Assembly (NCBI GenBank): GCA_041305945.1
Contig: JBGLND010000001.1
Coordinates: 3,216,218 to 3,280,217, forward strand
From: Promethearchaeota archaeon
GTDB lineage: Archaea > Asgardarchaeota > Lokiarchaeia > Sigyniarchaeales > Sigyniarchaeaceae
Length of the DNA stretch: 64,000 nucleotides
Reading direction: 5' to 3'
Shown here: positions 1-64,000 of the stretch, piece by piece
How the letters are laid out: every line of letters begins with the position of its first letter
How positions within the stretch are numbered: the stretch's first letter is position 1
Translations under genes and position numbers: made by a program
Notes under the pieces: model-generated
What the model was told of the DNA's origin: nothing
Databases searched by the model: none
Seen by the model: the letters and a program-made list of their open reading frames with translations, nothing else

Positions 1-694
1 CGTGCTGGATCGCAAATGGGTTTTCCATCCTTTCCTCCTATCGAGTTTGCGTAGGATTGCACTTCAACGAACGGCATCGGTTGTTTCCCGCCGCCCATGG
101 CTAGTTGCGCGGGGCCAATGGAATGGCCGTACATCAACGGGTCGAAGAGCGAGTACCACGAATCCACCCTGGGGACGTCCGGCCCGCCCTTGCCACCTTG
201 TCGCCAACGGTAGGTCACGTCGTGGAGATACTCGCACTCGCAATAGACCACGGGGCCAAGTTTCCCCTCGGATACCAGCCTTCCTGCATACAAGATTTCC
301 GAGATGAACGCGTAGTTCTCGCCAAATTGGTATTTTGCCCGCGGGTTTGCTTCCTCCGCGCGAATTATGCGTTCAACGTCTTCCTTGTTCAAGGCCATTG
401 GTACCTCGCTGAACACGTGCAACCCGGATTCCAATGCTGCTATTACTTGGTTCGCGTGGTGTTGTGGTGGGCTCGAAACCATGACCGCCTCCAACCCTGG
501 CGTGGACAGCAAGTCCTCAAGCGAATCTGCCACCTTGAGATTCTTGCCCTTTATCTTTTCAGCCCGGGACGGGTCGGGATCGTAGCCCGCGATCACCTTC
601 ATCCGGTGTTTCAAGCCGGGATGGGCACCGTTCTCGAGCACGTGAGCCCAGCCGTTCAAGCCATACCCGATCATTCCATATTGAACTTGTTTCA
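1..694 (-). CDS. Gfo/Idh/MocA family NAD(P)-dependent oxidoreductase, partial (C-terminus beyond the window start)
   Basis: Hand translation of the reverse strand gives MKQVQYGMIGYGLNGWAHVLENGAHPGLKHRMKVIAGYDPDP...LHVFSEVPMALNKEDVERII, with the ATG at 694. It has an N-terminal Rossmann GxGxxG and the EKP-type motif of this family. The frame stays open to position 1. The + ORF 105..764 is antisense and spurious. Confidence 0.75.
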
Positions 695-784
695 TCCGGT
701 CATCACCACCAAAGGATATTTTCATCTCAAAACTGGTTTAAATCACCTGGTTGCAAGGACTTAACTGATATGCGAAACATAAAC

Positions 785-2122
785 TCATCGATTGTTTCGT
801 GCACGACTTTTATCGGTACCACGATGGTTTCCATGATTTTTTTCATCCTCGGCAGTGCGCACCGGATCCTTCCAGTAGCCTCTCATCACTTGCGGGCCCT
901 TGATAATTATCTCGCCAGACTCCCCAACCGGCATGATTTTCGTGTCATCATCAATATCAACGATTTTTACATCCGTGTTGGGAATTGGAAAGCCGACTGA
1001 CCCTACCTTGCGTTTCTGGATGTTCACGGGATTGGAATGTGTTACCGGGGACGCTTCCGTTAGCCCGTAGCCTTCCAGGATGATGGCACCGGTGCGTTCC
1101 TCGAATTCCTTTAGCACCTCAGGAGGCATCGCGGCGGCGCCCGTGTTGCAGACCTTGATGGCACGGAGGTCCTTGGCATAATCCTCTATGTCATCACGTT
1201 CTAGCAAACGGATGTAGATGGTGGGTACCCCGGGGAACATGGCCGGCCTGATATCCCGTATCAACTCGAACAAGGACTTGTGGTCCCTAGGATCGGGGTT
1301 TAAACCGATAGTTGCTGCCATGTGGACGGGCACGTTCATGCACACGGTCTGGCCGTATATATGGAACAAGGGGAGATTGGTAAGTGCAGCATCTTTCCCG
1401 CGTTTGATTACCGGAGATATTAGTTTTCCAACGGCAATTGAGTTCGAAACGATGTTGTAATGCGAAAGCATTGCACCTTTGGGCAACCCCGTGGTTCCAC
1501 CCGTGTATTGGAGAACCGCGATATCTTCCTTTGGGTTCCACAAGACCTTGGGGGGTACTCCCTTGGTATTCTCGATGAGGTTGAGGAATTGGACGGTCCC
1601 GGCAATCTCTGGCGGGGACTTGTTGCCCATTTGCATGTAATCGAAAACGCTCGTGATGATCACGTGCCGCAATGCGGTCCGGTCCTTTATATTATTCACC
1701 TTCTCGAGCTGCTGGTCCCATGTAATGATGATTTCCGCACCGCTATCGTTCAACTGGAATTCCAGCTCGTGTTCCATCAGCAACACGCTGCATGCGGTCA
1801 CGATTCCCCCGGCCTGGAGGACACCGTAATAGCTGAAGAGGAACTGGGGAAAGCTGGGGATCAAGATGGCCACCACGTGGCCTTTTTTCAGCCCCATGTT
1901 GGCGAGGGCAACGGCAAGCCGGTCGGTGATCTTGGCGAATTCACCGTATGATATCTTGTTCTTTTGAAAATAAATCGCCGTCCGTCCCTTGAAATCCCGA
2001 GCGGCTTCATCCAAGAACGCGTGGATGGGCACCTCGGGAAAATCGAGATTTGCGGGGATGTTCGCATCGTAATTTTTTGTCCATGGACGGCTCTCGTAGG
2101 GGTTAATTGCGTTCATGTTCAA
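785..2122 (-). pseudogene. AMP-dependent acyl-CoA synthetase/ligase (FadD-like), C-terminally truncated
   Basis: It has the AMP-binding motif YTGGTTGLPKGAMLSH and the GYGLTE and GEIIIKGPQVMRGYW motifs. After WKDPVRTAE the sequence is low-complexity junk to the stop. The C-terminal ~100 aa of the family, including the TGD and catalytic-Lys region, is absent. Confidence 0.75.
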
Positions 2123-2134
2123 GTCACTTCTCCT

Positions 2135-3475
2135 TCAACTTTCCAACTTGTCTAGTGATTCCAATGCAGCGCTCGCCACGAAATCCTCACGGTCATGTAT
2201 TAATTTTTTCAACTCGTCGACGGCACCAGCCATGCCCAGCTTCCCGAGTGCCTCCGCGGAGCGCCATCTTACTTCAGGGACCTTGTCCCCCAATCCAAGC
2301 ACGAGGATACCTTGAACGGCAGGGTCATTGGTCCCTAGTTTTCCCAGCGTGTTGGTTGCTTCTATGCGCAAGGCCTTTGGTTGTGAACCTTGAATGAGGT
2401 TGACGAGCGCGGGTATGGCAGCATCGATGTTGTGGGTGAGATTCCCGATCGACCTAGTAGCTTCAATCTTCGCCTTCACGTTTCCTGTTCGAAGTGATGC
2501 CACGAGGACCGGGATGGTCTCGGGATGATGATAATCCATCTTGCCAAGAGCCCAGATGCCCAGCACGTCACTAGGATTCTCTTTTACATGTTTCAATAAA
2601 ACAGGGATAGCGGGCTCTCCAATGGTGCGCAAGGCATCCGAAACCTTGCCTCGTAGCACTTGATTCTTGGACGATAGCAAATCGTCCAAAATGCGGAGCA
2701 CGTCTTCCGAGCTTGCATGCATCTCGCCCAAGGCTTCTATTGCACATTTCTTGGCCACGAATGACCCCCTCGCCACCATATTCAATAAAAGGGGAATGCT
2801 TTTTAATCCTATATGGATCAGGGTCTGCACGACCCTGGACCGCACTCTCCAGTCGTCGTCCTCAAGCGCAGCCACGAGCACGGGGATCGCATTCTCGGCA
2901 TCATCACCGATGCCTGCAAGGGCACGGGCCGCGGCTTGTCGCACGCCCCAGCTCGGGTCCTTTAACGAAACCATCAAGGCTTCTAGCGCGGGTATTGCGT
3001 CCTTTCCAATCTTACCGAGTGCGTGGATGGCATTTTCCCGCACGGATTCATTTTCATCCTTGGAACTACCAACAAGACCATTAATTATCCCCGGATTACC
3101 ATTCTGGAGATTCCCGAGGGAAACGGTTGTTGCTTCACGAATTGAAACCTCCGCATCATTCAAGAATGGGAGCAAGGAGTCCGCATGGTGTCCCGCTGCG
3201 CCGCCAAACTTTCCCAAGGCACGAATGGTTTCACGCCGGATGCTCCAATCGGGATCGCCGAGGTTGTTAACTAATTTTGGTAAGCCGTCCTTTGCAAGGC
3301 TTGAAACTTCCCCTAGCACGAAAATAGCGTTGAATCTTACCGTGCGGACGGGATCGTTGAGGAGAGCGATCACTTCACCGAGCACCGACATCTCGGTTTC
3401 AATCCGCTTGATGACGATCTGTGCTTTTGCATCTTGGAGCAATTTTTTCACGGTTGCCTTCTCTCGCTGGCTCAT
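2135..3475 (-). CDS. HEAT-repeat (PBS-lyase type) protein
   Basis: It has repeated ~31-aa units with DxxxxVRxxAxxALGxIG signatures, for example DPDWSIRRETIRALGKFG, SWGVRQAAARALAGIG and DDDWRVRSRVVQTLIHIG. Confidence 0.7.
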   Translation of the reverse strand: MSQREKATVKKLLQDAKAQIVIKRIETEMSVLGEVIALLNDPVRTVRFNAIFVLGEVSSLAKDGLPKLVNNLGDPDWSIRRETIRALGKFGGAAGHHADSLLPFLNDAEVSIREATTVSLGNLQNGNPGIINGLVGSSKDENESVRENAIHALGKIGKDAIPALEALMVSLKDPSWGVRQAAARALAGIGDDAENAIPVLVAALEDDDWRVRSRVVQTLIHIGLKSIPLLLNMVARGSFVAKKCAIEALGEMHASSEDVLRILDDLLSSKNQVLRGKVSDALRTIGEPAIPVLLKHVKENPSDVLGIWALGKMDYHHPETIPVLVASLRTGNVKAKIEATRSIGNLTHNIDAAIPALVNLIQGSQPKALRIEATNTLGKLGTNDPAVQGILVLGLGDKVPEVRWRSAEALGKLGMAGAVDELKKLIHDREDFVASAALESLDKLES

Positions 3476-3490
3476 AGCATGGTCACCCGT

Positions 3491-3955
3491 TCATTTTATA
3501 CCGAGATACACTTCCTTTATGCGTGGTTCCCGCACGAGCTCGGCTCGCGTCCCTCGCATCTCTATCTTTCCTTCTTCAAGCACGTGAATGTAATCTGCAA
3601 CATCCATTGCAATGGTCGCGTCTTGTTCCACCAGGAGTATGGTCTTTCCTTCCTTCTTGATCTGGATGATCGCGTTGAATATTTCCTTTTTTATCCTCGG
3701 TGCCAAGCCCATGGAAGGCTCATCGAGCAATAACAAGTCAGGATCAGCAACCAACGCGCGTGCAATGGCAAGCATTTGTTGTTCGCCACCACTTAGGGTT
3801 CCAGACCGCTGCTTCACCCGTTCCTTGAGCCGGGGGAAGAGCTGGAACGTCATATCGCGCAATTCAACGTACCTTTCACGTTTTTCCACGCGATAACCAC
3901 CAAGATCGAGATTTTCCATCACGGTCATATCTGCAAACGGTCGTGTTTGTGCCAC
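3491..3955 (-). pseudogene. LivF-type branched-chain amino acid ABC transporter ATPase, C-terminal fragment (Walker A region missing)
   Basis: It has the ABC signature LSGGEQQMLAIARAL, the Walker B LLLLDEPSMGLAP and the H-loop region ILLVEQ. Its first residues (RPFADMTVMENL) align to about residue 80 of LivF. An in-frame TGA lies 4 codons upstream of the first possible start, so no N-terminal Walker A can be encoded here. Confidence 0.7.
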
Positions 3956-6900
3956 TCGCCGGGTTCACGGCACCCGCATCGAACAGCAACGGGCAATGAT
4001 TCACCGATGGTCCCGTGTACGCACCCGAAGAAGGCGTCCTGTTCATGTTAATGCCGTCAGATGCTTGGAAATAATGCTCGTGATCACCCTCGTCCAGCCA
4101 CGTTGTGTAAATATACAAGCAACCGTCCGTGTAAACATTGTCGCCATCGTCTTGCTTTGTCATGTTAAAGGGGGTACCATCAATCACCACTTGAACTGGA
4201 TTCGGGCTCGGTGCTTCGTTATCGGCATCGAAGTACCGAACGGAATACGTGAAATGGTTTGAATTCACTTGCGTGTATCCATCACCAGTAACATCGAAGT
4301 AGGGAACCCGGTTATGCCTGTACACGGCGATTGAAAAGCTAGCTGCACCGCTACTTGCTGATGCCTTATATACCACGATCACGTACGTGGCCCCCGAAAC
4401 TTCGGGACTGAAATCAATGATATGTTCATCACTCGAACCGCCCGAGATGCTTTGCCTGAATTCCAGCTGGGAACCACCAGCATCAATGCCCGATAAACGG
4501 CACGACCCACCTGCGAGCCGGAAAATCTCCACGTTGAGGTCATCGGCCGACGAGATATCAAGAATAATGTTATATAATTTGCCTTCCTCCATCGTCGAAA
4601 TCTCGTACACGGCAGCAAACTTGTTTGAAGAAAGCGATGAAGAGACTGGAATGTTCAATGCGAGTGTCGTGGCGCTTTGCGATTCCACGTATACTGTCCC
4701 GGTACTCCCTATCGTGTTCACCCGTGGATAGATCGGGGATGATCCCGAAGAAGGCTTGTATACCAACCATTCCACGTTCGACCCGGTATCGAGGGGATCA
4801 CCCAGGAGGACCGAATACTGGTTGGACGAGAACACCTTCATGTCAAAGGTCACGGTTGGTGACCACGCCGAAACGAGATGATACTGGCTCGATGACATGC
4901 CGTGCGTCTCGTAATAATATGGCATGTCCGGGTTTGACATGAGGGCTGCGAGGGGGATACCGTCGGTAAGCGTCTCGGGGATTTCCTCGATCTCCAAAGC
5001 AGCATTATTTCCGGGTTCCAGCAGGCAATCAACGAGGACCACGGCATACGTGTTGGAGAATAGAGGTTTGAATTGTAGCGTTAGATCCGATCCGATGCTT
5101 GAACCATTAACGTGATAGTCTTGCCAGCTCGATGTGGATGCACCGGGAGCCAAGTAGAAGACGTGCATGTGAAACTTCCCGTTCCATGGTACATCGAGGT
5201 GGAACCGGTAATTTTTCGATGATGATAACGATACCGTGTAAATCGCGTGCTTGTTCGTGTAGGCTGGGGCCAGGCTTCCCCCGAAAGGCAAACTACTTCC
5301 TTGAAAAAGACCGAAATAAGCCATCGAGCTATCAGACAAGGAATGAATGAATGGGTACCTGATCTGGGCGGTGCTTTCCCTGAAAACATTCCACCTCGTC
5401 AAATTCGAGATTTGGGTTGTATCGAGAATGGTTTTATCCGTGCTTGATTGTACCCCCATTTCAAGATTCGCAATTTGGGGAGTCGAAGTGGACCATTCGC
5501 CGAAGGTAAAATAATAGTTGCTTTCTACCGTGGGAACGGACATCTTCCGGTACCAAAAATACGGGGAACTGATGCCAGAATTTGTTACCGTGTCGAACGG
5601 TAGCCCGCTTGATAGCACGCGTGCTACCCGGAGAGTGGCAGTGGCTGTTCCCGAAACGCTGCGAACGAGGATACCATACAGCGTACTCGCAGCAGGTGTG
5701 AAATCGACGCATTCATTCACCGAGGTGCCCGAATGACTGGAGTGTGGATCGGTCCACGTGCACGTGTTTGGAGTCACCCTGAATACATCCAGCTCGTAAT
5801 TGCACCCGGTAGGGACGCCCAGCCATACCTTGATGTCATATCCCGATGCGGGTGACGTGAATTGATATAATTCCATCGCGTCGGTGCTCGAAAACGAGAG
5901 AGAAATTTCAGTATCCAAGGTGATGGGCGTTGCTTGCTCCCATTCGATGCCGAAAATGCCGGAACCAGACGGAGCGCTCACGACCGGGTTAAGCGTGCCG
6001 GTTGATGTTCCGGATGGATTGTACACGAGGAACTCGAACGAACTCGATGGTTGGGCCGACACTCCAACTTGAACTCCCTTCCGGTACAAGGCAAGATTGA
6101 AATCTTGGCTTGGTGGATTCGATTCACCAATGTACACGAGTTGGAGGCGATCGACATTGATATTTTCGTCAGAGCTATAATTCATTATTTTCCCGGTGGA
6201 GATACTGTCCGTAACACCAACATCATCGCTAAGAAACCTGTGAGGAACAAATCGCATTGTCGTGCTTGTTCTCGTGGTGCCGTATCTCGCGATGACGATG
6301 ACGTATTCCGCCCCGGGGTCATCGATGCAAAGTACCTCGTTCACGCCTGTTGATCCTGATGCACTCGAGTAATCCGGGGCATCCCCGCGCACGCATGCAG
6401 ATGATGCAACCTTGTAGGCGTGGAGATCGTACTGGCAGCCCACCGGAACGTCCAAGTAGATGTATCCCGGCACCGATGAAGGCATCGTGCAATGGACCAG
6501 CTCGATGAAATCATCTTGGTTGTAAAACGAAATGGTCGTTGAACCACTCAGGCTAAGCGAGGTCGATTGCTCCCATTCCACCCAGCCAGTCCCTGTCGCA
6601 CCCGTGGTATTCACGCGCGGACGTAGACTGTAACCAATAGGAATCATGCTTGGATGGTGAAAGACCATCCACTTGAGATTTGCCGTGCTTCCGATGAATG
6701 TCCCTCGCAATGTAGATGTGTGAGGCAACACATGCGTGTAAAACGCCATGTCGACGTCGATTTGACTGCTGTACACGGTGAACGCACTGTAGGCAGAGGC
6801 AACGATCGAACTGTTGCTGCGATAATAAAACTCGTCGACCGCGGGCGTGAAAGATTCGCCGTCATTTATTCCGTCGTTCAGAAGTTGTGGATTCGCGATA

Positions 6901-7064
6901 TCATTTGATAGGGACCCGACAGGAATTCCCAAATTCGCAATACTCGTGCCAGAACTCGTCCCTTGAGATGCCAAGAAATAACAAGCATAAAAGCAGCAAG
7001 ATACCGTGATGGCTAACGCCAATCCGATCCGTATCTTGTCTTGATGCCAGAAACGATGTTGCAC
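3876..7064 (-). CDS. Large secreted/surface protein with N-terminal signal/anchor and repeated PPC-like (pre-peptidase C-terminal-like) beta-sandwich modules
   Basis: The 1062-aa ORF has a hydrophobic N-terminus (LALAITVSCCFYACYFLA). It contains at least 3 internal ~100-aa repeats with G(Y)DIKVWLGVPTGCNYELDVF, YIYLDVPVGCQYDLHAY and LYNIILDISSADDLNVEIFRL motifs, and it is Ser/Thr/Gly-rich. Its 3-prime end overlaps the truncated LivF fragment by ~80 nt. Confidence 0.65.
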   Translation of the reverse strand: MQHRFWHQDKIRIGLALAITVSCCFYACYFLASQGTSSGTSIANLGIPVGSLSNDIANPQLLNDGINDGESFTPAVDEFYYRSNSSIVASAYSAFTVYSSQIDVDMAFYTHVLPHTSTLRGTFIGSTANLKWMVFHHPSMIPIGYSLRPRVNTTGATGTGWVEWEQSTSLSLSGSTTISFYNQDDFIELVHCTMPSSVPGYIYLDVPVGCQYDLHAYKVASSACVRGDAPDYSSASGSTGVNEVLCIDDPGAEYVIVIARYGTTRTSTTMRFVPHRFLSDDVGVTDSISTGKIMNYSSDENINVDRLQLVYIGESNPPSQDFNLALYRKGVQVGVSAQPSSSFEFLVYNPSGTSTGTLNPVVSAPSGSGIFGIEWEQATPITLDTEISLSFSSTDAMELYQFTSPASGYDIKVWLGVPTGCNYELDVFRVTPNTCTWTDPHSSHSGTSVNECVDFTPAASTLYGILVRSVSGTATATLRVARVLSSGLPFDTVTNSGISSPYFWYRKMSVPTVESNYYFTFGEWSTSTPQIANLEMGVQSSTDKTILDTTQISNLTRWNVFRESTAQIRYPFIHSLSDSSMAYFGLFQGSSLPFGGSLAPAYTNKHAIYTVSLSSSKNYRFHLDVPWNGKFHMHVFYLAPGASTSSWQDYHVNGSSIGSDLTLQFKPLFSNTYAVVLVDCLLEPGNNAALEIEEIPETLTDGIPLAALMSNPDMPYYYETHGMSSSQYHLVSAWSPTVTFDMKVFSSNQYSVLLGDPLDTGSNVEWLVYKPSSGSSPIYPRVNTIGSTGTVYVESQSATTLALNIPVSSSLSSNKFAAVYEISTMEEGKLYNIILDISSADDLNVEIFRLAGGSCRLSGIDAGGSQLEFRQSISGGSSDEHIIDFSPEVSGATYVIVVYKASASSGAASFSIAVYRHNRVPYFDVTGDGYTQVNSNHFTYSVRYFDADNEAPSPNPVQVVIDGTPFNMTKQDDGDNVYTDGCLYIYTTWLDEGDHEHYFQASDGINMNRTPSSGAYTGPSVNHCPLLFDAGAVNPASGTNTTVCRYDRDGKSRSWWLSRGKT

Positions 7065-7705
7065 AGCTTGTCGATATCATACCCGGGTTTCGTGATCAAG
7101 TGACCCCCGCCGAGATTTATCCATTTTAGCCCGTGCAGTAACGACCCGAATTTCGCCTCGACAGCGGCGAACACACGTTCCAGCGCGTCCGCGCCTTGCT
7201 CGCACAAGCAATGGAAGTGGATTCCTTCTATCCCGCCCGGGATGCCGTGTAGCTCGCTGGCAACGATGCCGAGGCGTGAACCGGGGTTACAAGGGTCGTA
7301 AAGCGGGGTTTTGACCTCCGAGTACTCGGGGTTCACGCGCAAGCCGCAGCTCACCGGTTTCCGGGCTGACCGGACTGCATCCTTGCTTCGTTCCCACTGG
7401 GCCACCGAGTTGAACACGACATGGTCCGCGACCTTCAGGATCGCATCCAAGTCCCTGCCGGGGTACGCGGGGGCGTAGACGTGCACCTCCTTCCCAAATT
7501 TTTCCTTTCCCAGCCGCGCTTCGTGCAATCCAGACGCGCACACGCCATTAAGATATTGTCGCATGAGCGGGAAGGTGGCATGCATGGCAAATGCTTTCAG
7601 CGCGAGCAATATCTTCACGCCCGTGCGGTCATGAATCGACTTGAGGCAAGCCAAATTTTTCTCCAGCAACCGCTCGTCCACCACGTAAGATGGGGAATGC
7701 ATCAT
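7013..7705 (-). CDS. nspC: Carboxynorspermidine/carboxyspermidine decarboxylase (NspC/CANSDC-like, PLP fold type III)
   Basis: YVVDERLLEKNLACLKSIHDRTGVKILLALKAF and a C-terminal CEQGADALE region match CANSDC. The ORF can extend to 7822, but the likely start is MMHSPSYVVDE at 7705. The gene is paired with the adjacent saccharopine-DH family gene. Confidence 0.65.
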   Translation of the reverse strand: MMHSPSYVVDERLLEKNLACLKSIHDRTGVKILLALKAFAMHATFPLMRQYLNGVCASGLHEARLGKEKFGKEVHVYAPAYPGRDLDAILKVADHVVFNSVAQWERSKDAVRSARKPVSCGLRVNPEYSEVKTPLYDPCNPGSRLGIVASELHGIPGGIEGIHFHCLCEQGADALERVFAAVEAKFGSLLHGLKWINLGGGHLITKPGYDIDKLCNIVSGIKTRYGSDWR

Positions 7706-7707
7706 CG

Positions 7708-9006
7708 CTAGGAGATTCTTGTCGATTCCACCAGGTGCCATGGCAAGCCACTCTTCCCCATCGATTCGAGGAACGGTTCCGGGTCCAGCTGCTCGACGTT
7801 GAATACGCCCTTGCCTTTCCACTTGCCGTCAAGCACGAGCCCCGCGCCGCAAGCCGCGGGGACCCCGGCAGTATACGCCACAGCGTTTTCCCCGACTTCC
7901 TTGAAGGCAAGCTCGTGATCGCAAGTGTTATAGATGAACATCGTTTTTTCCTTTCCATCCTTTAAGCCCGTTAGCAAGCACCCGATGACCGTTTTCCCTT
8001 GATAGTTATCGGCCAGCGAGTGCGGGTCGGGGAGCAAGGCCTTGAGGAATTGCAACGGAACCACCGGTTGGCCGTTGTACACGACGGGATCGATGCGGGT
8101 CATCCCGACGTTCTCGAGCACCCGCAAGTGCGTTAGATAGGCCTCGGAGAAGGTCATCCAGAACCGGCACCGTCGCACCCCGTCGAAGTGCTTCGCGATG
8201 GATTCCAGCTCCTCGTGATAGAGCAAGTACACCTCTTTTGGACCTACAACCGGAAAATCAAAGGTCATGTGCACGCTGCCTGGCGAGATGATGGGTGGGG
8301 TCTCGACCCACCGGCCGCCATCGAAATGCCGCACGACCTGGGTGACCTCGCGGATGTTGATCTCCGGGTTGAAGTTCGTGGCGAATGCTTGGTGGTGGTT
8401 ACCAGCATTGCAATCTAGAATGTCGATCGTCTCGACTTGGTCGAGGAAGTGCTTCGAAACGTGCCGACAATATGCATTGGTTGCGCCAGGGTCGAACCCG
8501 CAGCCAAGGACTCCCATGATGCCCTGCGCCTAGTATCGGTCGTTGAAATCCCACTGCGGCTTGTATTCGAAGTGGGCAACTCCCGGCGACTCGAAATTGG
8601 CCGTGTCGAGGTAATGCGCGCCCGTGGAGACGCATGCCTCCATGATGGCCAAGTCGTGGTACGGCAGGGCGACGTTGATGACGATGTCTGGCTCGAACCG
8701 TTTCATCAATGCTTGGAGTTCCCGCGGCTCGTTTGCATCGACCTTGGCAACTTCAACGTTCCGGTCAATACGTGCCCGTATCCGTTCACATTTAGAAAGT
8801 GTACGGCTCGCCACGCAGATTTCCCCGAACGTGTTAGCGTCTTTCGCGCATTTTTGCGATACGACAGACCCCACGCTCCCCGCCCCGATGATGAGGACGC
8901 GCCCGAGCCGAGTTTTTCCCATTCCGTGGTTTCCTCGCGATGGCCTTGATCGTGGTTTTCCGAGATCCGGCAATGCATAATGGTTGAAAAAAAAAATCAT
9001 GGCCAT
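7708..9006 (-). pseudogene. Carboxynorspermidine dehydrogenase (saccharopine dehydrogenase family) interrupted by an in-frame TAG
   Basis: The N-terminal 158 aa (GRVLIIGAGSVGSVV Rossmann) and the C-terminal 269 aa (GVLGCGFDPGATNAY...) are in the same frame. A single TAG at 8530-8532 separates them: ...FNDRY*AQGIMGVLGCGFDPG, checked base by base. Confidence 0.7.
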
Positions 9007-9292
9007 CCCGCTGGCGTGTGTGGCTTTGTTTGTCCCTTCCCGACCCGGCAGAGCAGTGTCGCGGTGCTCGGCCGTGTTGGTTCGTGCCCCGGCATGGTTA
9101 AGACCGGCGTGGTGGGTCTAAATCCAAGGAAGATACATTTCATTCAACATCAAGGTAACATCAACCCCTCCTGCTTCCCGCGCGTTCCGGGCACTTGCGA
9201 TTTGCTCGTGCCCATCTCGTCACGTGATTATTCATTCCCGGACCCGCGGGACGGCAGCTAATTCTCCCGTTGCGCGCTCCGGGCACCTTGCT

Positions 9293-9308
9293 GAAAAATA
9301 TAATATGT
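9293..9308 (+). promoter_or_regulatory. Putative archaeal TATA box (AAAAATATAATA) ~25-35 nt upstream of the ATG at 9331
   Basis: This is an AT-rich box in an otherwise GC-rich intergenic spacer. Its spacing is consistent with a leaderless or short-leader archaeal transcript. Confidence 0.35.
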
Positions 9309-9330
9309 CCCACTGGAACTTCCTCTCGCG

Positions 9331-10335
9331 ATGTCTGATCTTGACACGGTAACAAGGATCGAACTCACGCCCGTGAACGTGCCGTTCAAGGCGATCGTTC
9401 GCCAAGCGATGCTCGCCGGGGCAGGTGGCTTGGGGATGGCGATACCAAGCGACGAGCCGTGGCTCGGCGGCGACTTCGTGATATGCCGGTTAGAAACCGG
9501 GAATGGCACGACGGGACTCGGCGAGGCATACATCTGGCTCCCCGAAACGGGCCAAACAACCGGCCAGATCATTGATGTCATCAAGGTCGCGCTCCACCGG
9601 TACGTCATCGGGGAAAATCCCGGGAACTTCAAGAAAATAAAGGCCCGTATGGACGTAAACGTCGCGAGAAATGAGGTTGCAAAGGGCTTGCTGGATATCG
9701 CCCTCTATGACCTCGTCGGGAAGCTAACGAACAAACCCGTTCACGAGATCATCGGCGGGAAGAGATGCGAGACGCTCCCCCTCGCGGCATTGGTTCCTCT
9801 CGGCAAGCTGGAAAGCATGGTGGAATACGCGCTGGTTTTCAAGGAGATGGGCTACAAGACGCTCAGGGTCAAGCTAGGCACCAGCATTCAAGATGATGCC
9901 ACGATCATGGCCGCCATCCGTGACGCTGTTGGACCCAAGATACGACTACGGGTGGATTACAACCAAGCGTACGCCGTCCCAGACGCGATCACGGCGATCC
10001 AGGCCATCGAGCCATTCGACATCGACGTCGCGGAGCAACCGGTTGCCATGGACGACTATCTGGGCATGAAAACCGTCCAAGAGCGTGTAAAGACCCCCTT
10101 GATGGCGCACGAGGGGTGCTTGGTCCTCGCTGCAACGAACGAGGGGCTCGGAACATGCTGGGTCGGCTACTTCGACGAGGAGAAGGTCAAGTCCGTATTG
10201 AACGTCCCCGCGAGATCCCGGATCGTTGCCATCACGCCCCTTGGTTACCCCGACGAGGAACCGAAGCCAACGTCACGCAAGGCCATCGACGAGATCGCGT
10301 TCCTGAACGAGTATGGTGCGAAGTATGTCTCTTGA
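9331..10335 (+). CDS. Chimeric ORF: enolase-superfamily (mandelate racemase/muconate lactonizing enzyme) N-terminal ~255 aa fused in frame to a nitroreductase C-terminal ~75 aa
   Basis: The MR/MLE part has ligand-region motifs (RVDYNQAY, DVAEQP, PLMAHEG). The sequence then switches to a nitroreductase tail, CLVLAATNEGLGTCWVGYFDEEKVKSVLNVPARSRIVAITPLGYPDEEP. This tail closely resembles the C-termini of the ferredoxin-nitroreductases at 15271 and 20718. Confidence 0.55.
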   Translation: MSDLDTVTRIELTPVNVPFKAIVRQAMLAGAGGLGMAIPSDEPWLGGDFVICRLETGNGTTGLGEAYIWLPETGQTTGQIIDVIKVALHRYVIGENPGNFKKIKARMDVNVARNEVAKGLLDIALYDLVGKLTNKPVHEIIGGKRCETLPLAALVPLGKLESMVEYALVFKEMGYKTLRVKLGTSIQDDATIMAAIRDAVGPKIRLRVDYNQAYAVPDAITAIQAIEPFDIDVAEQPVAMDDYLGMKTVQERVKTPLMAHEGCLVLAATNEGLGTCWVGYFDEEKVKSVLNVPARSRIVAITPLGYPDEEPKPTSRKAIDEIAFLNEYGAKYVS

Positions 10336-10349
10336 TGCGGGTGGATGCG

Positions 10350-10370
10350 TGCCATTTCCATTTTATTTCC
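10350..10370 (+). terminator. Oligo-T tract downstream of the 9331..10335 ORF
   Basis: The sequence is ttccattttatttcc. Archaeal terminators are T-rich runs. Confidence 0.25.
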
Positions 10371-10438
10371 TATGGAACAGGATGTTTCGGTTTCCCCCAA
10401 CCAACCATGCTCTGGTTTCCCCATGGTGGCAACCCGTG

Positions 10439-10642
10439 TTAATTGCTGTTTTTCATCGAGTCACGCTTGACCTTCAAGATATCCAGTTTTTCTCCCAAGA
10501 ACAAGCATTTCTTTTCGGACACGCGTTCCAAGTGCTCGATTAATTCTTCAACCTTCTCTACGTGTCCCATCTTCACGATGATGTTTTCGAACTGCTCGAC
10601 ATCTTCCATCTCGCAGACTTTCTTCAAGAAGACGGGATCCAT
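10439..10642 (-). CDS. Small hypothetical protein (67 aa, helical, acidic)
   Basis: The ORF has AT-rich codon usage that differs from the antisense frame. No family was recognised. Confidence 0.3.
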   Translation of the reverse strand: MDPVFLKKVCEMEDVEQFENIIVKMGHVEKVEELIEHLERVSEKKCLFLGEKLDILKVKRDSMKNSN

Positions 10643-10704
10643 TTTCGTTCATCGATCTATTCCTCGCCCTCCATCTTTTTTAGGTTTTATTCAGATACCG
10701 GGAG

Positions 10705-11712
10705 CTACATGAAAATGGATAGCAGCGTGCCAAGCACCAGCATGACAACGAGGAATGGCAAGATGAGCTTGGTGTTTTTACCGGTAAGCAAAGCTATGCC
10801 CACCCAGTCAAGCCAGAGCCACTTGCGGATGAAAGCCTGCTTTTTTGGATTCAAGCGCAGCATTCCTTTCTCCGGGCGTGGTCCTTCGCTTACAAGATGG
10901 ATCCTTGTTTTTCCCGTTTTCAAGGCGGTAATGATCCCCGGGATGGAACGGTCATCCGTCAAGATTTCGGTGTATGCGCGTTTATGTTTCGCGGGGTCGT
11001 GCACGTCGGTGCCTGCGCTAGCATACATGACCCGCCGTGCCTTGTTGTCCTCGATGAAATCCAAGGCTTCCGTGTCCACGAACCCGAAGCCGTTGTAGAC
11101 CTCCCAGCCATCGATGCCTTGCTCCATCCACCAGCCCCGGGGGAGGTGCTTCAAGATGTCGTAGGGATACCAAGCCTTGTGGTTGAACTGCACGACACCG
11201 CCCTCGGCGTGGGCGTGATCGATGGCAGCCTTGATGGTGCTCTTCCTTGTCCAGAGCATGCCTGGCTTCCGTGGCGGTGTCTTGATGCCGATGAGGTTCA
11301 TGTGGGCGCGCATGGACGTGAACTCGACGCCCGTGATGACGACAAACTGCGGGTCGATGCTTGCCGCCGCTTCCTTGACGGCTTCGACGTTATCCATGGT
11401 GTTATGGTCAGAAACGCACACCCCGTTGTACCCGTTGGATATCGCCCAGAGCACGAGCTGCCGGGGCGAGAGCACGCCGTCCGATGCCGTCGTGTGGCAA
11501 TGCAAGTCGACCAGGAACGCGCCTTCCGGGACGCCTGGCGGCCGGGTGCCCTTGTACACCAGCGCCTCGTCATCATAATAGTCGTGGTACCAGAACGTTG
11601 ACAGGGCAGCGAACGCGTACGATACGAAGATGTATGCAAAGACACCAGTGCCGAAAGCGAGCAGTATCCAGAAGTTCATGCCGAGAGTCCCCGGTTCACG
11701 TTTTGATGCCAT
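10705..11712 (-). CDS. PHP-domain metal-dependent phosphoesterase with N- and C-terminal transmembrane segments
   Basis: It has the PHP motif DLHCHTTASDG and further His/Asp clusters (SDHN, HAHAEGG, GTDVHD). Hydrophobic helices sit at both ends. Confidence 0.7.
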   Translation of the reverse strand: MASKREPGTLGMNFWILLAFGTGVFAYIFVSYAFAALSTFWYHDYYDDEALVYKGTRPPGVPEGAFLVDLHCHTTASDGVLSPRQLVLWAISNGYNGVCVSDHNTMDNVEAVKEAAASIDPQFVVITGVEFTSMRAHMNLIGIKTPPRKPGMLWTRKSTIKAAIDHAHAEGGVVQFNHKAWYPYDILKHLPRGWWMEQGIDGWEVYNGFGFVDTEALDFIEDNKARRVMYASAGTDVHDPAKHKRAYTEILTDDRSIPGIITALKTGKTRIHLVSEGPRPEKGMLRLNPKKQAFIRKWLWLDWVGIALLTGKNTKLILPFLVVMLVLGTLLSIFM

Positions 11713-12598
11713 TCATGGACGCGAGGACCTTGTAAAGCCCTTGCGTGCCGAGGTTTTCCAGCCCCTGAGCCATTGCCGAGACGTAGAACTGGTTCGCGAG
11801 CGCGAGTCCTGGTAGCGATAAATTCATCCGTCTCGCCTCGTCCAAGGCAATGCCCATGTCCTTGACGAAATGCTTGATGAAAAAACCGGGATTGAAATCT
11901 CCCTTGATGATGCGCGGCCCGTAATTGGTCAACGACCAGCACCCCGCGGCCCCCTTCCCGATGATGTTGATCATCCCCGATTGATCGAGCCCCGCCTTCT
12001 GGGCGTAGAGCATGGACTCCACGACGCCTATCATGGTGGACGCGATCAATATCTGGTTGCTCATCTTCACGTGCTGGCCCGCACCCGCGGGCCCGAAGTA
12101 TCCTATCTTTTCCTTGTCGCCCATGAGCTGGAAGACCGGGAGCAACGCGTCGAACGCTTCCTTATCCCCGCCGGCCATGATGGCGAGCGCGGCGTTTTTC
12201 GCACCGACATCGCCTCCCGACACGGGGGCATCTAGCACCAAGATGCCCTTTCCCGCGGCATGTGCCTGCCCGTGGATGCGTTTTGCCAGGCTCGGTTCCG
12301 ACGTGGTCATGTCGACGAGGATGGCCCCCGCCCTCGCCCCGGCCACGATCCCGTCCTTTCCAAGGTATATCTCCTCGACATCCTTCGGGAACCCGACGAT
12401 GGTGAACACCACGTCGCTTCGTTCGGCAACCTCCCTTGGTGAATCGCACCACGTGGCACCCAGATCGACAAGCCTTGCTGCCTTGTCCTTGCTACGGTTG
12501 TGCACGAACGCCTTGAAGTTGCCCTTGCTCATGACATGCTTGCACATGCTGCTGCCCATCACGCCCGTCCCGATCCAGCCAATCGATTTGGTATTCAC
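11696..12598 (-). CDS. 3-hydroxyisobutyrate dehydrogenase/tartronate-semialdehyde reductase family NAD(P)-dependent oxidoreductase
   Basis: It has the GWIGTGVMGSSM dinucleotide-binding motif and 6-phosphogluconate-DH-like NAD-binding and C-terminal domains (AGDKEAFD, KDMGIALD). Confidence 0.8.
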   Translation of the reverse strand: MNTKSIGWIGTGVMGSSMCKHVMSKGNFKAFVHNRSKDKAARLVDLGATWCDSPREVAERSDVVFTIVGFPKDVEEIYLGKDGIVAGARAGAILVDMTTSEPSLAKRIHGQAHAAGKGILVLDAPVSGGDVGAKNAALAIMAGGDKEAFDALLPVFQLMGDKEKIGYFGPAGAGQHVKMSNQILIASTMIGVVESMLYAQKAGLDQSGMINIIGKGAAGCWSLTNYGPRIIKGDFNPGFFIKHFVKDMGIALDEARRMNLSLPGLALANQFYVSAMAQGLENLGTQGLYKVLASMNGIKT

Positions 12599-12666
12599 TT
12601 TCTCGTTACCTCGCCGAATGTATAGAAATAGTGGAATGAATGTATTAGAAGTAATGGATTAAAACG

Positions 12667-13203
12667 GTGCAAAGACCAGAACATGCCCATTCGAGCTGGA
12701 TGATTATGGAAAAACGAATACTCTCGGTATTATCCTTCACTGTCGTGATGCTTGCCACGTGCGTGCTCGCGACTGTCCAAACCTCGCGGTTTCACGTTCC
12801 GCAACAGGTCGAGCTTGGTGCTGCCCCCGGTTGCGTTCCAGTTGTATCAAGCTTGATACCCGTGGCGCCATTCATCATAGACGAGCTTGGCGGCGGGAAT
12901 TACACGTGGACAAGTCTCCGCGCCACGGAAGCAAGTTGGATAAGCGGGTCTGGAATAACAAGCGACCCGTATATTATTGACGGCATTATCATCGACGTGA
13001 ACCAGACAATCAAGTATGCTCTCGTCGTGAACAATTCTCGCGTGCATTTCATCATTCGTAATACAAGCATCACCGATGTTCTCGGCGTGATGTCGGGAGA
13101 TGGTGCCATGACCCTTTCAAACACGAGCAACGGGCGCGTGACTGGATGCACGTTCTCGGACTGGGGATACGCGGCCATCTACATCGCGCGGGGAAGCACG
13201 TGA
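12667..13203 (+). CDS. Secreted right-handed parallel beta-helix (pectin-lyase fold) repeat protein, short N-terminal-type piece
   Basis: A signal-peptide-like stretch (MEKRILSVLSFTVVMLATCVLA) is followed by beta-helix rungs resembling the 31135 ORF. It is only 178 aa and therefore probably truncated. Confidence 0.45.
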   Translation: MQRPEHAHSSWMIMEKRILSVLSFTVVMLATCVLATVQTSRFHVPQQVELGAAPGCVPVVSSLIPVAPFIIDELGGGNYTWTSLRATEASWISGSGITSDPYIIDGIIIDVNQTIKYALVVNNSRVHFIIRNTSITDVLGVMSGDGAMTLSNTSNGRVTGCTFSDWGYAAIYIARGST

Positions 13204-13298
13204 TGGGGTTCTCGATCACCTTCTTGGGTTGAGGGAATGGATTGCCACCCGTGCGGATACCAAGATGTCGCGGATCGTGGTGTCTCCATGCTCTTCCC

Positions 13299-14714
13299 TT
13301 ACACGGCGGGGAGTTCGCACGTCATCACGACGGGATCGTGGTCGCTGAGCCAGCGCGGCCCTGCGTTCGCCCCGGTGCATGTTTCGATCGACGCCACGTG
13401 CACGTCGGGCGTCACGAAGATGAAATCGATGGTCATGGGGGGCACGAACCCGCCCGCCAGTCGAGCGGCGTTGTAGACCGGCTTGGAACCGAATCCTTCC
13501 AGGAACGAGTAGAACGGGAAGATGGGCGGCATGTTGAAGTCGCCGGTCACTATCACGGGCAGGGTTCCCGTGCGGCGCGCGATGTCGCCGTTCAACATGG
13601 CCGATGCCTTCACGTGGAACTCTGGATAGAAGCCATAATGCGTGTTGTAGAAGAAAAACTCCGTGCCGGAATCCTTGTCTTGGAGGTGGACCCACTGGTA
13701 GGTCCGCTTGATGGCCTCGGTGAGCCACGTCCGGCTCGAGACGGTTGGCGTGTCCGAGAACCACAGGGTACCGTTATCGATGAGGGTGAACTTGTCCATG
13801 TCGAAGAAGATGGCATCGTGCTCCCCGGTAAAGTTCCCGCTCGGTGTCTCCCGGCCGATGCCGACCCACGTGTAATTGCGGTTCGAGAGCGTGGCGTTGA
13901 GATAATCGCCTTGTATCCTGAACACCTCCTGGAGCCCGAACACGTCCAGGTCCAGGGATTCGATGTAGCCGGAAAGGGGCTCGCGGCGGTCCATCCATTC
14001 CATGAGCGAGCCATCCTCGCCCGCGTAGAGGATGTTGAAGGTCATGGTCTTGATGACCAGTCCGTCCTGGATGCTTGGACGGTTCGCGGGGCTGGCCACG
14101 AGCACGAGGGCGGACACGCATGCAACGGCCACGACCATGCCGATGGCTTCCCTCCGCAATGCACGCGTGCCCGGATTCCCTTGGTGCAAGTCGTACCCGT
14201 TGTAGAACGGCACGCCGTGCTTCGCCGACACGCACGCCACGATCCCCGTCCCGGCGCAAAACGCCACGATGTACGCCGCATCGCCACCGGAAAAGCGCCC
14301 GGCAACCACCACGCCATGAAACACGGCTAACGCGCCCGCAAGCGTTGCGATGAAAAACCGGAAAATGCCCGCGCGAATCTTCTGGCCGGTTTTCAATGAT
14401 TTCCCAAGCGGGGATGTCAAGTTGCTCCCCCTCAACATCACGTGCCCGAAGATGCGCAAGACGATGGTGGTGAAGAACATGACTGTTATGATGGATATCC
14501 AAGGGCCCACTAGCACGATCAGGCCCATTTCAGCGAGGATGTGCACCCACTTTCTCCGGTCTTGTTGCGTGTAATGGCGGTAGTAATATACGCTCAAGGG
14601 ATAGGCAATCCATGTTGCCAAGACGAGGAGGATCGCGTTGAATTCGAGCAACAGCATCGTGGCGGCCTCAGCCGGGTCCTCGGGACGCGCGAGAGGAGTG
14701 GTCCTCAATTTCAC
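13299..14714 (-). CDS. Membrane-anchored endonuclease/exonuclease/phosphatase (EEP) family hydrolase
   Basis: The N-terminal ~200 aa has 4-5 hydrophobic helices. The C-terminal EEP domain has TFNILYAGE, a central GTEFFFYNTH motif and SDHDPVV. The + ORF 13242..14330 is antisense and spurious. Confidence 0.65.
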   Translation of the reverse strand: MKLRTTPLARPEDPAEAATMLLLEFNAILLVLATWIAYPLSVYYYRHYTQQDRRKWVHILAEMGLIVLVGPWISIITVMFFTTIVLRIFGHVMLRGSNLTSPLGKSLKTGQKIRAGIFRFFIATLAGALAVFHGVVVAGRFSGGDAAYIVAFCAGTGIVACVSAKHGVPFYNGYDLHQGNPGTRALRREAIGMVVAVACVSALVLVASPANRPSIQDGLVIKTMTFNILYAGEDGSLMEWMDRREPLSGYIESLDLDVFGLQEVFRIQGDYLNATLSNRNYTWVGIGRETPSGNFTGEHDAIFFDMDKFTLIDNGTLWFSDTPTVSSRTWLTEAIKRTYQWVHLQDKDSGTEFFFYNTHYGFYPEFHVKASAMLNGDIARRTGTLPVIVTGDFNMPPIFPFYSFLEGFGSKPVYNAARLAGGFVPPMTIDFIFVTPDVHVASIETCTGANAGPRWLSDHDPVVMTCELPAV

Positions 14715-14749
14715 GGCAATCCTTATATTGTCTTGCGTTGGTATAGAAC

Positions 14750-15172
14750 GTGAAAATCATCGTGGCGGTAGATGGCATGGAAAGAAACGAGAAAGCTCTT
14801 GCCCCGCGGGTCTTCAAGGCCGCGTTGTTCTTGTGCCGTGGTTCCGTGGCCGGGTGGGCCGGATTTTACTTGCTCGTCGTCATCTTGCTTTTTTTTGCTG
14901 AAGATGGGCATCTCGCGCACCAGCTCGTCCATCCCGTTGCATGCGGGTACCTGTTCACCGGCATTCTCGGTTCCTGGTTCATGAAAAAGAAAGGCCGGGA
15001 CGTGCTCGGCAGCAGCATCCTGTTCTTGGGCTACATCATCACGACATGCATTGTCGTGGTACTCGCGTTCCCGCTCTTCATCCCTGCTGCCACGGGGTTC
15101 AAGTGGTACGTCTACGTGATGCTGGCGTGTCTCTTCGCGGGTATAATCGGCGCCAGCCTTGCCATCAGGTGA
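14750..15172 (+). CDS. Small hypothetical membrane protein (3-4 TM)
   Basis: The ORF has hydrophobic segments. No family was recognised. Confidence 0.35.
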   Translation: MKIIVAVDGMERNEKALAPRVFKAALFLCRGSVAGWAGFYLLVVILLFFAEDGHLAHQLVHPVACGYLFTGILGSWFMKKKGRDVLGSSILFLGYIITTCIVVVLAFPLFIPAATGFKWYVYVMLACLFAGIIGASLAIR

Positions 15173-15270
15173 ACGCGATGCGGGGCACGGGAGAAGCATT
15201 GAAAAACCGACCCGAGATATACTCCACTGGCTCATGAACTCGCCAGGCCACGACACGAGGCATCAACCAC

Positions 15271-16077
15271 ATGAAGATACGCGGTATAAACGAGGACCGG
15301 TGCATCGCATGCAAGGCGTGCGTCGAACGCTGTCGCCGCTTCACGTTTGACGAGCACCAGCAGAAGGTCACCTTCTCGGATCCGGATTTTTCTTGCATAG
15401 ACTGCGGGCATTGCCTGGTCCTTTGCCCGGTGGACGCGATCGAGCACGTGGATCTCGGGGACGTCATGGTGGAGACCAGCAGCATCCCGGCCAGCCAGCG
15501 TGCAGTGCCGTACGAAAACTTGTTTAACATGATGCGCGTGCACCGGTCGATCCGCCGGTACAAGCCGGACCCCGTGCCACGGGACGTGCTCGCCAAGGTC
15601 ATCGACGCGATGCGGTACGCGCCGACGGGCATGAACATGCGGAGCGAGAAATTCGTCGTGATATCCAGCACGGATGTCATCCGGCAGCTGTCCGGGGCAG
15701 TGATCGAGGCGCTCATGGCGAACCCGGGGGCAAAAGCAGCCTACGAGAAGACGTTCGCGTGGCTGGCTTCCAAGTTCAAGGCACCGGCATACTTCGACGC
15801 GCCGCACGTCATCATCGGGTACTCGCAGATGGACATGGATATCGAGGATACCAATCTCGGGATCGTCATGACGTACGGGCGCCTGGCCGCCGAGGCACTG
15901 GGCTTGGGCACCTGCTGGAATGGCTGGACGCAAATGGCCATCAAGGGGAACAAGGACATGCAGAAACTATCGGGCGCCAAGGGCGTGCGGTTCGCGGCCA
16001 TGACCCTCGGGTATCCTGCAGTCCAGTACCCGCGCAGCGCGCCGCGCCCCCCGCCCAAGGTAAAGTGGGTCGATTGA
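15271..16077 (+). CDS. 2x[4Fe-4S] ferredoxin-domain/nitroreductase-family fusion protein
   Basis: CIACKACVERC and CIDCGHCLVLCP are ferredoxin motifs. They are followed by a nitroreductase fold (RRSIRRYK, GLGTCWNG). Confidence 0.8.
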   Translation: MKIRGINEDRCIACKACVERCRRFTFDEHQQKVTFSDPDFSCIDCGHCLVLCPVDAIEHVDLGDVMVETSSIPASQRAVPYENLFNMMRVHRSIRRYKPDPVPRDVLAKVIDAMRYAPTGMNMRSEKFVVISSTDVIRQLSGAVIEALMANPGAKAAYEKTFAWLASKFKAPAYFDAPHVIIGYSQMDMDIEDTNLGIVMTYGRLAAEALGLGTCWNGWTQMAIKGNKDMQKLSGAKGVRFAAMTLGYPAVQYPRSAPRPPPKVKWVD

Positions 16078-16206
16078 TGGTAAAGGCTCGCCTCTATAAC
16101 GTGCTATGCAGCACGCGGTTGCAATCGGCGCCAGCCTTGCCATCCATTGAATCACGGTCTAATTCGTGCTTCGTCCATCAATACCCATCCCCAGATAGGT
16201 CATGAA

Positions 16207-19200
16207 ATGCGGTTCGAACAAGTTATATTCTTGAATCGTTTCCTTGAAAATATCAAACACGGTTTGAAAATCCTTCACGCGTTCAACGAGTCGTATCTCG
16301 TCAAGAAGAAGGATGAGAAGGCCATCGCGTCCATCGCGCGGCATCTCTCCACCTTCAAGGTATTCCCGCTCGAAGGCAGCGGCAAGAAGGAGCCGCTCGC
16401 CAGCTTGGACGACCCCCGTCTCTTTCCTCGGAAGCTCGCGTTGCCCTCGTTCCTCGCTTCGGGATTGAAAGGAACGAACGACATGCGGTACCTCGACCAG
16501 GACATCGATGCATTGATCGAACGGATCAACATAGAATTCCCCCACAAGACAAAACTCGAGAACATCAAGCTGGACGTCTTGCTCAAGATGCCCAAGCTAT
16601 GGACCCCGACGTTGAAAGAAAAGGATGACCATCTAGCATTCATCAACTACATCACGGTCATCGCGAGGGTGCGTTATTACCGGGAAAATGACCCCGTGCA
16701 ATGGAATCGATTGCTCGGTCAATTGCAGCTCAAGGTGGAGGGTTCCAACGATTTCAAGCCGTTGAATCTGCTGGTGCCTGTTTTTATTCGGAACAACTTC
16801 AAGGCGTGGTGGAACCGGCTCACGGGCTCGTTTGCACAGCAGGAAGATTTCACGTTTGGCCACCACGACGAGGCCTTTTACGGCAAGGTTACCTCGACCC
16901 AAATCGATGGGATGATGGAAGGCAACGAATCGGCGTGCCAAGTGTTCGATAACAATTATTTCATGACCTTGATGATCAGTTACTTGAAATCAAAGGAATC
17001 CACGTGGCAAGGCGAGGATGTTATCAAGCATTTTGCTAAAAACTTGTATAACGTGCTTCAAGAAAATGAGCGTGGTAAAAAACCCGACCGAACCGTTCAG
17101 CGCGATCATGTAAGCACGTTGCTTGACCTGCTCGTTTCGAGAACACGTGACCACAATCCTGCGCTGTTCCAGAAATACTACTTGAACGCAAGAACAAATT
17201 TCTTCCGATATATCTTGGATACCAATGAATACATCGACCAAGATAACGATTTTATCATTTCCATCCGGCATCTCATGAAAAATGCAGTTTTATCCGAGCC
17301 ATTTAATGACGAGTTGATCGACGCGTTCATATCCAGCAAGTTCAAGCAAGTGAATGATCTCTTCACGATCGAACGTGTGGCAGAGAAATTCAAGAACGTG
17401 CAAATTAACAAGAGCACGCTGGTTGAAATGAGCGCGTTCTTGGAAGAATTTAACGCGTACCTGACGAGCTTGGGACTCCAAGACGGTCTCGCGTTGTTGA
17501 AAGGGCACGCGCCTGGCGGCGGGAAACCAGCAGCGGGCCAGCTTTCGGGCTTCGAGGCCTTGAAGCGGGACATGCAAGTGGTCCTCAAGGTTTCCGACGA
17601 CGATGCAAGGAACTCCCCGTTCTCCTTCCAGCAAGTCTTTTCAAAGAAAGGACAAAAGGACCCGAGGCTGTCGGGGATCGAGGAAATTCACGAGTTCGTG
17701 CCAGGTTTCATTTACTGGGAGACCCTTCTTTCAAAATTCGGCCTCCAAGAGAAACAAGTTGAACCATTCAAGGCATTCTTCGAGATCACGCCGTTGGCCG
17801 TGGACGACCTCTTGCATTACCTCCGCCAAACGAGCGGGAACGCTGCGCGGAAAAACCAGGAACAGCTGTTCGTCCTGGCCAAGTTCTTGATCGAGCGTTT
17901 CTTCGAGGCTTGGTCATCATCATCGCTCGATGTTGCCATGTTTCCGGTCTTGAAATTGAGCGAGAGTGGCATGGTCCAGAAGCAATTCTTGTCGTGGAAT
18001 GGATTGATCGATAACAACGTGTTTTGCACGTGCAATCAAGAGGTCATCGAGGAGCTCGGTTCGAAATTGCAGAAGAAGGGAAAACCCGTGTATCTCCTGT
18101 TCGACAAGCAGCACACCGACGAGTTCGAGAAGTGGTACGGGCTGGTCAACACGATCCTGGAAACGATGAAAGGGGCGAAAATATTTTACTTGGAAACCAT
18201 CCAGAGCAAGATCGCGAACATCAACGATGCTATCACGCAATCATCGCGTGACCAACTCGTTACCTTGGAACGCAAGAATCCTTTCTTCAACGAAACGATT
18301 TTCATCCGGTACTTGTTGCCGATCCTGCAAAAATGCAGTTTCCCTCACACCTTCAAGGATATAAACATCCTTGACGTGGATGCTGCCTTCTTGAACAATT
18401 CATTCGTGTTTGATTACCTGTCCGAGACCGATGCGGACATGACCGTCGAAAAATTTGACGGGGTTGTCATTGACATCAAGAAAGAGAAAATCACCACGTT
18501 TTTCGAGCCGCAAGTCCACCCGCACAAGCAAGCCGTCATCATCTACGTCTCGAAAACATTCAAGAAAAGCGACCAGAAGAACGAGTATTACAAGTTCTTG
18601 TTCCGGCGGTTGTTTCCGAAGCAAAAAATGGAAAAAGGCGCGTATTCACAATTCCTCGAGTTTTTTAACTGGATGGACGATTTCGACAGGACGTTCTTCG
18701 AGGACACGGCTGATCCCGGTGCCATCGAGGCTGGGATACTGGACTACGTGTACCAGCGCAACACTTTACAGCTGAAGGCCAGCAAGTCATACGAGATCGG
18801 CAAGGAATTGCGAGCGTTCTGCGACGCGTGCCAAGAAACGTGGCTGGAACTGCGCCCATCGTGGAGCGCATCAACGGGTGCAAGAGAGCTGCCCGCGGGA
18901 ACCGTTGACGCGTGGACGCGTTGGTTCGACCTGATCGCGAGCCACCTTGCCCTCGACGAGGTGGGTAAAACGAAGAAAGTCGAGCTCCGGCTCGACGGGG
19001 ATGGCAAGCACGTGTCCGTCGAGATACGGTACTCGCTCGGTTCCAAGGATGCACCTTTCCCGAAAACTGCAACGGGGAAACAGGATTACATCAAGGCCAT
19101 GATCACCGCCATCACGCAACATTTTCTTGACCCCGGCAATGGCATGCGCGGCTCGATCGAAAGCGTGTTCCCCGGGGCCGGCCTACTCGACGTGAAAGGC

Positions 19201-19404
19201 ATTGCCAAGGTCTTCAAGGTACTCGGGAGCCGGCCGGTTCGTGAACCGCCGGTAACGGGTCCCGTGCCCGCGCGACCCTCGTCTCCCGACCTTGAAATGC
19301 CCGCGGTTGCCTCGTCACGCCCGCCAGGCCCCGCTTTCCCCTCGCCGATTACAGGTCAAAATAACAGAAATAATCCATCGAAGCAAAGGATACAAGTGGC
19401 TTGA
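16207..19404 (+). CDS. Large (1066 aa) uncharacterised cytoplasmic protein, predicted all-alpha, with a Pro-rich disordered C-terminal tail
   Basis: The ORF is long and uninterrupted, with no TM segment and no recognisable catalytic or nucleotide-binding motif. It is rich in K/E/F/N/Y and its codons are visibly more A/T-rich than neighbouring genes. The tail is PVREPPVTGPVPARPSSPDLEMPAVASSRPPGPAFPSP. The track ORF begins at 16147, and the first ATG in frame is at 16207. Confidence 0.65.
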   Translation: MRFEQVIFLNRFLENIKHGLKILHAFNESYLVKKKDEKAIASIARHLSTFKVFPLEGSGKKEPLASLDDPRLFPRKLALPSFLASGLKGTNDMRYLDQDIDALIERINIEFPHKTKLENIKLDVLLKMPKLWTPTLKEKDDHLAFINYITVIARVRYYRENDPVQWNRLLGQLQLKVEGSNDFKPLNLLVPVFIRNNFKAWWNRLTGSFAQQEDFTFGHHDEAFYGKVTSTQIDGMMEGNESACQVFDNNYFMTLMISYLKSKESTWQGEDVIKHFAKNLYNVLQENERGKKPDRTVQRDHVSTLLDLLVSRTRDHNPALFQKYYLNARTNFFRYILDTNEYIDQDNDFIISIRHLMKNAVLSEPFNDELIDAFISSKFKQVNDLFTIERVAEKFKNVQINKSTLVEMSAFLEEFNAYLTSLGLQDGLALLKGHAPGGGKPAAGQLSGFEALKRDMQVVLKVSDDDARNSPFSFQQVFSKKGQKDPRLSGIEEIHEFVPGFIYWETLLSKFGLQEKQVEPFKAFFEITPLAVDDLLHYLRQTSGNAARKNQEQLFVLAKFLIERFFEAWSSSSLDVAMFPVLKLSESGMVQKQFLSWNGLIDNNVFCTCNQEVIEELGSKLQKKGKPVYLLFDKQHTDEFEKWYGLVNTILETMKGAKIFYLETIQSKIANINDAITQSSRDQLVTLERKNPFFNETIFIRYLLPILQKCSFPHTFKDINILDVDAAFLNNSFVFDYLSETDADMTVEKFDGVVIDIKKEKITTFFEPQVHPHKQAVIIYVSKTFKKSDQKNEYYKFLFRRLFPKQKMEKGAYSQFLEFFNWMDDFDRTFFEDTADPGAIEAGILDYVYQRNTLQLKASKSYEIGKELRAFCDACQETWLELRPSWSASTGARELPAGTVDAWTRWFDLIASHLALDEVGKTKKVELRLDGDGKHVSVEIRYSLGSKDAPFPKTATGKQDYIKAMITAITQHFLDPGNGMRGSIESVFPGAGLLDVKGIAKVFKVLGSRPVREPPVTGPVPARPSSPDLEMPAVASSRPPGPAFPSPITGQNNRNNPSKQRIQVA

Positions 19405-19471
19405 ATAGGCCCGTTCAGCCTTCCTGGTGGATAGAATCGCAGTTCTCGTTGAAAGAAAAAATAAGGTGCAT

Positions 19472-20605
19472 TCAGATATCATCGAGATCGAGGGGCTTGT
19501 CACGGCTCAGGTTATGGAGGGTCGGGTATGCAATCGTGTCCTTGACCGGGAAATACACGGCACGTTCTTGCTGGACGGAGTTCAATATCGCCCTCAACAC
19601 TTCAACGCTCTTGCGCCCTTCTTCCCCGGGCACCATGGGATCGACGTCGTTGGTGATCGAGTCCAGGAAGTTCTCGAGCAGGTTGTGGCGCTTGGGCACC
19701 ATGAAGGGCACTTCCCAGTCTTCCTCGCTCTTGTACCGCGTGTCGGTGGTGATGGACATGCCGTACGCCCCGTCCGCGGCCACGTAACCTTTCTCCCCTT
19801 GCACGACAATGGTATCCTTGGGGGCCTTCTTGTTGGACGTCGCGAACATCATCGTCCCGATCGCCCCGCTCTGCGTCGTGAACGAGGCCATGACCGTGTC
19901 CTCCACCTCGATGAGGGCATGTTCCTTGGCGATGGTCGCCGCGTGCGCGGACAGGCTCTTGAACGGGCCAACGATCCACTGGAAAATGTCGATGTCGTGC
20001 ACGGCTTGGTTGATCAAGATGCCACCGCCTTCGGTCTCCCAGCGCCCCTTCCACGGGCCAGAGGCAACGCCCGTCGCGGGGTCCACCGGGGTCGACCCGA
20101 GGTAGTACATGTCACCACGGTAATGCCTCGCCGACATCGAGAAATCCGTGATGCGGCCGAGGTCTCCAAGCTCGCCCTTCGCCCCGCGAGCGGCATCGTA
20201 GAGGTACTTGAAATGCGGCTTGAACCGGAACTGGAACCCGATGCCCAGCTTGATAGCGTTCTTCCTCGCGGCGATGATCATCTGGTCGGCCTGCTGGAGG
20301 TTGATAGCCATCGGTTTTTCCGATAGCACGTTCACGTCGTTTTCAGCGCATATGATGGTGTACGGCGCGTGCAAGTAGTGCGGCGTCGCGATGACGACGA
20401 AATCAAGCGATTCGCTTTTCAGCATATCATGCACGCTGCGGTACACGTTAGGCTTTCCAGCCCGTTCCGATATCGCCCTCGCGCGTTTTTCATCGATGTC
20501 GCACAGCGCGACCAGCTCCACTTCCTTGTGCGCGTGCAGGTCTCTAGCCCAACCGCTACCCCTGCCACCCGTGCCGATGACGGCACCCTTGTAAGTTTTT
20601 CCCAT
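19472..20605 (-). CDS. Gfo/Idh/MocA family oxidoreductase
   Basis: It has MGKTYKGAVIGTGGRGSGWARD (Rossmann), the EKP motif and a C-terminal alpha/beta domain. The track ORF extends to 20683. Confidence 0.8.
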   Translation of the reverse strand: MGKTYKGAVIGTGGRGSGWARDLHAHKEVELVALCDIDEKRARAISERAGKPNVYRSVHDMLKSESLDFVVIATPHYLHAPYTIICAENDVNVLSEKPMAINLQQADQMIIAARKNAIKLGIGFQFRFKPHFKYLYDAARGAKGELGDLGRITDFSMSARHYRGDMYYLGSTPVDPATGVASGPWKGRWETEGGGILINQAVHDIDIFQWIVGPFKSLSAHAATIAKEHALIEVEDTVMASFTTQSGAIGTMMFATSNKKAPKDTIVVQGEKGYVAADGAYGMSITTDTRYKSEEDWEVPFMVPKRHNLLENFLDSITNDVDPMVPGEEGRKSVEVLRAILNSVQQERAVYFPVKDTIAYPTLHNLSRDKPLDLDDI

Positions 20606-20717
20606 AGTAGAATCAACATGGCTTGCTATTCGTGATGAACTATCGCGCGGCCGGGATAAAAAAAAATGCACACCCACATCCAACGGGTTTTTTACCGCGC
20701 GGAGTAACCCGTATCAC

Positions 20718-21542
20718 ATGAATATTATTGTCGATCGCACGGCATGCACGAAATGCGGGCTATGCATGAAGATGTGCAAGTGGCTCGCGCCGGACGGGGA
20801 CGGATTTCCGTATAATACAAGCGAACGGGGGTGCATCGATTGTGGCCACTGCGTGGCTTTGTGCCCGACTGCTGCCATCACGAACACGAGAATGGATGCA
20901 TCGGGATTTGTTGACGTGATCGAACCTAACATCACGATCGACGCTTTCACGAACTTGACACGCAACAGGCGCAGCATCCGGCGGTACAAGGCAGATGCCT
21001 TGAAAAAGGAACACCTCGACAAGCTCTTGAATTGCGTCCGGTACATCCCGACAGGCTCGAATAAGCAAGGCTTGGAATACCACGTCATCACGGATCCCCG
21101 CACGTTGCAAGACATCAAGACCTTCATGAGCAGGAAATTCAAGACAACGGCTAAACTCGCGAACATGTTCAGTGCATTCGTCGCGAAAGAGGACCGGATT
21201 CGCTTGCAACAGCAAGTGGACATCTGGAATTCCGGCGAGGACGTGTTCTTGCGTGACGCGCCGTGCCTTCTCGTCATCCATTCCCCGGAAAATTATTTTG
21301 GCATCACGAGCTGGGACGCGGGCATCGCCAGCCACAACATTGACCTCGCGGCGCAAACGCTGGGCGTCGCGACAATGCTGAACGGCTTCTACGTGACGGT
21401 ATGCCGGGTCTTCAAGAAACTCAAGGCGATTTCAGGATTGCCGAAAAAAACCAACGTGCTCGCGGCCATGCTGCTGGGATACCCCGATATCAAGTACAAG
21501 CGCGCGGTGTACCGGAAGCCGCTTAATATCACGTATTTATAG
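20718..21542 (+). CDS. 2x[4Fe-4S] ferredoxin-domain/nitroreductase-family fusion protein (paralog of 15271..16077)
   Basis: It has CTKCGLCMKMC and CIDCGHCVALCP, then RRSIRRYK and a nitroreductase core. Confidence 0.8.
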   Translation: MNIIVDRTACTKCGLCMKMCKWLAPDGDGFPYNTSERGCIDCGHCVALCPTAAITNTRMDASGFVDVIEPNITIDAFTNLTRNRRSIRRYKADALKKEHLDKLLNCVRYIPTGSNKQGLEYHVITDPRTLQDIKTFMSRKFKTTAKLANMFSAFVAKEDRIRLQQQVDIWNSGEDVFLRDAPCLLVIHSPENYFGITSWDAGIASHNIDLAAQTLGVATMLNGFYVTVCRVFKKLKAISGLPKKTNVLAAMLLGYPDIKYKRAVYRKPLNITYL

Positions 21543-21555
21543 CGTCTCCGGGCCT

Positions 21556-22380
21556 TCACATGAACCGGAACATGCGGTACTCGAGAAACGTGGCGAGAAT
21601 GACGACAAGAATGGCAATGACAAGCGTGCGACTCCGCGTGCCGGCAGCAATCAAGCTTCCAATGAAATAGACGGTTGCCATCAAGGCCGGGATGCCTATC
21701 AAGACAAGATAATTAATGGACACTGGAATGCCAGGGTACATGATCACCGGGACGAAAACAAGCACGAGACCCACGCTGGCGAGCCGCCATGCAAGGATGA
21801 TGCCGGAATTCTTGCAGAGGCTGGAAAACGGGTGGCTGGTGGCCCCGCGTGATTCCGGGAACGCCGGCACGAGGCTCCTGAACACGAGGTCGGCGGCGAA
21901 GTTCATGAAGAAGACCACCGTGTAGGACAGGAACGTCGCGTTGAAAACGGTCATGCCCGGGTGCTTGATTACACTGGCACAAGCCATGTAGCCGATGGAG
22001 AAGAATGCCGTTGATGCAGCAATCGATACCATCCCGGCAGCCCAGTTGCGTGCACCGGTTCCTTCCAACCACGTGTTGATGGCCGGGAGGCAGCCCTGCC
22101 GGCGGGCGTGGATGGCATGCATCGCCGCGAGGGCAGCAAGCACGGCAGCCGGGAAGAGCAGCAAGTATCCCCACATCACCGACGTGATATTCCAAAGGAC
22201 CAATAACCCTATAACGAACGCTATCGCAAGCGTGCTTCCCAGCACCACGAGCATGTATCGCCGGTCAGGCGTGGGTGGAGGGGTAGACACGATCGGGGAA
22301 GAAGCCCCGCGAAGCAACGTGAAGAGCAGCAAGAACAGCACGACGGCCGCCGCCACGAGCCACCATCCCGCGCCGTCCAT
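21556..22380 (-). CDS. Hypothetical polytopic membrane protein
   Basis: It has about 7 hydrophobic helices. The start is uncertain because the ORF can extend to 22554. Confidence 0.45.
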   Translation of the reverse strand: MDGAGWWLVAAAVVLFLLLFTLLRGASSPIVSTPPPTPDRRYMLVVLGSTLAIAFVIGLLVLWNITSVMWGYLLLFPAAVLAALAAMHAIHARRQGCLPAINTWLEGTGARNWAAGMVSIAASTAFFSIGYMACASVIKHPGMTVFNATFLSYTVVFFMNFAADLVFRSLVPAFPESRGATSHPFSSLCKNSGIILAWRLASVGLVLVFVPVIMYPGIPVSINYLVLIGIPALMATVYFIGSLIAAGTRSRTLVIAILVVILATFLEYRMFRFM

Positions 22381-22499
22381 TGAACCGGATGGAGCGTCGT
22401 GGATGGTGATTGCGGCGGCTCGTGCCCTTGAAACCATGGAACGCATCATCCGGGTCGCGGAAGCCCAAATACCACCCCGGAACCCTGACGACTTCGATT

Positions 22500-22933
22500 C
22501 CAGCGAGGAGAGCATCGCGGAGATCATCGGCCACCTCACGCACTCGGCGAGCAAGGAGTTCTACGACTTCGACACCAAGAAGGAAGAGATCACGAACGTG
22601 AAAATCCTCGTGCTCACGCGGAGCGGGCTATCCGCGCGCATGGTGTCGAAATACAGGCCGTTACTCCCGATCATCGCGGTGACGTCCCAAGAAACAACCG
22701 CGCGGGAAATGCGCTTGATCTGGGGCGTTGAACCGCTCATGATCCAGGGCATCGATGATGAGTGGAACACGTTCGTGAAGATACAAAAAAGCGTCCGCGT
22801 CGCGGTCGATCGCAACATGCTAGAACCCACGGACAAAATCATCACGGTGGGCAACATGAATTACCTCCCCGCGAGGACGAACATGATCTCCATCTTCAAG
22901 GTAAGCGATATCATCGCTTCCGAAGGTAAATGA
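22500..22933 (+). pseudogene. Pyruvate kinase C-terminal alpha/beta domain fragment
   Basis: VKILVLTRSGLSARMVSKYRPLLPIIAVTSQETTAREMRLIWGVEPL matches the PK C-terminal domain (compare ILVLTESGRSARLVSKYRP..PIIAVT). The upstream part of the track ORF 21995..22933 is antisense to the membrane protein. No TIM-barrel catalytic domain is present. Confidence 0.55.
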
Positions 22934-22939
22934 ATTGGA

Positions 22940-23980
22940 GTGGCAACCACCGTGTTTTCCCGAGAGGATGCAGAGATATTACCGTGGGTCGAGAAGTACC
23001 GGCCCCGATCCGTTTTTTCCGAGGATTTCATCAACCAAGAGCTGATCATCAATAACCTCCAGTTCTACGCGTCGAATCCCGCGAGCAACATGCCCCACCT
23101 CATTTTTTCTGGTCCACCGGGGACAGGAAAAACCACCGCTGCTCTCGCCCTCGCCCGCGACATCTTGAAGGAGAATTTCAGGCTGGACACGGTGCTGGAA
23201 TTGAACGCGAGCGACGAGCGCGGGATCGACGTCATCCGGGGGAAGGTGAAGGATTTTTCCACGACCATGGAAATATCCGCGGTGCAGTTCAAGATCGTCA
23301 TACTGGACGAGGCGGATAGCATCACGAGGGATGCACAAGCTGCGCTTCGCAGGACGATGGAAACCACGAGCAACAAAGTTCGCTTCATCCTCATGTGCAA
23401 TTATGCGGACGAGATCATAGACCCGATCAAGTCCCGTTGCGCGATCATGCGGTTCAAGCCGTTGCCCCCGTCCCACGTCAAGCATTACATCCACCGCATC
23501 ATGGAACGTGAGAAGATTACGATATCCGAGCCGTGCGTGGACGCCGTTATCATGGCAGGGATGGGCGACATGCGGAAGACCATCAACGTGCTCCAGATGG
23601 CCTTGTCCGTGGTGGAATCGAGCGATGACCTCATGCCCGGCATCGTCTTCGATCTCGAAGGCTTCGCCCCGCCCGAGAAGATATCGGAGTTTTACAACTT
23701 GGTAACTGCTAAAGATGTCAAGGCAAGGGAAAACGCGGGCACGCTAGGAAAGGTGATGCGCTTGCTTGAAAGCTTCAAAGGCGTCTCGAGCAAGAACGTG
23801 ATCCTTCAAATGTACACCAAGTTCATGGAACATAAAGCGAGCATGAACCAAGCCTTGCTTGCACGCGTGATCGATATTCTTGCCACGATCGACCACCGGA
23901 TCACGAATAAAGCTACCGATTCGATTCAATACTCAACGCTGGGAGCGGAGGTCTGGCAAGCATTCAAGGACCTGGCGTGA
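22940..23980 (+). CDS. rfcS: Replication factor C small subunit
   Basis: It has LPWVEKYRP, Walker A GPPGTGKTT, Walker B ILDEADS, the SRC motif (KSRCAIMRF) and sensor 2. Confidence 0.9.
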   Translation: MATTVFSREDAEILPWVEKYRPRSVFSEDFINQELIINNLQFYASNPASNMPHLIFSGPPGTGKTTAALALARDILKENFRLDTVLELNASDERGIDVIRGKVKDFSTTMEISAVQFKIVILDEADSITRDAQAALRRTMETTSNKVRFILMCNYADEIIDPIKSRCAIMRFKPLPPSHVKHYIHRIMEREKITISEPCVDAVIMAGMGDMRKTINVLQMALSVVESSDDLMPGIVFDLEGFAPPEKISEFYNLVTAKDVKARENAGTLGKVMRLLESFKGVSSKNVILQMYTKFMEHKASMNQALLARVIDILATIDHRITNKATDSIQYSTLGAEVWQAFKDLA

Positions 23981-23999
23981 CCAAGGAGCGACATGCAAG

Positions 24000-25073
24000 A
24001 TGATGACCAGCGAACGTAAAACCGGGCCATTGAACGAACTTTTCTCGGTCAAGTACACGCCGCACCACCTTTCAGAGATCACCGGCCACGAGGACATCGT
24101 CCAACGGCTGACGAGCATGGTTTCGACCAAGAAGGTGAGCCACGTCCTCATCGCGGGGCCGGATGGTTGCGGGAAATTGACGCTTGCAAAGTGCATGGCC
24201 CGCGACTTGTTCGAGGCGGACTACGCGGCGAGCGTGAACATCGTGCACGTTGCCAACCCCTTGACGCAAGAGGAACGCAAGCTAGCGGACAGCGAATCGA
24301 GAATCAGCTCCACCCGGATCGGGAGCATCGCGGGCCAGACGCTCATCATGCCGAAATTCATCCAAGCACGGATCAAGCCCGTTGTGGAGTTACGCGCGAT
24401 GAACGAGCTGGGCTTCAAGCTGATCATCGTGACGGATTTCGAGATGCTGAACCAAGACCAGCAAGGGTTCAGGAGGTTGATGGAAACCTATGGCACGAAT
24501 TGCAGGTTCGTCTTGACCACGACGCAGATATCGAGCGTCATCGACCCGATAGCATCACGGTGCCAAGTGTTGCTCGTGAGCCCCGTCACGCGGGGGCAAT
24601 TCTTCACGGAGGTCTCCAAGGTCGGCAAGCTCGAGGGGACCAAGGTCACCTACACGTTCGCCAACTCGCTGTATTACGTCACGAAGGGGAACATCGGGAA
24701 GGCACTCAACATCATACAAGTCCTCGCACTGAGGGGACTGGAACTCACCGAGGATAACTTGTTCGAGATCATCCGGGACCTTGAAAGCAAGGAACTGTTG
24801 AGGTTTCTCGAGTCGTGCATCAACGCGAATTTCATGCAAGCTCGCGAGCTCTATTACACGATCAAGAACAAGAACGCGTTCAACTTTTCTCAATTCCTCG
24901 AATCATTCAGGAAGGCAGTGCTCCACGCGCCGGTCTCGCAAGTCATGAAGGCTTGCGTGCTGGACTCCATCGGCGAGGTCGACGCGCGGGCAACTACGCA
25001 GGCCAGCGATGACGTGCACGTGGCAAGCTTGATCTTTAAAATATCGACCAGCATCGCGGAAAACTCGACGTGA
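24000..25073 (+). CDS. RFC small-subunit paralog with degenerate ATPase motifs (RfcS2-like)
   Basis: It has the RFC box LFSVKYTPHHLSEITGHED. Walker A is degenerate (GPDGCGKLT), Walker B is DFEM instead of DEAD, and an SRC-like ASRCQVL is present. The track ORF starts at 23880 and the first ATG pair is at 24000. Confidence 0.7.
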   Translation: MMTSERKTGPLNELFSVKYTPHHLSEITGHEDIVQRLTSMVSTKKVSHVLIAGPDGCGKLTLAKCMARDLFEADYAASVNIVHVANPLTQEERKLADSESRISSTRIGSIAGQTLIMPKFIQARIKPVVELRAMNELGFKLIIVTDFEMLNQDQQGFRRLMETYGTNCRFVLTTTQISSVIDPIASRCQVLLVSPVTRGQFFTEVSKVGKLEGTKVTYTFANSLYYVTKGNIGKALNIIQVLALRGLELTEDNLFEIIRDLESKELLRFLESCINANFMQARELYYTIKNKNAFNFSQFLESFRKAVLHAPVSQVMKACVLDSIGEVDARATTQASDDVHVASLIFKISTSIAENST

Positions 25074-25507
25074 AGACCATGGACGCTGAAAAAAAGGGAC
25101 AGAATAAGGGAAAACGGGAGCTACCGTGGGTGGAAAAATACCGGCCAAAACACATGAACGAGATGGTCGGTGTTGACTCGAAGCGAAAGGAGCTTACCGA
25201 GTTCCTGGACGCGTTCCCGAAGACCCGCGCGGCCGTCTTGATCGGGCCGCCCGGCGTTGGGAAGACGACCATGGTTTACGCTGTTGCCGCGGACAAGAAT
25301 CGCGATATCATAGAGATGAACGCGTCCGATGCCAGGAACTCCGACCAGATCAAGAAGAAAGTCCAAGAGTCCACGAGGACACGGTCGATCACGGACTTCA
25401 TGGGCATAACGAAGGGAAAGGTCATCCTCATCGACGAGGTCGATGGCATCAGCGGGAACGAGGACAAGGGCGGGATACAAACCCTCGTGGACATCATCGT
25501 TCCGTAA
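25070..25507 (+). pseudogene. rfcL: Replication factor C large subunit, N-terminal 145 aa only
   Basis: LPWVEKYRPKHMNEMVG, Walker A GPPGVGKTT, Walker B ILIDEVDGISGNED and GGIQTL are followed immediately by a stop. The expected C-terminal ~300 aa are absent. Confidence 0.7.
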
Positions 25508-27233
25508 AGCGATCGGGCGCGATGTGCTTGGTAATAAACCCGCCTCTGGAACCGAAATTCTTGTCGAGCTTGGCATGGGGTGCATCAACCCGAAGAAACC
25601 CAACATCCTCATGATCGGGCACAATGCTGCCCCCGGCGTGGAGATGGTCGATTATGTCCGTGAGCACGGGCTGGACGACGCGGTCGATATCTCCGCGATC
25701 TGCTGCACCGCCATCGATCTCACGAGGTACTGGGACCGCGTGAAGGTCGTCGGTTCGATGTCCAGGCAGATGCGCTTCATCCGGTCGGGTATTCCTGACG
25801 TCGTGATGGTTGATGAGCAATGCGTGCGATGCGACAACATCTGGGAAGCCAAGAAAATAAAGGCTGCGTTCATCGCGACGAACGAGAAGAACATGATGGG
25901 ATTGCCAGACCGTACGCACGATGACGAGAACAAGATCATTGACGACCTGGTGAATTTGAAGGTGGATGGTGTCTTGATTCTCGATCCCGCAAAGGCCGGA
26001 CGAATTGCCGTCAAGGTAGCGATGGCGATCCATCCAAAACGTGCGGATGTCAACATCATTCCGAAGGCCGATGATATTATCGAAATGGCAAGCAGGTGCA
26101 CGTTCTGCGAGAATTGCTCCCGTGCATGCCCTAACGACCTCCCTCTAGCCGAAGCCGTGCAAGCAGCAGCAAAAGGAGACTTCTCTATGCTTAGAGCCTT
26201 GGAACCCGAATGTCTCAACTGTGGCCGTTGTGAAAAAGAATGTGCAAAGAACGTCAGTCCGGTCTTGCTTATACAATCGGCAACAATGGATAGGCTCGTG
26301 GAGGAGAAATACAAGATGCGCGCGGGCCGGGGTCCTGTCACGGACGTTGAGATCCGGAACATCGGTGCCCCCGTCGTGCTCGGGGAAATACCCGGCGTCA
26401 TAGCAATCGTCGGGTGCGCGAACTACCCATCAGATATCAACGAGGTCGCTTACGTCGCCGATGAATTTTGCAGGCGCGGGTACATCGTGCTCACGACCGG
26501 GTGCGAGGCCATGGATATCGCGCTTTATAGGGATCCCGAAACCGGCCAGACGCTATATGAGAAGTACAGCGGGGTCGTCGAGCGCGGCTGCTTGGTCAAC
26601 ATCGGTTCTTGCGTCTCGAACGGCCACATCACCGGGTGCGCAGCGAAGGTGGCTAACATCTTCGCGCGGAGACCGCTGCGCGGGAACTTCGAGGAGATCG
26701 CGGACTATATCTTGCACCGAGTTGGTGCGGTCGGCCTCTCGTGGGGTGCCATGAGCCAGAAGGCAGCATCCATTGCCACGGGTGTCAACGTCATCGGCAT
26801 CCCCGTCGTGGTCGGCCCGCACGGTGCCGAGTACCGGCGGCAATATCTCGGCAGGACCGACGACCCGTCCAGGTGGAAGGTCTGGAACATGCGCGACGGC
26901 ACGGAGCACGTTGCAGATCCATGCCCCGAGCACTTGATCTTCGCTGCGGAATCCAAGGAAGAGGCCATCGTAGCCATGGCGAAGCTTTGCCTGCGCCCGG
27001 CAGACTCGACGAAGGGTCGCAGCATCAAGATTTCGAACTGGGTCGATCTCCACAAAAAATACATCGGTGGGCTTCCCCATGACCTCACGACCTATATCCG
27101 GGTCGAGGCAGATATCCCAATCACCATCAAGGACGAGGTCATGGGAATGCTCAAAGCAGAAAACTGGCAACCCAAGGAAATCATCGACCCGACCATGGTC
27201 GAGCGACTCGGCATTGCCCGGGCGAAGAAATAA
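25443..27233 (+). pseudogene. cdhA: Ni-CODH catalytic subunit, archaeal CdhA type (CODH/ACS alpha), lacking the N-terminal ~250-300 aa
   Basis: It has C-cluster region motifs (ILMIGHNAAPGVEMVDYV, ICCTAID) and an inserted 2x[4Fe-4S] ferredoxin domain typical of archaeal CdhA (FCENCSRACP, CLNCGRCEKEC). It lacks the N-terminal B/D-cluster cysteine region. It starts out of frame inside the 3-prime end of the rfcL fragment. Confidence 0.6.
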
Positions 27234-27275
27234 AAAAATATCCGTTCAATCCCTTTTTCTTCTTTTTGCATCATT
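27234..27275 (+). terminator. T-rich tract after the cdhA-like ORF
   Basis: The sequence is taaaaaaatatccgttcaatccctttttcttctttttgc. Oligo-T runs follow the stop. Confidence 0.3.
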
Positions 27276-27522
27276 CTCGTGTTTCACCACTGGAGGTCAT
27301 GTGCACGTGGCATGAAAGATTTTAAAAAAAGCAAGTGAAAGGAAAAAAGAGAGGCGGTGCGAGAACGCAAGCTCGCATTTGGGAAGTTATTAGATGGTGT
27401 CTGGATTCCGTTCATTTTCTTGCGGTTCCTTTTCAAATACTTCACAAAATCTAAGCAAGCTATTAATGCCGATCGAGGTCACTAGTGATTAGCTTAGCAC
27501 TATCATCATTCGATCATGGTTA

Positions 27523-28650
27523 GTGAACAAAATGGAAAAGGATCACGTCACGATCATTAACTTCCTGATAGACTCGGCTCGCAAGCATGCTGAAATCGAT
27601 TGCATGCGGTACTTGAAGCGGGGCGAGTACGTCGGCATCACCTGGAGCGAGGTCATGGAGATCACGCGCCTGCTTGCCTTGGGTTTCCAAGCATTGGGAT
27701 TGCCCCACCAAGGCAGGATCGCGTTGATGGCCAAAACCCGGTACGAGTGGCGCTTGGTCGATTACGGCATCATGTTCGCCGGGTGCACCACCGTCACGAT
27801 CTACCCATCCCTCACCGCGGCCCAGGTCGAGTACATCATCAACGACTCGGATTGCACCGTCTTGGTGGTGGACACGCCGTCCAACTTGAAAAAAGCAATC
27901 AAGGCAAAACCAAACTGCCCGAAATTACAGCACGTCATTTCTATCGAGCCCGTGCCAGATGATCTCAAGAGCAAAGAAAACATCATGACCCTTGACGACC
28001 TCATCGGGAAGGGAGAGGGCATCAAGCCGGTGTCGGGCCTTGCACCCGGCGACATCGCGGGGAAACTCGACCGGAAAGAGAAACAACTCAAGAAAGCGTA
28101 CCACAAGGACAGAATCGATGCGCTCCTTGCCGAGTGCCGGGCGCTCGACGCAGAGCTCGTGAAAGCCACGAAGAACCCGTTCATAGAGCGATACATGCAG
28201 GTCAAGGCGGATGACGTTGCGACGATCGTCTACACCTCGGGTACCACGGGCGTGCCAAAGGGTGCCGTGCTCACGCATTACAACATGGCCATCAACGCCG
28301 TGCAAACCGCGCAGGTCATCCCGATAGAGCAACATGACCTCGTCCTGTCGTTCTTGCCCCTCTCGCACGTGCTCGAGCGCCAGGTCGGCCAGTTCCTCGC
28401 GACGTACATCGGATTCACTGTCGCGTTTGCACGGGATACCGATTCGTTGATAGAGAACCTCGACCAGATCAAGCCGACGTTCATCACGAGCGTGCCCCGT
28501 GTCTACGAGAAACTGTACGACCGCATCATTGCCGATGTCGTGGACGAGGAGAAGAAGAAAAAGATATTTGGGGGCTTTGGAACCGGTGCGGTCTTGACGT
28601 CATCCCTTTTCATCGAGTCACGTTGGGTCCTTTCCAATTGTTCCTTGTAG
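27523..28650 (+). pseudogene. Long-chain acyl-CoA synthetase (AMP-binding), N-terminal ~350 aa only
   Basis: It has the AMP-binding motif YTSGTTGVPKGAVLTH. The sequence decays after PRVYEKLYDRII...KKKKIF into a junk tail antisense to the next gene. The C-terminal half is missing. Confidence 0.65.
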
Positions 28651-29720
28651 GATGCCGCTTTATCCTCGAGCGCCTTTAACTTGTTTTCATATTCTGCGAC
28701 GGTGGATTCGAGCTTCTTCTTGCTCTCCACTCTGGCATCGATGCTGGCGATTTTTTCCTTCTCGAGGTCCTCCTTCAATTTCTTGATCTCTTCCCCCGAT
28801 CCGGCACCCTTGCTTGCTGCTTCCAATCGCGATTTCAGTATCGTGATCTCGGACTGCAACTCGGAGATCGTGCCCTTCAATTCCTTGTTGTTCTTTTCCA
28901 AGCCTTCGCTCAAGCTTAGCAATTCATCGTGCTTGGTTTGTATTTCCTTGAAATTGTCGAGTTCTCGCTGGAGCTCTTCCATCTTCTTTTGGATTCCAGC
29001 ATCCGATTGTGGCTTGTCCTTCATCCCGTCGACATCCTTTTTTAACGAGTCGACCATTCCTTGCAAGGCGACTTTTTCCCCTCGCAGTTGCTTGCACTCC
29101 ATCTCGGCGTTCTTCTTCACGTCGTTAATGGCGTTCTTGGCACTTTCAAGCTCGTCCGAGAGGCGCTTGATCTCGGCATCGAGTTCTGCTTTTTGCGCGT
29201 CCATCTCTTCCTTCATTTTCGCCACGCGATGGGACGCCTTCTTCCTCTCGTTTTCCAGTTCAGCCTCCAGGTCATTGAGCTGGTATGCCGGGGTGATTTT
29301 CTTTTCCGGTGGTGCTTCAACCTCTCGCTGGGCGATCAAGACGTGCTCGACCGGTCGTGGTGCCGGCGCCGGTGTGGATACCTGGGTTGCAATGGGCACA
29401 TGGGATGATTTTTCCTTCTCGGAAAGTGCAGACCCTTGGCCTCCGAGTAACTTCGCGATTTCTTCCTTCAAAGCGCCTGTCTCCTCGCCTTGGTTTATCG
29501 TCTGGGTCCGGAATCCATAAAATTGATACTGGCTCTTGATTTTCGTTGCGAGGGTGCCGCCCTTGTACTTCTTCACGATGGAGGTGTTTTGACCTATCCA
29601 AACATATATTACTTTGTCCGATTCTCCCACGACAAACGCGATCTCGTCATCCGATATCTTGTTAGACCAATCGAACATTTCTTTCTCGTAATTTTTCACG
29701 ACCAGTGTTTTAAACGTCAA
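28503..29720 (-). CDS. Gelsolin/cofilin-like N-terminal domain (tentative) followed by a ~280-aa coiled coil
   Basis: N-terminal DDEIAFVVGESDKVIYVWIGQNTSIVKKYKGGTLATKI fits the gelsolin-repeat pattern (D.FILD...IYVWvGk.as..Ek). The rest is heptad-rich E/K/L coiled coil. The last ~20 aa are junk antisense to the ACS fragment, so the C-terminus is probably truncated. Confidence 0.5.
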   Translation of the reverse strand: MTFKTLVVKNYEKEMFDWSNKISDDEIAFVVGESDKVIYVWIGQNTSIVKKYKGGTLATKIKSQYQFYGFRTQTINQGEETGALKEEIAKLLGGQGSALSEKEKSSHVPIATQVSTPAPAPRPVEHVLIAQREVEAPPEKKITPAYQLNDLEAELENERKKASHRVAKMKEEMDAQKAELDAEIKRLSDELESAKNAINDVKKNAEMECKQLRGEKVALQGMVDSLKKDVDGMKDKPQSDAGIQKKMEELQRELDNFKEIQTKHDELLSLSEGLEKNNKELKGTISELQSEITILKSRLEAASKGAGSGEEIKKLKEDLEKEKIASIDARVESKKKLESTVAEYENKLKALEDKAASYKEQLERTQRDSMKRDDVKTAPVPKPPNIFFFFSSSTTSAMMRSYSFS

Positions 29721-29849
29721 TCTGCTTTCACCTTCGACTAATCTGTGTGAGCTTTGTAGATCGAATTTGTTTGTAAGTTATAAAAAGGTACTCACGTGAA
29801 TTTCTTATCTCGACCCGCCTTGAATTATAGCCGTGCTCGTGCAATCGCA

Positions 29850-30146
29850 TCATGCTTGCACGTGATCGTCATCGATCCTTATGACTTTCGTCGAGGACGT
29901 GGCGCCCCGCGTGATGGACACCTTCGAGACCGGCACGTTGAAATGTCTCGAAATAACCTTGATAATTGCCTTGTTTGCCTTTCCCTTGTCCGGTGGTTCC
30001 CTCACGTGAATGACATACGTCCCGTCCTCATCTCGCTGTATGTCCTCTATTCTTGCCTTCGGCCGGGCATGAACGGTTATCTCCATGGTAGTGACATGAC
30101 CCGCGGGCGGGAAATAAGCTTTTATACGGTTTTTCCATTCGATCAA
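29850..30146 (-). CDS. DUF167 (YggU-like) family protein
   Basis: EITVHARPKARIEDIQ...DGTYVIHVREPPDKGKANKAIIKVISRHFNVPVSKVSITRGATSSTKVIRI matches the YggU pattern (vkvvPrA...GkANkali.fla.). Confidence 0.65.
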   Translation of the reverse strand: MIEWKNRIKAYFPPAGHVTTMEITVHARPKARIEDIQRDEDGTYVIHVREPPDKGKANKAIIKVISRHFNVPVSKVSITRGATSSTKVIRIDDDHVQA

Positions 30147-30176
30147 GATGGTTCACACGCGATTTGGTGCCCTACA

Positions 30177-30800
30177 ATGAGCTCCACGGAAGAAACCCAC
30201 AAGCAAAAGTTCCGGTTCAACTGCACCCAATGCGGTGCTTGCTGCGACACGCGTGATCCGGTTCCGTTGGCACTTCAAGACCTCGAACGGTGGGCAAGCA
30301 AGAAGATGATCCAGAACGTGCTACCTTATTTGAAGGCCATCGTGAAAAACGAGGTGATGGGCCTGTTCATGGACGTCATCAATGTCGAAAAGAAGCAAGG
30401 TGCCACCGGCGCCGATGTCCCTTCCCCCGAGAAGGGCAAGTGCCCCATGTACAACACGGAATCGAAACGTTGCTTGATCTATCCCGACCGGCCCTTGGCG
30501 TGTCGTGCATTCCCGCTCGGCTATGATGCAAATAGTTTTTTCATCATGATGGATGATTGCCCCGGTATCAATGCCGTGGATGAGATGGACAAGGATTTGC
30601 TCAAGCAAATGCGGGAAGATGCCAAGAACGGGTTCGAAGCGCGCCGGACCATGGGTATCACGCTTCCCATTCTTCAAGCAATTCTCATGCGCATGTTGCA
30701 AGAGGAAAACATGAAGGTCATGAGCAAGCTCAGCCCCGAGGACATGGAAAAGCTGGGCTCCATCATGCAAAAAATGGGCGGGGACGAGAAGGCAGAATAG
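30177..30800 (+). CDS. YkgJ-family (CxxCxxCC putative Fe-S/zinc-chelating) protein
   Basis: It has CTQCGACCD and later CPMY...C motifs. The start ATG at 30177 was verified. The track ORF 29796..30800 has an antisense N-terminal extension. Confidence 0.65.
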   Translation: MSSTEETHKQKFRFNCTQCGACCDTRDPVPLALQDLERWASKKMIQNVLPYLKAIVKNEVMGLFMDVINVEKKQGATGADVPSPEKGKCPMYNTESKRCLIYPDRPLACRAFPLGYDANSFFIMMDDCPGINAVDEMDKDLLKQMREDAKNGFEARRTMGITLPILQAILMRMLQEENMKVMSKLSPEDMEKLGSIMQKMGGDEKAE

Positions 30801-31134
30801 CAGCCTGCATCCAATGGCCCAGTAACACGCAATGAATCCATATAGATGGCAAGTTCTTCCCCGTCCTCTTTTTTTTATCAGAGCGTGTGGATCAATAGGA
30901 TTACACCCGCGATCACGCCGGGAAAAATCATGCAACTCCCCGGGAAGATTGTCGTGATTCACGTGACGGGTATGAAACTGGAACCAAGAATTTGAATGGC
31001 GATGGTCGGGTCGCGCCGCCAACCCGGGACGAAGGTAGTCAAGGGGTTGTAAACAGTCCGTTTTTTGCGCGGTTTGAAATAACGGTGGCAAAAGCACGAA
31101 TCCTTTTCTATCTTTTATCACGTGTATTCAAGGT

Positions 31135-31650
31135 GTGATTCCAATGCTTGGCCATCCTCCAAACCATCACCGCGTCAGCTGGCGTTCGGTTGTGCTTGTC
31201 ATGCTTCCGATTGTCGCTTTAAGCTTGCTTGGGCAACCGGTCGTGACCCGCCAGCTCGCGCCCAACACGACCTCGGGAACGCATTCAATCGGCGTTTCTT
31301 ACACGGTACACGCTCCCATCACGATTTCCAATGCATCCGAACTCGAAACGTTTGCTGGCATAACCGGAAACGGGACAGTGGGTGCTCCTTTCGTCATCGA
31401 GGGGTTGATGATCGACGGCACGTCGACCGCTTGCATCAGCGTTTCTAACACGCATGTTCCCCTCGTGATCAAGCGCTGCTTGTTGTATTCACCTTCCATG
31501 GGAACCACCGGCGTGATGCTCTCGAACTGCTCGAACGTGTCGATCGCGGACAACAGTATCTCATCGCTGACGCAAGGCATCGTTGCCACGTCATCCTCGT
31601 GGAACAACATCCGGAACAATTCCATCACCGTCATTTCATGTCATCGGATT
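31135..31650 (+). pseudogene. Secreted parallel beta-helix repeat protein, N-terminal fragment
   Basis: A signal or anchor is followed by beta-helix rungs (NASELETFAGITGNGTVGAPFVIEGLMIDGT..., SNCSNVSIADNSIS). Beyond ~31650 the frame runs antisense through the SPFH gene. Confidence 0.45.
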
Positions 31651-31700
31651 TTCATCACGGATTCACTTCGTCGATGCACGCAAAGCCTTGAACCCGGTTT

Positions 31701-32390
31701 TCACGTGATCCTGTCTCTTCGGGAGAGAAGCGCGTCGTGCCCGGTAACATGCCCGGCAAGGCCGCCTGTCGTCGTCACGGTGTCGATGGTGACCGACTCG
31801 ATACCGATGCCGTGTTTTTCCATCATCGTGGTGAGCTGGTTCGCGATGCTCGATGCAAGCCGCGCCTTGGTGTCCTCGCGGCTTTCCTCGATCTCTTTCC
31901 CCGTCGATGCAAGTGCTCTCGTCAAGAAATGGCTTGCATGCTTTTTTAAAATCGTTTCCACGAAATTGGCATCACTTGGTTGCCATGAAAAAGCATTGTA
32001 TGCAATGTCCGGTTGCATTACCTTCCACAAGATCGACATCGACGCGGAGATCATGTATCCGCCCTTGTTCTGCACACCCGTGGCCTCGATGGCCAAAGAT
32101 TGAACTGATGCGGGGAGGACCTTCACCTCGTCGATCAAGGGAAGCTTGTACAGCGTTCCACCGAGCCCTGCATACTTGATCCTTCCATGCCGCCAGTGAA
32201 TGACGTAGACGTTCGTGCTGAATTTACGGTACCTACCAACCAGAAACAACAAAAAAAATAACGAAAACAGGACCATCGCTACTAATGGCAAGATAAACAT
32301 CATATCCGAAAAACCTTGGAACAGCGTTTTCGTTCTCCTCCATTCCAGTTCAAGTATGGAATCCAATCGAGTACCTACTAAGATATACAA
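31701..32390 (-). CDS. SPFH/band-7 (stomatin/flotillin-like) domain membrane protein
   Basis: It has an N-terminal TM (MMFILPLVAMVLFSLFFLLFLV) and an SPFH core (VIHWRHGRIKYAGLGGTLYKLPLIDEVKVLPASVQSLAIEATGVQNKGGY). Confidence 0.65.
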   Translation of the reverse strand: MYILVGTRLDSILELEWRRTKTLFQGFSDMMFILPLVAMVLFSLFFLLFLVGRYRKFSTNVYVIHWRHGRIKYAGLGGTLYKLPLIDEVKVLPASVQSLAIEATGVQNKGGYMISASMSILWKVMQPDIAYNAFSWQPSDANFVETILKKHASHFLTRALASTGKEIEESREDTKARLASSIANQLTTMMEKHGIGIESVTIDTVTTTGGLAGHVTGHDALLSRRDRIT

Positions 32391-32400
32391 TATAACGTAT

Positions 32401-33426
32401 TTATCTTGTTCTGTGTTCCATCGCGTGCTTGTACAGCCCCTCGATGACCCGGAGCGCCCCGATGCATTGCTTCCCCGAAACCCGGGGCTCGTGGTCGTCC
32501 ATCGTTATCCCCTTGCAGAAATCCGCAAGCAACCTCACGTGTGACAGCATTTTCGTGTTTATACCCGCTTGTTTTGCCATCACGGTGCAATCGGTGGTTG
32601 TCGTGTTCCCGTTTTCATGAATTTTGAACGTGTCTGTTGAAACCGAGACAGCGCGCCCCGTGCCCGAGATGGTCACGTCCCAGAACGAGGGGTGCTTCGT
32701 TCCGATGGATGCCTTGATAGTCCCCATGACCCCGGCCATGCTCGCGTGGTTTCCTAGCGTGAATGCAGCCACCGCGGTGTCCTCGGTCTCGATGGGATGA
32801 ACCAGCGTTGCTATGAACCCGCGTGCGAGTACTTCCTCCCCGTTTGCATGTAACAGATACAAGAGCAAGTCGATCTGGTGAATGGCTTGGTTAAGCAACA
32901 CCCCGCCGCCTTCCATGTTGATCTTCCCGCGCCACCCGTCATTCGGAAAGTACTCGGGGTCGCGCTTGAAAAACGCGCTGGCGCTGGCTTGGAGCGGCCT
33001 CCCAAAGCTCCCGTCGCTGATGGCATCCATCGCCAGCGATGTCGACTCGTTGTACCGGTTCTGGAAGTACGCCCCGATCTTGACGCCTCCCCGGCCGGCA
33101 CGTGCGATGACGTCTTCAGCGTCCTTCACCGACGTTGCGAGGGGCTTCTCGACCAGCACGTGCTTCCCGGCCTCTATCGCCTCGATGGCAACGTCGTGGT
33201 GCAAGAAATGCGGGAGCGAGATGATGGCAAGGTCCACGTCCTTCCTTGCAAGCAAGTCCCGGTAATCGCCCGTCACCGCCGGGATGCCATGTTTATCCGC
33301 CAGCGCGCGGGCCTTATCGACATGATGGTTCGCGATGCCCGCGATCTCTATGGTCCTCGATTCGCGGGCAGCCGTCGCGATGGTGTTCGCCGACCATCCC
33401 GCCCCGATCAACACCGCACGAACCAT
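32401..33426 (-). CDS. Gfo/Idh/MocA family oxidoreductase
   Basis: It has VRAVLIGAGWSANTIA, the EKPLA motif and a GGGVLLNQAIHQIDL C-terminal domain. Confidence 0.85.
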   Translation of the reverse strand: MVRAVLIGAGWSANTIATAARESRTIEIAGIANHHVDKARALADKHGIPAVTGDYRDLLARKDVDLAIISLPHFLHHDVAIEAIEAGKHVLVEKPLATSVKDAEDVIARAGRGGVKIGAYFQNRYNESTSLAMDAISDGSFGRPLQASASAFFKRDPEYFPNDGWRGKINMEGGGVLLNQAIHQIDLLLYLLHANGEEVLARGFIATLVHPIETEDTAVAAFTLGNHASMAGVMGTIKASIGTKHPSFWDVTISGTGRAVSVSTDTFKIHENGNTTTTDCTVMAKQAGINTKMLSHVRLLADFCKGITMDDHEPRVSGKQCIGALRVIEGLYKHAMEHRTR

Positions 33427-33444
33427 GACGCGTCACCCCCGTGC

Positions 33445-34482
33445 TCACAAGGTCACGATCTTCTCGCCGTTGGACTCGTACACGGCACGCACGACCTTGA
33501 TGGACTTCAATCCTTCCTCGCCGTTGATTGCCGGCTCCCTGTCGTTGATGATGGCATCCACGAAATCGTTCATAAGGCGCGAGTGGGCCACGAGCGAGAA
33601 TTTCTTCGGGTCAGTGGCCGAACCGACCTGCCCCCCTTGTCGAGCGGCGTAATCGATGACGTCGGTCTTCCCGTCCCCGTGATGGATCGTGAGCACGTTC
33701 CCGTCGATTTCCAAGCCCCCGTCCGAGCCGAAGATGGTCAGCTTCGCGGGAAACGCGGCCTTGGTGGCGGTGCTCGTCTGTAAGGTGCCCAGCGCCCCGT
33801 TCTCGAAGACGAAGCACGCCGCGGTGTTATCATCCACCTCGATATCGTGCACCATGTGCCCCCAGAACCCGAATAACCTCGTCACTTTGCCGGCTAGGTA
33901 CACCATCTCGTCCACGGGGTGGATGGCCTGGTTGATCAGCGACCCGCCCCCTTCCAGCTTCCACGTGCCGCGCCAGCTGCTCTTCTTGTAATAGTCTGCC
34001 TCCCGGAACCACATCACGCTCACGTTCACCTGGAGGATACGGCCGATCTTCCCCGAATCGATGAGCCGCTTCGCTTCTTGCACGGCATCGAAGAACCGGC
34101 ACTGGAAGTGAACGCCAAGCTTGACCCCTCCTGCCCGGGCGGCCTTGATCATAGCCTCCGCGTCGCCAACAGTCGTCGCGAGGGGCTTCTCGACGAGCAC
34201 GTGCTTCCCCGCCCCGATGCAATCCAAGGCGATGTCCTTGTGCAACCCGTGCGGGACCGATATGATGGCGAAATCAAGCGGGTGCTTCAACAATTCCCGG
34301 TGATCGTCAAACACGAGATTGACGTTATGTTTCTTGGCCAGCATTTCCGCGGCAGGTTTGTGCACGTCGCTGACCGCGACGAGTTGCACGCCCGGTAACG
34401 TGGCGATGGTTTCGGCTATGTTGGTCGCGGACGAGCCGGCGCCTATCAAGCCCGCCCTCAAGATATTCTTCGTGTCATTCAT
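33445..34482 (-). CDS. Gfo/Idh/MocA family oxidoreductase (tandem paralog)
   Basis: It has LRAGLIGAGSSATNIA, EKPLATT and GGGSLINQAIHPVDEM. Confidence 0.85.
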   Translation of the reverse strand: MNDTKNILRAGLIGAGSSATNIAETIATLPGVQLVAVSDVHKPAAEMLAKKHNVNLVFDDHRELLKHPLDFAIISVPHGLHKDIALDCIGAGKHVLVEKPLATTVGDAEAMIKAARAGGVKLGVHFQCRFFDAVQEAKRLIDSGKIGRILQVNVSVMWFREADYYKKSSWRGTWKLEGGGSLINQAIHPVDEMVYLAGKVTRLFGFWGHMVHDIEVDDNTAACFVFENGALGTLQTSTATKAAFPAKLTIFGSDGGLEIDGNVLTIHHGDGKTDVIDYAARQGGQVGSATDPKKFSLVAHSRLMNDFVDAIINDREPAINGEEGLKSIKVVRAVYESNGEKIVTL

Positions 34483-34499
34483 AATCGTTCACCATGTCG

Positions 34500-35573
34500 T
34501 TACGTTGGTTCTAGTTTCAGATCGCGACGCTGCTGGTTCGTTCCCCGGCCCGCGTACCCCGCATAGTGACGATCGCCGCCGGGATCACGAACCCGAGAAT
34601 GGCAAAGAGCATGAGCCACTCGAACCCCGGCATGACGTTCACACCCGTTGCTTGCCAGATGTTCCACCCGAACAAGTTCAAGACCGACGACAGCCCCGAC
34701 CGCGAATTGCAGGATGTTGCCGATTTCGATGTCGGTGACTCCCTTCGCCACCGTCGGGACGAGCACGATCGAATCGAGGCCTGCATTGCGGCAAATTTCA
34801 AGTGCCCGAAGCTTGTACTCGACGAAGTTTGTCTGGGCGCGGGTCTTCTCGTAGGTCTCGTTGTGGATGCCGTCGAATGAGAAATAGAGCGTGTCGAGGC
34901 CGGCTTCCCAGCAGTCCTTGGCGAACTTTTCACCGATGCCATTCTTGCGCTGGAAACCGTAGCCGTTGGTGGCAACGAGAACCTCCTTGAAGCCTTCTTC
35001 CTTTGCCATGCGCACGATGTCGACGAAGTCCTTGCGGACCGTCGGCTCGCCGCCCGTGAACATGATGGCAACGGCGGGGATGGGCTTGCTGCGAAAGTGC
35101 CGCATGATCTTGCGAATTTCGTCCTGGGATGGTTCAACGAGCAGGCCCGTTTTTTCCACGTTTGCATAGCAGAAGTTGCACTTCAAGTTGCACCGGTTCG
35201 TCAGATCGATGAGGGCCAAACTTGCTGTTGATTTGTGCTGAGGGCATAACCCACAATTGTACGGGCAGCCCCGCGGGTCCAATGCCGGATTGTCGGGCGG
35301 ATTGGCAGCCCCGTCCTTCTCGAAGGAGAATGCATCCTCCGAATAATGCGTCCACTTGTAATAAAGCGCGTTGGTACTAATGACATCCTGGAAGTACCCG
35401 TGCTGGGGGCACGTCTTCTTCATGAGTATCTTGTTCTTCTCCGAATTCTCGCTCACGACTTCCTCGACAACTTCAGCGTCGATAGGTTGCAAGCATTCGG
35501 GGCAGATGCTCTTGGTTTTCTTGTACCACGGCTTTTTTCCGTATTCAGTGTCCCGGATGTGATACATAGTCAC
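34500..35573 (-). CDS. Radical SAM protein with N-terminal Cys4 zinc-ribbon; C-terminal ~50 aa look non-native
   Basis: CPECL...CPQHG is the ribbon and CNLKCNFCYA is the radical SAM CxxxCxxC. FTGGEPT is the SAM-binding motif. The tail is Arg/Gly junk (LASNGCERHAGVRVAHALCHSRVRDPGGDRHYAGYAGRG). Confidence 0.65.
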   Translation of the reverse strand: MTMYHIRDTEYGKKPWYKKTKSICPECLQPIDAEVVEEVVSENSEKNKILMKKTCPQHGYFQDVISTNALYYKWTHYSEDAFSFEKDGAANPPDNPALDPRGCPYNCGLCPQHKSTASLALIDLTNRCNLKCNFCYANVEKTGLLVEPSQDEIRKIMRHFRSKPIPAVAIMFTGGEPTVRKDFVDIVRMAKEEGFKEVLVATNGYGFQRKNGIGEKFAKDCWEAGLDTLYFSFDGIHNETYEKTRAQTNFVEYKLRALEICRNAGLDSIVLVPTVAKGVTDIEIGNILQFAVGAVVGLELVRVEHLASNGCERHAGVRVAHALCHSRVRDPGGDRHYAGYAGRGTNQQRRDLKLEPT

Positions 35574-35837
35574 AACCCATAAGGTTTTACTTGAAACGCG
35601 CCCGTTGCGCGTCTGTGATTACTTAACAAAATGCTTAACTGACACTACATCCGAACCCATTTGAATTTTACTTTAAAATTCGCTTCGTGACCCCCGGGAT
35701 TAATAATAGTGCTATCATACTTTTAATAAGTTTATTCAATCAAATGATTCACTCGAGGACTCGAGGGAAAAGAGAGAATGCACAAGGCATGCAGCTCACC
35801 TTTATGTGCAAGACCGACCTCTCGATGATCGAGAACC

Positions 35838-37061
35838 ATGTCGAAACGAAAACATGTCAAGGTTGCCATGGTCGGCACTGGCTTCGCCGCAAACCTCCAC
35901 GGCGAGGCTTACGAGCAAGTTCCTGGCCACGACATCGAGGTGGTCGCGATCGCCTCGAAGATGCCCGATCAAGCCAAGGAGTTCGCCAAGCGATTTCACG
36001 TGAACCCGAACAATATCTATGATGATGCAGATAGGATGATCAACGAGGTGGATGCGGACATCGTCGATCTTGTCGTCCCCACGTTTTTACACGTACCGTT
36101 TGCCATGAAAGCAGCGAAGGCCGGCAAGAGCGTCATTTGCGAGAAGCCGCTCACGGGATACTTCGGTGACCCGGCCGTTCCCATCGAGCAGCGCGCCAAC
36201 GTGGGTGCCACGGATAAGAGGACCATGCTTGCCGAGTGCCTCAAGGATTGCGAGCGGCTGGAGCAAGTCATAAAGGAAAAGGACGTGACATTTTGCTACG
36301 CGGAAAACTGGGTGTACGCGAGGCCCGTCTGGAAGGCAAAACGCCTCGTGCAAGCCGCAAAAGGCAAGATACTCGAAATAAGGTGCGGCGAGAGCCATTC
36401 GGGATCGCACAGCAAGTTTGCATCGGAGTGGAAGTACACGGGCGGCGGCGCCCTCATCAGGATGGGCGCGCATCCCATCTCCGCTGCCATCCACCTCAAG
36501 CTCTGGGAAGGCATGGTGCGCGACGGGAAGCCGATACATCCCTCGTCGGTCATTGCCACCACGGCCAGGCACAGGCCCTTCCTCGACAAGCTCCCGCGGG
36601 AGCAAGATTACGTCGTGTCCCGGCCGGTTGACGTGGAGGACTGGTCCACCACGATCGTCACGTTCGAAGATGGGACGAATGCCACGTGCATCGCATCGGA
36701 CGTCACGCTCGGGGGTATAGAGAATTGGCTCAACGTTTATGCCAGCAACTGCAGGATCGAAGGTCGCATATCCGACAACAATACCGTGATGGCATACGCA
36801 CCGACCGAGAAGCAATTCGCGAGCGAGTACACGATCGAGAAGACGGAGACCAAGGCAGGCTGGTCCCGGGCACAACCCAACGAGGACTGGATGACGGGCT
36901 ACCCGTTCGAGATGGAGGATTTCTGCAGCGCGGTCCTGGAAAAACGCGCCCCGCTATCCGACCTCGAGCTGGCCATCTGGTCGACGAAGGTGTTCTACTC
37001 GGCTTACTTGTCCGCGGAATCGGGACGACGGGTCGACATCCCGAAAAAGTACTCATTGTAG
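35838..37061 (+). CDS. Gfo/Idh/MocA family oxidoreductase
   Basis: It has VKVAMVGTGFAANLHGEAY, EKPL and a C-terminal alpha/beta domain. Confidence 0.85.
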   Translation: MSKRKHVKVAMVGTGFAANLHGEAYEQVPGHDIEVVAIASKMPDQAKEFAKRFHVNPNNIYDDADRMINEVDADIVDLVVPTFLHVPFAMKAAKAGKSVICEKPLTGYFGDPAVPIEQRANVGATDKRTMLAECLKDCERLEQVIKEKDVTFCYAENWVYARPVWKAKRLVQAAKGKILEIRCGESHSGSHSKFASEWKYTGGGALIRMGAHPISAAIHLKLWEGMVRDGKPIHPSSVIATTARHRPFLDKLPREQDYVVSRPVDVEDWSTTIVTFEDGTNATCIASDVTLGGIENWLNVYASNCRIEGRISDNNTVMAYAPTEKQFASEYTIEKTETKAGWSRAQPNEDWMTGYPFEMEDFCSAVLEKRAPLSDLELAIWSTKVFYSAYLSAESGRRVDIPKKYSL

Positions 37062-37145
37062 CCGTTCCACTTGCCTTTTTTTTCATTCCTGGACGGATAA
37101 AAGCGAGGTGCGGTGCCGGCTTGGACGGCCGGGCTCGCCGGGAGC

Positions 37146-37481
37146 CTACCACCACGCGAAGCCCACGTTCAGGATCAAGAGCACCGCTACCGTGATCATG
37201 CTCCCGAACCACGCCTTGAAGTACTTCACCTGGGCAAATTCATTCTCCCGCATCATGCGTCCCAAGGCATACGAGGTGCCGCACGCGACGAGGCAGAACA
37301 TCAAGGTGGCAAGCCATGACCTAGAGCTGTTCAAGTCGAACAAGTACCCAACCCCGAGCAATCCTAGCGAGCCGAACAAGGTCACGAACGCGATGATATC
37401 AAACAATCGCGGGAGATCCTTGTCCTTCTTCGTTAACTTCAATCGATCGACAAACTTGGCTTCCTTCCTTGCTTTTGACAT
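37146..37481 (-). CDS. Small hypothetical membrane protein
   Basis: It has 3 hydrophobic helices. The probable start is MSKARKEAKF. No family was recognised. Confidence 0.35.
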   Translation of the reverse strand: MSKARKEAKFVDRLKLTKKDKDLPRLFDIIAFVTLFGSLGLLGVGYLFDLNSSRSWLATLMFCLVACGTSYALGRMMRENEFAQVKYFKAWFGSMITVAVLLILNVGFAWW

Positions 37482-37674
37482 GGGACTTCGCCATCGCCGT
37501 GCCACCCGTGCCGGGGGCACTGGATACGGGTATGTAAAGCCTCCAGCTGTATTTGAACGTTGCAGTTCAAACAAACGAACCAGAACGCGGTCGCTGATGG
37601 TCGTTTTTCACCGTCACGTTTCGGTTCCCTTTCAATTGCCTTTAATCCGTGTTACTACGAATGATTTTATAAAA

Positions 37675-38262
37675 ATGGAAAATGAAATGGTAGTCGCGGA
37701 GGGGCTCGGACCCTCGATCTCCTGTTTTAACCTAACGGGCAGTTTTCCGCCGATTCTTCACCAATCCCCAACGGTAGCCGATGCATTCTATCTTCTCGGG
37801 TACTTGCCGCTCGCGATCGGCTTGATCATCCATGCCCGGTTGATCAAGTTGCCACTCACTGCTGGTAGCAAGGTCTTGGTCATTATCGTGGGGGTCCTCG
37901 TTGGCCTGTTCATCGCGGCCGCCGTCATCGTGTATCCGATATACATCTCGTGGCCAATCCCCGAGGAAGACGTGCTCGTGTGGTTGGTCGGTTCCATGTA
38001 TCCCGTCTTGGACATCGCCCTCGTCGGGGGCGTGCTCGTCGTTGCAGTGAAGCTCCGGAAAGGCGCTATCGACACGGCGTGGGTCTTGCTGCTTGCCGGG
38101 TTGCTCGTCACGGTTGGTGCAGACACGCTGTACAATTGGGTCTCGAACGTCGGGGGAGAAGAGATGCTTTTCGAGTATTACGACCTGCTATTCATTGCCA
38201 GTTACACGCTGATATTCGCATCAACGTTGAAGATCATCAACATAATCCGGAAAACATTCTGA
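37675..38262 (+). CDS. Hypothetical polytopic membrane protein (~195 aa)
   Basis: The ATG at 37675 was verified. It has 5-6 hydrophobic helices. The track ORF 37108..38262 has an antisense N-terminal extension. Confidence 0.5.
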   Translation: MENEMVVAEGLGPSISCFNLTGSFPPILHQSPTVADAFYLLGYLPLAIGLIIHARLIKLPLTAGSKVLVIIVGVLVGLFIAAAVIVYPIYISWPIPEEDVLVWLVGSMYPVLDIALVGGVLVVAVKLRKGAIDTAWVLLLAGLLVTVGADTLYNWVSNVGGEEMLFEYYDLLFIASYTLIFASTLKIINIIRKTF

Positions 38263-38278
38263 ATGGAGCGTGAACACG

Positions 38279-38941
38279 ATGGGATTCAAGGGCATGCTGG
38301 TGATGGACAGGTCGAGTGCTCCCATCTATTCCAAGTTTCTCGACCCGAACTTCAACATGGACCCGGCAATGATGGCGGGCTTGATGAGCGCCATCCAGAT
38401 GTTCGCGTCCGAGATCTCGACCGGGTCCATAAAGGAATTTGCCATGCAGAACATGAAGATCCTGTACCGGCAGATAGAAGGCTTCACGTTCCTCGGCCTC
38501 GTGGACAACGATAACAAGATAAAACACATTGACCTCATCCTTGAATACATCATCTGGGTGTTCTTGGCCAAGTATAAAGGCCAGCTCGCCATCCCGAACG
38601 CGATCCACGACCTGGAAGCATTCCGGTCGTTCGACGAGGTGTTCCTCCAATTCCAATCCGCGAAGGAGAAAGAATTGCAACGGTGCGTGGAAAACACGTC
38701 GACCGGATTGCTGCAATGCATGCTCAACAAGCTGGCAAACTTGTTTCCCGTGACCGAGCTGATCGGCGTGAGCGATGTGCTGAAAATAATCGGTAAAAAG
38801 CTGGTGTGGGTTGACATCAACATACCCGGTTCTGAAGAAGCGCGTATCATGACCCTGTTGAAGCAAAAAACCGATATGGTCTATGGCCCTGGCATGTTCG
38901 ATAGCATCAAGCAAGAAATCATCAAGAACGCCAAGAAATGA
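38279..38941 (+). CDS. Longin/roadblock-fold (sigma-adaptin/SNARE-like) domain protein with C-terminal extension
   Basis: N-terminal GMLVMDRSSAPIYSKF...MKILYRQIEGFTFLGLVDNDN...DLILEYIIWVFLAKYKG...IHDLEAFRSFDEVF follows the longin/AP-sigma pattern (Gk...kivYr.y..lyF....d.nel..le.ih.yve.LD.yf..vcELD.if.f). Confidence 0.5.
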   Translation: MGFKGMLVMDRSSAPIYSKFLDPNFNMDPAMMAGLMSAIQMFASEISTGSIKEFAMQNMKILYRQIEGFTFLGLVDNDNKIKHIDLILEYIIWVFLAKYKGQLAIPNAIHDLEAFRSFDEVFLQFQSAKEKELQRCVENTSTGLLQCMLNKLANLFPVTELIGVSDVLKIIGKKLVWVDINIPGSEEARIMTLLKQKTDMVYGPGMFDSIKQEIIKNAKK

Positions 38942-40635
38942 ACGGCAGGCCTGCCCCTTTGGCGCCTGCAATCATGGGGACAGGTCCCGGTCATCCTTCA
39001 GGACATTCCCGGTCGCCATCGTTGTGTTCGTTGAACCTTCGTTGAACCTCATTGGCAGAATTGCACCTTGGAACAAGGAGAATGAGTTGGAAAAAAGGGA
39101 AAAACGAGAAGGATTGGCAAGGCGGTTGCCGCTAAGCAACCACCAAGCCATTGCCCGTGCGCCGATGCATCATCCCCGTCGTGCAAGACCCGCCGTGCCA
39201 GGTTTCTGGACCGCTCGTGGCGCGGTACTGCCGGTTTTTTGCCGGCAGCCGGTGCTCCCGTAGCACCGGGGGGGACTCCGAACGCGCTGGCATGGTATCG
39301 GTCCAATGCAGGCGTTTCTGTCCCGCCGCGGGGTTTTTCACCCGCGGTTTCTTGCATATCGGGGTGGGGTTCGTGCATTGCTTGCTTTTCCCGCCACGCC
39401 CAAGAAACCACCGAAGATGCTTGCCGAATGTAGCATCCTGGATGCCGTGTTTTTGCGGCTGGTCACCCTTTTGAGGGGGCTTCCGTTTGCCATGGTTTCG
39501 GCCGGTTCTCCTTTTGAGGGGATTGCCGTTTCCCGTTCGACAGCATGTCGCCCTTTTTACGGGGTTTCTTGCCATTTCCTGGTTGGTTGCCCTTTTGAGG
39601 GGGTTTCCGTTTGCCGATTTCCACGGCCGGTTTCCCTTTTCAGGGAGTTCCCGGTTGCCGCGTTGCACGGCTGGTCGCCCTTTTGAGGGGGTTCCCGGTC
39701 AAGCCTTGGCGACTCCTGCCAGGTCCAGCGAGGCATTCATCACCGGCTTGTTCAACGCGTTGGCACGCGTGTTCTTGGGTGTGAGAGGGACGACCTGCTT
39801 TCCCGGTCCACCGCGAAAGATTTCCTCGCCACCAAGCCCGTGAATCTTGGCGATGATGCCACCTTTTTGAGGGGCGGCCACCCAGAGCCCCTTTCAGGGA
39901 TGGATGGAATGGACACCGGACTCCGCCGCGTTTCGGCGCGGCTTCGTTTCACGTCCAAGCCGGTCGTTGCCAACCGGCATCTTTCCTATTGGGAAGGGAA
40001 TACACGTTTCACGTTCACCACCAGCGAGCAGAACCGACACGCACGAGCACCGAAATGCTCGCCGTGCGCCGCGATTTCTCGCGGCCAAGCCCGTCCCGGG
40101 GGGCGGGCAGGCAGGGTCGCCAGCCATGCACCCGTCTCGGCGGGTGCCGGTTTCAACCCCGGTCGCGTGCACGCGACCTCCGCTCGTATTGGTGAAGGAA
40201 ACGCCACGTTTCTCATGCCCGTCGCGGAAGTTCCACCAGCAGCCGTTTTCCGGATGGTCCGGCTGCCGGCGCACCTGTTCGGTGCCATGCCACCATCGGG
40301 ATGGTGGCCGGGAGGGACTGCGAACAGCAACCGTTGCTAACGGCGTGTTTCCGTCCCGATCGCTTTTTGGCGATTACTCCTTATCGAGCCAGAGAGCCCG
40401 TCGAAACCCCAGACGCTGAGGACTTGGGGCATCGATGCTTGCCACCAGGGCAAGTTCTTCCCCCGCGATGTCTCGCGAGGTGCGGTCGATGGCGTCCACG
40501 ATGCCCGGGAGCATCACGGCCACCACCAACGTGCCGGAGCACGGAACTCCTATCTCGTGCCCACGCGGAGTGAGCATTCTATATTTCAACCCGACAATAT
40601 TTAAACCGGCATATTAACCCCCTAACATGGCAAGG
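38942..40635. other. GC-rich apparently non-coding tract built from short GC-stem/T-rich-loop hairpins
   Basis: No frame has protein-like composition, and short ORFs overlap on all six frames. Perfect hairpins include ctgccgg-tttttt-gccggcag, ccggtgct-cccg-tagcaccgg and ccgcggg-gttttt-cacccgcgg. The unit CCCTTTTGAGGGG recurs. Confidence 0.5.
39465..39720. repeat. Degenerate tandem repeat, ~6 copies of a ~43-bp unit (consensus about CCTTTTGAGGGGGTTTCCGTTTGCC + ~18 nt)
   Basis: Unit starts are near 39465, 39509, 39549, 39589, 39635 and 39678. Each unit begins with a CCC-TTTTGA-GGG mini-hairpin. The units diverge throughout and there are no unique spacers. Confidence 0.55.
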
Positions 40636-40962
40636 TTATGCCCCGAGCAGCTGGGCCAACGTGCGCCCCGTGAAGGGTCTGACGCCCGGCGTGCGCATCA
40701 CGAAGAAGCTGACATTCGGCACTTTAACAATCCCCATCGTCGAGGAAACGTGGCGCCAGACGCCCGTGTTCCACCCGACCTTCCACGAGTGGGTCCACGA
40801 CACGTTCAGCGGGCTGCCGGGGTACGATTTCTCCCCGCGCACGATGTCCATCTCGATCTCGTCGGTCTCAACCACGCCAAACATGATCCCAACGGACTCC
40901 TTGTACTTCTTCTCGAAAAAATCGAAAATTTTTTTCAAATCGTTTCCATCATCGAAGCTCAT
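40636..40962 (-). CDS. Small hypothetical protein (~108 aa)
   Basis: Starting at MSFDDGNDLKKIFDFFEKKYKE, the ORF has A/T-rich gene-like codon usage. There is no family call, and + ORF 40661..41209 covers the same region on the opposite strand. Confidence 0.3.
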   Translation of the reverse strand: MSFDDGNDLKKIFDFFEKKYKESVGIMFGVVETDEIEMDIVRGEKSYPGSPLNVSWTHSWKVGWNTGVWRHVSSTMGIVKVPNVSFFVMRTPGVRPFTGRTLAQLLGA

Positions 40963-41036
40963 GGAACATATGAACGAACTGGGAGTTAATCTACTTTGCG
41001 ACCCCCCGGGAACCTTCTTATGCATTCGCGTGGCAT

Positions 41037-42488
41037 ATGGAAATAATGAATTTCATCACCATCATTTCCGACACCCTACGGCGGGACTTCTTGAAACCGT
41101 ATGGCAACGATCGCGTGGATACGAGGAACATCCAGCGATTCGCGGAGAAATCAGTCGTCTTCGACAACGCGTATTCGGCAAGCTTCCCGACGGTTCCCAA
41201 CCGGCGTGATGTCTTCACGGGATGCTACACTGCGACGTACACGCCCTGGGCACCAATGACGATGTTCGAACCTGTCCTGCAGGTCATGCTCGGGCAGCAC
41301 GGCTACACGTCCATGATGATTACCGATCAACCCCACATCGTTGAAAATGGCTATTTCTTCGACCGGGGATTTGATGGCTGGGAATGGATACGCGGCCAAG
41401 AGCACGACCGGTGGAAGACTGCCCCCCGCGCCCCGCCCTTCAAGGAGGACCCCGCGCTGTATCGCAACCCGCCCGGCCTTCAAAAGATGCATATGCGCGT
41501 CCGGGCGCAGCGGAAGTACGAGAAGGACACGTTTCCCGGCCGCACGGCGACGTGCGCATGCGAGTGGCTCGAAGACAATTACAAGGAAAGTAAACCATTT
41601 TACCTTTACGTGGATTTCTTCGATCCGCACGAGCCGTGGGACCCGCCACAATACTTCGTTGACAAGTACGACCCGGGCTATGATGGCCGCTCGGTCGATT
41701 ACCCGCTCTATAACAAGACCGCCGGGTACCTCACCGAGCGAGAAGTCCAGCATTGCCGCGCTCTCTACGCGGGTGAGGTGACCCTCGTTGACAGGTGGGT
41801 AGGCCGCATCTTCGAGAAGGTGGAAGACCTGGGCTTGCTGGAGGATACCATGATCATCTTCACGACCGACCACGGGTTCTTGCTGGGGGAGCACGGGTTT
41901 ATCGGCAAGAGCTTCACGAATTACCAAGGGGAAGGAAAGACCGTCCTGAAGTACATCCCCTTGTTCGAGGAAATCAACCACATACCGCTGATCGTGTATC
42001 ATCCCGACGTGAAGCCAGGTCGCAGGAAGGCGGTCGTGCAGCCACCAGATTTCTTCCCGACGATCTTGGATGTTGCTGATAAATTCGTGATTCCTTCCCA
42101 CGGGACTTCATTCAAGGACGTGTTGCTCGGAAAAAAACCCGATCACCATCGTGATTTCGCGTTGAGCTTCCCGTTCTTGAAGATGAGCGGCATCCCGGTT
42201 TCGTTCGTGAAAGGGGATTGGTCTGCCGTGTTCATCTCGAAATCCATCGGCAAGGAACAAGCAGGAAAGCAAGTCATCGACAAGGCGGTCGACGGCCTCG
42301 AGAAAACGCTGGAACCGTGGGAAGAAGCGCGGGACATGCTGTTCAATCTCAAGGATGACCCGCGCCAGCTCAATGACGTCTCGAAAGACCGCCCCGATTT
42401 GATGGCCACGTTCAAGAAGGAAATGGTCGAATACCTGGATGAATTGGAAGCCGACCAGGATGTCTTGAACGGGTGGCGTGATGGGTGA
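41037..42488 (+). CDS. Sulfatase-like (alkaline-phosphatase superfamily) hydrolase with non-canonical active-site motif
   Basis: It has the sulfatase N-terminal domain (IISDTLRRDF, TDHGFLLGEHG). The formylglycine motif position reads FPTVPNRR, with Thr instead of Cys/Ser. Confidence 0.75.
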   Translation: MEIMNFITIISDTLRRDFLKPYGNDRVDTRNIQRFAEKSVVFDNAYSASFPTVPNRRDVFTGCYTATYTPWAPMTMFEPVLQVMLGQHGYTSMMITDQPHIVENGYFFDRGFDGWEWIRGQEHDRWKTAPRAPPFKEDPALYRNPPGLQKMHMRVRAQRKYEKDTFPGRTATCACEWLEDNYKESKPFYLYVDFFDPHEPWDPPQYFVDKYDPGYDGRSVDYPLYNKTAGYLTEREVQHCRALYAGEVTLVDRWVGRIFEKVEDLGLLEDTMIIFTTDHGFLLGEHGFIGKSFTNYQGEGKTVLKYIPLFEEINHIPLIVYHPDVKPGRRKAVVQPPDFFPTILDVADKFVIPSHGTSFKDVLLGKKPDHHRDFALSFPFLKMSGIPVSFVKGDWSAVFISKSIGKEQAGKQVIDKAVDGLEKTLEPWEEARDMLFNLKDDPRQLNDVSKDRPDLMATFKKEMVEYLDELEADQDVLNGWRDG

Positions 42489-42494
42489 AGTATC

Positions 42495-43913
42495 ATGACC
42501 ACGAGACCTAATATCCTCTTCTTATTTCCCGATCAACACCGGGGAGACTGGATGCCGTACCCGCCCGACGTGCTGGCCAAGTTTGGCATGGGCGAGCTAC
42601 CGCTACGCATGCCCGTGATCGAGGCGTTGATGGCGCGTGGCGTGACGTTTCACAATTGCGTGACCCCGGCGCCCTTGTGCGCGCCCGCGCGGTCATCGCT
42701 TGCCTCGGGATTGCGATATGAAAAAACCGGCGTCAAGGGCAACAATTTCAACCATCCCCTCGAGCTCAAGACCTTCTATTCGGTCTTGAAGGAGAATGGC
42801 TATACGGTCGGCGGGTGCGGGAAGTTCGACCTGCGAAAGCCGGAGCATGATTTCGCCGGGACCGGTTGGGTCCCGAAGCTCGCGCAGCTTGGCCTCACCG
42901 AGGGGTACACGATCGATAACGGCGGCAAGCACGATGCCATTCGCTGTGGCACGACATACGTCGATCCCGTCGACGGGAAAAGAAAACACCACCTGGATCC
43001 CGAGAAGCACCCGCCCGTGTGCCCGTACATGAAATATTTGAACGATAACGGGCTCATGATGATGCATATAAAGGACTTCGCGAAGCGGGGCAAGGTCTTC
43101 GGGATGCAGCTTAATAGCAGCCCCACCCCGTTGCCTGAAGAAGCGTATTGCGATAACTGGGTGACGCGAAACGCGGTGGACGTCGTAAAGCGTTTGCCCG
43201 CGGGGAAGCCATGGTTCTTGCAAGTCAACTTCGTGTGCCCGCATGAACCGTTCGATATAACGAGACGCATGAAGGATGCATGGAAAAACGTGAAATTTCC
43301 CGGGCCCAACCGCGGTTCAATGCTCACGGCGGCTGCCGAGAAAAAAGTCCGGCAAAATTACGCGGCCATGATCGAGAACATCGACCGGAACGCGGGGCTC
43401 ATCATCGACGAAATTTCCAAGCGGGGGGAACTAGAGAACACGATCATCGTGTATTCCAGCGACCACGGCGAGATGCTCGGCGATTTCAAGAAGTATGGCA
43501 AGTCCCGTCCAGAGCGCGCCTCCATCCGGGTGCCGCTCGTCATTGCCGGGCCCGGGATATCGAAAGGCGTCATCAGCGACGCGCTCGTCGAGTTGCAGGA
43601 CCTTGCTGCCACGTTCGTTGGCCTCGCCGGCCTGTCCATGCCGGAAGCCAAGGACTCGATATCGCTCGTGCCCGTCCTCGAAGGAAAAACGGACCGGCAC
43701 CGGGATCACGTCGTCTCGGCGCTGGCCAACATGGGATCTGCACTGGGCAATAAGAAGGTCGGCTGGCAAGTGGTGCTTGATGGCAAGTACAAGCTGGTTT
43801 CAACCACTTCTGGCGCGGAGCTCTTGTTCGACCTTGAAGCTGACCCGTGGGAAAACGAAGATATATCTGCAAACCACCCCGATATTGTTGGTGCGGCGAA
43901 AGATACACGCTAA
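42495..43913 (+). CDS. Sulfatase (arylsulfatase/choline-sulfatase type) with canonical CxPxR motif
   Basis: It has ILFLFPDQHRGD, CAPARSSLASG (C-x-P-x-R formylglycine motif) and SDHGEMLGD. Confidence 0.85.
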   Translation: MTTRPNILFLFPDQHRGDWMPYPPDVLAKFGMGELPLRMPVIEALMARGVTFHNCVTPAPLCAPARSSLASGLRYEKTGVKGNNFNHPLELKTFYSVLKENGYTVGGCGKFDLRKPEHDFAGTGWVPKLAQLGLTEGYTIDNGGKHDAIRCGTTYVDPVDGKRKHHLDPEKHPPVCPYMKYLNDNGLMMMHIKDFAKRGKVFGMQLNSSPTPLPEEAYCDNWVTRNAVDVVKRLPAGKPWFLQVNFVCPHEPFDITRRMKDAWKNVKFPGPNRGSMLTAAAEKKVRQNYAAMIENIDRNAGLIIDEISKRGELENTIIVYSSDHGEMLGDFKKYGKSRPERASIRVPLVIAGPGISKGVISDALVELQDLAATFVGLAGLSMPEAKDSISLVPVLEGKTDRHRDHVVSALANMGSALGNKKVGWQVVLDGKYKLVSTTSGAELLFDLEADPWENEDISANHPDIVGAAKDTR

Positions 43914-44152
43914 TTATTCAATGATATATGCCCTTGAAGGAATCATCACGTTGAGCTCGGGAAGCCGTGCCTACACGACAATGCCGCACGACAACGACGA
44001 GATCATTAACAACGTGCTCGTTGGCTTCGATAATTTCTGCAAGAGGCTCAAGGACAAGTAATTGGTTTTTTAGCGGAATGCTGCTTGGCAGCAATTTTTC
44101 TTGTTTTTTTCCAATTTTGTCGAGCTTTCCCCACGCCGGGAAAGAAATAAAT

Positions 44153-46069
44153 ATGCGAGAAAGCAACATCCTTCCTAATGACGTGATCATGACGAGCACC
44201 ACCGTGATTTTCGATACAAATTTCTTCGTGGGAATAATCGACAACGCGAGGAGCAACGACGCGATCTTTGATTTCGTTCGCATGCTCCGTGCATCGTTCG
44301 ATGAGAATGACATCGAAGCCATCATCCCGTTCCGCGTGGTGCACGAAATCGAGCAATTCCACAAGCCTCTTTCATCCTTCATCGAGGGAAAATTTCGCGT
44401 GTACAAGCCGATCGATATCAACAAGGATCAATTTTACTTGAACGTAAAATGGATGAATTTGGAACGACATCCCGATAACCGGTGGTTCAACGCGAGCGAG
44501 ATCACGGACTTGGAAATCATCACCGTTGCCAAGCACGTTACCGAGGAGCAGAAAGGACATTCTACCGGCATTAATGGCGATGCAGCATGGGTGGTGACCA
44601 ACGACGAAGGCATCCAGAAAGCAGCCAAGCACTTGCTCAAGAACGCTGTCAAGATCATCGAACCAGCGGCATTCCTCGGTTACATGACAGGGGTGACAAA
44701 CGATACCAACATCCGGACCGAATTCGAGCACATGTCGAAGCTAATATTCAAGCATTTCACCCGGTATCGTGAACGGTTTGGCCGGCCCCCCGTGAGCCAA
44801 CTGGACCAGTTCTTTTCGGGGATGTTGACGTCGATCAAGATGGCCAGGGAAGATGCCAAGGGATTCTTTGACGAGGAAGCAATCATCGCCTTGGACAAGC
44901 ACTTGATGCTCGGCTGCGAAATGGAGAGCCCGGAGATGACCATGTACAAGCCAGCCATGGTGATCATGCGCGAGATCATGAACGAGGATGACGGCAAGAT
45001 TGCCAATACGTTGCAAGAACACGTGAATCGGTTATCACTGGCCTTGGTCGAATTGAACGCGCGGTTAAAGGAACTAACGAATTACACGCGATTCTACAAT
45101 TACATCAGCCCCTACCTGGCAAGAGCATACATCATCTCGTTCAAGACGGCGTTCATGAACCACGACCTTGACAGGGCATTCACCATGATCGGCATCGCAA
45201 AGACCCTCGTCCAGCCACTCATCAACCGCCCGAGCATCAGCAGGCTGTATTTCAGCATCTTCATCTCGGAATGTGCAGCCCGGCTCGTGTCGGGGTATGA
45301 CGGGGGCATGTTAAGCCAGGGCGCGCTACAATTCTTGAAGCAAACCCTTGAAGAGAATATCATGCCGGCGCTTGTACCAGAAGAGCACGTTCGGCTGCTC
45401 TTGCTGGTGGACGCGTGCGCGAGAAATGACATCGAAGCAAGCGGCCAAGATGCCCCCCCGTTACCTTTTAGTGATGATGTTTTTTCGAAACTATCCATCT
45501 TGGCGGAGGATTTCGCCGACGAGATCACGCGGTTCGGCAACCTGACGCTTGCGTTGCGAATCTACGCCATGCTGCACGACAAGGCGGATGCAACCCCGGA
45601 GAAGGACCAGAAAATCCGTATTGAAGGAAAATTTTTTCTCACGTGCATGCTCCTGCAGGGTGATTCTTGCACGGGCTCGATGAGCCGGTTTCCCGGCGAT
45701 TGGGAACGCACGATGGATGCACTCGATGCATGTCACGTACACGGATCGTGGACCAGCATCGAGCACGTGCACGACGACTTCCAGCACAAGATAAAGATAT
45801 TGAATTATGATCGGGCCAGGAACGCGTTCACTTGCTGGGTGTACCCCCTTCGCTCAAGATTTCTCATCGACATCCCCGCGCCGTTGATAGGGGATAACAA
45901 GATCAACTTGAAAGAAATAAAGGTAAGGGCGGGCAGCATCAAGGTAACCGGGTTCGAGGAGGGCGACCGCAAGGTGTACCGTGCACGGGGAAAGATCGCG
46001 ATAGACAAGGATTGCGAGGTCGATGTATACACGTACCAAGCACGGTTTTTCACGTTGAACGTGTTGTAG
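44153..46069 (+). CDS. PIN-domain nuclease (N-terminal ~180 aa) fused to a ~450-aa alpha-helical domain of unknown function
   Basis: The four PIN acidic positions are VIFDTNFFVG, VVHEIEQF, ASEITDLEII and the diagnostic VVTNDEGIQ. The remainder is helical with no known motif. The ATG at 44153 was verified and the stop is TAG. Confidence 0.65.
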   Translation: MRESNILPNDVIMTSTTVIFDTNFFVGIIDNARSNDAIFDFVRMLRASFDENDIEAIIPFRVVHEIEQFHKPLSSFIEGKFRVYKPIDINKDQFYLNVKWMNLERHPDNRWFNASEITDLEIITVAKHVTEEQKGHSTGINGDAAWVVTNDEGIQKAAKHLLKNAVKIIEPAAFLGYMTGVTNDTNIRTEFEHMSKLIFKHFTRYRERFGRPPVSQLDQFFSGMLTSIKMAREDAKGFFDEEAIIALDKHLMLGCEMESPEMTMYKPAMVIMREIMNEDDGKIANTLQEHVNRLSLALVELNARLKELTNYTRFYNYISPYLARAYIISFKTAFMNHDLDRAFTMIGIAKTLVQPLINRPSISRLYFSIFISECAARLVSGYDGGMLSQGALQFLKQTLEENIMPALVPEEHVRLLLLVDACARNDIEASGQDAPPLPFSDDVFSKLSILAEDFADEITRFGNLTLALRIYAMLHDKADATPEKDQKIRIEGKFFLTCMLLQGDSCTGSMSRFPGDWERTMDALDACHVHGSWTSIEHVHDDFQHKIKILNYDRARNAFTCWVYPLRSRFLIDIPAPLIGDNKINLKEIKVRAGSIKVTGFEEGDRKVYRARGKIAIDKDCEVDVYTYQARFFTLNVL

Positions 46070-46096
46070 GTAAAGTAACGGGATGGATACAACATC

Positions 46097-46885
46097 ATGG
46101 AACAGTACAAGAGTGCCATGGCAAGCATCATCGCCACGATCTTGCGGGAATTGAAGGAGTCGCCCAAAGGACCTAACGAGGTTCCTGTCGACACTTTGCG
46201 GGAGGTATACACGCCCGACGAAGGCGAAAACGATCCATCCTTGGAGGAATTGCTGGAATACGTGAGTACCGGGACATCGGACAGCATCACGATGGTGAAA
46301 TCGGGAGGAAAGCACGTCGTCAAGGTCATGGACAAGGTATCGTTGTACCTCGCGTTGTACTCCCTCGATTACAGCATGGCGACCGCGGAATTGTTGCACT
46401 GGTCAGACTTCGAACGGCTGATAGCCCACGCGATGCAAGAGAACGGGCTGGTAACGAGGAACAACACGCGGTTCAAGGACGTCAAAGGTTCTAGGCACGA
46501 AATCGATGTCATTGCGGTTGACAAGCTCTCCAAGGAACACATCATCTTCCTGATCGATGCCAAGCACTGGGACTTTCGCACCGGCGGAAGCGTTGCGAGG
46601 GTCCTCGAAGCCGCAAACGAGCAATTCAACCGCGCGGTCATGCTCGGGGAGAGTCTCGATGCGCTCTCGGCCTTGCTCTTCCAGATGAAACTGGAATGGA
46701 CCAGGTGCGTGCTCGTGCCCATGGTCGTGACCTTGCACGCCCCGCCGGTGCAAGATTTTTTCATCCCGATCGTGAGCATCATGGAATTCAACAACTTCAT
46801 CCAGGAGTTCGCTGAAAACATGGACTTCTACAAGAAAAAGTACGTCGATAACATCCCCGTGCAAAAACGCGTTGATTCCCCGTGA
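46097..46885 (+). CDS. PD-(D/E)xK restriction-endonuclease-fold protein (Mrr-cat/Hjc-like core) with N-terminal extension
   Basis: FERLIAHAMQENGLVTRN...GSRHEIDVIAVDK...HIIFLIDAKHWD matches the E-x-D ... (I/L)D-x-K nuclease core. It is 28 bp downstream of the PIN gene on the same strand. Confidence 0.6.
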   Translation: MEQYKSAMASIIATILRELKESPKGPNEVPVDTLREVYTPDEGENDPSLEELLEYVSTGTSDSITMVKSGGKHVVKVMDKVSLYLALYSLDYSMATAELLHWSDFERLIAHAMQENGLVTRNNTRFKDVKGSRHEIDVIAVDKLSKEHIIFLIDAKHWDFRTGGSVARVLEAANEQFNRAVMLGESLDALSALLFQMKLEWTRCVLVPMVVTLHAPPVQDFFIPIVSIMEFNNFIQEFAENMDFYKKKYVDNIPVQKRVDSP

Positions 46886-46903
46886 GCAGCCGGCCATCGT
46901 TGG

Positions 46904-47227
46904 CTAAATGCTCCAATCAATGGGTGCCAAGCCCTTGGCCTCCAAGTTGATGCCGAACCTTGCCGCGTCATCGCCCTCGAGTGCATCGAGAACGCGATCT
47001 ATCGAAACCGTGAGCAATTGCTCGGGAGTCCCGTCCCCGAAGATTGCGGAGTACTTGAAATGCCCGATGCCCGGCATCTCGAACGAGCCCATGCCCACGG
47101 TGGAGATCAAGCCCAGCCCGCCTGCCCGTGCGACCGCGGCCGCGAGTTTCGTTGTATCGTACGGGCCCATGCCCGCCTGGATGATAGGGTACCGAGTTTT
47201 GAACATGTCGTTGAACAAGGTTCGCAT
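46904..47227 (-). pseudogene. Nitronate monooxygenase/enoyl-ACP-reductase-II family (NMO/FabK-like), N-terminal 107 aa only
   Basis: YPIIQAGMGPYDTTKLAAAVARAGGLGLIS is the family N-terminal signature. The ORF stops after 107 aa, and the TIM-barrel remainder is absent. Confidence 0.55.
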
Positions 47228-47247
47228 GGAAGATGTAAGGGATACAA

Positions 47248-47262
47248 ATTAAAAAAACAAGA
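47248..47262 (-). terminator. Oligo-T terminator for corA on the minus strand
   Basis: The reverse strand downstream of the corA stop reads ggccctcgccactcttgttttttt. A T7 run follows a GC-rich segment. Confidence 0.35.
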
Positions 47263-47284
47263 GTGGCGAGGGCCAAGACGAGGT

Positions 47285-48364
47285 TCAGAGCCACTTTCTT
47301 TTCTTGAAGATGGCTAACAAGACTATGCTGAGGACGACCATCGCGGCGATCACGATGGGATACCCGAAGGGCGTGTCCAGCTCGGGCATGAAGTCGAAGT
47401 TCATGCCGTATAAACTCGTGATGAACGTGAGCGGGATGAATATCGTTGATATTATCGTCAGCGTCTTCATTACCATGCTTAATTTATTGCTGGTACTGGA
47501 CAAGTAGATGTCCATCATGTTCGACAGCAATTCTCGCTGGTTCTCGATGATATCGATCACCTGGATCATGTGCTCGTACAAATCGCGTATGTAAATGCGA
47601 AGGGATTTAGGCACGAGCTTGATGTCCCGGGTTTCGAGTTTCGAGACGATTTCCCGCATCGGCCAGGTGGCCTTGCGGAGATCCATCTGGACTTTCTTGT
47701 ACTTCTGGATCTGGAAGAGCACGTTCCTGTCCGGCAGAGAGATCAGGTCATCCTCCAGCATGTCTATTTTAGTTTCCAGCATTTCCAAGACATTGTAGTA
47801 CGTGTCGACCGCGTAATCGATGAGCGCGTAAGCGAGATATTCGGATCCCATCTTCCGGATTATTCCCTTGCTTGCCTTCAACCGTTCCTTGATGGGCTTG
47901 AAAAAGTCACCGTTCCACTCTTGGAACGTTATGACGTGGGTAGACGTGAGAATGAGGGTAACTTGCTGCGAGCTTGGCTCTTCATCCTCTTCTTTCCAAG
48001 CAAACACGTTGAACTCGACGAATAAATAATCATCAAGGTCGTCAAATTTCAGACGCTGGAAAGGATCAGCGATATCCTCCAAGATGAGGGGATGGATGTT
48101 GAAGCTCGTGCCGATGGCTTGGATCAGCGCGCTAACTTGAACGCTAGGAATGTCAATCCAACTTACCCTTTTCTGGGGCTTCACGTGTTGCAAGATGTCC
48201 TCGCCGGGCGATTGGAACTCGGTCAGGTCTTTATCATCGTAATTCATGAACGAGACGGTGGTTCGGATCGTCCTTCCAGTTGGCTCCTCGATAAGCGTGC
48301 CCGGTGGTAGACCGGTGGTCTTAGAGAAGCGCTTGAACTTTGTCCTCTTGGACTTGTTTGCCAT
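47285..48364 (-). CDS. corA: CorA-family magnesium/cobalt transporter
   Basis: It has YGMNFDFMPEL (GMN motif) and two C-terminal TM helices. The likely start is MANKSKRTKF, and the track ORF extends to 48502. Confidence 0.85.
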   Translation of the reverse strand: MANKSKRTKFKRFSKTTGLPPGTLIEEPTGRTIRTTVSFMNYDDKDLTEFQSPGEDILQHVKPQKRVSWIDIPSVQVSALIQAIGTSFNIHPLILEDIADPFQRLKFDDLDDYLFVEFNVFAWKEEDEEPSSQQVTLILTSTHVITFQEWNGDFFKPIKERLKASKGIIRKMGSEYLAYALIDYAVDTYYNVLEMLETKIDMLEDDLISLPDRNVLFQIQKYKKVQMDLRKATWPMREIVSKLETRDIKLVPKSLRIYIRDLYEHMIQVIDIIENQRELLSNMMDIYLSSTSNKLSMVMKTLTIISTIFIPLTFITSLYGMNFDFMPELDTPFGYPIVIAAMVVLSIVLLAIFKKRKWL

Positions 48365-48514
48365 GCAAGTCACCAGCCGAGTGATGGACGGGACAGCAGC
48401 GGCTAGGTCACCAGTTGTGTTTAGGTGACCGCCCGTTGCGGGGGTGTACGGTAGAAGGAGGACGGGAAGGTTATAAATAAATGGTAAAAGGAAAGAAAAC
48501 ATGTCTTTTTACAT

Positions 48515-49936
48515 TCAATGATTGGCCAAGATGACCTTCTTGCCGAACAAGATGGTCTTCGCGGTCTCGTACGCGGCGCTGTAGTTGAACACCTTGGCAC
48601 CGGACGTGTTGGCCGCCTCCTTGAGCATGTTGCTCTCCGTGACGTACTTCAAGCCACCCAAGGCCAGCGAGCCGGTCCCGAAGATACCCGGGTAGACATC
48701 CTTGTCCTCGTGCTTTGCCTTCAGGCCCTCGATGCCGGCAGGCGGGACCGCGTTGATGTCGACGACGAGCTTGAGCCCCTTCAGTTTTTCCATCGACGTC
48801 TTACCGAGCACTTGCACGCCCGCGGTTGCCACGGCCCAGATGATGTCGGTACCTTGGGCGATCTCCTCGCGAGAGGCTTCCGTCGGCGCGAAGGCCGCCA
48901 CGATTGGGGTTGCATCCTGGCCAGCTTCGTCGTTGAGAAGCTTGACGAGGGCTCCAATGCTCTCCTGGCTTGCCTTGTCCCATGTCTCGACCATGGTCAC
49001 GTGCGCGTGTTCCTTCGCCGCGATGATCGCCGCGATCTGTCCCACGGGACCGGCACCGTACACGGCGACGTGCTTTCCCGCGAGGCCATCCCACCCGTGG
49101 TTGATGGCCATCTGCAAGGTTTTCGCAACCACTGCCGACGCTGTCGTGTGCGAGCCGCGCGGGTCGACGACCACGGGATGCTCGAAGGGGGGCACGAGGG
49201 CCTTGACCACTTTTTCGGCGATCTTGTCGCATTCCTTCACGTTAGAGCCACCCACGAAGAAGCAGGTGGGTGCCGTGGGTTTCCTGGAAAACATCGCATC
49301 TTGCACGAGCCTGGTGACCTTTTCCGCGGTGACGTTCGAGAATGGTATCACGGCGGTGAACCCGGCGTCGTAAGCCATGTTGATGTCGAACGGCGAGGCA
49401 AACGAGTCCGTGTCGAACATGTACAATATCTTCTCGGCGTCGGCTTTCTTTTCCTTGACTTTGACGGGTGCGATGTCGAGCACGGTGCTTTTCAAGAACT
49501 CGTCGATCTTGGCAGCATCCGGCAGGTTCTTGACGCTCTTCTTCATGGCAACCTTCAGCACGCCGACGCCAAGCTGGTCTGCGAGCCCCGCCATGCCATC
49601 GAAGTGGCGTTTGTCGCAGATCAATAACGCGGTCATCTTGATGGCATCGATGCCCTCGGCACGCTTCAAGATGCCGGACATCATCCACGCTTGGCGGATA
49701 TCGTACCGGACCTTGTCGACCTGGCTCTCGATCTCGGATTTCAAGTATTCTGCCGTCAGCAGCACTTGCTGCAAGTAGGTCCTCTTGGTCGTGTCCTTGC
49801 TCGCCTTTATGGAATCGGCAGACGAAACCAGCCCCGCGTGGAGGGTGATGGCAGGATCCAGCGAGGCGTTGATATATCCCAGGGCGTTCTCGTCGATGTC
49901 CACCCAGCCGTGATCGATGCCACGTTTCTTGAACAC
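48515..49936 (-). CDS. AlaDH/PNT-type NAD(P)-binding dehydrogenase (LOR/SDH-like), product unassigned
   Basis: The C-terminal half has VAVYGAGPVGQIAAIIAAKEHAHVTMVE (Rossmann, alanine DH/transhydrogenase type). The N-terminal substrate domain could not be assigned to a specific enzyme. The + ORF 48518..49627 is antisense and spurious. Confidence 0.5.
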   Translation of the reverse strand: MFKKRGIDHGWVDIDENALGYINASLDPAITLHAGLVSSADSIKASKDTTKRTYLQQVLLTAEYLKSEIESQVDKVRYDIRQAWMMSGILKRAEGIDAIKMTALLICDKRHFDGMAGLADQLGVGVLKVAMKKSVKNLPDAAKIDEFLKSTVLDIAPVKVKEKKADAEKILYMFDTDSFASPFDINMAYDAGFTAVIPFSNVTAEKVTRLVQDAMFSRKPTAPTCFFVGGSNVKECDKIAEKVVKALVPPFEHPVVVDPRGSHTTASAVVAKTLQMAINHGWDGLAGKHVAVYGAGPVGQIAAIIAAKEHAHVTMVETWDKASQESIGALVKLLNDEAGQDATPIVAAFAPTEASREEIAQGTDIIWAVATAGVQVLGKTSMEKLKGLKLVVDINAVPPAGIEGLKAKHEDKDVYPGIFGTGSLALGGLKYVTESNMLKEAANTSGAKVFNYSAAYETAKTILFGKKVILANH

Positions 49937-49962
49937 GTCGACCAGCGGGTTATCGTAGAGGA

Positions 49963-50643
49963 ATGCATCGAGGTTCCTGTTGCCGAGCTCTGAGCGGCAA
50001 TGAATTCACGATGCTACCCGAAACTATTGGTAACCTTTCCTCTCTCGAAGAATTATACCTTGTTTCGAATCGATCGGAGACGTTCTTTCTCCCGGACAGC
50101 ATCGTCCGGTTAACCGCCCTCAAGCGCCTTGACTTGGGACAGCTGGATGTATCCTCATTTCCCGAGGGGAAGAAGAATGCATTGCTGGCACTCCAGGCCA
50201 AGGGAATACTTGACATTGCTTCATTGCCGTTGAACGAGAAACGCGTGAACGTGAAAGTCATGATCAAACAATTGAATGAAAGGATCATCAAAGCACGGGA
50301 AGGCTTATCGCAGACGAGCTGGGACGAGGATAAGAAAAACGAGATCATGGCATTAATACAATCCGGCGAACCCAATATCCTGGACTCTCCACGAATCAGG
50401 GAGATAAAGTACCAGCTGGTACAAAGCGGGTTGGTTTTCAAGGAGATTAACGAGTGGCGAGTGCTAGACGAGACGAAACACGCGGACCTTGCATTGAAAA
50501 AAGGCATCGAGATCCATGAAAAGATGGTGAACGTGAAAGATATCTTGCACCCTGCCATCAAAGCATATTTTAAAGAAACTATCAAGGCAAAATCAGACGC
50601 GTTCAGGAAACGGATTCCATTCGACTACGAAGCCTTGGAATGA
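49963..50643 (+). CDS. Leucine-rich-repeat containing protein fragment with C-terminal helical domain
   Basis: It has LSGNEFTMLPETIGNLSSLEELYLVSNRSETFFLPDSIVRLTALKRLDLGQ, which is 2-3 LRR units. The ORF opens mid-repeat directly at the divergent gene boundary, so its N-terminus is probably truncated. Confidence 0.5.
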   Translation: MHRGSCCRALSGNEFTMLPETIGNLSSLEELYLVSNRSETFFLPDSIVRLTALKRLDLGQLDVSSFPEGKKNALLALQAKGILDIASLPLNEKRVNVKVMIKQLNERIIKAREGLSQTSWDEDKKNEIMALIQSGEPNILDSPRIREIKYQLVQSGLVFKEINEWRVLDETKHADLALKKGIEIHEKMVNVKDILHPAIKAYFKETIKAKSDAFRKRIPFDYEALE

Positions 50644-50845
50644 TCTTTCATTTCTGCGTTAGTCGTTGATGAACTACATTCTATTTTTCTTATAGCAACG
50701 GTAACGAAATCAACCTTTCTCGTCCCCCTATCAACTCTTGATTTGAAGCATCAATGGCCCGCCTATTACAAGACTTATGGATGGTTATGGAATATGCCCC
50801 GTAGAACCTGAACGAATATCTCGGCATGGCGGTAAGTGTTTCTAG

Positions 50846-51118
50846 GTGGATGGACACGTTTTTCCCATGAGACGGCCAGCGATTTCCAGCGGAACGGTGC
50901 ATGACTTGCCGGCGGATTTACGGGACGTGATAGTATCCTCCCCCGTGGCGCGGGCAGCGTGGGAGGACATCACGCCGCTGGCACGCAACGAGTTCATCTG
51001 CTGGGTGGAATCTGCCAAGAAAGCAGAGACGAGGAAGCGCCGGATCGAAAGGACGCGTGATGAACTCATGGAGGGAAAACGCAGGCCGTGTTGCTGGGCA
51101 GGTTGCATGCATCGTTGA
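50846..51118 (+). CDS. YdeI/OmpD-associated family (DUF1905-type) small protein
   Basis: ARNEFICWVESAKKAETRKRRIERTRDELMEGKRR matches the family pattern (WV..AK..ETR.RRI). Confidence 0.55.
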   Translation: MDGHVFPMRRPAISSGTVHDLPADLRDVIVSSPVARAAWEDITPLARNEFICWVESAKKAETRKRRIERTRDELMEGKRRPCCWAGCMHR

Positions 51119-51297
51119 ACGTGCCCCGCCGTCATGATCGTGAAACTATCCACTGCAACTCGTGGATAAAACGATTGATTGGCACGGTTGCCTTTGAACA
51201 GCGTCTTTTCTGATTCAATTTAGTAAGATATGCACGAAAAAAGGATGGTGGTGCATATCGACGATTTAAATCCCTCGAAACCAATTGTTCAAGTGGA

Positions 51298-52815
51298 GTG
51301 ATCAAGAAGCCCATGACCTATTCACGACGCAAGAAGGCAGCAATCCTCCTTCCCGTGGTAATCATGCTATCAGCAAGTTATTGCATGAACGTGCTGTTCA
51401 CGGTGCAACATGTATCCAACGTTCAAGCCGGTGTGAAATTCACCTCGTTCGAGCACGAGATCGATAGCAGCATCCCCTTCTTGACATGGAACGATGACAT
51501 CTCGATCTTGCTTGAAAACCCGGATAGAGGTTTTCGAATGGAATCGTACATGACCCTCGGCACGAACCTTTCCTACCCTTACCGGCTGGTCACCGGGGCA
51601 GACGAGGAGGCTGAGCCCTCGCTGGGAGGCGCGAATGCATCGCTGCAAGTGCAACTCCAGACGTATGCGCCGGATAGACCCAAGATCATCCAGCAGTACG
51701 TCTACCTGACCTTGTACACCAGCCGTACCGTGATACCCCAGAAGGCCCTTGACCAGCTCACCGCGTATTTCGAGTACATCCGGAGCTTGGACATCAAGAT
51801 GCTGTTGCGTTTTGCCTATGAAAACGAGAACAACTTGGCAGACCCGCCTCAAGATGTCATGCTTGCCCATGTCGCGGAACTGAAAACCTGGTTCCACAAT
51901 AATTCGCAGCTGGTGGCGGATACTGTCTATTGCCTGCAACTTGGCTTCCTTGGCTGGTGGGGGGAAGGGCATTCCTATCACGTGGAATATGATATCCCCC
52001 GTGTCATCGCCGCCGTATGCGAGATGGTGCCAAGCTGGATGTACGTGAACGTGCGCACGCCTTGGTATTATTACACTACCCCTTTGCAGTACCGGTCAAG
52101 GATGGGCATGCACGATGATTATCTCGTCGGTTACAATGTCTATGGCACTCCAATGCCGGACAATCCTGTGCAGCAACCTTATTACCGGGATCTGTTCCAG
52201 CACACGATCAACGATGGCGAGCTTCCGTGGGGTGGTGAACCGACGAATAACGAAACCTATATCGACGGGACGAACACGACTAGGTACCTGTATGATTACT
52301 CCCTGTCGACGTTGAGCATCGTGCACAATTACATCGAGAGCGGGCTAGGCCACCCGTACAACATGTACCGGTGGAAAACGGAATATCTCGATGCGGATGC
52401 ATTCAACGACCACGGCTGGAATTACAATCCCAACTTCTTGGACGACGAGGGCAAAATATCCATATTCAATTATTTGAAATATCACTTGGGTTACCAGCTG
52501 GTGCTTTCGAATCTCACGACTGATGGCAACAAACTGCACTTCATGATTAGCAATTACGGCTTCGCCGCACCATTTAACATGGATAGTCTTGTCGTGCAGG
52601 CGAGATACGCCAACGGAACGACACGACACGTGAACTTGGCATTCACGCCGCACGCGTTGTATACCTTCCGCCAGGCGGTGTATTCGGTGGCACTGGATCT
52701 TGGTAATATTGACCACGTGAGCGTGAAATTGTATAACAGCAGGAATGGCGACCACGTTCGTTTCGGGAACGACATCGAATCGGTCGACGGGTTTCACGAA
52801 TTGCTTTCACGCTAG
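51298..52815 (+). CDS. DUF4874/DUF4832-like predicted secreted glycoside hydrolase
   Basis: It has a signal-anchor N-terminus. LENPDRGFRME and the later GWWGEGH and aromatic-rich TIM-barrel-like core resemble the DUF4874+DUF4832 architecture. The stop is TAG. Confidence 0.5.
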   Translation: MIKKPMTYSRRKKAAILLPVVIMLSASYCMNVLFTVQHVSNVQAGVKFTSFEHEIDSSIPFLTWNDDISILLENPDRGFRMESYMTLGTNLSYPYRLVTGADEEAEPSLGGANASLQVQLQTYAPDRPKIIQQYVYLTLYTSRTVIPQKALDQLTAYFEYIRSLDIKMLLRFAYENENNLADPPQDVMLAHVAELKTWFHNNSQLVADTVYCLQLGFLGWWGEGHSYHVEYDIPRVIAAVCEMVPSWMYVNVRTPWYYYTTPLQYRSRMGMHDDYLVGYNVYGTPMPDNPVQQPYYRDLFQHTINDGELPWGGEPTNNETYIDGTNTTRYLYDYSLSTLSIVHNYIESGLGHPYNMYRWKTEYLDADAFNDHGWNYNPNFLDDEGKISIFNYLKYHLGYQLVLSNLTTDGNKLHFMISNYGFAAPFNMDSLVVQARYANGTTRHVNLAFTPHALYTFRQAVYSVALDLGNIDHVSVKLYNSRNGDHVRFGNDIESVDGFHELLSR

Positions 52816-53057
52816 CTGCCGCCCAAGCTCACGCTCGGATCATTTCCATGAATGCCTCGATCCGGGTCCTGTTCTGTTCCACGTTCTCGCCGACATTGTT
52901 GAAGCTGGTTTCCACGACTGGTATGCCCATTTGGCGAGCCTTTTCCTTGAAAATGTTGAGCACGGGTGCGAGATTCTTGCAAGCGAAGGTACTCTGGAAC
53001 AACACGCCGTCCACATCGATATCCTTCTCGGGAAAAAAGGGTTCGTAAACAGTTATC

Positions 53058-54893
53058 TCATGGATTAATTTTTTTCTTCCATTCCGCATACCGCTGCCGG
53101 ACGACGTCGAATGCCAATTTAGGAACCCTGAATTCGTCCACGAAGCCCTTGTTGTTATACGACCGGGGGCGCCCGTCCGGCCTCGTTGGAAGGTCGACAC
53201 GCGTGTCACAGAACATCCACGTCCACGTCCCGCCGATGAAATCGTCGTGTTCCATTGCTGTCTTGATGTAGTGTTCCAATAATGCAGCCTGGAAATCCTC
53301 GCTCCATTTGGCAGCATCCCACGACCTGTACCCCCGGATGGCACCCGCGCCGAACTCGGTGAGCACGATGGGCTTGGGCGGCCCGAGCTCGTGGTCCTCA
53401 TCGAGCAATATATCGTGGATCAAGTTCACGATGTTCATGAACCCTTCCTTGTCCCCGCCGTACCACCCGTCGTAGATATTGATGGTCACGAAATCCGACA
53501 AGTCGTAGCACCTTTCCATGGCACGCTTTTGCGAGACGTGTATGATGAAACGGTTTCCCTTCTCTATGGCGCGTGCGTGGGCATAAAGAGCCTCGTGGAA
53601 CGCCCTTCCTTCGATGGTATCGGATTGTGTCTCGTTGCTCATCGACCACGCGATGATGCACGGGTGATTTTTATCACGTGAATGCATTTCCTCGAAATAA
53701 CGCTTGGCCGTGGCCAGGACCGCGGGATTTGCCATGTGGCTTGCGTCCAACTGGTAAGCTGGTATCTCCTCTATGAAGAACAAGCCGAGCTCGTCGCAAA
53801 AATCGAGCGTTTCCTTGGCAACGGGATAATGGGATCCTCGGAAGCAGTTAATGTTTGCTTCCTTCATGATCTGGAGGTCCTTGAAGATCAAGGTATCGGG
53901 TATCGCCGCGCCGAACGACGGGTGGTCCTCGTGCCTGTTCGTCCCGAGCATGGTGAACGGCCGGTTGTTCACGAAGAAGCGCGTGCCCCTTGTCTCCACC
54001 TTCCGGAAGCCCCACCGGGCACGTTCCGCATCGATGACCTCCCCGTTCTTGTTTTCCAAGGAAAGCTCGACCGAATACAAGTTGGGCGCGTCCGGGTGCC
54101 AGAGTTCCACGAGTGACGGGTCGAGATTGAATCTTGCGAGAAAAACAGCATGGTTTTTCCCATCAACATTGACCATCACCTTTTTGCTTCCCAACACGTT
54201 CACATACCTTTTAACATCTCGTATCGTGACGAGAATGGCTCCCTCGAAACTGAGGTCGCTCTTGTTTTCCATGTTCGTGGAGACCTCGAAGGAAATGCTG
54301 CCCGGCTTGGTGCTTGCCTCGCTAGCAAACTCGATCTCATCCATGAAGGTGAAATCCTCGATGCGGGCGGGTGGCTTCACGATGATGCCGACGTGTCGAT
54401 GGATGCCACCGTAGTTGAACCAGTCCACCGTGCGCGTCCACGGCAGCCGTTCAGGGTGTCCCCACTCATTATTCACGTAGACGACCACCGTGTTATCGTC
54501 GGAATTCCCCGGGTGCACGTGTGCCGTTATGTCCAGGGAGAATGACGTGTACCCGTTCTCGTGTTCACCGGCGAATTTCCCGTTCACCCATGTCATGCAC
54601 TTGCTATTCACGCCGCCGAACGTGAGCTCGATAGTATCGTCCGGGCTTGTCCTTTGCACGGCAAAGCATTTCTTGAAAAGCACGGTTCCGAAAAACCTGA
54701 ACAATTTCTTTTGTTGCAGGTTCCATGTTGAAGGCACGAAACATGGCTTCCATTCGCAAGTGGTGACTATGTCCCCAATTTTCTTTTCAAGTTGGATGCC
54801 ATCGCCGGCCTTGACCGACCGCTTCTCGTCAATCCAGTATTGCCACGTTCCATCTAAAATCAGAGTATTCCTCATGATCATCAATCTGGTCAT
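53058..54893 (-). CDS. Glycoside hydrolase family 2 (beta-galactosidase/beta-glucuronidase-like)
   Basis: It has the GH2 sugar-binding, Ig-like and TIM-barrel order. The motifs NCFRGSHYP (acid/base region) and IIAWSMSNE (nucleophile region) are present. Confidence 0.8.
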   Translation of the reverse strand: MTRLMIMRNTLILDGTWQYWIDEKRSVKAGDGIQLEKKIGDIVTTCEWKPCFVPSTWNLQQKKLFRFFGTVLFKKCFAVQRTSPDDTIELTFGGVNSKCMTWVNGKFAGEHENGYTSFSLDITAHVHPGNSDDNTVVVYVNNEWGHPERLPWTRTVDWFNYGGIHRHVGIIVKPPARIEDFTFMDEIEFASEASTKPGSISFEVSTNMENKSDLSFEGAILVTIRDVKRYVNVLGSKKVMVNVDGKNHAVFLARFNLDPSLVELWHPDAPNLYSVELSLENKNGEVIDAERARWGFRKVETRGTRFFVNNRPFTMLGTNRHEDHPSFGAAIPDTLIFKDLQIMKEANINCFRGSHYPVAKETLDFCDELGLFFIEEIPAYQLDASHMANPAVLATAKRYFEEMHSRDKNHPCIIAWSMSNETQSDTIEGRAFHEALYAHARAIEKGNRFIIHVSQKRAMERCYDLSDFVTINIYDGWYGGDKEGFMNIVNLIHDILLDEDHELGPPKPIVLTEFGAGAIRGYRSWDAAKWSEDFQAALLEHYIKTAMEHDDFIGGTWTWMFCDTRVDLPTRPDGRPRSYNNKGFVDEFRVPKLAFDVVRQRYAEWKKKINP

Positions 54894-55006
54894 GCATCTA
54901 TTTAATGATCAAGATGCCAAGCGACAGGTTGGTCGCGCTTTGAGGAAATACCATGCATGCTGGCCGGATCACGTGCCCATTGCACACGCGGGTGAAAAGG
55001 AACGTG

Positions 55007-55570
55007 TTAGTTTGTTGAACTCGTGATGCCTACCGCGGGCTTGCTCGCGTTTTGCATCAAGAGCGTGTCGACCAACGTGGCTATGGCCTCGTGGATATTC
55101 TCGCCGGTTTTCGACGAGGTCATGACCAATCCTGAGAGGTCAAGTTCCTTCACGTAATCCCATGCTTCCTTGATGGTGTCTTCGATATCTTCCTGATCGA
55201 CGATGTCGATCTTCGTGCCAACGAGCAAGATGGGCGAGTTTGGCAAGGCGTTTTTCCTGATCAAGTCGACCCATTCACGTATCTCGAACAAGGTGAACGA
55301 TCTGGACGCATCAAAAAACACGAGAGATGCAACGGCTCCCTTGACATACGTGGGTTGGATGAATCGGAACCTGTCTTGCCCCCCGAGGTCCCACAGCACC
55401 AGTCCTATTTTCTTACCTTGTCGTTCTAGATTATGCGTGTGCAATTGCACGCCAACGGTCAAGGCAGTATTGGAAACGAATTTATCGGTGAGATATCGTA
55501 ACAAGAACGTGGTCTTACCGACACCACCTTGACCGCATGCAATTATTTTCCACAAGAAATCCGGGGTCAT
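55007..55570 (-). CDS. Ras-superfamily small GTPase, Rab-like
   Basis: G1 is GQGGVGKTTFLLRY, switch I is TVGV, G3 is WDLGGQDRFR, G4 is VGTKIDI and G5 is TSSKTG. The ATG start is at 55570, and the track ORF begins at a TTG at 55600. Confidence 0.85.
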   Translation of the reverse strand: MTPDFLWKIIACGQGGVGKTTFLLRYLTDKFVSNTALTVGVQLHTHNLERQGKKIGLVLWDLGGQDRFRFIQPTYVKGAVASLVFFDASRSFTLFEIREWVDLIRKNALPNSPILLVGTKIDIVDQEDIEDTIKEAWDYVKELDLSGLVMTSSKTGENIHEAIATLVDTLLMQNASKPAVGITSSTN

Positions 55571-55760
55571 GAATGTTCTACCTTTGATAGCCGTATTCAA
55601 TCATTACCCCCTTTTGTAATAAAGCAACCTCTTACTAACAATAACTTGAGAAGGAGGTGTGGCATTGCCACGAAATTGTACGCATGCCAAGCATTATTCC
55701 GTGCCTATCGTGCTTGAATATTTACCGGTTACCGCGTCCCGCGGTTGCAAGCAGTACAAT

Positions 55761-56363
55761 TCAAGAGTATCGCATCATGCCCTTCACGAGCTCGTCCGCT
55801 CCCCCGAATATATCCCCGCCGTTACACCGGATGAAGAATTCTACCTGCAAGTTCACTTGGACGCCAGGATTTTCCCCGGACGATCGAAAGTCAGTCCGCA
55901 AGCCAAAAATTTTCTTGCCAATGGCAGCGGCATATCCTATTTCTGCAGCAACGCCCGAATCGATGTCCATGCCCGAGCCATCGAGGACCGCCACCAAGAA
56001 ATCTGCACGGGCTATGGCATCCTTTCCCGGTACGGACGCGAAATACGCGGGGGCACCGATCACGATGGCATCTGCACTGGTCATGAGCGATTCCAGCCTT
56101 CCCATGTCGTCCGATTCGCTCAACGGGCATGAAAACGGTTTTCTAAGACATGCATCACACCCGGTGCAGTGTTGCACGCTATACTCCGATAAATTGATCG
56201 TTTCCACCTCTATCGTGGGGCGGTCACTACCGTTTGCTGTTAGCGTGCTTGGCAAGGGCTCGACGTTCAATGCCTTGATTTTAGAGGCGAAAATACCCGC
56301 CAAAGTTGCTGTCATGCCGTTTTTTCGAGGGGAACCGTTCACCACGAGGATTTTTTTGTTCAC
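55761..56363 (-). CDS. Iron-sulfur flavoprotein (Isf)/NADPH-dependent FMN reductase-like protein
   Basis: KILVVNGSPRKNGMTA is the flavodoxin-like P-loop and CTGCDAC the compact Cys motif of Isf. The C-terminal 60 aa (DSGVAAEIGYAAAIGKKIF) resemble the nucleoside 2-deoxyribosyltransferase motif, which may mean a second junction. Confidence 0.6.
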   Translation of the reverse strand: MNKKILVVNGSPRKNGMTATLAGIFASKIKALNVEPLPSTLTANGSDRPTIEVETINLSEYSVQHCTGCDACLRKPFSCPLSESDDMGRLESLMTSADAIVIGAPAYFASVPGKDAIARADFLVAVLDGSGMDIDSGVAAEIGYAAAIGKKIFGLRTDFRSSGENPGVQVNLQVEFFIRCNGGDIFGGADELVKGMMRYS

Positions 56364-56409
56364 GTGGTACTATTCCCCGTATCGAATTAAAACCATGACA
56401 AGGGCGGGA

Positions 56410-56973
56410 TCACGTTGAGAACGGCGTGAACAGGAAGATGCCGGATTCTTTTTCAGCTTCGGCATAGATGCCGGGAAATACCTTCCGCGCGTGGGACAGC
56501 TTCTCGAACAAGGACTTGTAATTGTGCTGGATGTCATCCAGCATTTCTCCTGACGACCTGTTGCACCCTTGCACCCGTTCCGCATCCCGCTCTTCTTGGT
56601 GGATGGCATCGCTAAGCTTGATGAGTTCCATCTCGTGATCGTGCAATTTCTTCATCAACTTCTCGAGTTTTTTCTCTTGCTTGCCGCCTTGCATCTCGTC
56701 ATTTAATAGCGCCTTGATCTCGAACTCGTCAACGTTGATCTCCTTTATGAGGTCAAGCTTCTTCTCATTATCCTTTATGACCCTTTCGGGAACGTCCTTC
56801 AAGGCATCGATGTCCTTGCAAGCATGTTTTATCTCCTGGATTGCCTTGGCATACCCGTCGAACTGGAGCAGGTATTGCTTGATCGATTCCTTGATCGTCT
56901 CGCTGGACGGTGCGTTGGTGGTCGCGGGACTCGCCTCGTGGGGGGGCCATACGTGCGGAATGTTCGACGGCAA
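56410..56973 (-). CDS. Coiled-coil protein, uncharacterised family (paralog A)
   Basis: It shares ESI(K/R)Q.L..FD.Y.K, DVP, (Q)(H/Q)NYK and the C-terminal E(K/R)E(S/T)GI(F/I)(L/F)F motifs with 57629..58132. Confidence 0.5.
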   Translation of the reverse strand: MPSNIPHVWPPHEASPATTNAPSSETIKESIKQYLLQFDGYAKAIQEIKHACKDIDALKDVPERVIKDNEKKLDLIKEINVDEFEIKALLNDEMQGGKQEKKLEKLMKKLHDHEMELIKLSDAIHQEERDAERVQGCNRSSGEMLDDIQHNYKSLFEKLSHARKVFPGIYAEAEKESGIFLFTPFST

Positions 56974-57088
56974 TTAGGCCAACGGGGATTAATCAAGATA
57001 TTCCTTATGAGGGAAACTACTTCCCCGATGCTTGCTTCTATCCATGTACGTCGCGGGATCGCGCACGAATTGAAAGGATTGCACTTGC

Positions 57089-57568
57089 ATGTACCCCGCG
57101 GAGGCGATTAAGCATATGATAGGAAAGAAAAACATGTTGGGAACGAACCTTGTCACCCAGATTGGCATCGTCGTCAAGGATATAGAACAAACATCGCAAG
57201 CCTATGCTGACTTGTTCGGCGTGAAAACACCGGGCTGGCGATGGACCGATCCACATGAAAAAACGCACGCTGAATACCGGGGGAAACCAACAAACGCGCG
57301 CGCCAAGCTCGCGTTCTTCAAGTTCAAGAACATCACGCTGGAGTTGATCGAGCCAGATGGTGAGCCAAGCACGTGGCGCGAGTTCCTGGAAACGAGGGGG
57401 GAAGGCGTCCATCACGTCGCGTTCAACGTCAAGGACGCGGCGGGAAAGGTGCAAGCCCTCGCCGCGCGGGACATGGGCGTCGCGCAGAAAGGAGATTTCA
57501 CGGGCGGGCATTATGCCTACATGGATTCCCAGGAGATGCTCAAGGTCATCTTGGAGCTGCTCTCGTGA
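57089..57568 (+). CDS. VOC/glyoxalase-family protein (methylmalonyl-CoA epimerase-like)
   Basis: It has IGIVVKDIEQT...HHVAFNVKD paired beta-alpha-beta-beta-beta modules. Confidence 0.75.
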   Translation: MYPAEAIKHMIGKKNMLGTNLVTQIGIVVKDIEQTSQAYADLFGVKTPGWRWTDPHEKTHAEYRGKPTNARAKLAFFKFKNITLELIEPDGEPSTWREFLETRGEGVHHVAFNVKDAAGKVQALAARDMGVAQKGDFTGGHYAYMDSQEMLKVILELLS

Positions 57569-57628
57569 ATGGATGTGCCACGCGGGGACGGGTCCCGGAA
57601 AGAATAGCGCGGCGTGAACCCGAATCTT

Positions 57629-58132
57629 TCACCTGCCGTTCAATTGCGGCATGCTGAAGAAGATGATTCCCGTCTCGCGCTCGATCTCGTCGTACAATTC
57701 CTGGTATAGTTGCCGCATGCGCATGAGGTTGGCCATGACCGCCTTGTAATTTTGTTTCAATGTATCCTTGTTCAGCGTTGCATGTCCGTTATTCTTGGCA
57801 ACATCGATCTTGGCCTTCACGGATTCGATCTCCGCGACGATTTGGTGGATCTGGGCTTGTATCGCGGACACCTTGGACGATTGTTTCTCGATCTTCTTGA
57901 GAGTTGCGCCCTCGTTGATCATGTTGTTGAGGGTGTATTCCTCGGCAACGAGTTCCGTCCGGAGTGCATCATACCTCCTTTCATGCGCGCCAAGCTCGGC
58001 TTCCCACTTCGGAACGTCCCTCGTGTTGGCCGTATCGTCTTGCATCTGCTTCAATTGCTTCCCATATTCATCGAACCGGATGAGTTGCTGCCGTATCGAT
58101 TCCCGAAGGAGTGGATTTGGGTTTTCCATCAT
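57629..58132 (-). CDS. Coiled-coil protein, uncharacterised family (paralog B)
   Basis: It is a clear paralog of 56410..56973, with the same motifs. Confidence 0.5.
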   Translation of the reverse strand: MMENPNPLLRESIRQQLIRFDEYGKQLKQMQDDTANTRDVPKWEAELGAHERRYDALRTELVAEEYTLNNMINEGATLKKIEKQSSKVSAIQAQIHQIVAEIESVKAKIDVAKNNGHATLNKDTLKQNYKAVMANLMRMRQLYQELYDEIERETGIIFFSMPQLNGR

Positions 58133-58402
58133 ACGTCTCCCGTTTCACTAGACGTGCCAGATTTTAAAAGTCTTTCGTTTCGTTGTATGCATTCGTGCTT
58201 ATATTCATGAACGGGACACCCCGCGGTATGTTGCATTGCCACGGAATCTCACACGGCTAAAATTCATCCCCCCGTCCCGGCGAGTTACCGTTTGAGATTC
58301 TTTCAATGTACCGGGCCGCATGGATGACGACCGAGCTGGGCATGGCATCGTGGCTCGCGCCCGAGCCACGAAGACACACGCTATCGATATATCTGTTTGC
58401 TA

Positions 58403-59851
58403 CTAAGGGCTTAGCTTGGTGCAGTTGCCGAAAACATCAACAAACTCGTCTATCGACCTGTTAATAATTTTCCATGCATCACCCTTCCCTTGCCATTCCC
58501 TTACCGATGCATACTTCGGTTCCTCGAGGTTCTTGTACGTCCGGAAGAATTCCTTGATTTCATCAAGCACGTGGCAAGGAATGTGTTCCAACTCTTGGTA
58601 CACGTTGAAGAATGGATCGTGAATGGCCACTGAAAGGATTTTTTCGTCTATTCCCTTCTCATCTTCCATGATGAGTACACCCACGGGTCTCGCTGGAATG
58701 ATCGTTCCCGGGTAAGTCGGGTTGCTGATCATGACCAGGATATCGAGTGCATCGCCATCCGGAGCATGAGTGCCCGGGATGAGGCCGTAATCTTGTGGAT
58801 ACATGACACTGGAGTGCAGGACTCTATCCAGCATCAACAAGCCCGTGGATTTAGACATTTCATATTTGTTCTGCGTTTTTTTCGGGCATTCAACGATTGC
58901 ATTCACGATCCTTGGTGGATCGGGGCCGTGTATGATATGTTTCCAAGGAAGCAGCGGTTCCATCGCAATCACGGGCACAATCCTATAATCTTGATATCTA
59001 TGCCGCGAAGCAATAAAAAGCGGATCCTCCATTCGTTCTGAAATTTTTTCTGGAAGGGGGTCAGGATTGAAGACACACTCGCCACCGAGCTTGTAAATGC
59101 GTTCCGAGATGAGATCGAGGTGCTTCATCTCCTCCATGAAGGTTTTTTTAAGCAGGTCAGAAATAACTTGTGCCTTGTTGGAATTTTTCAATACTTCCAA
59201 GGGCTCCTTCTTCACCCGGAGCGCCAGCTTTTTCGCCTTCTCGTGCTGGTTGGTGTATTGAACGATCGCAGAGATCTCGGCTGCGACGGCCTTGTTGAGC
59301 AGGTCAAAATACTCGCTCGTGTATACCTTGGTGTGCTTGGTCTCGATGTCCGCGGGACCATCCGGCTCGGAAAAATCGAGGCTCTTGTATGCTTCAAAGA
59401 ACCTTAAGTGCTCTTCCTCGTCCTTGTATATCTTCCTGAACATCTGGACCGTGGTCTGGTCGCCGCAAGACCGTGCTTCCCGGATGACCTTGTCGTAGAG
59501 GGCCAAGGCTTCTGATTCGGCTTTCTCGTTGTTGACCATGTATTCCTTGAGATTGGTGCCGATGTCTGGCTTATCGGCTTTCGTGGTCGCTTCCCCGCCA
59601 AGGCGGTAGATGCGTTCCATGATCTCTCCCGCATGCTTCATCTCTTCGATCGCGAACTTCTTGATCTGGTGTCCGAGCTGCTCGTAGGTCGTCGTTTCCA
59701 GGAGGATATTTTCAAGCCTAATCCTCTTGAGAATTTTCTCCATACGAGTGTACTGGAGAATGTATTGAACCACGACTTGCAATTCACGAGCAACCGACGC
59801 GTTGAGCAATTTAAAGAGTTCTGCTGATGGTTGTACGCTCATGTATCTCAC
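58403..59851 (-). CDS. Fusion of two ferritin-like (bacterioferritin/rubrerythrin-type diiron) domains and a family-I inorganic pyrophosphatase
   Basis: Two repeats carry ...VVQYILQYT...EEMKHAGEIMERI and ISAIVQYTNQH...EEMKHLDLISERI (ExxH diiron ligands). The PPase core follows (ECPKKTQNKYEM, DRVL, YPQDYGLIPGT, DGDALDILV). Confidence 0.7.
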   Translation of the reverse strand: MRYMSVQPSAELFKLLNASVARELQVVVQYILQYTRMEKILKRIRLENILLETTTYEQLGHQIKKFAIEEMKHAGEIMERIYRLGGEATTKADKPDIGTNLKEYMVNNEKAESEALALYDKVIREARSCGDQTTVQMFRKIYKDEEEHLRFFEAYKSLDFSEPDGPADIETKHTKVYTSEYFDLLNKAVAAEISAIVQYTNQHEKAKKLALRVKKEPLEVLKNSNKAQVISDLLKKTFMEEMKHLDLISERIYKLGGECVFNPDPLPEKISERMEDPLFIASRHRYQDYRIVPVIAMEPLLPWKHIIHGPDPPRIVNAIVECPKKTQNKYEMSKSTGLLMLDRVLHSSVMYPQDYGLIPGTHAPDGDALDILVMISNPTYPGTIIPARPVGVLIMEDEKGIDEKILSVAIHDPFFNVYQELEHIPCHVLDEIKEFFRTYKNLEEPKYASVREWQGKGDAWKIINRSIDEFVDVFGNCTKLSP

Positions 59852-60086
59852 GTTGAAATTGCGTGTTTGAACTTTCGATGAGTGCGCGATAATCGATGAA
59901 AAAATTCATATGCGCGCCACTCGTATAGATACTGGTTTCACACGTTCGTTAAAAAGATTATCGCTTACGGCTAAAAGAATCCTCGTTACTCGCGTGGCAC
60001 ATGATATCCCATTATCATCGATAGAACCGGGTAACAGCCCGATGATCGTCGTGACACGAGGCAATTACCATGCATAATCATGTCAA

Positions 60087-61391
60087 GTGACAAGCACGCG
60101 GGATATATCAATGATAGAAATAAATGAGGAAACGAGCAAGTACATGGATGCTATCGTGAACGATATCATCAAGGAAATCGGGCCTCGAATGCCATGCAGC
60201 CCCGCGGAGGCGAGGGCGGCAGACCGCATCAAAGGAGAAATGGAAAAAACTTGCGACGAGGTGACCGTTGAACCATTCACTTGCCATCCAAGGGCATTCC
60301 TCGGGTGGGTAAAAATCGATGTCCTGTGCGTGGTGGCATCCCTCTTGCTATTCCAAGGGGCGAGCGCCATGACCACGGATGGAACGTGGCTCGGGGTCGC
60401 GCTTGCCGTGTCTGTGTCCTTGGTGGGATTGGGATTGGCCATCACGATAAAGGAGTTTTTTAATTACGATGAGTTCATCGACCATCTTTACAAAGAATTG
60501 CCGTCACAGAACGTGACAGGCCGGATCATGGCGAAGACAGCACCAAGAAAGGTCTTGATGTTTTCCGGCCACCACGACAGTGCCTTGCAGTTTAACTTGA
60601 TCAACCACCTGGGGATTGTGGGTTACGGGGTGCTCATCTTCGTGGGATTTGGCATTTTCCTTTTTTGGGGACTGGTGGCAGGGATAGGGGTTATACTTTC
60701 GATTGCCGGGCTCCCGTTGAATACTATTCAAAGCGTGAGCTTGTGGATACTCGTTCCCGGCACCCCGGTGGTGGTTGCATTCTGGTTTTTCGTTTCATCC
60801 GGTGAGAAGGCAAACAAGGTCCCTGGGGCTGCGGATAACTTGAGCGCGGTCGCTGTCGTGTTGGCCATCGGAAAATACATCAAGGAACACCCGGGATTTC
60901 TCCCGGATGACGTGGAAGTCAGGTTGATCTCGTTTGGATGCGAAGAGGCTGGCTTGCGCGGTGCATACCGGTATGTTGAAGCCCACCGCGATGAGATACA
61001 ACGATCAGGAGCTGTGCTGTACAACATGGACGGCATCCAAGACCGCACGAAATTCATGGCCTTCACGTTCGAGCCGACCACGCGAACCAAGCACGATATG
61101 GAGACCACCAACAATCTCATCGAGGCAGCCCATTCCCACGGCATCTCGATGGCAGTATTCGGCAATTCCCTTGCGTCCCGGCTGGGGGGCTGGTTCTCCG
61201 GGGGAACCGACGCAGCGGCGTTCTCCAAGGCGGGATTGAAGGCATCGTCATTCGGGGCGATCAACATCCTTGAATACGCAAGACACTACCACACGGTTCG
61301 GGACACGCCCGACAAGATCACGCCTGGCACGCTTGAAGAATGCTTGAAAATTGTACTCGGGATAATCGAAAAGGAACGAAATAATGAATGA
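60087..61391 (+). CDS. M28-family zinc aminopeptidase with inserted transmembrane helices
   Basis: It has the M28 metal ligands FSGHHDS, GAADNLSAV, FGCEEAGLRG and HTVRDT. There are 3-4 hydrophobic helices between residues ~75-230. Confidence 0.7.
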   Translation: MTSTRDISMIEINEETSKYMDAIVNDIIKEIGPRMPCSPAEARAADRIKGEMEKTCDEVTVEPFTCHPRAFLGWVKIDVLCVVASLLLFQGASAMTTDGTWLGVALAVSVSLVGLGLAITIKEFFNYDEFIDHLYKELPSQNVTGRIMAKTAPRKVLMFSGHHDSALQFNLINHLGIVGYGVLIFVGFGIFLFWGLVAGIGVILSIAGLPLNTIQSVSLWILVPGTPVVVAFWFFVSSGEKANKVPGAADNLSAVAVVLAIGKYIKEHPGFLPDDVEVRLISFGCEEAGLRGAYRYVEAHRDEIQRSGAVLYNMDGIQDRTKFMAFTFEPTTRTKHDMETTNNLIEAAHSHGISMAVFGNSLASRLGGWFSGGTDAAAFSKAGLKASSFGAINILEYARHYHTVRDTPDKITPGTLEECLKIVLGIIEKERNNE

Positions 61392-61427
61392 GATTTACTT
61401 CCATATCAACAATATTTCTCTTCACCG

Positions 61428-62078
61428 TTACTTGATTCCGTTCGTCTTGAGAAACAACGGCGCATACATCACTTTTTTCAAGACAGGCAGGTGCTGGAAA
61501 AGAATCTCGCCCGCCTTGAAGTCGTAATCCGGGGCCCCGTCCGCGGCGTAATCCGCGTGGTAGCATTCCACGATGAGCTTGCGAAGGTCAGCACGGCTTG
61601 CCAAGGTGTCACAAAAGTGTGCCCACAGGTCCTCGTCTTGCTGGGCTTGCCAGAACAAATAGCTGTTTTTTCGTCCTGACCGCAAGAACTTGCTCACGAG
61701 CAAACGGCCGAGCAGGCGCTTGTACTCGGCGAGGTTCTCAGGGGTTGGCGGTAGCCCTTTCTCCCGCAAGCCGGCCATGACTTGAACGGCGAGCTTGGCC
61801 GAGAGCCCTGCTTCCCAGACGCCTTCGTAATAGAACTGGTGCGCGAGACCTGCCGCATCGCCCAATGCAAGCACGCGGTGGGAATACGGGGTTTTGACCG
61901 GGGCCGCGGGAATGAGGGCGGTCACGAATGCCGAATGCATCCCGTCCAGAACGCGTTCCCGCGTTCCTTGGAACAATGGCTTGATGCGGGGATCACGGGA
62001 GATGGTATCGAGAAATTTTTCCTTGGTTGTCTTGTAATCGATGATGCCCGCGTTGAAAGTATCTTTCCTCGGTCCCAC
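61428..62078 (-). pseudogene. Geranylgeranyl reductase family (FAD-dependent) C-terminal fragment
   Basis: RVLALGDAAGLAHQ matches the GGR substrate/FAD motif (GDAAG). The N-terminal FAD-binding GxGxxG domain of ~180 aa is absent. The ORF begins right where the divergent gene starts. Confidence 0.6.
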
Positions 62079-62095
62079 CTACCGATAGGGCTCGC

Positions 62096-63482
62096 GATGA
62101 TCGCAGCGGTTCTGCGGGACGCGGGGCACGACGTTTTCGTGATCGATGCAACCGTGCAGAAGCTGAACATCCACCGATTGGCGAAGAAAGTTGCCGAGCA
62201 GCAGCCCGGCGTCATCGGTATCACAGCGAACGTGGCATTTGGCTGGAAGGCGATGCTCACGGGGAAATGGCTAAAGCGCGCGCTACCCGCGAGCAAGGTG
62301 GTCTTTGGTGGGCCGTGGCCGTCGACGGAATATCGCATGCTGCTCGAACACGGGGCCGCAGACGCCGTCATTATCGGTGAAGGCGAGAATTCAACTCTTG
62401 CCTTGCTTGACGCGTGGCAAAAGGGAACATCCTTGGAATCCATAAAGGGTATCGCGTTTATCGGTAGCAGCGGCGTCGTGGCCACCGATCGCCCGCCACT
62501 GATCGAGGATCTCGACGCGCTCCCGTTCCCCGCGTGGGACCTGTTTCCGCGCCCCGCGAGGTACGTCATCAGCTCTAGGGGGAAACGCCACTACCCCATT
62601 ATGACATCTCGGGGCTGCCCGTTCGACTGCATCAACTGCACCAAGTTCGTCCACGGGTTCAAGCTCCGGAACAGGTCCATCGGGAACGTGATCGACGAGA
62701 TAAAGCACTTGCGTCGGCGTTTCTATGCCGACGAGATCGTTTTCATCGACGACGGGTTCAACTGCAACGTCGAGCGGGCGGAGCAGCTATGTGACGCGAT
62801 ACAAGCGCTCGATTTTAAGATCCACCTCCGCTGCCCGAGCATCCGGGCTGATCGGCTCACGCCACGTCTTGCATGGAAGCTCAAACAAGCCGGTGCCTAC
62901 GACGTGGCCGTCGGAATCGAATCTGGAAATCAGGCCATCGTGAACGCTATTGGCAAGAACCTGGATCTCCGTGCTGCGAAGCGCGCGATCAGGCTATTGA
63001 AGCGGTTACGAGTGATGACGATGGGCTTTTTCATGGTAGGCTTGCCTGGCGAGAACATCCACACGGTGCTGGACACCAAGCGTTTCATAATGGAATCGGG
63101 GCTTGACATCGTTGACATATTCAAGATCGTGCCGATCCCCGGCACCAAACTCGCGAGTATCATAGATAGAGAAGCCACTATGCTACTAGATCACGGGAAG
63201 CGCATGCAGTTTTATTCTTACGACACCCCGGTGTTCGAAATGGAAGGTATGCCATATGAGCTCGTGATGCTCGCCATCCAGGACATGTACCGGTCCTTCT
63301 ACCTGAACCCACGCAAGTTATCATGGTTTGTCAAGCAAGTAGCCGTCACGAACTGGCGTTGGTACATCAGCGCATTCTTACTAGTCTTGCGTCGCGTCCT
63401 CGGAAGGAATCGAAAAGGGGGCACGAAGGATACGAAATCGGTCATCCTGGAGAAGATGCGTGGTAGGAAAGCGGGTACGTAA
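62096..63482 (+). CDS. Cobalamin-binding radical SAM (class B) protein
   Basis: The B12-binding domain has IAAVLRDAGHDVFVIDA...VVFGGPW. The radical SAM cluster is SRGCPFDCINCTK. The first ATG in frame is at 62096, so it may lack ~15 N-terminal residues. The track ORF 61782..63482 has an antisense extension. Confidence 0.75.
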
Positions 63483-63551
63483 GGGAAGAAGAGTATCTTC
63501 AGCGTTTGTAACCTGCTGTCGATTATGGTGCTGTGTCCGATTACAAGAGGC

Positions 63552-64000
63552 CTAGAAGGGGATGCCCAGAAGGGCTAGGAATAGGATCATGAACGCGCCG
63601 ATCAGCAATGGGTTGAGGATGTTGTCCATGATGCGCTTCGAGAACACGTCGATGGCCGCGAATACCAGCGCGTTACCCGTCGCCAGCATGAGTACGTGCG
63701 ACCACGAGACCGTGTCCCACCACGGCGCCAGTGAGAAACCGAGCAGGGTCATGGCGAATGCCACGATACTCCCGGCGGCCAATCCCTCCCACGACTTGCG
63801 CGGACAGGCGGGGATCTTGTGCTTACCAAACCGTTTCCCGATGAGTGAGGCCATCGCATCGGCCAGGCTCTCGACGAGGGCGACCGTGACGAAGACCGTG
63901 AACGGGCCGAATAAGAATGGCATGAGGCAGAGCACGACGGGGATGGACGAGATCATGGCCTGCGACTCGCTCTCCTTCAAGCTGCTAGCGAACCACTTGT
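63552..64000 (-). CDS. CTP-transferase-1 family integral membrane protein (CdsA/CarS/dolichol-kinase-like), partial (N-terminus beyond the window end)
   Basis: KSWEG..AGS and ESLADAMASLIGKRFGKHKIP resemble the K(S/T)WEG motif of polyprenol/dolichol kinase and CDP-alcohol synthases. It has several TM helices. Confidence 0.5.
   Translation of the reverse strand, partial: KWFASSLKESESQAMISSIPVVLCLMPFLFGPFTVFVTVALVESLADAMASLIGKRFGKHKIPACPRKSWEGLAAGSIVAFAMTLLGFSLAPWWDTVSWSHVLMLATGNALVFAAIDVFSKRIMDNILNPLLIGAFMILFLALLGIPF

What the first reader, a model, noticed from the sequence alone, without database searches (positions are those of the whole stretch)
9331..10335. Seamless in-frame chimera: enolase-superfamily (MR/MLE) N-terminus + nitroreductase C-terminus
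The MR/MLE-like sequence runs through its metal-ligand region (...PLMAHEG). It then continues without frameshift into CLVLAATNEGLGTCWVGYFDEEKVKSVLNVPARSRIVAITPLGYPDEEP, the characteristic C-terminus of the nitroreductase fold. The same tail occurs in the two ferredoxin-nitroreductase paralogs in this window (15271, 20718). A functional enzyme with this topology is implausible, because both folds are broken. This is either a recombination or deletion between a nitroreductase paralog and an MR/MLE gene, a misassembly, or an engineered or generated sequence.
Basis: seen in the sequence. Interest (0 to 1): 0.6.

Follow-up and report, generated by a model that had tools for sequence, protein, structure and literature searches.

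The report
Chimeric ORF from spacer-less contig concatenation
The "enolase-superfamily + nitroreductase fusion protein" is not a real gene: it is a reading frame that runs by chance across the point where two unrelated ~3-kb metagenome contigs were pasted end to end without a spacer, so it is an assembly/record artefact of no biological interest.

Summary
The ORF 9331-10335 (+) exists as described. Residues 1-263 are an MR/MLE enzyme cut halfway through its barrel domain. Residues 264-334 are the last 71 residues of a nitroreductase. It is not biology. Sister MAGs of the same species (~99% identical) carry both parents intact and at different loci: a 390-aa MR/MLE gene followed by an amidohydrolase, and a 175-aa nitroreductase next to the PHP gene. 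The window switches from one parent to the other at 10121/10122, with only 1 nt shared. The same kind of sharp break recurs at 7029/7030, 13198/13199, 16277/16278, 31635/31636, 34684/34685, ~40820-40831, 43892/43893 and 46946/46947. These breaks delimit blocks of 3.05-3.09 kb in roughly descending order. Genes are cut at the edges wherever the neighbouring gene could be checked. Two blocks match real ~3.1-kb contigs of a sister MAG almost end to end. Two edges were predicted from the block-length model before they were checked. The 3.7-Mb source record is therefore best explained as length-sorted MAG contigs from an Asgard archaeon, concatenated without N spacers. The donor of the tail is not either ferredoxin-nitroreductase paralog in the window. 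Any feature in this window that straddles a block edge is suspect.

The parts
9331..10335 (+). Chimeric ORF (334 aa) that reads across a contig-contig join
   Evidence: identical to P0001, which occurs only on the 3,705,313-bp record
9331..10121 (+). 5' fragment (codons 1-263 plus 2 nt) of an MR/MLE-family gene; the intact gene is 390 aa in sister MAGs
   Evidence: 98% identical to P0002/P0150. L001 and L002 match without gaps up to 10121 and then continue into the rest of the gene. The parent has a full MR_MLE_C domain, profile positions 6-219 of 219.
10122..10335 (+). 3' fragment (last 71 codons and stop) of a stand-alone 175-aa nitroreductase gene
   Evidence: Identical or near-identical to L005 (intact gene, 3889-4416 minus) and to L007. 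69/71 residues match parent residues 105-175.
10121..10122 (.). Join between block A and block B. Only 1 nt (T10121) is shared by the two parental sequences. Codon 264 is a hybrid, TT|G.
7030..10121 (.). Block A, 3,092 bp: one former contig
   Evidence: 99.26% / 99.32% identical without gaps to L001 and L002. Homology stops sharply at both ends.
10122..13198 (.). Block B, 3,077 bp: one former contig. It equals the real contig L007 (JBFYKN010000283.1, 3,114 bp) minus about 30 nt at one end and about 8 nt at the other.
7030..7741 (-). 5' fragment of an Orn/DAP/Arg-decarboxylase-family gene (384 aa when intact in L001/L002), cut by the left edge of block A
7708..8922 (-). Saccharopine-dehydrogenase-like gene (404 aa in sister MAGs) carrying an in-frame TAG at 8530-8532 in the window
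10705..11679 (-). PHP-domain gene (324 aa, P0184), the native neighbour of the nitroreductase gene together with the 67-aa ORF at 10439-10642 (-)
12706..13198 (+). First ~164 codons of a 715-aa NosD/beta-helix gene, cut by the right edge of block B
   Evidence: L004, L005 and L006 continue into the gene while the window does not
13199..16277 (.). Block C, 3,079 bp
   Evidence: L008 matches 14380-16277 and then continues differently
31636..34684 (.). Block of 3,049 bp. Both edges were predicted from the block-length model and then confirmed.
   Evidence: L017 (4,350 bp) reads through both edges
40820..43892 (.). Block of ~3,062-3,073 bp (left edge between 40820 and 40831). It equals the real contig L010 (JBFYKN010000384.1, 3,069 bp) to within 4-17 nt at each end.
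43893..46946 (.). Block of 3,054 bp
   Evidence: L016 (12.7 kb) reads through both edges, and L009 reads through the left one from the other side

Best explanation
The window comes from a public 3,705,313-bp record that is not a contiguous genome. It is best explained as the contigs of an Asgard-archaeal metagenome-assembled genome, roughly sorted by length and concatenated head to tail with no N spacer. Shown: position 10121/10122 is a point where a block ending inside an MR/MLE gene abuts a block beginning inside a nitroreductase gene. Both fragments happen to lie on the same strand and in the same frame, with no stop codon, so an ORF finder reads one seamless 334-aa 'protein'. Inferred: no such DNA molecule or protein exists in the organism, and the concatenation was made during preparation or submission of the record.
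For: (1) Both parents are intact and unlinked in sister MAGs of the same species. The 390-aa MR/MLE gene is followed by a 557-aa amidohydrolase in L001 and L002. The 175-aa nitroreductase lies beside the 67-aa ORF and the PHP gene in L005. (2) The window follows L001/L002 at 99.3% without gaps up to 10121 and follows L005/L007 from 10122. The parents share 1 nt at the join. (3) Block A is also cut sharply at its other end, 7029/7030, inside a decarboxylase gene. (4) Block B coincides with an independent real contig, L007 (3,114 bp), to within about 30 nt and about 8 nt at its ends. Another block coincides with the real contig L010 (3,069 bp) to within 4-17 nt. (5) Nine sharp edges were confirmed against 11 contigs from 4 MAGs: 7029/30, 10121/22, 13198/99, 16277/78, 31635/36, 34684/85, ~40820-31, 43892/93 and 46946/47. 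Block lengths are 3092, 3077, 3079, five averaging 3072, 3049, two averaging ~3070, ~3062-3073 and 3054. (6) The length model predicted edges at 31588-31645 and 34662-34707 before testing, and they were observed at 31635/6 and 34684/5. (7) Genes are truncated at the edges where checked: the ABC ATPase, Prismane, two AMP-binding enzymes, the NosD-like gene and a sulfatase. (8) There are no N runs in the window. (9) No other protein among the 120 best of 818 homologues has this architecture.
Against: I could not see the source record's metadata or any reads, so the act of concatenation is inferred from sequence structure and not documented. Block lengths are only approximately monotonic (3049 precedes ~3070). 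Blocks are not byte-identical to the sister-MAG contigs: there are a few SNPs, and the ends differ by 4-37 nt. The source is therefore a separate assembly of the same population and not simply those contigs pasted together. Edges between 16278 and 31635, between 34685 and ~40820, and after 46947 are predicted, not individually confirmed.
Confidence: 0.94

Rival explanations
1. A real strain-specific rearrangement (deletion, translocation or insertion of a 3.1-kb fragment) fused the MR/MLE gene to the nitroreductase gene, producing a chimeric pseudogene in this organism.
For: The join is present in a public record. The 3.1-kb block also carries a nonsense codon in the saccharopine-dehydrogenase-like gene, which could be read as a decaying region.
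Against: It would require independent breakpoints about every 3.07 kb across at least 40 kb, each cutting genes. Several would have to coincide within a few nt with contig ends of an independent assembly, and their spacing would have to be predictable from a length-sorting model. There is no microhomology, repeat or mobile element at the join.
Confidence: 0.03
2. An assembler mis-join: a chimeric contig created inside the assembly graph through a shared k-mer or repeat between the two genes.
For: Chimeric contigs are common in metagenome assemblies. Sister-MAG contigs also end near these positions, which shows the graph is broken there.
Against: The parents share only 1 nt at the join, far below any assembly k-mer. 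There is no repeat between the two loci. A graph mis-join would not produce a regular series of ~3.07-kb blocks with roughly descending lengths.
Confidence: 0.02
3. A genuine bifunctional or novel-fold fusion enzyme family (MR/MLE N-terminus plus nitroreductase C-terminus).
For: An uninterrupted in-frame ORF with significant hits to both families.
Against: Both domains are truncated. MR_MLE_C loses profile positions 106-219, and Nitroreductase loses positions 1-125. The architecture is unique to this one record among the listed homologues. Relatives at 99% identity have the two genes intact and separate.
Confidence: 0.005
4. A synthetic, engineered or machine-generated sequence.
For: Seamless joins of unrelated gene fragments.
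Against: Every block tested is 98.6-99.8% identical to natural MAG contigs from four independent assemblies, with strain-level SNPs.
Confidence: 0.005

Closest known systems
Pseudo-molecule or concatenated MAG records, with spurious fusion ORFs at contig joins (a data artefact class)
   Same: Sharp loss of synteny at regular block edges, genes cut on both sides, block ends that match independent contig ends, roughly length-sorted order, and chimeric ORFs wherever frame and strand happen to agree.
   Different: Such concatenations are usually separated by runs of N. Here there is no spacer at all, which is why the ORF looks seamless.
MR/MLE (mandelate racemase / muconate-lactonizing enzyme) subgroup of the enolase superfamily: the parent of residues 1-263
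   Same: The N-terminal capping domain and the first half of the barrel domain are present. The parent P0002 is a normal 390-aa member, about 60% identical to Asgard, Abyssobacteria and Deltaproteobacteria homologues annotated as muconate cycloisomerase or MR/MLE family.
   Different: The window copy lacks the last 127 residues (profile positions 106-219 of MR_MLE_C). No NCBIfam equivalog reaches its cutoff (best 95 bits against 335), so the parent's specific reaction is unassigned.
Small stand-alone nitroreductases (PF00881 / PF14512 TM1586-type): the parent of residues 264-334
   Same: The tail is 69/71 identical to residues 105-175 of the intact 175-aa gene in L005.
   Different: The window lacks the first 104 residues of the parent, that is, more than half of the domain (Pfam positions 1-125 of 167). 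The tail is not related at DNA level to the two ferredoxin-nitroreductase genes in the window.
De Bruijn-graph chimeric contigs (inter-locus misassembly)
   Same: Two unrelated loci are joined in one sequence.
   Different: Those joins occur through shared k-mers or repeats and are sporadic. Here the overlap is 1 nt and the joins are periodic.

Membership tests
MR/MLE enolase-superfamily enzyme | N-terminal capping domain (PF02746) | tested here: met
   Residues 49-142, profile positions 28-117 of 117, E 2e-11
MR/MLE enolase-superfamily enzyme | Complete C-terminal barrel domain (PF13378, 219 positions) | tested here: not met
   Only profile positions 6-105 of 219 are present in the chimera. 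The parent P0002 covers 6-219.
Nitroreductase family (PF00881 / PF14512) | Full-length nitroreductase domain including its N-terminal half | tested here: not met
   Only profile positions 126-167 of 167 are present. The intact parent is 175 aa, and its PF14512 match spans residues 3-168.
Natural MR/MLE-nitroreductase fusion family | The same architecture recurs in independent genomes | tested here: not met
   Of 818 homologues (120 listed), only P0001, the query itself, carries both domain sets. Its 90% cluster has a single member.
Natural MR/MLE-nitroreductase fusion family | Orthologous loci in close relatives show the fusion | tested here: not met
   L001 and L002 have the intact MR/MLE gene followed by an amidohydrolase. 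L005 has the intact nitroreductase at another locus.
Spacer-less contig concatenation artefact | Homology to independent assemblies switches abruptly between two unlinked loci at the join, with no meaningful microhomology | tested here: met
   (1 nt shared). The same holds at 43892/43893.
Spacer-less contig concatenation artefact | Block ends coincide with ends of independently assembled contigs | tested here: met
   L007 against block B (about 30 nt and about 8 nt). L010 against block 40820-43892 (4-17 nt).
Spacer-less contig concatenation artefact | Recurrent edges with genes truncated on both sides, and block sizes following a sorting rule | tested here: met
   Nine edges were confirmed. 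Blocks are 3.05-3.09 kb and roughly descending. Two edges were predicted in advance.
Spacer-less contig concatenation artefact | No sequencing reads span the joins; record metadata show a multi-contig origin | not testable with these tools
   No read data or record metadata are available. The genome is absent from the genome contigs and assemblies indexes.

The most novel reading that the evidence does not exclude
The join at 10121/10122 is physically real in this strain: an illegitimate-recombination event created a chimeric MR/MLE-nitroreductase pseudogene within a heavily rearranged genome region.
Probability: 0.03. Interest if true: 0.2.

Novelty: not a real feature. Interest (0 to 1): 0.04.

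Why it matters
The finding has no biological significance, but it matters for data hygiene. The whole 64-kb window, and presumably the 3.7-Mb record, is a string of ~3-kb contigs joined without spacers. Any first-stage finding that depends on gene order, operon structure, fusion proteins, truncated genes or long-range context across a block edge is unreliable. Examples are the apparent four-gene operon at 41-47 kb and the ORFs crossing 31635/6 and 34684/5. Spurious fusion proteins such as P0001 have already entered a public protein collection.

Tried and rejected
1. Recent copy of a window paralog: blastn and tblastn of the tail against the window found no DNA match and only 28% protein identity to the 15271 gene. 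Rejected.
2. Partial duplicate with an intact copy elsewhere in the same genome: the 90% cluster of the intact protein has no member on the 3.7-Mb record. Not supported, and it could not be fully tested because the record is not browsable.
3. Simple deletion between MR/MLE and a downstream nitroreductase: downstream genes in the relatives are an amidohydrolase, a DUF3795-like ORF and a NIF3-like ORF, not a nitroreductase, and the left edge of the block is also broken. Rejected.
4. Protein search with the 72-aa tail returned only short partial proteins at 56% identity or less, and not even the query's own protein, so it was uninformative about the parent. The parent was found instead through the neighbouring PHP gene.
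5. Genome-contig scan for the missing MR/MLE 3' part found nothing. The species is not in the GTDB representative set. The second scan gave only 46-62% relatives: three labelled Asgard (Ca. Sigynarchaeum springense and two Promethearchaeota MAGs), one labelled Bathyarchaeota and one an unclassified uncultured archaeon.
6. Scans of JGI metagenome contigs for the exact junction and, as a control, for the intact parental sequence both returned nothing, so this falsification test was uninformative.
7. A literature search for the MAG accessions found no papers.
8. L003, a cluster member of the intact protein, turned out to be unrelated, eukaryote-like DNA and was discarded.
9. A strictly monotonic length order does not hold exactly: a block of 3049 bp precedes blocks of ~3070 bp. 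I claim only 'roughly sorted'.

Full report
OBSERVATION. ORF 9331-10335 (+) encodes 334 aa. Pfam finds four matches:
- MR_MLE_N at residues 49-142.
- MR_MLE_C at residues 167-263, covering only profile positions 6-105 of 219.
- Nitroreductase at residues 264-306, covering only the last 42 of 167 profile positions.
- TM1586_NiRdase at residues 263-327.
NCBIfam shows the same split, and no equivalog comes near its cutoff. The in-frame, doubly truncated chimera is therefore really in the sequence. There is no DNA similarity to either, and only the 15271 gene gives a weak protein match (28% identity, E 0.009).

ORTHOLOGOUS LOCI. A homologue search returned the exact protein (P0001) only from one NCBI record of 3,705,313 bp. 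It also returned a 98%-identical but normal 390-aa MR/MLE protein (P0002), followed by hundreds of ~390-aa MR/MLE proteins at about 60% identity, many from Asgard archaea. None of the 120 listed hits other than P0001 carries a nitroreductase domain. P0002 and its cluster mate P0150 lie on contigs L001 (GCA_041305845.1) and L002 (GCA_041306025.1). These two contigs are colinear with each other at 99.1%. Their gene order is decarboxylase (384 aa), saccharopine-dehydrogenase-like (404 aa), MR/MLE (390 aa), amidohydrolase (557 aa), a DUF3795-like ORF and a NIF3-like ORF. The window matches them at 99.3% without a single gap, but only over 7030-10121. Homology stops dead at both ends. The right stop is exactly the MR/MLE-to-nitroreductase junction. 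The left stop cuts the decarboxylase gene.

THE OTHER PARENT. The first gene to the right of the junction, a PHP-domain protein, has 99-100%-identical orthologues in four sister MAGs. In L005 (GCA_041306025.1) the PHP gene and a 67-aa ORF are followed by an intact 175-aa nitroreductase. Its TM1586-type domain match spans residues 3-168. The chimera's residues 264-334 equal residues 105-175 of that protein at 69/71 positions. At nucleotide level, the window is MR/MLE up to T10121 and nitroreductase from 10121/10122 onward. The two parents share just that one T, so there is neither homology nor a k-mer-sized overlap. Codon 264 is a hybrid, TT|G.

WHY THIS IS A CONTIG JOIN AND NOT BIOLOGY.
(i) Block B (10122-13198, 3,077 bp) also ends abruptly. 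L004, L005 and L006 continue into a 715-aa NosD-like gene that the window lacks after 13198.
(ii) L007 is a genuine 3,114-bp contig of GCA_041305905.1. Its PHP protein is identical to the window's. It spans block B and overhangs it by only about 30 nt at one end and about 8 nt at the other.
(iii) The same pattern recurs:
- An edge at 16277/16278 (L008).
- Edges at about 40820-40831 and at 43892/43893. The real 3,069-bp contig L010 ends within 4-17 nt of these, while L009 reads through both.
- An edge at 46946/46947 (L016 reads through).
(iv) Block lengths are 3092, 3077, 3079..., ~3062-3073 and 3054. From this I predicted intermediate edges at 31588-31645 and 34662-34707. L017 then showed sharp breaks at 31635/31636 and 34684/34685.
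(v) Genes are truncated at the edges where they could be checked:
- The ABC ATPase lacks its N-terminal half near 3.94 kb.
- The Prismane ORF lacks profile positions 1-193 near 25.5 kb.
- An AMP-binding enzyme stops at profile position 271 of 384 near 28.5 kb.
- Another AMP-binding enzyme lacks its C-terminal domain near 0.8 kb.
- A sulfatase is cut about 8 codons before its end at 43892.
(vi) The window contains no N.
A series of near-equal, roughly descending blocks, whose ends coincide with contig ends of an independent assembly and cut genes on both sides, is what length-sorted MAG contigs concatenated without spacers look like. A real genome does not look like this. Whenever two cut genes happen to face each other on the same strand and in the same frame, an ORF finder reports a 'fusion'. 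This finding is one such case.

WHAT IS SHOWN AND WHAT IS INFERRED. Shown: both parents are intact in relatives; the base-level breakpoint; nine edges; the coincidence with real contig ends; the successful prediction of two edges. Inferred: that the record was produced by concatenation (I could not see its metadata or reads), and that the untested edges exist where the model places them.

RIVALS.
- A real rearrangement would need a breakpoint about every 3.07 kb, each coinciding with assembly breaks. I give it ~3%.
- An assembler graph mis-join is unlikely given the 1-nt overlap and the periodicity. I give it ~2%.
- A genuine fusion family is refuted by the truncated domains, the uniqueness of the architecture and the intact orthologues.
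- A synthetic origin is refuted by 98.6-99.8% identity to natural MAG contigs with strain-level SNPs.

LINEAGE. The species is not in the GTDB representative set. Of the five relatives found for the PHP gene in that set, three are labelled Asgard (Ca. Sigynarchaeum springense and two Promethearchaeota MAGs, 46-62% identity), one is labelled Bathyarchaeota (55%) and one is an unclassified uncultured archaeon (52%). The best named MR/MLE and PHP protein hits are mostly Asgard as well (Promethearchaeota, Hodarchaeota, Sigynarchaeota, Lokiarchaeota). The source is therefore most likely an Asgard-archaeal MAG.

VERDICT. Interest is very low, except as a warning that this window's long-range structure cannot be trusted.

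Noticed in passing
window 8530-8537 (minus strand, gene 7708-8922): The saccharopine-dehydrogenase-like gene reads CGATACTAG (R-Y-stop) where both sister MAGs read CTATTCGAG (L-F-E). Three substitutions within 6 nt split a 404-aa gene into two ORFs. This could be a local consensus error or a real nonsense mutation; which one is undetermined.
   Followed up: partly
window 31078-32103 (+); 34500-35573 (-) and 34517-35167 (-): Other long ORFs run straight across confirmed block edges (31635/31636 and 34684/34685), so they are likely further spurious 'fusion' or extended ORFs of the same kind as the finding.
   Followed up: partly
window 41037-46885 (+): An apparently tidy four-gene plus-strand 'operon' (sulfatase, sulfatase, 700-aa ORF, 262-aa ORF) is really two unrelated blocks joined at 43892/43893. 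The second sulfatase is cut about 8 codons before its native end.
   Followed up: yes
window 3876-7064 (-) and 16147-19404 (+): Two giant ORFs (1062 and 1085 aa, no Pfam hit) each fill almost exactly one ~3.08-kb block and overshoot it slightly. They are probably internal fragments of much larger genes, a kind of gene that often assembles poorly.
   Followed up: no
window 13080-13198 versus L007 1-150: SNPs between the window and the otherwise near-identical contig L007 cluster in the last ~40 nt before the block end. This is consistent with error-prone or strain-mixed contig tips.
   Followed up: no
L003 (Logan SRR33713739 contig, 9,113 bp): A 55-aa 'member' of the 90% cluster of the intact MR/MLE protein lies on a contig that shows no bacterial or archaeal gene structure and looks eukaryotic. 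It appears to be a spurious cluster assignment.
   Followed up: partly
window 15271-16077 (+) and 20718-21542 (+): The two ferredoxin-nitroreductase genes are complete, with Fer4 plus a full PF00881 domain. They lie on different blocks, so their apparent proximity to each other and to the chimera carries no information.
   Followed up: yes
tool behaviour: The word-seeded protein search with the 72-aa tail returned only short partial proteins. It missed both the query's own 334-aa protein and the 97%-identical 175-aa parent, so negative results from short queries in that tool should not be trusted.
   Followed up: yes

What the first reader, a model, noticed from the sequence alone, without database searches (positions are those of the whole stretch)
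16207..19404. 1066-aa domain-less helical orphan protein with A/T-shifted codon usage and a Pro-rich tail
This is the longest intact ORF among the metabolic genes. I can see no Walker, nuclease, protease, methyltransferase or TM signature anywhere in the 1066 aa. The composition (K/E/F/N/Y-rich, visibly more A/T-rich codons than the flanking ferredoxin-nitroreductase and Gfo/Idh/MocA genes) suggests foreign origin. The C-terminal ~60 aa are a Pro/Ser-rich disordered tail. Large alpha-solenoid or helical-repeat proteins of this size in archaea include uncharacterised eukaryotic-signature-like scaffolds and defence effectors.
Basis: seen in the sequence. Interest (0 to 1): 0.6.

Follow-up and report, generated by a model that had tools for sequence, protein, structure and literature searches.

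The report
Fragment of giant sacsin-like defence gene
The "1066-aa orphan" is not a stand-alone protein: it is a 1,024-codon piece from the back half of a giant sacsin/Tiamat-like archaeal defence gene, and its start (and probably its stop) come from blunt sequence joins in a patchwork assembly.

Summary
The ORF exists (16207-19404, 1065 aa) and has no Pfam, NCBIfam, PADLOC or PDB hit. It is not foreign by codon usage (rank 15 of 35 window genes, z = -0.2); its low GC comes from amino-acid composition. An exhaustive HMMER search found remote relatives. Residues ~30-960 align colinearly with residues ~1350-2200 of 2250-2565-aa Asgard-archaeal giants. Those giants have a sacsin-type GHKL ATPase head that matches Tiamat TmtA models. 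They end in a disordered linker plus a nuclease-like effector (NOV_C or a Cys-rich domain), follow an SNF2 helicase gene, and one sits beside McrBC and BREX genes. The target lacks head, effector and partners. Three near-identical sister contigs (98.6-99.6%) match the window only up to 16277, which is 24 codons into the ORF. Those 24 codons are the antisense of a neighbouring gene that is intact in the sisters. Other blunt joins at about 10120, 13199, 22424, 25500, 28575 and 31650 cut housekeeping genes and create chimeric ORFs. At 19349/19350, the predicted next join, the sequence switches to AT-rich intergenic DNA, and the last 17 codons have GC3 of 0.29 against 0.70 (P = 7e-4). Verdict: an assembly-made chimeric ORF around a genuine, very divergent gene fragment. 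Interest is low to moderate.

The parts
16207..19404 (+). The ORF as reported (1065 codons plus stop). It is a chimeric reading frame made of three pieces.
   Evidence: junction evidence
16207..16277 (+). First 24 codons (MRFEQVIFLNRFLENIKHGLKILH). They are not part of the sacsin-like gene. They are the antisense of the 3' remnant of a neighbouring small gene and supply the ATG.
   Evidence: Sister contigs L010, L011 and L012 are 98.6-99.6% identical to the window up to 16277 and unrelated afterwards. GC3 is 0.46 against 0.70 in the body, P = 0.012.
16159..16277 (-). Remnant (last 39 codons plus stop) of a 91-aa gene that is intact in three sister assemblies and cut here by the junction.
   Evidence: p91 residues 53-91 match window 16278-16159 at 97.5%
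16278..19349 (+). Body of the ORF: 1,024 codons of genuine coding sequence. It is homologous to residues ~1350-2200 (non-ATPase C-terminal region plus linker) of Asgard sacsin/TmtA/NOV-like giant proteins.
   Evidence: phmmer E = 1.7e-18 to P0005 and 5.8e-12 to P0002 at Z = 1.84e9. BLASTP is colinear over ~850 aa. Alignment A2. 46% identity at family-invariant columns. GC3 is 0.70.
17692..18846 (+). Most conserved module (residues ~496-880), including the invariant LLFxK...W motif (L630, L631, F632, K634, W643) and FF.I (F524, F525, I527).
19222..19349 (+). Pro/Ser-rich disordered segment (residues 1006-1048). It is positionally equivalent to the linker that precedes the effector domain in relatives, and it is cut at its end.
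   Evidence: P0007 tail and the L001/L005 partner genes
19350..19404 (+). Last 17 codons plus stop (TGQNNRNNPSKQRIQVA*). This is read-through into the AT-rich 3' intergenic flank of the convergent Gfo/Idh/MocA gene. A junction probably lies at 19349/19350.
   Evidence: Abrupt switch from GC-rich to AT-rich sequence. GC3 is 0.29, P = 7e-4, and only 2 of 1008 body windows are as low. The position equals 16278 + 3072, as the block lattice predicts.

Best explanation
The ORF is a chimeric reading frame. Its core, about 16278-19349 (1,024 codons), is a fragment of a much larger gene for a sacsin/NO VEIN/Tiamat(TmtA)-like giant protein.

Full-length relatives are 2250-2565 aa and come from Asgard archaea. 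Their layout is:
- an N-terminal sacsin-type GHKL ATPase;
- about 2000 aa of unannotated alpha/beta scaffold;
- a disordered linker;
- a nuclease-like effector. This is either NOV_C (a PD-(D/E)xK domain), or a Cys-rich 'CQICR..CR.CE...CHNH' domain that is fused in some members and encoded by an overlapping downstream gene in others.

The giant gene directly follows an SNF2 helicase gene, and in one locus it lies beside McrBC and BREX genes.

The window holds only the last ~850 aa of the scaffold plus part of the linker. The start codon and first 24 codons are borrowed from the antisense strand of a truncated neighbouring gene. The last 17 codons are read-through into intergenic DNA.

Both ends lie at blunt joins belonging to a series of such joins spaced about 3.07 kb apart (or double that) across the window. 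These joins cut housekeeping genes. The most economical reading is that the 3.7-Mb source 'contig' is a patchwork of short contigs or fixed-size chunks joined without spacers. On that reading the organism really encodes a full-length giant whose other parts lie elsewhere in the record.

Inferred mechanism for the real, full-length protein (not shown here): an ATP-driven GHKL clamp or sensor works with the SNF2 translocase on invading DNA and deploys the tethered nuclease. The region seen here would be the scaffold that couples the ATPase head to the effector.
For: Homology:
- Exhaustive phmmer found three remote relatives.
- Against full-length members, target 40-417 matches P0005 1383-1774 and target 496-880 matches P0005 1824-2199, with whole-sequence E = 1.7e-18 at Z = 1.84e9. 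The target is also colinear with P0002, P0007, P0008 and P0009.
- The target is identical at 55 of the 120 columns that are invariant across three subgroups, and in the same residue class at 86.

Family identity:
- P0002 matches NF047352, the sacsin N-terminal ATP-binding domain (64 bits, cutoff 50).
- NCBI names P0005 'sacsin N-terminal ATP-binding-like domain-containing protein [Promethearchaeota archaeon]'.
- P0004 and P0008 carry NOV_C, and the precomputed Pfam table lists PF13020 for P0009.
- The P0002 gene as read on L018 matches PADLOC TmtA models, E = 1.5e-18.
- P0007 carries a P/S/T-rich linker followed by the Cys-rich domain.

Context of relatives:
- The order SNF2, giant, 351-aa partner is seen in L001, L002 and L018; L017 has SNF2 followed by the giant.
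- The SNF2 partner matches DrmD at 3e-93 and HmaA at 8e-42. Neighbours are BrxL, PglZ and McrBC.

Truncation and mosaic:
- Three sister contigs are identical to the window only up to 16277, and the p91 gene is intact in them.
- The ATPase head, SNF2 helicase and effector are absent from the whole window.
- Further blunt joins at 13199, 22424 and 25500 cut a 212-aa gene, pyruvate kinase and an AAA+ RFC-like gene, and leave CdhA 5'-truncated.
- One block end coincides exactly with the end of sister contig L015.
- Domain-chimeric ORFs sit at the predicted lattice points 10124, 28575, 31650 and 59325.
- There is a composition break at 19349/19350, and the last 17 codons have non-coding-like GC3.

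The fragment's codon usage is native.
Against: - I could not inspect the rest of the 3.7-Mb record, so the missing head and tail have not been found.
- The join at 19349/19350 is inferred from composition, GC3 and lattice position. No sister contig covers it.
- Some lattice points are clearly continuous: GH2 runs across 53175, a B12-radical-SAM gene across 62400, and an operon across 43950. Double-length cells therefore exist, and 16278-22423 could be one continuous piece.
- The near-constant ~3,075-bp block size is unexplained.
- Sister contig ends near 22439 and 25499 show that these are branch points in real read data. That does not strictly exclude real structural variants.
- The homology is remote (18-23% identity) and the AF2 model is poor (pLDDT 49.5).
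Confidence: 0.78

Rival explanations
1. The 1065-aa protein is real. A genuine genomic rearrangement or insertion in this strain left a stand-alone copy of the scaffold region without ATPase head or effector. This copy acquired a new start from flanking DNA and is expressed, for example as a regulator, decoy or adaptor of a full-length paralogue elsewhere.
For: The ORF is open for 1065 codons, has native codon usage and keeps family-conserved residues. An in-frame ATG exists. Sister contigs and a Logan contig end within 15 nt of two junctions, so these are branch points in real read data. The block 16278-22423 could be continuous, in which case the stop would be natural.
Against: The same kind of blunt join recurs about every 3.07 kb and truncates pyruvate kinase, an RFC-like AAA+ gene, CdhA, an enolase-superfamily enzyme and an acyl-CoA ligase. 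That is not credible for a living genome. The first 24 codons are the antisense of a gene that is intact in three sisters. The last 17 codons are non-coding-like. An open frame is expected anyway for a piece cut from inside a giant gene.
Confidence: 0.13
2. One reading: a horizontally acquired, lineage-specific orphan helical-repeat scaffold (HEAT/ARM/TPR-like or an eukaryotic-signature protein), unrelated to known families.
For: No profile or PDB-sequence hit. Only a self-hit in the 5.8-billion-cluster search. GC is lower than in the immediate neighbours. The low-confidence model is about 51% helix.
Against: Codon usage is native. There is significant colinear homology to sacsin/TmtA-like giants. 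The model has a mixed alpha/beta prediction, and there is no repeat-family profile and no significant Foldseek match. No internal repeat was found (hhalign probability 1.6%).
Confidence: 0.04
3. A decayed pseudogene relic of an ancient defence cassette, with head and effector deleted, drifting neutrally.
For: The ATPase, effector, SNF2 helicase and partner are all absent from the window.
Against: There are no stops or frameshifts in 1,024 codons. Coding periodicity is strong (GC3 0.70 against GC2 0.335). Family-conserved positions are kept at 46% identity and 72% same class. The truncation points coincide with a window-wide lattice of joins, not with gene-specific decay.
Confidence: 0.05

Closest known systems
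Asgard-archaeal 'sacsin N-terminal ATP-binding-like domain-containing' giants (P0002, P0005, P0007, P0008, P0009; 2242-2565 aa; Promethearchaeota and Helarchaeota MAGs)
   Same: Colinear homology over ~850-930 residues of the C-terminal scaffold. Shared invariant motifs (LLFxK...W, FF.I). A disordered linker follows the scaffold.
   Different: Identity is only 18-23%. The source genome has 54% GC against 24-30% for the relatives' contigs. In this ORF and window the ATPase head (first ~1350 aa), the effector domain, the SNF2 neighbour and the Cys-rich partner gene are all absent. The most likely reason is that the sequence is cut.
Tiamat defence system (TmtA; Millman et al. 2022, as cited in PMC12926258; common in defence hotspots, PMC12629846)
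   Same: The target's full-length relatives match PADLOC TmtA models through the GHKL ATPase region, E = 1.5e-18, and sit in a defence island.
   Different: The target itself has no TmtA hit, because the matching region is not in the fragment. The TmtA profiles are 1370-1782 positions long, whereas the Asgard giants are ~2250-2565 aa and paired with an SNF2 helicase. The mechanism of Tiamat is unknown.
NO VEIN / NOV_C (DUF3883) proteins and Hma (SNF2-NOV_C nickase; PMC11232893; SNF2-DUF3883 in R-M operons, PMC3710099)
   Same: Relatives P0004 and P0008 end in NOV_C, and PF13020 is listed for P0009. The cassette's SNF2 gene matches HmaA and DrmD.
   Different: In Hma the nuclease is fused to the helicase, whereas here it is fused to the GHKL giant. 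No NOV_C is detectable in the target.
Eukaryotic sacsin (SACS) repeat regions
   Same: The relatives share the sacsin-type Hsp90-like ATP-binding head (NF047352; PF25794 in more distant relatives).
   Different: No detectable similarity between the target fragment and any annotated sacsin region. There is no DnaJ or HEPN domain. The relation to sacsin's inter-ATPase regions was not tested.

Membership tests
Asgard sacsin/TmtA/NOV-like giant proteins | Significant, colinear sequence homology to the family's C-terminal scaffold region | tested here: met
   phmmer E = 1.7e-18 (P0005), 5.8e-12 (P0002) and 1.4e-11 (P0003) at Z = 1.84e9. BLASTP is colinear over 813-898 columns with P0002, P0005, P0007 and P0009.
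Asgard sacsin/TmtA/NOV-like giant proteins | N-terminal sacsin-type GHKL ATP-binding domain (NF047352 / HATPase_c_3 / PF25794) | tested here: not met
   No hit in the ORF. No match to the heads of P0002, P0005, P0007, P0008 or P0009 anywhere in the window. The ORF starts at a blunt junction, so the absence probably reflects truncation of the sequence, not of the gene.
Asgard sacsin/TmtA/NOV-like giant proteins | Disordered linker after the scaffold, followed by a nuclease-like effector (NOV_C or Cys-rich CHNH domain) in cis or as an overlapping downstream gene | tested here: not met
   The linker is present (residues 1006-1048). No effector was found: Pfam gave nothing at E <= 10, BLASTP against NOV_C gave nothing, and tblastn of the partner gene and of the tails of P0007, P0008 and P0009 found nothing in the window.
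Asgard sacsin/TmtA/NOV-like giant proteins | SNF2-family helicase gene immediately upstream | tested here: not met
   The upstream gene is a Fer4-nitroreductase. No SNF2 match in the window. The upstream context belongs to a different sequence block.
Tiamat (TmtA) defence system | Match to PADLOC TmtA profile | tested here: not met
   The target has 0 PADLOC families at E <= 10. Its full-length relative on L018 matches TmtA at E = 1.5e-18, but only through residues 136-452, a region absent from the fragment.
Tiamat (TmtA) defence system | Protection against viruses when expressed | not testable with these tools
   Needs an experiment. Only defence-island context of relatives is available.
   No repeat profile. 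No internal duplication. The AF2 model is mixed alpha/beta but has low confidence (pLDDT 49.5). The best Foldseek PDB match has E = 0.047 and TM <= 0.13.
Horizontally acquired (compositionally foreign) gene | Synonymous codon usage or GC3 outside the host range | tested here: not met
   GC3 is 0.69 against 0.705 +/- 0.066. The codon-usage score ranks 15th of 35, z = -0.2.

The most novel reading that the evidence does not exclude
The junctions are real in the organism, and the 1065-aa protein is a genuine stand-alone derivative of a Tiamat/sacsin-like giant with no ATPase head and no effector. It would be expressed from a start codon captured from a disrupted neighbour and would act as an adaptor, decoy or regulator of a defence system. 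Separately, and more likely, the fragment marks an unrecognised GC-rich archaeal branch of a three-gene SNF2 / GHKL-giant / nuclease defence cassette so far seen only in AT-rich Asgard MAGs.
Probability: 0.12. Interest if true: 0.5.

Novelty: new member of a known kind. Interest (0 to 1): 0.25.

Why it matters
For this finding, the point is mainly cautionary. A 'domain-less giant orphan' turned out to be a gene fragment framed by assembly joins. The same window contains several other chimeric ORFs that could be mistaken for novel fusions.

On the biological side, the fragment shows that a 54%-GC archaeon carries a very divergent member (18-23% identity) of a rare family of sacsin/TmtA-like giants. 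Otherwise only a handful of clusters of this family are known among 1.8 billion representatives, all from AT-rich Asgard MAGs.

In those MAGs the family forms an undescribed cassette: an SNF2 helicase, a GHKL giant, and an interchangeable nuclease module (NOV_C in cis, or a Cys-rich domain in cis or in trans), in one case next to BREX and McrBC. That cassette is a reasonable candidate for a new Tiamat-related defence system in archaea and is worth following in the relatives rather than in this window.

Tried and rejected
1. Paralogy with the other ~1062-aa ORF (3876-7064, minus strand): none.
2. Cryptic NOV_C / PD-(D/E)xK domain in residues 882-1005 ('LDGDGKHVSVEIR'): no Pfam hit at E <= 10 and no BLASTP similarity. 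Dropped.
3. In-frame fusion of the target's last ~110 residues with the N-terminal segment of the relatives' downstream partner: z = 0.8 and -1.4 for residues 950-1010, and 1.7 and -1.1 with the Pro-rich tail included, against shuffles. Dropped.
4. Internal duplication of the two halves (a recurring 'FP...G...L..L' motif): hhalign probability 1.6%. Dropped.
5. Single-sequence AF2: pLDDT 34.6, useless. With the 7-sequence alignment: pLDDT 49.5. Foldseek against PDB found nothing, so no further fold searches were run.
6. Profile search with A1 in the word-indexed database returned only the query, probably because low-complexity words swamped the candidates.
7. Species-representative genomes: no relative of the target, and no close relative of the organism when queried with RFC.
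8. JGI metagenome contigs and viral contigs: no close relative.
9. Divergent-homologue explanation for the 22424 junction: the apparent pyruvate-kinase similarity left of the junction is a spurious BLAST extension.
10. Junction signatures: no linker, microhomology or repeat.
11. Organism and study identification from sister accessions in the literature: nothing found. Exact look-ups carry no names.
12. Rfam scan of the window: nothing.
Full report
**1. The observation**

An ORF runs from ATG 16207 to the stop at 19402-19404, giving 1065 aa; a TTG 20 codons upstream is also possible. It is the longest ORF in the window.

It has no significant match in Pfam, NCBIfam, PADLOC or PDB sequences, whether scanned whole or in four segments. 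It has no TM-like segment. Residues 1006-1048 are Pro/Ser-rich.

Its GC is 0.511, lower than its immediate neighbours (0.585-0.617). The deficit lies in GC2 (0.335) and GC1. GC3 is 0.69, against 0.705 +/- 0.066 for 44 window ORFs. A leave-one-out synonymous-codon score ranks the ORF 15th of 35 genes, z = -0.2. So the ORF and its lack of domains are real. The claimed A/T-shifted codon usage, and the foreign origin inferred from it, are not supported.

**2. Relatives**

The word-indexed search of 5.8 billion clusters returned only the query. The exhaustive phmmer search of 1.84 billion representatives found three remote relatives, all matching residues ~495-880.

- P0002 (2242 aa) carries a sacsin-type N-terminal ATP-binding domain (NF047352, 64 bits against a cutoff of 50).
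- P0004 ends in NOV_C/DUF3883.
- A search with P0002 recovered full-length family members P0005, P0007, P0008 and P0009 (2252-2565 aa). NCBI names two hits (P0005 and the partial P0006) as sacsin N-terminal ATP-binding-like proteins of Promethearchaeota and Helarchaeota MAGs.
- The target aligns colinearly with all of them. With P0005, target 40-417 matches 1383-1774 and target 496-880 matches 1824-2199, with whole-sequence E = 1.7e-18 at library size. With P0007, target 35-886 matches 1342-2139.
- At the 120 columns invariant across three subgroups, the target is identical at 55 and in the same residue class at 86. Background identity is 18-22%.

The body of the ORF is therefore a genuine, constrained member of this family. 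It corresponds only to the family's residues ~1350-2200.

**3. What the family looks like**

- Head: a GHKL ATPase. Through this region the P0002 gene, as read on L018, matches PADLOC TmtA (Tiamat) models at E = 1.5e-18.
- Tail: after the shared scaffold comes a disordered linker and then an effector. P0004 and P0008 have an acidic/Lys-rich linker plus NOV_C, and PF13020 is also listed for P0009. P0007 has a Pro/Ser/Thr-rich linker plus a Cys-rich 'CQICR.YCR.CE...LILCHNH' domain.
- In P0002 and P0003 that same Cys-rich domain, preceded by its own Pro-rich linker, is a separate gene that overlaps the giant's stop. The two partner genes (351 and 381 aa) are 51% identical.
- Upstream there is always an SNF2 helicase of 1035-1078 aa. 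It matches DrmD at 3e-93 and HmaA at 8e-42.
- On the 48-kb contig L018 the cassette lies beside McrBC, BrxL (777 bits) and PglZ.
- NOV_C is an experimentally shown nickase in the SNF2-linked Hma system (PMC11232893). Tiamat is a validated defence system of unknown mechanism (PMC12926258, PMC12629846).

The family is best described as a Tiamat-related, SNF2-associated GHKL giant with swappable nuclease modules.

**4. Why the target has no head, tail or partners**

The window contains no ATPase head, SNF2 helicase, NOV_C or Cys-rich domain.

The upstream Fer4-nitroreductase has copies at >= 90% identity on three short contigs from sister assemblies.

- These contigs are 98.6-99.6% identical to the window from 13199 (or from their own ends) up to exactly 16277. 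After that they match nothing in the 64 kb.
- In the sisters, a 91-aa minus-strand gene spans this point intact. In the window only its last 39 codons remain, at 16159-16277.
- The ORF's first 24 codons are the antisense of that remnant. Family homology starts just after the junction.

The same pattern recurs elsewhere.

- Sister contigs around the two RFC small-subunit genes match only 22424-25499.
- The join at 22424 removes the first ~320 residues of pyruvate kinase; the apparent similarity to its left is a spurious extension.
- The join at 25499/25500 cuts a 426-aa AAA+ RFC-like gene after residue 140. It is followed by a CdhA that starts at profile position ~200.
- The joins are blunt, with no linker or microhomology.
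- Sister contig L015 ends exactly at 25499. L015 and a Logan contig start 15 nt inside 22424. These are therefore natural assembly break points.

**5. A lattice of joins**

The proven joins are at 13199, 16278, 22424 and 25500. They are spaced 3079, 6146 (= 2 x 3073) and 3076 bp apart.

Extrapolating at ~3075 bp predicts further joins, and ORFs crossing several of them are domain chimeras.

- **9331-10335:** the ORF switches at residue 263/264 (nt ~10120; predicted 10124) from a half MR_MLE_C domain to the last 42 positions of a nitroreductase domain.
- **27523-28650:** an AMP-binding domain is cut at 271 of 384 positions, just before predicted 28575.
- **31135-32103:** a beta-helix domain is cut at ~31660 (predicted 31650).
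- **58403-59851:** a ferritin fragment is fused to a complete pyrophosphatase across predicted 59325.

Some predicted points are clearly continuous: GH2 across 53175, a B12-radical-SAM gene across 62400, and an operon across 43950. So double-length cells exist.

I cannot explain the near-constant block size. It could come from fixed-size chunking or length-sorted contigs joined without spacers. This remains unexplained.

**6. The 3' end**

The lattice predicts a join at 16278 + 3072 = 19350.

- At 19349/19350 the DNA switches from GC-rich Pro codons to AT-rich sequence. That sequence runs into the oligo-T stretch downstream of the convergent Gfo/Idh/MocA gene.
- The last 17 codons have GC3 of 0.29 against 0.70 in the body. 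The binomial P is 7e-4, and only 2 of 1008 body windows are as low.

The stop codon is therefore probably read-through. The Pro-rich 'tail' is a cut inter-domain linker, so the real protein probably continues into an effector. No sister contig covers this join, so I rate it at about 70%.

**7. Structure**

Single-sequence AF2 failed (pLDDT 34.6). With the 7-sequence family alignment the mean pLDDT is 49.5; only residues ~300-400, 690-740 and 790-860 reach ~80. The model is mixed alpha/beta (51% helix, 8% strand). Foldseek against PDB found nothing (best E = 0.047). No internal repeat was found.

**8. Verdict**

The '1066-aa orphan' is a chimeric ORF built around a 1,024-codon fragment of a giant sacsin/TmtA/NOV-like defence-type gene. 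The 5' boundary is shown to be a blunt join that is absent from sister genomes. The 3' boundary is probably another such join.

The most likely cause is a patchwork assembly (about 0.78). A real rearrangement producing a stand-alone protein remains possible (about 0.13).

The underlying gene is a new, very divergent member of a known kind. The more interesting biology, an SNF2 / GHKL-giant / nuclease cassette in Asgard archaea, lies in the relatives and not in this window.

The mechanism proposed for the full-length protein is inference from domain content and neighbourhood. It is an ATP-driven GHKL clamp or sensor that cooperates with an SNF2 translocase and a tethered nuclease. Nothing here tests it.

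Noticed in passing
window ~10120, 13198/13199, 16277/16278, ~19349/19350, 22423/22424, 25499/25500, ~28575, ~31650, ~59325: The window is a mosaic of blocks of ~3,072-3,079 bp, or double that length, joined bluntly. Sister assemblies match at 98.6-100% only inside blocks, and genes are cut at the block ends. The near-constant block size is unexplained (fixed-size chunking or length-sorted contigs concatenated?).
   Followed up: partly
window 9331-10335 (+): Chimeric ORF. An enolase-superfamily protein (MR_MLE_N, then MR_MLE_C cut at profile position 105 of 219) runs in frame into the last 42 positions of a nitroreductase domain at residue 263/264. It could be mistaken for a novel fusion.
   Followed up: yes
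window 58403-59851 (-): Chimeric ORF that joins a ferritin/rubrerythrin-like fragment (residues 52-155) to a complete inorganic pyrophosphatase (residues 318-469) across a predicted block boundary.
   Followed up: partly
window 21995-22933 (+), 25079-25499 (+), 25443-27233 (+): Truncated housekeeping genes at block ends. Pyruvate kinase is present only from residue ~322. An RFC-like AAA+ gene is present only up to residue 140. CdhA matches TIGR00314 only from profile position 219.
   Followed up: yes
window 3876-7064 (-): A second giant ORF without domain hits (1062 aa). It has a signal-peptide-like N-terminus, Ser/Thr/Gly-rich repeated beta-type modules, and the most deviant codon usage in the window (GC3 0.57). 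It spans almost exactly one lattice cell (3974-7049), so its C-terminus is probably cut too. It is not related to the target.
   Followed up: partly
L018 1185-20845 (also L001, L002, L017): In AT-rich Asgard MAG contigs there is a tight cassette of an SNF2 helicase (DrmD/HmaA-like), a 2242-aa TmtA/sacsin-like giant and an overlapping 351-aa Pro-linker plus Cys-rich 'CHNH' protein. In L018 it lies next to McrBC, BrxL (with a Schlafen/AlbA_2 C-terminus) and PglZ. It looks like an undescribed Tiamat-related multi-gene defence system.
   Followed up: partly
L005 3403-4721: Downstream of the cassette in another relative lies a small nucleotidyltransferase-like gene (weak NTP_transf_2 hit) followed by a 307-aa protein with a weak DUF4145 hit. 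This may be a toxin-antitoxin-like pair typical of defence islands.
   Followed up: no
window 15271-16077 (+) and 20718-21542 (+); 19472-20605 (-): Two paralogous Fer4-nitroreductase genes lie either side of the target block(s). The Gfo/Idh/MocA gene has no copy at >= 90% identity in the sister assemblies, unlike the Fer4-nitroreductase and RFC genes.
   Followed up: partly
L010 4377-4910, L012 2583-3200: Where the window has the target, the sister assemblies carry a 91-aa gene and a >= 206-aa membrane protein with a C-terminal Cys-rich (zinc-ribbon-like) segment. Neither has a Pfam hit, and neither is present anywhere in the window.
   Followed up: partly

Follow-up and report, generated by a model that had tools for sequence, protein, structure and literature searches.

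An rfcL/cdhA junction in a 3.7-Mb Promethearchaeota sequence coincides with a seam between two separately assembled contigs

The truncated rfcL and cdhA genes that meet within a 64-kb stretch of Promethearchaeota (Asgard) DNA, hereafter named the window, lie on either side of a seam between two separately assembled contigs of ~3.07 kb, and their juxtaposition is an artefact rather than a real feature. More generally, we consider it very probable (about 93%) that the window is part of a 3,705,313-bp pseudo-chromosome, in which the contigs of a fragmented metagenome-assembled genome (MAG) were written end to end, with no N spacer. The joining would have been done after assembly, by the builder of the record, and the fragmentation itself was probably caused by strain mixture or low coverage.

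Two contigs meeting within rfcL

The first contig, piece A (22424-25499, 3076 nt), carries the end of a pyruvate kinase gene, rfcS, an rfcS paralog and codons 1-140 of rfcL. By blastn it was 99.935% identical to positions 3602-6677 of L001, an 8196-bp contig from a sister assembly (GCA_041306025.1, JBFYKL010000036.1). Both edges of the match were abrupt, and L001 extends past them on each side with sequence missing from the window. Its gene calls include an intact pyruvate kinase (491 aa) and a full-length rfcL (426 aa), together with rfcS and its paralog. In the window, the pyruvate kinase is reduced to residues 323-491 of 491 (22424-22933, forward strand), i.e. to the Pfam domain PK_C, and identity starts at ETMERII. 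A similarity that seemed to reach upstream of 22424 was rejected as the spurious tail of a gapped alignment.

The next two genes, both on the forward strand, are intact. The exact product of rfcS (22940-23980, 346 aa; Pfam AAA, AAA_lid_RFC1 and Rep_fac_C) is recorded in L001, and the paralog (24000-25073, 357 aa; Pfam DNA_pol3_delta2, Rad17 and Rep_fac_C) corresponds to the L001 gene at 5178-6251. Read from the translation, both the Walker A (GPDGCGKLT) and the Walker B motifs of this paralog are degenerate. As the earlier note had pointed out, the order rfcS, rfcS paralog, rfcL is the one expected for an archaeal clamp-loader operon. The domain content is as expected too, and the operon is whole in L001; the window differs in that its rfcL is cut beyond the Walker B region, the sole reason for this being that the contig ends there.

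Both open reading frames (ORFs) of the junction were found where they had been reported, rfcL at 25070-25507 (145 aa) and CdhA at 25443-27233 (596 aa), both on the forward strand. Profiles and sister proteins agreed that the first stops early, and that the second is N-terminally truncated and out of frame with it. The genuine start of rfcL is the ATG at 25079, matching the sister gene call; codons 1-140 of 426 (25079-25499, forward strand) are followed by two unrelated foreign codons and a stop, where the ORF ends (25507). The translation of 25079-25498 is identical to residues 1-140 of P0123, an intact RfcL of 426 aa from a sister assembly. The fragment retains the AAA+ module of the N-terminus: both Walker A (GPPGVGKT) and Walker B (ILIDEVD) can be read in its translation, and Pfam AAA and Rad17 match it. 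Its score on the RFC large subunit profile NF003229, 149.5 bits, fell short of the NCBIfam cutoff of 280, and the match covered only profile positions 3-131 of 413; the window rfcL thus gave no full-length match exceeding that cutoff and reaching into the lid and C-terminal collar domains.

The second contig, piece B (25500-28570, 3071 nt), consists of a 60-nt foreign tip and of 3011 nt (25560-28570) that match positions 10682-13692 of the sister contig L004. There, an intact cdhA (784 aa) is followed by an intact 666-aa acyl-CoA synthetase gene. The window has residues 228-784 of the 784 of CdhA (25560-27233, forward strand), with the C-cluster region, the inserted ferredoxin domain and the C-terminus, and the first 227 residues are absent. 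These residues were 100% identical to those of an intact 784-aa CdhA (P0121). With TIGR00314 the fragment scored 773.8 bits, the cutoff being 781.3, and covered profile positions 221-761 of 784 only; the window CdhA gave no full-length match above the curated cutoff that included the N-terminal ~220 residues. The acyl-CoA synthetase gene that follows (residues 1-346 of 666; 27532-28570, forward strand) is cut by the next seam, residues 1-346 of P0127 corresponding to 27532-28569. Both rfcL and cdhA are truncated, and neither product can function as encoded, in line with what the earlier note had proposed.

The two genes do not, as had been thought, abut directly. Between them sit 60 nt (25500-25559, forward strand) that belong to neither, and derive from a bacterial phosphopentomutase gene (deoB). 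The L001 match stops at 25499, and a match to another contig, L009 (Ga0105099_10008099), begins exactly at 25500: window positions 25500-25578 are 100% identical to L009 positions 5005-4927. The L009 ORF is deoB (NF003766, 509 bits), and its neighbours encode an NRPS-like adenylation protein and a HetI-type transferase. L009 is an unrelated JGI contig, and its deoB is bacterial and foreign to the archaeal cdhA. The 19-nt word CTTGTCGAGCTTGGCATGG (25560-25578, forward strand) is common to bacterial deoB and archaeal cdhA, with LVELGM in both, as seen by comparing L009, L004 and the window, and it is the point of the chimeric join between them. With its deoB-derived 60 nt fused to cdhA via this word, the second contig therefore has a chimeric tip. 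We rejected a local inversion or duplication as the source of the 60 nt, since none of its 11-mers occurred beyond chance in L001, in L004 or elsewhere in the window. The 48-mer that spans the 25499/25500 seam was absent from the JGI metagenome contigs.

The junction very probably arose as follows. Contig A broke within rfcL, after codon 140, and contig B opens with 60 nt of deoB that a graph assembler had linked to codon 228 of cdhA through the 19-nt word; an ORF finder reading over the seam then delivers the 145-aa "RfcL" and 596-aa "CdhA" frames. The overlap of the CdhA frame with the last 60 nt of rfcL, where the earlier note saw a new frame open, is no gene start and is a chance read-through: none of the 39 codons with which this ORF begins is CdhA, codons 1-19 being rfcL read in an alternative frame and codons 20-39 part of the 60-nt foreign stretch.

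Regularly spaced seams across the window

Overall, the window is composed of about 21 pieces of 3.00-3.09 kb, with ~20 joins and no N characters. The other junctions listed in the earlier note did hold, through alignments or truncated domains, but about half of the seams had been missed, and their regular spacing of ~3.06 kb had gone unnoticed. DNA alignments placed seven of the listed junctions exactly (22423/22424, 28570/28571, 31635/31636, 34684/34685, 46945/46946, 49990/49991 and 62071/62072), and truncated domains support two more, at about 830-871 and at about 3943-3964. Further junctions were found at roughly 7030, 10119, 13195, 16270, 19347 and 37756, at 40825/40826 and 43896/43897, at about 53040 and about 56040, and at 59046/59047. 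Six of the ~20 seams were placed by spacing and a codon-usage frame plot only, which recovered known seams within about 50 nt and does not place the others exactly. Profile coordinates revealed truncated domains at other seams as well.

Around the rfcL/cdhA seam, identity to sister contigs breaks off sharply at 22424, 25499, 25560 and 28570. The pieces aligned to sister contigs measure 3076, 3011+60, 3049, 3071, 3045 and 3025 nt, with 99.15-99.97% identity. Piece C (28571-31635, 3065 nt by subtraction between the exactly placed edges of the adjoining pieces) encodes a coiled-coil protein and a beta-helix protein (Pfam Beta_helix) that is cut at 31635. Piece D (31636-34684, 3049 nt) is reversed with respect to positions 200-3248 of L002 (99.967% identity). 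Beyond the 34684/34685 seam, a tetraether lipid synthase (Tes) homolog (34685-35573, reverse strand), cut at about residue 311 and matching positions 1-256 of 486 of profile NF045702, is in a frame unlike that of the L002 gene. Further along, the piece at 40826-43896 (3071 nt, two sulfatases) corresponds to positions 962-4031 of L006 (99.935% identity); it is followed by 3049 nt by subtraction (43897-46945), again between exactly placed edges on either side, and by a 3045-nt piece (46946-49990) encoding CorA and an Mpt_N protein cut N-terminally, which corresponds to positions 4887-7931 of L005 (99.146% identity). The exact product of 47285-48502 is present in the protein collection (P0130). 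The piece at 59047-62071 (3025 nt), with a cut ferritin-like gene, a peptidase M28 gene and a cut geranylgeranyl-reductase-family gene, matches both L007 (positions 5514-8538) and L008 (positions 1164-4188) with 99.9% identity. At the ~10119 seam, an ORF runs through in frame (9331-10335, forward strand, 334 aa): according to Pfam and NCBIfam coordinates, it combines an enolase-superfamily N-terminal part with a nitroreductase tail, and it is a singleton in the public protein set (P0148).

The eight exactly measured pieces (3025-3076 nt) have a mean length of 3056 nt (SD 17), and their length declines along the window (Spearman rho -0.88, p 0.004). This order is only rough: after 3049 the lengths climb back to about 3070, 3070 and 3071, and 3025 comes after a mean of 3019 for three pieces. 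A plain length sort therefore fails to explain the layout. Strict length sorting fitted the first four pieces (3076, 3071, 3065, 3049) and was rejected on account of 40826-43896 (3071) and 59047-62071 (3025). We attribute the recurring seams and their size pattern to the order of contigs in a file, not strictly sorted, rather than to biology.

Intact sister genes, missing parts and alternative explanations

Comparison with closely related genomes, suggested in the earlier note, recovered both genes whole. In three assemblies of the same population (GCA_041305845.1, GCA_041305905.1 and GCA_041306025.1), at 99.1-99.97% DNA identity, rfcL (426 aa) and cdhA (784 aa) are both intact, on separate contigs and among unrelated neighbours. 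The two flanks of the seam continue differently in independent assemblies, with identity stopping abruptly at the seam itself. The rfcL/cdhA break was not found in the independent assemblies of this population, L001 and L004 being intact at 99.87-99.94% DNA identity.

The missing parts of the cut genes are on the same 3,705,313-bp record. RfcL residues 149-426 (P0125), pyruvate kinase residues 1-107 (P0136) and geranylgeranyl reductase residues 1-167 (P0146) were all located elsewhere on it, and none of them within the 64-kb window. The truncated products P0001, P0122, P0126, P0144 and P0148 are likewise all on this one NCBI-sourced sequence, P0122 being the 142-aa product of the rfcL fragment in the public set. 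Pyruvate kinase was broken after residue 107 and before residue 323, two breaks 645 nt apart, and the two pieces of the geranylgeranyl reductase gene have 35 nt of its intact sequence in common. Such an overlap fits contig ends left by a graph assembler, not a cut; like the 60-nt bacterial tip attached through a 19-nt word, it is a contig-end signature. SRR28346263, a run of the source sample, contains 100%-identical sequence.

The earlier note had left the choice between a chimeric assembly and genuine pseudogene scars. The first reading pointed in the right direction, except that the fault is not a mis-join inside a contig, whole ~3-kb contigs having been placed end to end without spacers. 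It is improbable that an assembler, scaffolder or gap-closer made the joins during assembly, in which case the contig or scaffold would itself be chimeric. Piece B does begin with a genuine assembler chimera, the deoB tip, and the rough length order could reflect the internal ordering of a tool. Assembler mis-joins, however, arise at repeats and without even spacing, whereas here ~20 joins follow one another at 3.00-3.09 kb with nothing shared across the seam and no Ns, and no repeat common to each seam was seen. In addition, neighbouring pieces of the window belong to unrelated loci in the sister assemblies.

Still less probable is a cutting of long contigs into equal ~3-kb chunks, whether to prepare for binning or as an intended shuffle or control, with their order scrambled. 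The near-constant piece lengths and the recurring values (3071 twice, 3049 twice, and 6141 = 3070 + 3071) are what such chunks would give. Yet the reductase pieces overlap rather than abut and the pyruvate kinase breaks are much too close, two observations on which shuffled chunks were rejected. The foreign tip of piece B, the downward rather than random drift of lengths and the presence of truncated products in a public NCBI-sourced protein set also argue against them.

That rfcL and cdhA were really disrupted and juxtaposed in this strain, through rearrangement or pseudogenisation, is hardly credible. The given sequence does encode truncated genes, and mobile elements occur in Asgard genomes. 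But both genes are whole in sister assemblies that are about 99.9% identical, which contradicts the reading as pseudogene scars, and the remainder of rfcL is on the same record. Moreover, essential genes (rfcL, pyruvate kinase) are cut, a break recurs every ~3.06 kb, and the spacer is a bacterial gene fragment joined by a 19-nt coincidence; neither repeats, target-site duplications nor mobile-element genes were found at the 25499/25500 seam. Just as far-fetched is a minority strain truly having the 5' part of rfcL beside a deoB fragment gained by horizontal transfer and a cdhA lacking its 5' part, a variant then captured by the assembler.

Consequences and comparison with known systems

With contigs joined end to end, nothing biological is left for follow-up, the clamp loader and the CODH/ACS being ordinary and intact in sister assemblies. 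The sole value of the observation is a data-quality warning, because chimeric "proteins" of this record are already in public sets. The 3.7-Mb Asgard sequence looks like a single contig and very probably is, at least in the window, a spacer-less string of ~3-kb contigs. Read-through ORFs of this sequence have entered public protein collections, among them an enolase/nitroreductase "fusion" of 334 aa, an "RfcL" of 142 aa and a "CdhA" of 552 aa. Users may take entries of this type for fused domains, pseudogenes, lost genes or new synteny, and the misreading matters in the Asgard lineage, where gene content feeds arguments about the origins of eukaryotes.

Spacer-less concatenation of draft or MAG contigs shares with the window unrelated loci placed end to end, genes cut at seams, ORFs reading through them, missing gene parts elsewhere in the record, and a size order of pieces typical of assembler output. 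Concatenated drafts usually have N linkers and a strictly length-sorted or arbitrary order, whereas the window has no Ns and a rough length order. Inter-genome chimeric tips of de Bruijn graphs likewise involve a short identical word, here the 19 nt of LVELGM, leaving 60 nt of foreign DNA at a contig end. This applies to the 25559/25560 join alone; at 25499/25500, the main seam is plainly end to end, with no common word. Split or pseudogenised archaeal genes, such as the split genes of Nanoarchaeum, also present a gene as two separate pieces in one record. Genes that are naturally split possess starts and stops of their own, show conservation among relatives and are irregularly spaced, whereas the pieces in the window are contig ends, regularly spaced, and the gene is intact in relatives.

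Fragments of rfcL and cdhA and their intact counterparts

The truncated rfcL and the N-terminally truncated, out-of-frame cdhA pointed out in the earlier note are a real property of the sequence: their ORFs, both on the + strand, overlap (25070-25507 and 25443-27233). In a profile search, the rfcL ORF, an AAA+/Rad17 P-loop module, matched only the first third of RFC large-subunit models (NF003229 positions 3-131 of 413, 149.5 bits, cutoff 280), and the cdhA ORF matched TIGR00314 only from profile position 221 on (773.8 bits, cutoff 781.3). The CdhA portion shows 100% identity to P0121, a 784-aa protein of the public collection, over residues 228-784, and codons 1-39 of the “596-aa CdhA” ORF are chance read-through. 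The next closest CdhA proteins, labelled Promethearchaeota or Hodarchaeota, share 78-83% identity with that of the window, which identifies the source as an Asgard archaeon. Upstream of the rfcL ORF lie a C-terminal pyruvate kinase fragment, an intact rfcS (22940-23980, + strand) and an rfcS-like paralog (24000-25073, + strand). In the paralog, the Walker A (GPDGCGKLT, not GKT/S) and Walker B (IIVTDFEM) regions are degenerate and the SRC motif is kept; these motifs suggest a clamp-loader subunit that probably lacks ATPase activity.

Comparison with close relatives, as the earlier note had proposed, was made with sister assemblies of the same population. Exact-product look-up with RfcS led to an 8196-bp contig of GCA_041306025.1 (L001), encoding in order pyruvate kinase (491 aa), RfcS (346 aa), its paralog (357 aa), RfcL (426 aa) and one more gene; all three genes of the rfcS/paralog/rfcL operon are intact there. 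Window 22424-25499 corresponds to L001 3602-6677 with 99.935% identity, which is lost abruptly at both ends. The intact cdhA, encoding P0121, lies on a 34-kb contig of GCA_041305845.1 (L004), followed by an intact 666-aa acyl-CoA synthetase gene, and window 25560-28570 corresponds to L004 10682-13692 (99.867% identity). Intact rfcL and cdhA are therefore carried by separate contigs. A literature search found no paper naming the sister-assembly accessions.

A bacterial tip at the junction

The rfcL-bearing piece stops at 25499, past rfcL codon 140, and the following 60 nt (25500-25559) have no match in L001 or L004. Upon scanning JGI metagenome contigs, window 25500-25578 was found to be 100% identical to part of Ga0105099_10008099 (L009), inside a phosphopentomutase gene (deoB, 509 bits). 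Since an NRPS-like adenylation protein and a HetI-type phosphopantetheinyl transferase are encoded next to deoB, L009 is a bacterial contig. The seam, i.e. the join between neighbouring pieces, was placed at 25499|25500 because the L009 match begins exactly at 25500. No sequence is common to its two sides, and the 48-mer across it was not found in JGI metagenome contigs. Bacterial deoB and archaeal cdhA have exactly 19 nt in common, CTTGTCGAGCTTGGCATGG, encoding LVELGM in both. This overlap indicates that the piece 25500-28570 (3071 nt) is a contig whose 60-nt chimeric tip, from another organism, was joined on by way of this common word; the 19-nt word might, speculatively, hint at an assembler beginning from a small k.

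The rfcL/cdhA junction is a concatenated-contig seam with a 60-nt inter-genome chimeric tip, and not a pseudogene, a fusion or a rearrangement. Of the two readings left open earlier, chimeric assembly went in the right direction, and the pseudogene scar is abandoned, as both genes are intact in sister assemblies and the remainder of rfcL is present on the same record.

A window of very probably concatenated contigs

Besides the pieces 22424-25499 (3076 nt) and 25500-28570, sister contigs delimited 31636-34684 (3049 nt, L002, reversed), 40826-43896 (3071 nt, L006), 46946-49990 (3045 nt, L005, reversed) and 59047-62071 (3025 nt, L007 and L008). By subtraction, 28571-31635 (3065 nt) and 43897-46945 (3049 nt) are single pieces, 34685-40825 holds two (mean 3070 nt) and 49991-59046 three (mean 3019 nt). 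The exactly measured pieces (n=8) average 3056 nt (SD 17), and their length drops with position (Spearman rho -0.88, p 0.004); this is a rough trend, because later pieces rule out strict sorting by length. Neighbouring pieces lie on unrelated contigs in sister assemblies, and the 64-kb window contains no N characters. Identity to L005 is 99.15% for 46946-49990 (26 mismatches), compared to 99.87-99.97% for the other 5 pieces with sister contigs. This lower value indicates that several strains coexist, a likely reason for the fragmentation.

The public protein collection contains the truncated products in exactly this form, all assigned to a single NCBI-derived sequence that is 3,705,313 bp long: RfcL (P0122, 142 aa), CdhA (P0001, 552 aa), acyl-CoA synthetase (P0126, 372 aa), a geranylgeranyl-reductase fragment (P0144, 216 aa) and an enolase/nitroreductase chimera (P0148, 334 aa). 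The same record encodes further parts of the cut genes, none of them within the window: P0125 covers RfcL residues 149-426, while P0136 starts with pyruvate kinase residues 1-107 and P0146 with the first 167 residues of the reductase, both then running on into unrelated sequence.

We conclude, with a probability of about 0.93, that the window belongs to a fragmented Asgard MAG, its contigs having been written end to end with no spacer between them; it would come from a part of the file where contigs run just above 3 kb. A mis-join by the assembler or scaffolder has little probability, as the roughly 20 joins are evenly spaced and have nothing in common across seams. Equal-size chunking of long contigs, less probable still, is contradicted by the reductase pieces, which overlap by 35 nt in the intact gene (L007 5514-5548), and by pyruvate kinase, whose two breaks are 645 nt apart; both point instead to contig ends of a fragmented graph assembly from which short contigs were dropped. 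A real rearrangement, the least probable, is contradicted by the intact sister genes, by the presence of the second half of rfcL on this record, by the even spacing of breaks and by the bacterial origin of the spacer. Biological interest is very low, and the sole use of these results is a caution about the 3,705,313-bp record and its derived proteins.

Other seams and minor observations

Cut genes mark further seams at about 830-871 (AMP-binding enzyme without its C-terminal domain), about 3943-3964 (ABC ATPase beginning at profile position 69), about 10119 (enolase-superfamily protein in frame with a nitroreductase tail) and about 53026-53058 (truncated-domain evidence). At 34684|34685, the seam halves a tetraether lipid synthase gene that this Asgard bin thus possesses (Tes homolog, radical SAM; 34685-35573, - strand; NF045702 positions 1-256 of 486, 281 bits). 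Six others (about 7030, 13195, 16270, 19347, 37756 and 56040) were placed by spacing, ORF ends and codon-usage frame plot only.

The chimeric ORF at 9331-10335 (+ strand) joins MR_MLE_N and MR_MLE_C (positions 6-105 of 219) to the nitroreductase C-terminus (positions 126-167 of 167); its product, the singleton P0148, could pass for a domain fusion. A second in-frame read-through, 58403-59851 (- strand), crosses seam 59046|59047, where a ferritin-like gene cut near residue 265 (325 aa in the sister locus L007) reads on into an inorganic pyrophosphatase gene that is complete. At 3879-7076 (- strand) and 16084-19401 (+ strand), single ORFs longer than 1000 codons take up an entire piece each, and Pfam gives no match for either. 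The codon usage of the former agrees poorly with that of the window and its surroundings have a lower GC content (about 0.51), so this piece may be a contig of foreign origin within the bin.

Beside the cdhA and reductase loci, the sister contigs encode signature proteins of the eukaryote-like kind typical of Asgard archaea: Roadblock/LC7, LAMTOR5-like and Arf/RagA-like GTPase proteins (L004 768-1070; L007 3558-3920 and 8866-9807). A 22-nt direct repeat without mismatches, AATCGGCGCCAGCCTTGCCATC, has its two copies at 15145-15166 and 16123-16144, 978 nt apart and with unrelated flanks (chance expectation about 1e-4 such repeats per 64 kb), and a perfect 18-nt palindrome, GGTCGCGTGCACGCGACC, lies at 40161-40178.

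Follow-up and report, generated by a model that had tools for sequence, protein, structure and literature searches.

A vertically inherited PIN/Mrr-like two-nuclease operon in Sigynarchaeota-like Asgard archaea and its possible role in nucleic-acid surveillance

Introduction

Several described groups of nucleases are relevant to the locus considered here. HARP proteins (PIN_5) are ~190–200 aa long, form dodecameric assemblies, and cleave the 5'-leader of pre-tRNA. In VapBC modules, a toxin of ~130–150 aa is preceded by a small gene for the antitoxin. Nob1 is the housekeeping endonuclease of the pre-rRNA D-site, and its PIN domain is followed by a zinc ribbon with CxxC pairs. The Mrr-type restriction endonucleases cleave modified (methylated) DNA.

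The Lamassu systems form another point of comparison. In their LmuA proteins, an N-terminal effector is joined to a C-terminal domain for docking, and one of the known types of LmuA effector is Mrr (PMC12663957; bioRxiv 10.1101/2022.05.11.491447). The effector types listed for LmuA in two Lamassu surveys do not include PIN (PMC12663957; 10.1101/2022.05.11.491447). Lamassu and SbcCD are evolutionarily linked, a precedent for exchange between immunity and repair (PMC12663957). HEC-03, a candidate defence system, consists of an ABC ATPase and a VapC-like PIN protein (bioRxiv 10.1101/2024.01.29.577857).

Domain organisation of the two nucleases

The window (the whole 64,000-nucleotide stretch of DNA that was analysed) contains two co-directional nuclease genes on the forward strand, as described in the initial annotation (Table 1). 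The gap between them measures 27 bp, where 28 bp had been given. The in-frame starts of gene 1 are ATG 44189 (626 aa), ATG 44153 (638 aa), and 44078, the start of the 663-aa NCBI model P0001. The 638-aa ORF that had been reported exists, but the alignment of homologs favours ATG 44189, which is likely the start of the protein.

Table 1. Coordinates of the nuclease genes, their domains and predicted catalytic codons, and the adjoining gene remnants in the window.
Feature	Residues	Position	Strand	Remarks
Class-III aminotransferase 3'-end relic	last 56 aa	43891..44061	+	tblastn, 71% identity
Gene 1, PIN-TPR-beta protein	626 aa	44189..46069	+	from ATG 44189; ORF read from sequence
Gene 1, PIN nuclease domain	1-170	44189..44698	+	
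Gene 1, PIN catalytic codons	D9, E53, D107, D139	44213, 44345, 44507, 44603	+	E140, G141 next
Gene 1, TPR-like solenoid	~171-500	44699..45688	+	all-helical
Gene 1, beta-rich C-terminal domain	~515-626	45731..46069	+	AF2 model, pLDDT 82-94
Gene 2, winged-helix + PD-(D/E)xK (Mrr_cat-type) nuclease	262 aa	46097..46885	+	
Gene 2, N-terminal winged-helix domain	~1-95	46097..46381	+	
Gene 2, PD-(D/E)xK core + conserved C-terminal extension	~100-250	46394..46846	+	conservation 0.78-0.83
Gene 2, catalytic codons	E115, D137, D154, K156	46439, 46505, 46556, 46562	+	invariant alignment columns
Truncated nitronate-monooxygenase-like (NMO) fragment		46904..47227	-	Pfam NMO, profile 3-42 of 331; downstream bound of block, outside module

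The N-terminal domain of the gene 1 protein has the Rossmann-like fold of the PIN superfamily and the active-site motifs VIFDTN, VVHEIEQ, EITDLE, and VVTNDEG that had been recognised earlier. The acidic residues Asp9, Glu53, Asp107, and Asp139 (626-aa numbering) are invariant in 17 sequences, including both close relatives and relatives with only 14–22% identity. The nearest structural neighbours of the domain are VapC, HARP, Rrp44, and Nob1, all of them RNases, and its top Foldseek match is HARP.

The remainder of the protein had been described as a ~450-aa helical domain. The AF2 model instead divides it into a TPR-like helical region of ~330 aa and a beta-rich domain of ~110 aa. The family-specific conserved motifs of the helical region include TRFYNY, EDFxDE..FG, and RIEGK. 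The motifs of the beta-rich domain, CW.YPL(K/R)SRF, G.IK, and RG.IE, are kept even in remote relatives, and Trp550, Ser556, Gly582, and Arg600 are near-invariant in the divergent alignment (A4). This domain also aligns across the gene 1 subfamilies by hhalign. It may be OB-like, the single basis for this assignment being the match of the overall architecture to TTC5.

Close homologs of the gene 1 protein are 35–62% identical (E-values down to 1e-142) and have been found in Asgard metagenome-assembled genomes only. An exhaustive profile search of 1.84 billion representatives places the PIN family in 21 clusters, 9 of them close, and a genome scan with alignment A1 returned only three species-representative loci. 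The protein stays below every curated Pfam cutoff, among them the gathering cutoffs of PIN_4 (18.4 against 21.9) and PIN_5 (15.9 against 27), passes no curated cutoff of NCBIfam, where nothing meaningful was matched, and has no match among the PADLOC models. TIGR03875 (“RNA ligase partner”) scores 14.2 against a cutoff of 95.3 and covers the last PIN motif only. Judged from its sequence, the architecture of this large PIN protein falls outside all named families, in agreement with the initial annotation.

Other identities for gene 1 have been considered and rejected. A Nob1-like or rRNA-processing PIN is contradicted by the lack of CxxC pairs or a zinc ribbon and by the conserved pairing with gene 2. 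HARP yields sub-threshold sequence matches only and differs in size and architecture. The eukaryote-type PIN domains of SMG6, EST1, and Nmd4 score below VapC.

The gene 2 protein matches restriction-endonuclease folds, and its PD-(D/E)xK fold with an N-terminal winged helix is the combination that characterises the Mrr type. Its core motifs HEIDVIAVD and LIDAKHW, pointed out previously, are present, and the match to Pfam Mrr_cat (PF04471) reaches 22.7 bits (E 1.1e-4), above the gathering cutoff of 21. Precomputed PF04471 matches exist for several homologs as well. Homologs of gene 2 are found with E-values down to 1e-96, which, together with the values for gene 1, puts both genes well outside the range of chance ORFs. 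Across 17 homologs, Glu115, His134, Glu135, Asp137, Asp154, and Lys156 are invariant, giving a catalytic site of the pattern E...D...DxK. The conserved C-terminal extension comprises ~60 aa. Profile searches of both families against PDB sequences gave no credible match.

Conservation of the pair and its inheritance

The survey of homologs for a conserved PIN and PD-(D/E)xK pairing, suggested in the initial annotation, found the PIN gene immediately followed by the Mrr-like gene in 17/17 related loci, all from metagenome-assembled genomes of Asgard archaea (Sigynarchaeota/Promethearchaeota). The intergenic gap is 12–59 bp across six measured loci. The pair always lies at one chromosomal position amid housekeeping synteny, in the order RtcA, class-III aminotransferase, PIN, Mrr-like, and AMP-binding or UPF0147. 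The mean identity between loci is 58% for the Mrr-like protein vs 58% for RtcA, and 43% for the PIN protein vs 49% for NMNAT. All domains of both proteins are under purifying selection. Divergence that resembles that of neighbouring genes is unusual for defence genes.

By sequence comparison, genes 1 and 2 make up a genuine two-nuclease operon with both predicted catalytic sites intact. The operon is specific to the Sigynarchaeota-like Asgard lineage and is inherited vertically, its synteny being fixed and its divergence running in step with that of the neighbours. Neither of the two outcomes that would have overturned the initial annotation was observed: gene 1 is no housekeeping PIN of the Nob1 kind lacking a conserved partner, and gene 2 does have the PD-(D/E)xK fold.

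The flanks of the window locus depart from this arrangement. Residues 426–481 of the aminotransferase in a syntenic locus (L003) match window positions 43891–44058 by tblastn with 71% identity. The 47-aa ORF (43918..44061) that had been listed upstream of the pair does exist, but it lies inside this relic, matches the aminotransferase genes of L003, L009, and L013 at their ends, and has no counterpart as a separate gene in the relatives. Since this ORF is what remains of an aminotransferase gene, the flanks have been rearranged and the pair has not been inserted; the two genes stayed together through the rearrangement. The upstream flank now consists of sulfatases. Around the pair, both in the window and in the syntenic loci, the neighbours are metabolic or housekeeping genes and no defence genes were found; no PADLOC model matched gene 2 or the 47-aa ORF.

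Remote relatives of the PIN protein

The gene 1 family aligns over its full length with a remote group of proteins (hhalign probability 99.96, E 3e-39, 560 columns) that are only 14–22% identical to the window protein. At three of the remote loci (L014, L016, and L019), the PIN relative follows an ATPase of ~600 aa that matches the PADLOC LmuB model PDLC03859 near full length (E 1e-30 to 1e-34). At a further locus (L017), the upstream ATPase is cut off and matches LmuB with 2e-11. The LmuB-like operon of L016 lies ~4 kb from the DISARM genes DrmC (2e-47) and DrmB (5e-158). At L018, the PIN relative starts 4 bp after a Type II DNA methyltransferase (8e-68).

The LmuB-like loci have the order small ORF, ATPase, PIN, and the small ORFs show no convincing homology to one another. 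A 242-aa gene after the PIN relative of L016 is unrelated to the Mrr-like family. The remote PIN relatives matched no PADLOC model, and the LmuA and LmuC profiles found no match in gene 1, gene 2, or the remote PIN relatives. No LmuB-like gene is present among the window ORFs scanned.

Because the remote relatives follow LmuB-type ATPases or a Type II methyltransferase, their contexts point, indirectly, to a conflict-system origin of the PIN family and a defence-type ancestry. The earlier suggestion of a defence-type module retains this indirect support as regards ancestry, but none from the window, where the pair matches no PADLOC model and no defence island is found.

Possible functions

It is proposed that the pair encodes an undescribed, stably inherited two-nuclease complex for nucleic-acid surveillance, of an immune type. 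This reading, to which we assign a probability of roughly 0.45, is put forward because the operon is fixed at one position and the remote PIN relatives reside in defence islands. It is further supported by the strict pairing, by the invariance of both predicted catalytic sites (in the PIN protein even at 14–22% identity), by the confirmed folds, by the full-length homology to the remote group, by the winged-helix and Mrr_cat layout that gene 2 shares with Type IV restriction enzymes, and by the parallel to the effector and docking domain of LmuA. The gene 1 protein would act as an effector-adaptor, with the PIN nuclease at its N-terminus and the TPR-like solenoid and beta-rich domain serving in docking or regulation. 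Its remote full-length relatives are encoded beside what would be the DNA sensor, which is an SMC ATPase of the LmuB type or a DNA methyltransferase. The corresponding partner in the Sigynarchaeota-like lineage would be the gene 2 protein, which would supply both DNA recognition and DNA cleavage. The winged-helix nuclease might recognise aberrant or foreign, possibly modified, DNA, and both nucleases would then be activated inside a physical hetero-complex, with DNA as the substrate of the PD-(D/E)xK site and RNA or single-stranded nucleic acid as that of the PIN site. The role of the complex would then be immune rather than housekeeping. Several observations speak against this proposal. The pair resembles core genes in keeping a fixed position in all relatives and in diverging as its neighbours do; neither protein matches a PADLOC model or has homologs on plasmids or phages; no defence genes lie close to the pair, and no LmuB-like gene is adjacent in this clade; and the RNase neighbours of the PIN fold would also fit RNA processing.

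The main rival of the surveillance complex is a housekeeping complex exapted from conflict-system parts for genome maintenance or RNA metabolism, for example for the processing of DNA ends or branched DNA, or for RNA processing or repair by a HARP/VapC-like PIN. This alternative is considered somewhat unlikely. The fixed position, the congruent divergence across all relatives, the purifying selection on every domain, and the lack of defence-model matches and defence neighbours are what such a complex would show. The PIN domain is nearest to RNA-processing PINs (HARP as the top Foldseek match, weak PIN_5 and “RNA ligase partner” matches), RtcA is a constant near neighbour, and the link between Lamassu and SbcCD provides a precedent (PMC12663957). 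On the other hand, RtcA is not part of the operon because it lies on the opposite strand, with the aminotransferase between it and the pair. The very small clade (9 close clusters among the 1.84 billion representatives) also counts against it, since a core function confined to such a clade would have to be lineage-specific. Moreover, the architecture of gene 2 is of the Mrr type, every partner that could be identified for the remote relatives is associated with defence, and the window genome tolerates the break in synteny.

Independent functions of two merely co-located genes, such as a stand-alone Mrr-like Type IV enzyme beside an unrelated PIN protein, would be consistent with each protein having its own complete catalytic domain. 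This is improbable given that the short-gap adjacency holds in 17/17 loci even though RtcA is only 48–75% identical between the genomes bearing the pair, and that the pair was kept together when its flanks in the window were rearranged. A toxin-antitoxin or addiction module of the VapBC kind, in which the PIN protein is the toxin and the neighbouring product the antitoxin, is more improbable still. The 47-aa ORF, tried as the antitoxin, is the aminotransferase relic with no separate gene in the relatives; the PIN protein has 626 aa rather than ~130–150 aa; the partner is a nuclease with an intact active site and not a DNA-binding antitoxin; and the inheritance is stable and vertical. Finally, the recent insertion of a mobile defence or toxin cassette between unrelated genes, which the initial annotation had considered consistent with the unrelated sulfatases and truncated NMO fragment and which a slightly lower GC content would suit (0.49 at 44–45 kb vs 0.56 in the sulfatase genes), is largely refuted by the single syntenic site and vertical-type divergence in all relatives, by the aminotransferase 3' end of the ancestral upstream neighbour carried in the block, by the lack of a transposase, integrase, or repeats beside the pair and of tRNA genes across the whole window (the Rfam scan of which was empty), and by the lack of plasmid or phage matches to either protein in tblastn searches.

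Extending the surveillance proposal, the PIN-TPR-beta proteins could make up a class of archaeal effector-adaptors, so far unrecognised, whose members dock onto different DNA sensors: Mrr-like nucleases, methyltransferases, or, in a “Lamassu-PIN” variant, SMC ATPases of the LmuB type. One such module would have become fixed in the core genome of the Sigynarchaeota-like lineage, where it would form a hetero-nuclease of the PIN and Mrr types. This generalisation is speculative and, at present, rather unlikely.

If the proposals hold, the locus would represent both an undescribed protein family, in which PIN is combined with a TPR-like solenoid and a beta domain, and an undescribed partnership of two nucleases. 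The partners of this one family would be of three types, namely Mrr-like nucleases, methyltransferases, and SMC-type ATPases, and the locus would be a rare case in which a defence-derived module is passed on in the manner of core genes throughout an Asgard lineage. The effector-adaptor reading would imply an immune module made permanent, possibly housekeeping, among the archaea most closely related to eukaryotes. The docking and restraint of Lamassu-like effectors, the use of PIN domains as effectors in archaeal SMC-based immunity, and the domestication of immune parts would all become directly testable. A lineage-specific enzyme of repair or RNA processing would still be a new nuclease complex, of narrower interest.

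Comparison with known systems

The VapC and PIN_5 proteins (HARP, RNA-free RNase P) have 130–200 aa, whereas the gene 1 protein, with its TPR-like solenoid and beta-rich domain, reaches 626 aa and, unlike VapC, is not accompanied by a VapB partner. SMG6/EST1A, PRORP, and TTC5/STRAP (TPR and OB) resemble it in architecture only. Their domain order is reversed, the PIN domain of gene 1 being N-terminal, they share no sequence homology with it, and their PIN domains score below VapC.

As in HEC-03, the PIN effector of the remote relatives goes together with an ATPase of the ABC/SMC type. The window pair, however, has no ATPase, and PADLOC, including its HEC families, matches neither the window proteins nor the remote PIN relatives. 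The Lamassu systems are approached more closely by the remote relatives, which directly follow LmuB-like ATPases and, as in LmuA, carry an N-terminal effector and a C-terminal non-catalytic module. The order lmuA-lmuC-lmuB differs from that of the remote loci, and the window pair and its 17 close relatives have no adjacent LmuB or LmuC. The Mrr Type IV restriction enzymes (Mrr_cat) share with the gene 2 protein the layout of an N-terminal winged helix and a C-terminal D...(D/E)xK site, but gene 2 is set apart from them by its constant coupling to a PIN-TPR-beta gene, its fixed locus, its vertical inheritance, and its ~60-aa conserved C-terminal extension.

The PIN-TPR-beta protein and its nuclease partner

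Both genes of the pair lie on the + strand, and every motif quoted in the initial annotation is found in their products. The reading frame of gene 1, encoding the PIN-TPR-beta protein, ends at 46069; it had been started at ATG 44153 (638 aa), while the public NCBI model P0001 (663 aa) adds 25 codons at the 5' end. In the alignment, all but one of the nine homologs start ~eight residues ahead of the DTNFF motif, which points to ATG 44189 and a product of 626 aa, so the frame stands with a different start. A TATA-like A/T-rich stretch (Table) would be consistent with this start.

Searches of Pfam with the gene 1 product return only PIN_4 and PIN_5, both sub-threshold; the one NCBIfam hit, a weak one, links the last PIN motif to the "RNA ligase partner" (HARP-type) family, and no PADLOC model matches. 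The AlphaFold2 model (mean pLDDT 79) has three parts, and its best Foldseek hits are the RNA-free RNase P proteins (HARPs). Foldseek also aligns 452 columns of the model to TTC5/STRAP, a protein of TPR+OB layout; an OB-like C-terminal domain may follow from this, as a lead and not a result. Four acidic residues, D9, E53, D107 and D139 (the last followed by E140 and G141), do not vary across 17 sequences, some of which share only 14-22% identity with the window protein. A Nob1-like identity, the housekeeping placement that the initial annotation named as one that would refute its reading, is ruled out because the protein contains no CxxC motif.

Gene 2 begins 27 bp after gene 1. Its product scores 22.7 against Pfam Mrr_cat (gathering score 21) and falls just under the gathering score of NERD. 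The structure model (pLDDT 88) shows an N-terminal winged helix and, as had been read from the sequence, a restriction-endonuclease fold in the C-terminal half. All 17 homologs keep E115, H134, E135, D137, D154, K156 and Q176, and conservation is higher in the nuclease core and a ~60-aa C-terminal extension than in the winged helix.

Distribution and inheritance of the pair

The PIN-TPR-beta family is small and lineage-restricted. When 1.84 billion representative proteins were searched exhaustively with a profile, only 21 matches reached E<1e-3, nine of them E<1e-30, and close homologs of both proteins were found only in Asgard metagenome-assembled genomes (Sigynarchaeota/Promethearchaeota labels) and one genome labelled Bathyarchaeota. 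The 90%-identity cluster of P0001 also holds P0042, a 41-aa Limnospira/Arthrospira hypothetical protein, probably a clustering artefact.

In all 17 loci with enough DNA, the PIN gene immediately precedes the Mrr-like gene; in the six loci where the gap was measured, it spans 12-59 bp. All of the relatives' loci share the same order: SAM_HAT, NMNAT, RtcA (opposite strand) and a class-III aminotransferase upstream, the pair in the centre, and an AMP-binding enzyme and/or UPF0147 followed by an amidohydrolase (opposite strand) downstream. Across six loci, the mean pairwise identities are 58% for the Mrr-like protein, 58% for RtcA, 52% for SAM_HAT, 49% for NMNAT and 43% for the PIN protein; the pair thus diverges in step with its syntenic neighbours. 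L007 and L009, the closest pair of genomes, are also the most alike in each gene compared. Judged from these comparisons, the pair is vertically inherited at a fixed locus.

The window carries a rearranged form of this locus. None of the syntenic neighbours occurs in its 64 kb except a relic of the aminotransferase, which slightly overlaps the end of a sulfatase gene. The 47-aa ORF reported upstream of the pair is present, not as a separate gene but as the last part of this relic. On the downstream side, the truncated NMO fragment noted earlier is borne out, covering only profile positions 3-42 of 331, so both ends of the block adjoin gene fragments. The block therefore still carries part of the ancestral neighbouring gene between flanks that have changed, the opposite of the cassette inserted from outside that had been proposed.

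Other features of the window

The other genes surveyed are ordinary chromosomal ones (sulfatases, GFO/IDH oxidoreductases, glycoside hydrolases, CorA, an Mpt_N-domain dehydrogenase, RFC subunits, pyrophosphatase), with no defence genes among them. Neither protein of the pair matched any plasmid or phage record. The longin-like, leucine-rich-repeat and HEAT-repeat proteins are of the eukaryote-like domain kind typical of Asgard genomes. The Mpt_N protein has ~180 aa without an assigned domain before Mpt_N and a Rossmann-like region after it. Two very large ORFs gave nothing in Pfam at E<=1e-4. A stretch without a convincing ORF matched no Rfam family and gave no hit in a tRNA scan; it holds a degenerate tandem array whose units have the core GGTnnCCCTTTTGAGGGGGTTnCCG, including a small hairpin.

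Table. Features of the window and of the loci of remote PIN relatives
Feature	Position	Strand	Remarks
HEAT-repeat protein	2135-3475	-	HEAT_2, E 4e-61
Large ORF	3876-7064	-	1062 aa
Large ORF	16147-19404	+	1085 aa
Longin-like protein	38270-38941	+	Fuz_longin_1, E 5.6e-5, below cutoff
Stretch without convincing ORF	38950-40600		~1.6 kb; GC ~0.59; strong AT skew (-0.25)
Tandem array	39449-39716		~44-nt units, 5-6 copies, 64-80% identical
Aminotransferase relic	43891-44058		last 56 codons; 71% identity to L003 ortholog
TATA-like stretch	~44139-44151		A/T-rich
Gene 1, PIN-TPR-beta	44189-46069	+	626 aa (favoured start)
PIN domain	gene 1 aa 1-170		AlphaFold2 model
All-helical region	gene 1 aa ~173-498		AlphaFold2 model
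Beta-rich domain	gene 1 aa ~518-615		AlphaFold2 model; ~ten strands
Gene 2, winged-helix Mrr-like	46097-46885	+	262 aa
Truncated nitronate-monooxygenase-like ORF	46904-47227	-	107 aa; ~first 40 of 331 NMO profile positions (Pfam)
Mpt_N protein	48515-49936	-	473 aa; methylene-tetrahydromethanopterin dehydrogenase N-terminal domain, E 2e-25, residues 182-259
Leucine-rich-repeat protein	49963-50643	+	below cutoff
[66-77-aa ORF][LmuB-like ATPase][PIN-TPR-beta] operon	L016 3581-7384 and 11476-13384; L014 276-3927; L019 3937-7596
Methyltransferase-P0035 module	L018 5151-7965

Remote relatives of the PIN protein

The exhaustive search also recovered remote relatives of gene 1 (530-654 aa, 14-22% identical to the window protein). 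Profile-profile comparison shows full-length homology over the PIN, helical and beta domains (probability 99.96, E 3e-39, 560 columns). Their genomic contexts differ from that of the window. In three loci (L014, L016 and L019), the PIN gene directly follows, or overlaps by 4 nt, a ~600-aa SMC/Rad50-like ATPase, itself preceded by a 66-77-aa ORF. All three ATPases match PADLOC model PDLC03859 (LmuB) across almost the entire model (E 1e-30 to 1e-34), and one has a Rad50 zinc hook. In L017, a cut-off gene upstream of the PIN relative gives a weaker LmuB match (2e-11). The L016 operon lies ~4 kb from DISARM DrmC (2e-47) and DrmB (5e-158). In L018, 4 bp separate the PIN relative P0035 (654 aa) from a preceding Type II N6/N4 DNA methyltransferase (8e-68), so that P0035 occupies the restriction endonuclease position of a restriction-modification module. 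None of the remote PIN relatives matches a PADLOC model, LmuA models included.

Proposed function

We propose that the family is a modular effector-adaptor in which a docking module, TPR-like and beta, is joined to a PIN nuclease and which would team with different DNA-directed partners, the partner in the window's clade being the winged-helix Mrr-type nuclease. The two products would form a hetero-complex: DNA would be recognised and cut by the winged-helix and PD-(D/E)xK subunit, the PIN subunit would bring in another nuclease activity, and docking and restraint would fall to the TPR and beta region. The analysis establishes the genes and their folds, the conservation of both active sites, the strict pairing, the vertical inheritance and the defence settings of the remote relatives; the complex, its substrates and its trigger are inferred, as is the immune role of the pair. 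We tentatively put the probability of a surveillance or immune module at about 0.45. The family does give a clear way to test for a connection between SMC-based immunity and a nuclease pair fixed in Asgard archaea.

The main rival, exaptation for a lineage-specific repair or RNA-processing task, is less probable; the pair behaves like core genes and the structural neighbours of the PIN domain are RNase-type, both of which favour it. The remaining, still smaller share of the probability is divided among independent functions, a toxin-antitoxin module and a mobile cassette.

Comparison with known systems

All domains of the pair fall in known superfamilies: PIN, TPR-like, winged helix and PD-(D/E)xK (Mrr_cat). 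Full-length gene 1 matches no curated family or defence model tested, in agreement with its initial description as an unnamed PIN architecture, and neither the obligate pairing nor the relatives' LmuB-PIN operons have a match among them. HEC-03, a separate candidate system of an ABC-ATPase and a PIN protein, has been reported (bioRxiv 10.1101/2024.01.29.577857). In Lamassu, LmuA joins an N-terminal effector to a C-terminal domain docking on the LmuB coiled coil and LmuC; its effector types in two published surveys are Cap4, Mrr, PDDEXK, Sir2, protease, hydrolase, lipase and monooxygenase, whereas PIN is not among them (PMC12663957; bioRxiv 10.1101/2022.05.11.491447). The ATPase-PIN operons of the remote relatives look like a Lamassu-like variant, so far undescribed, in which a PIN protein is the effector.
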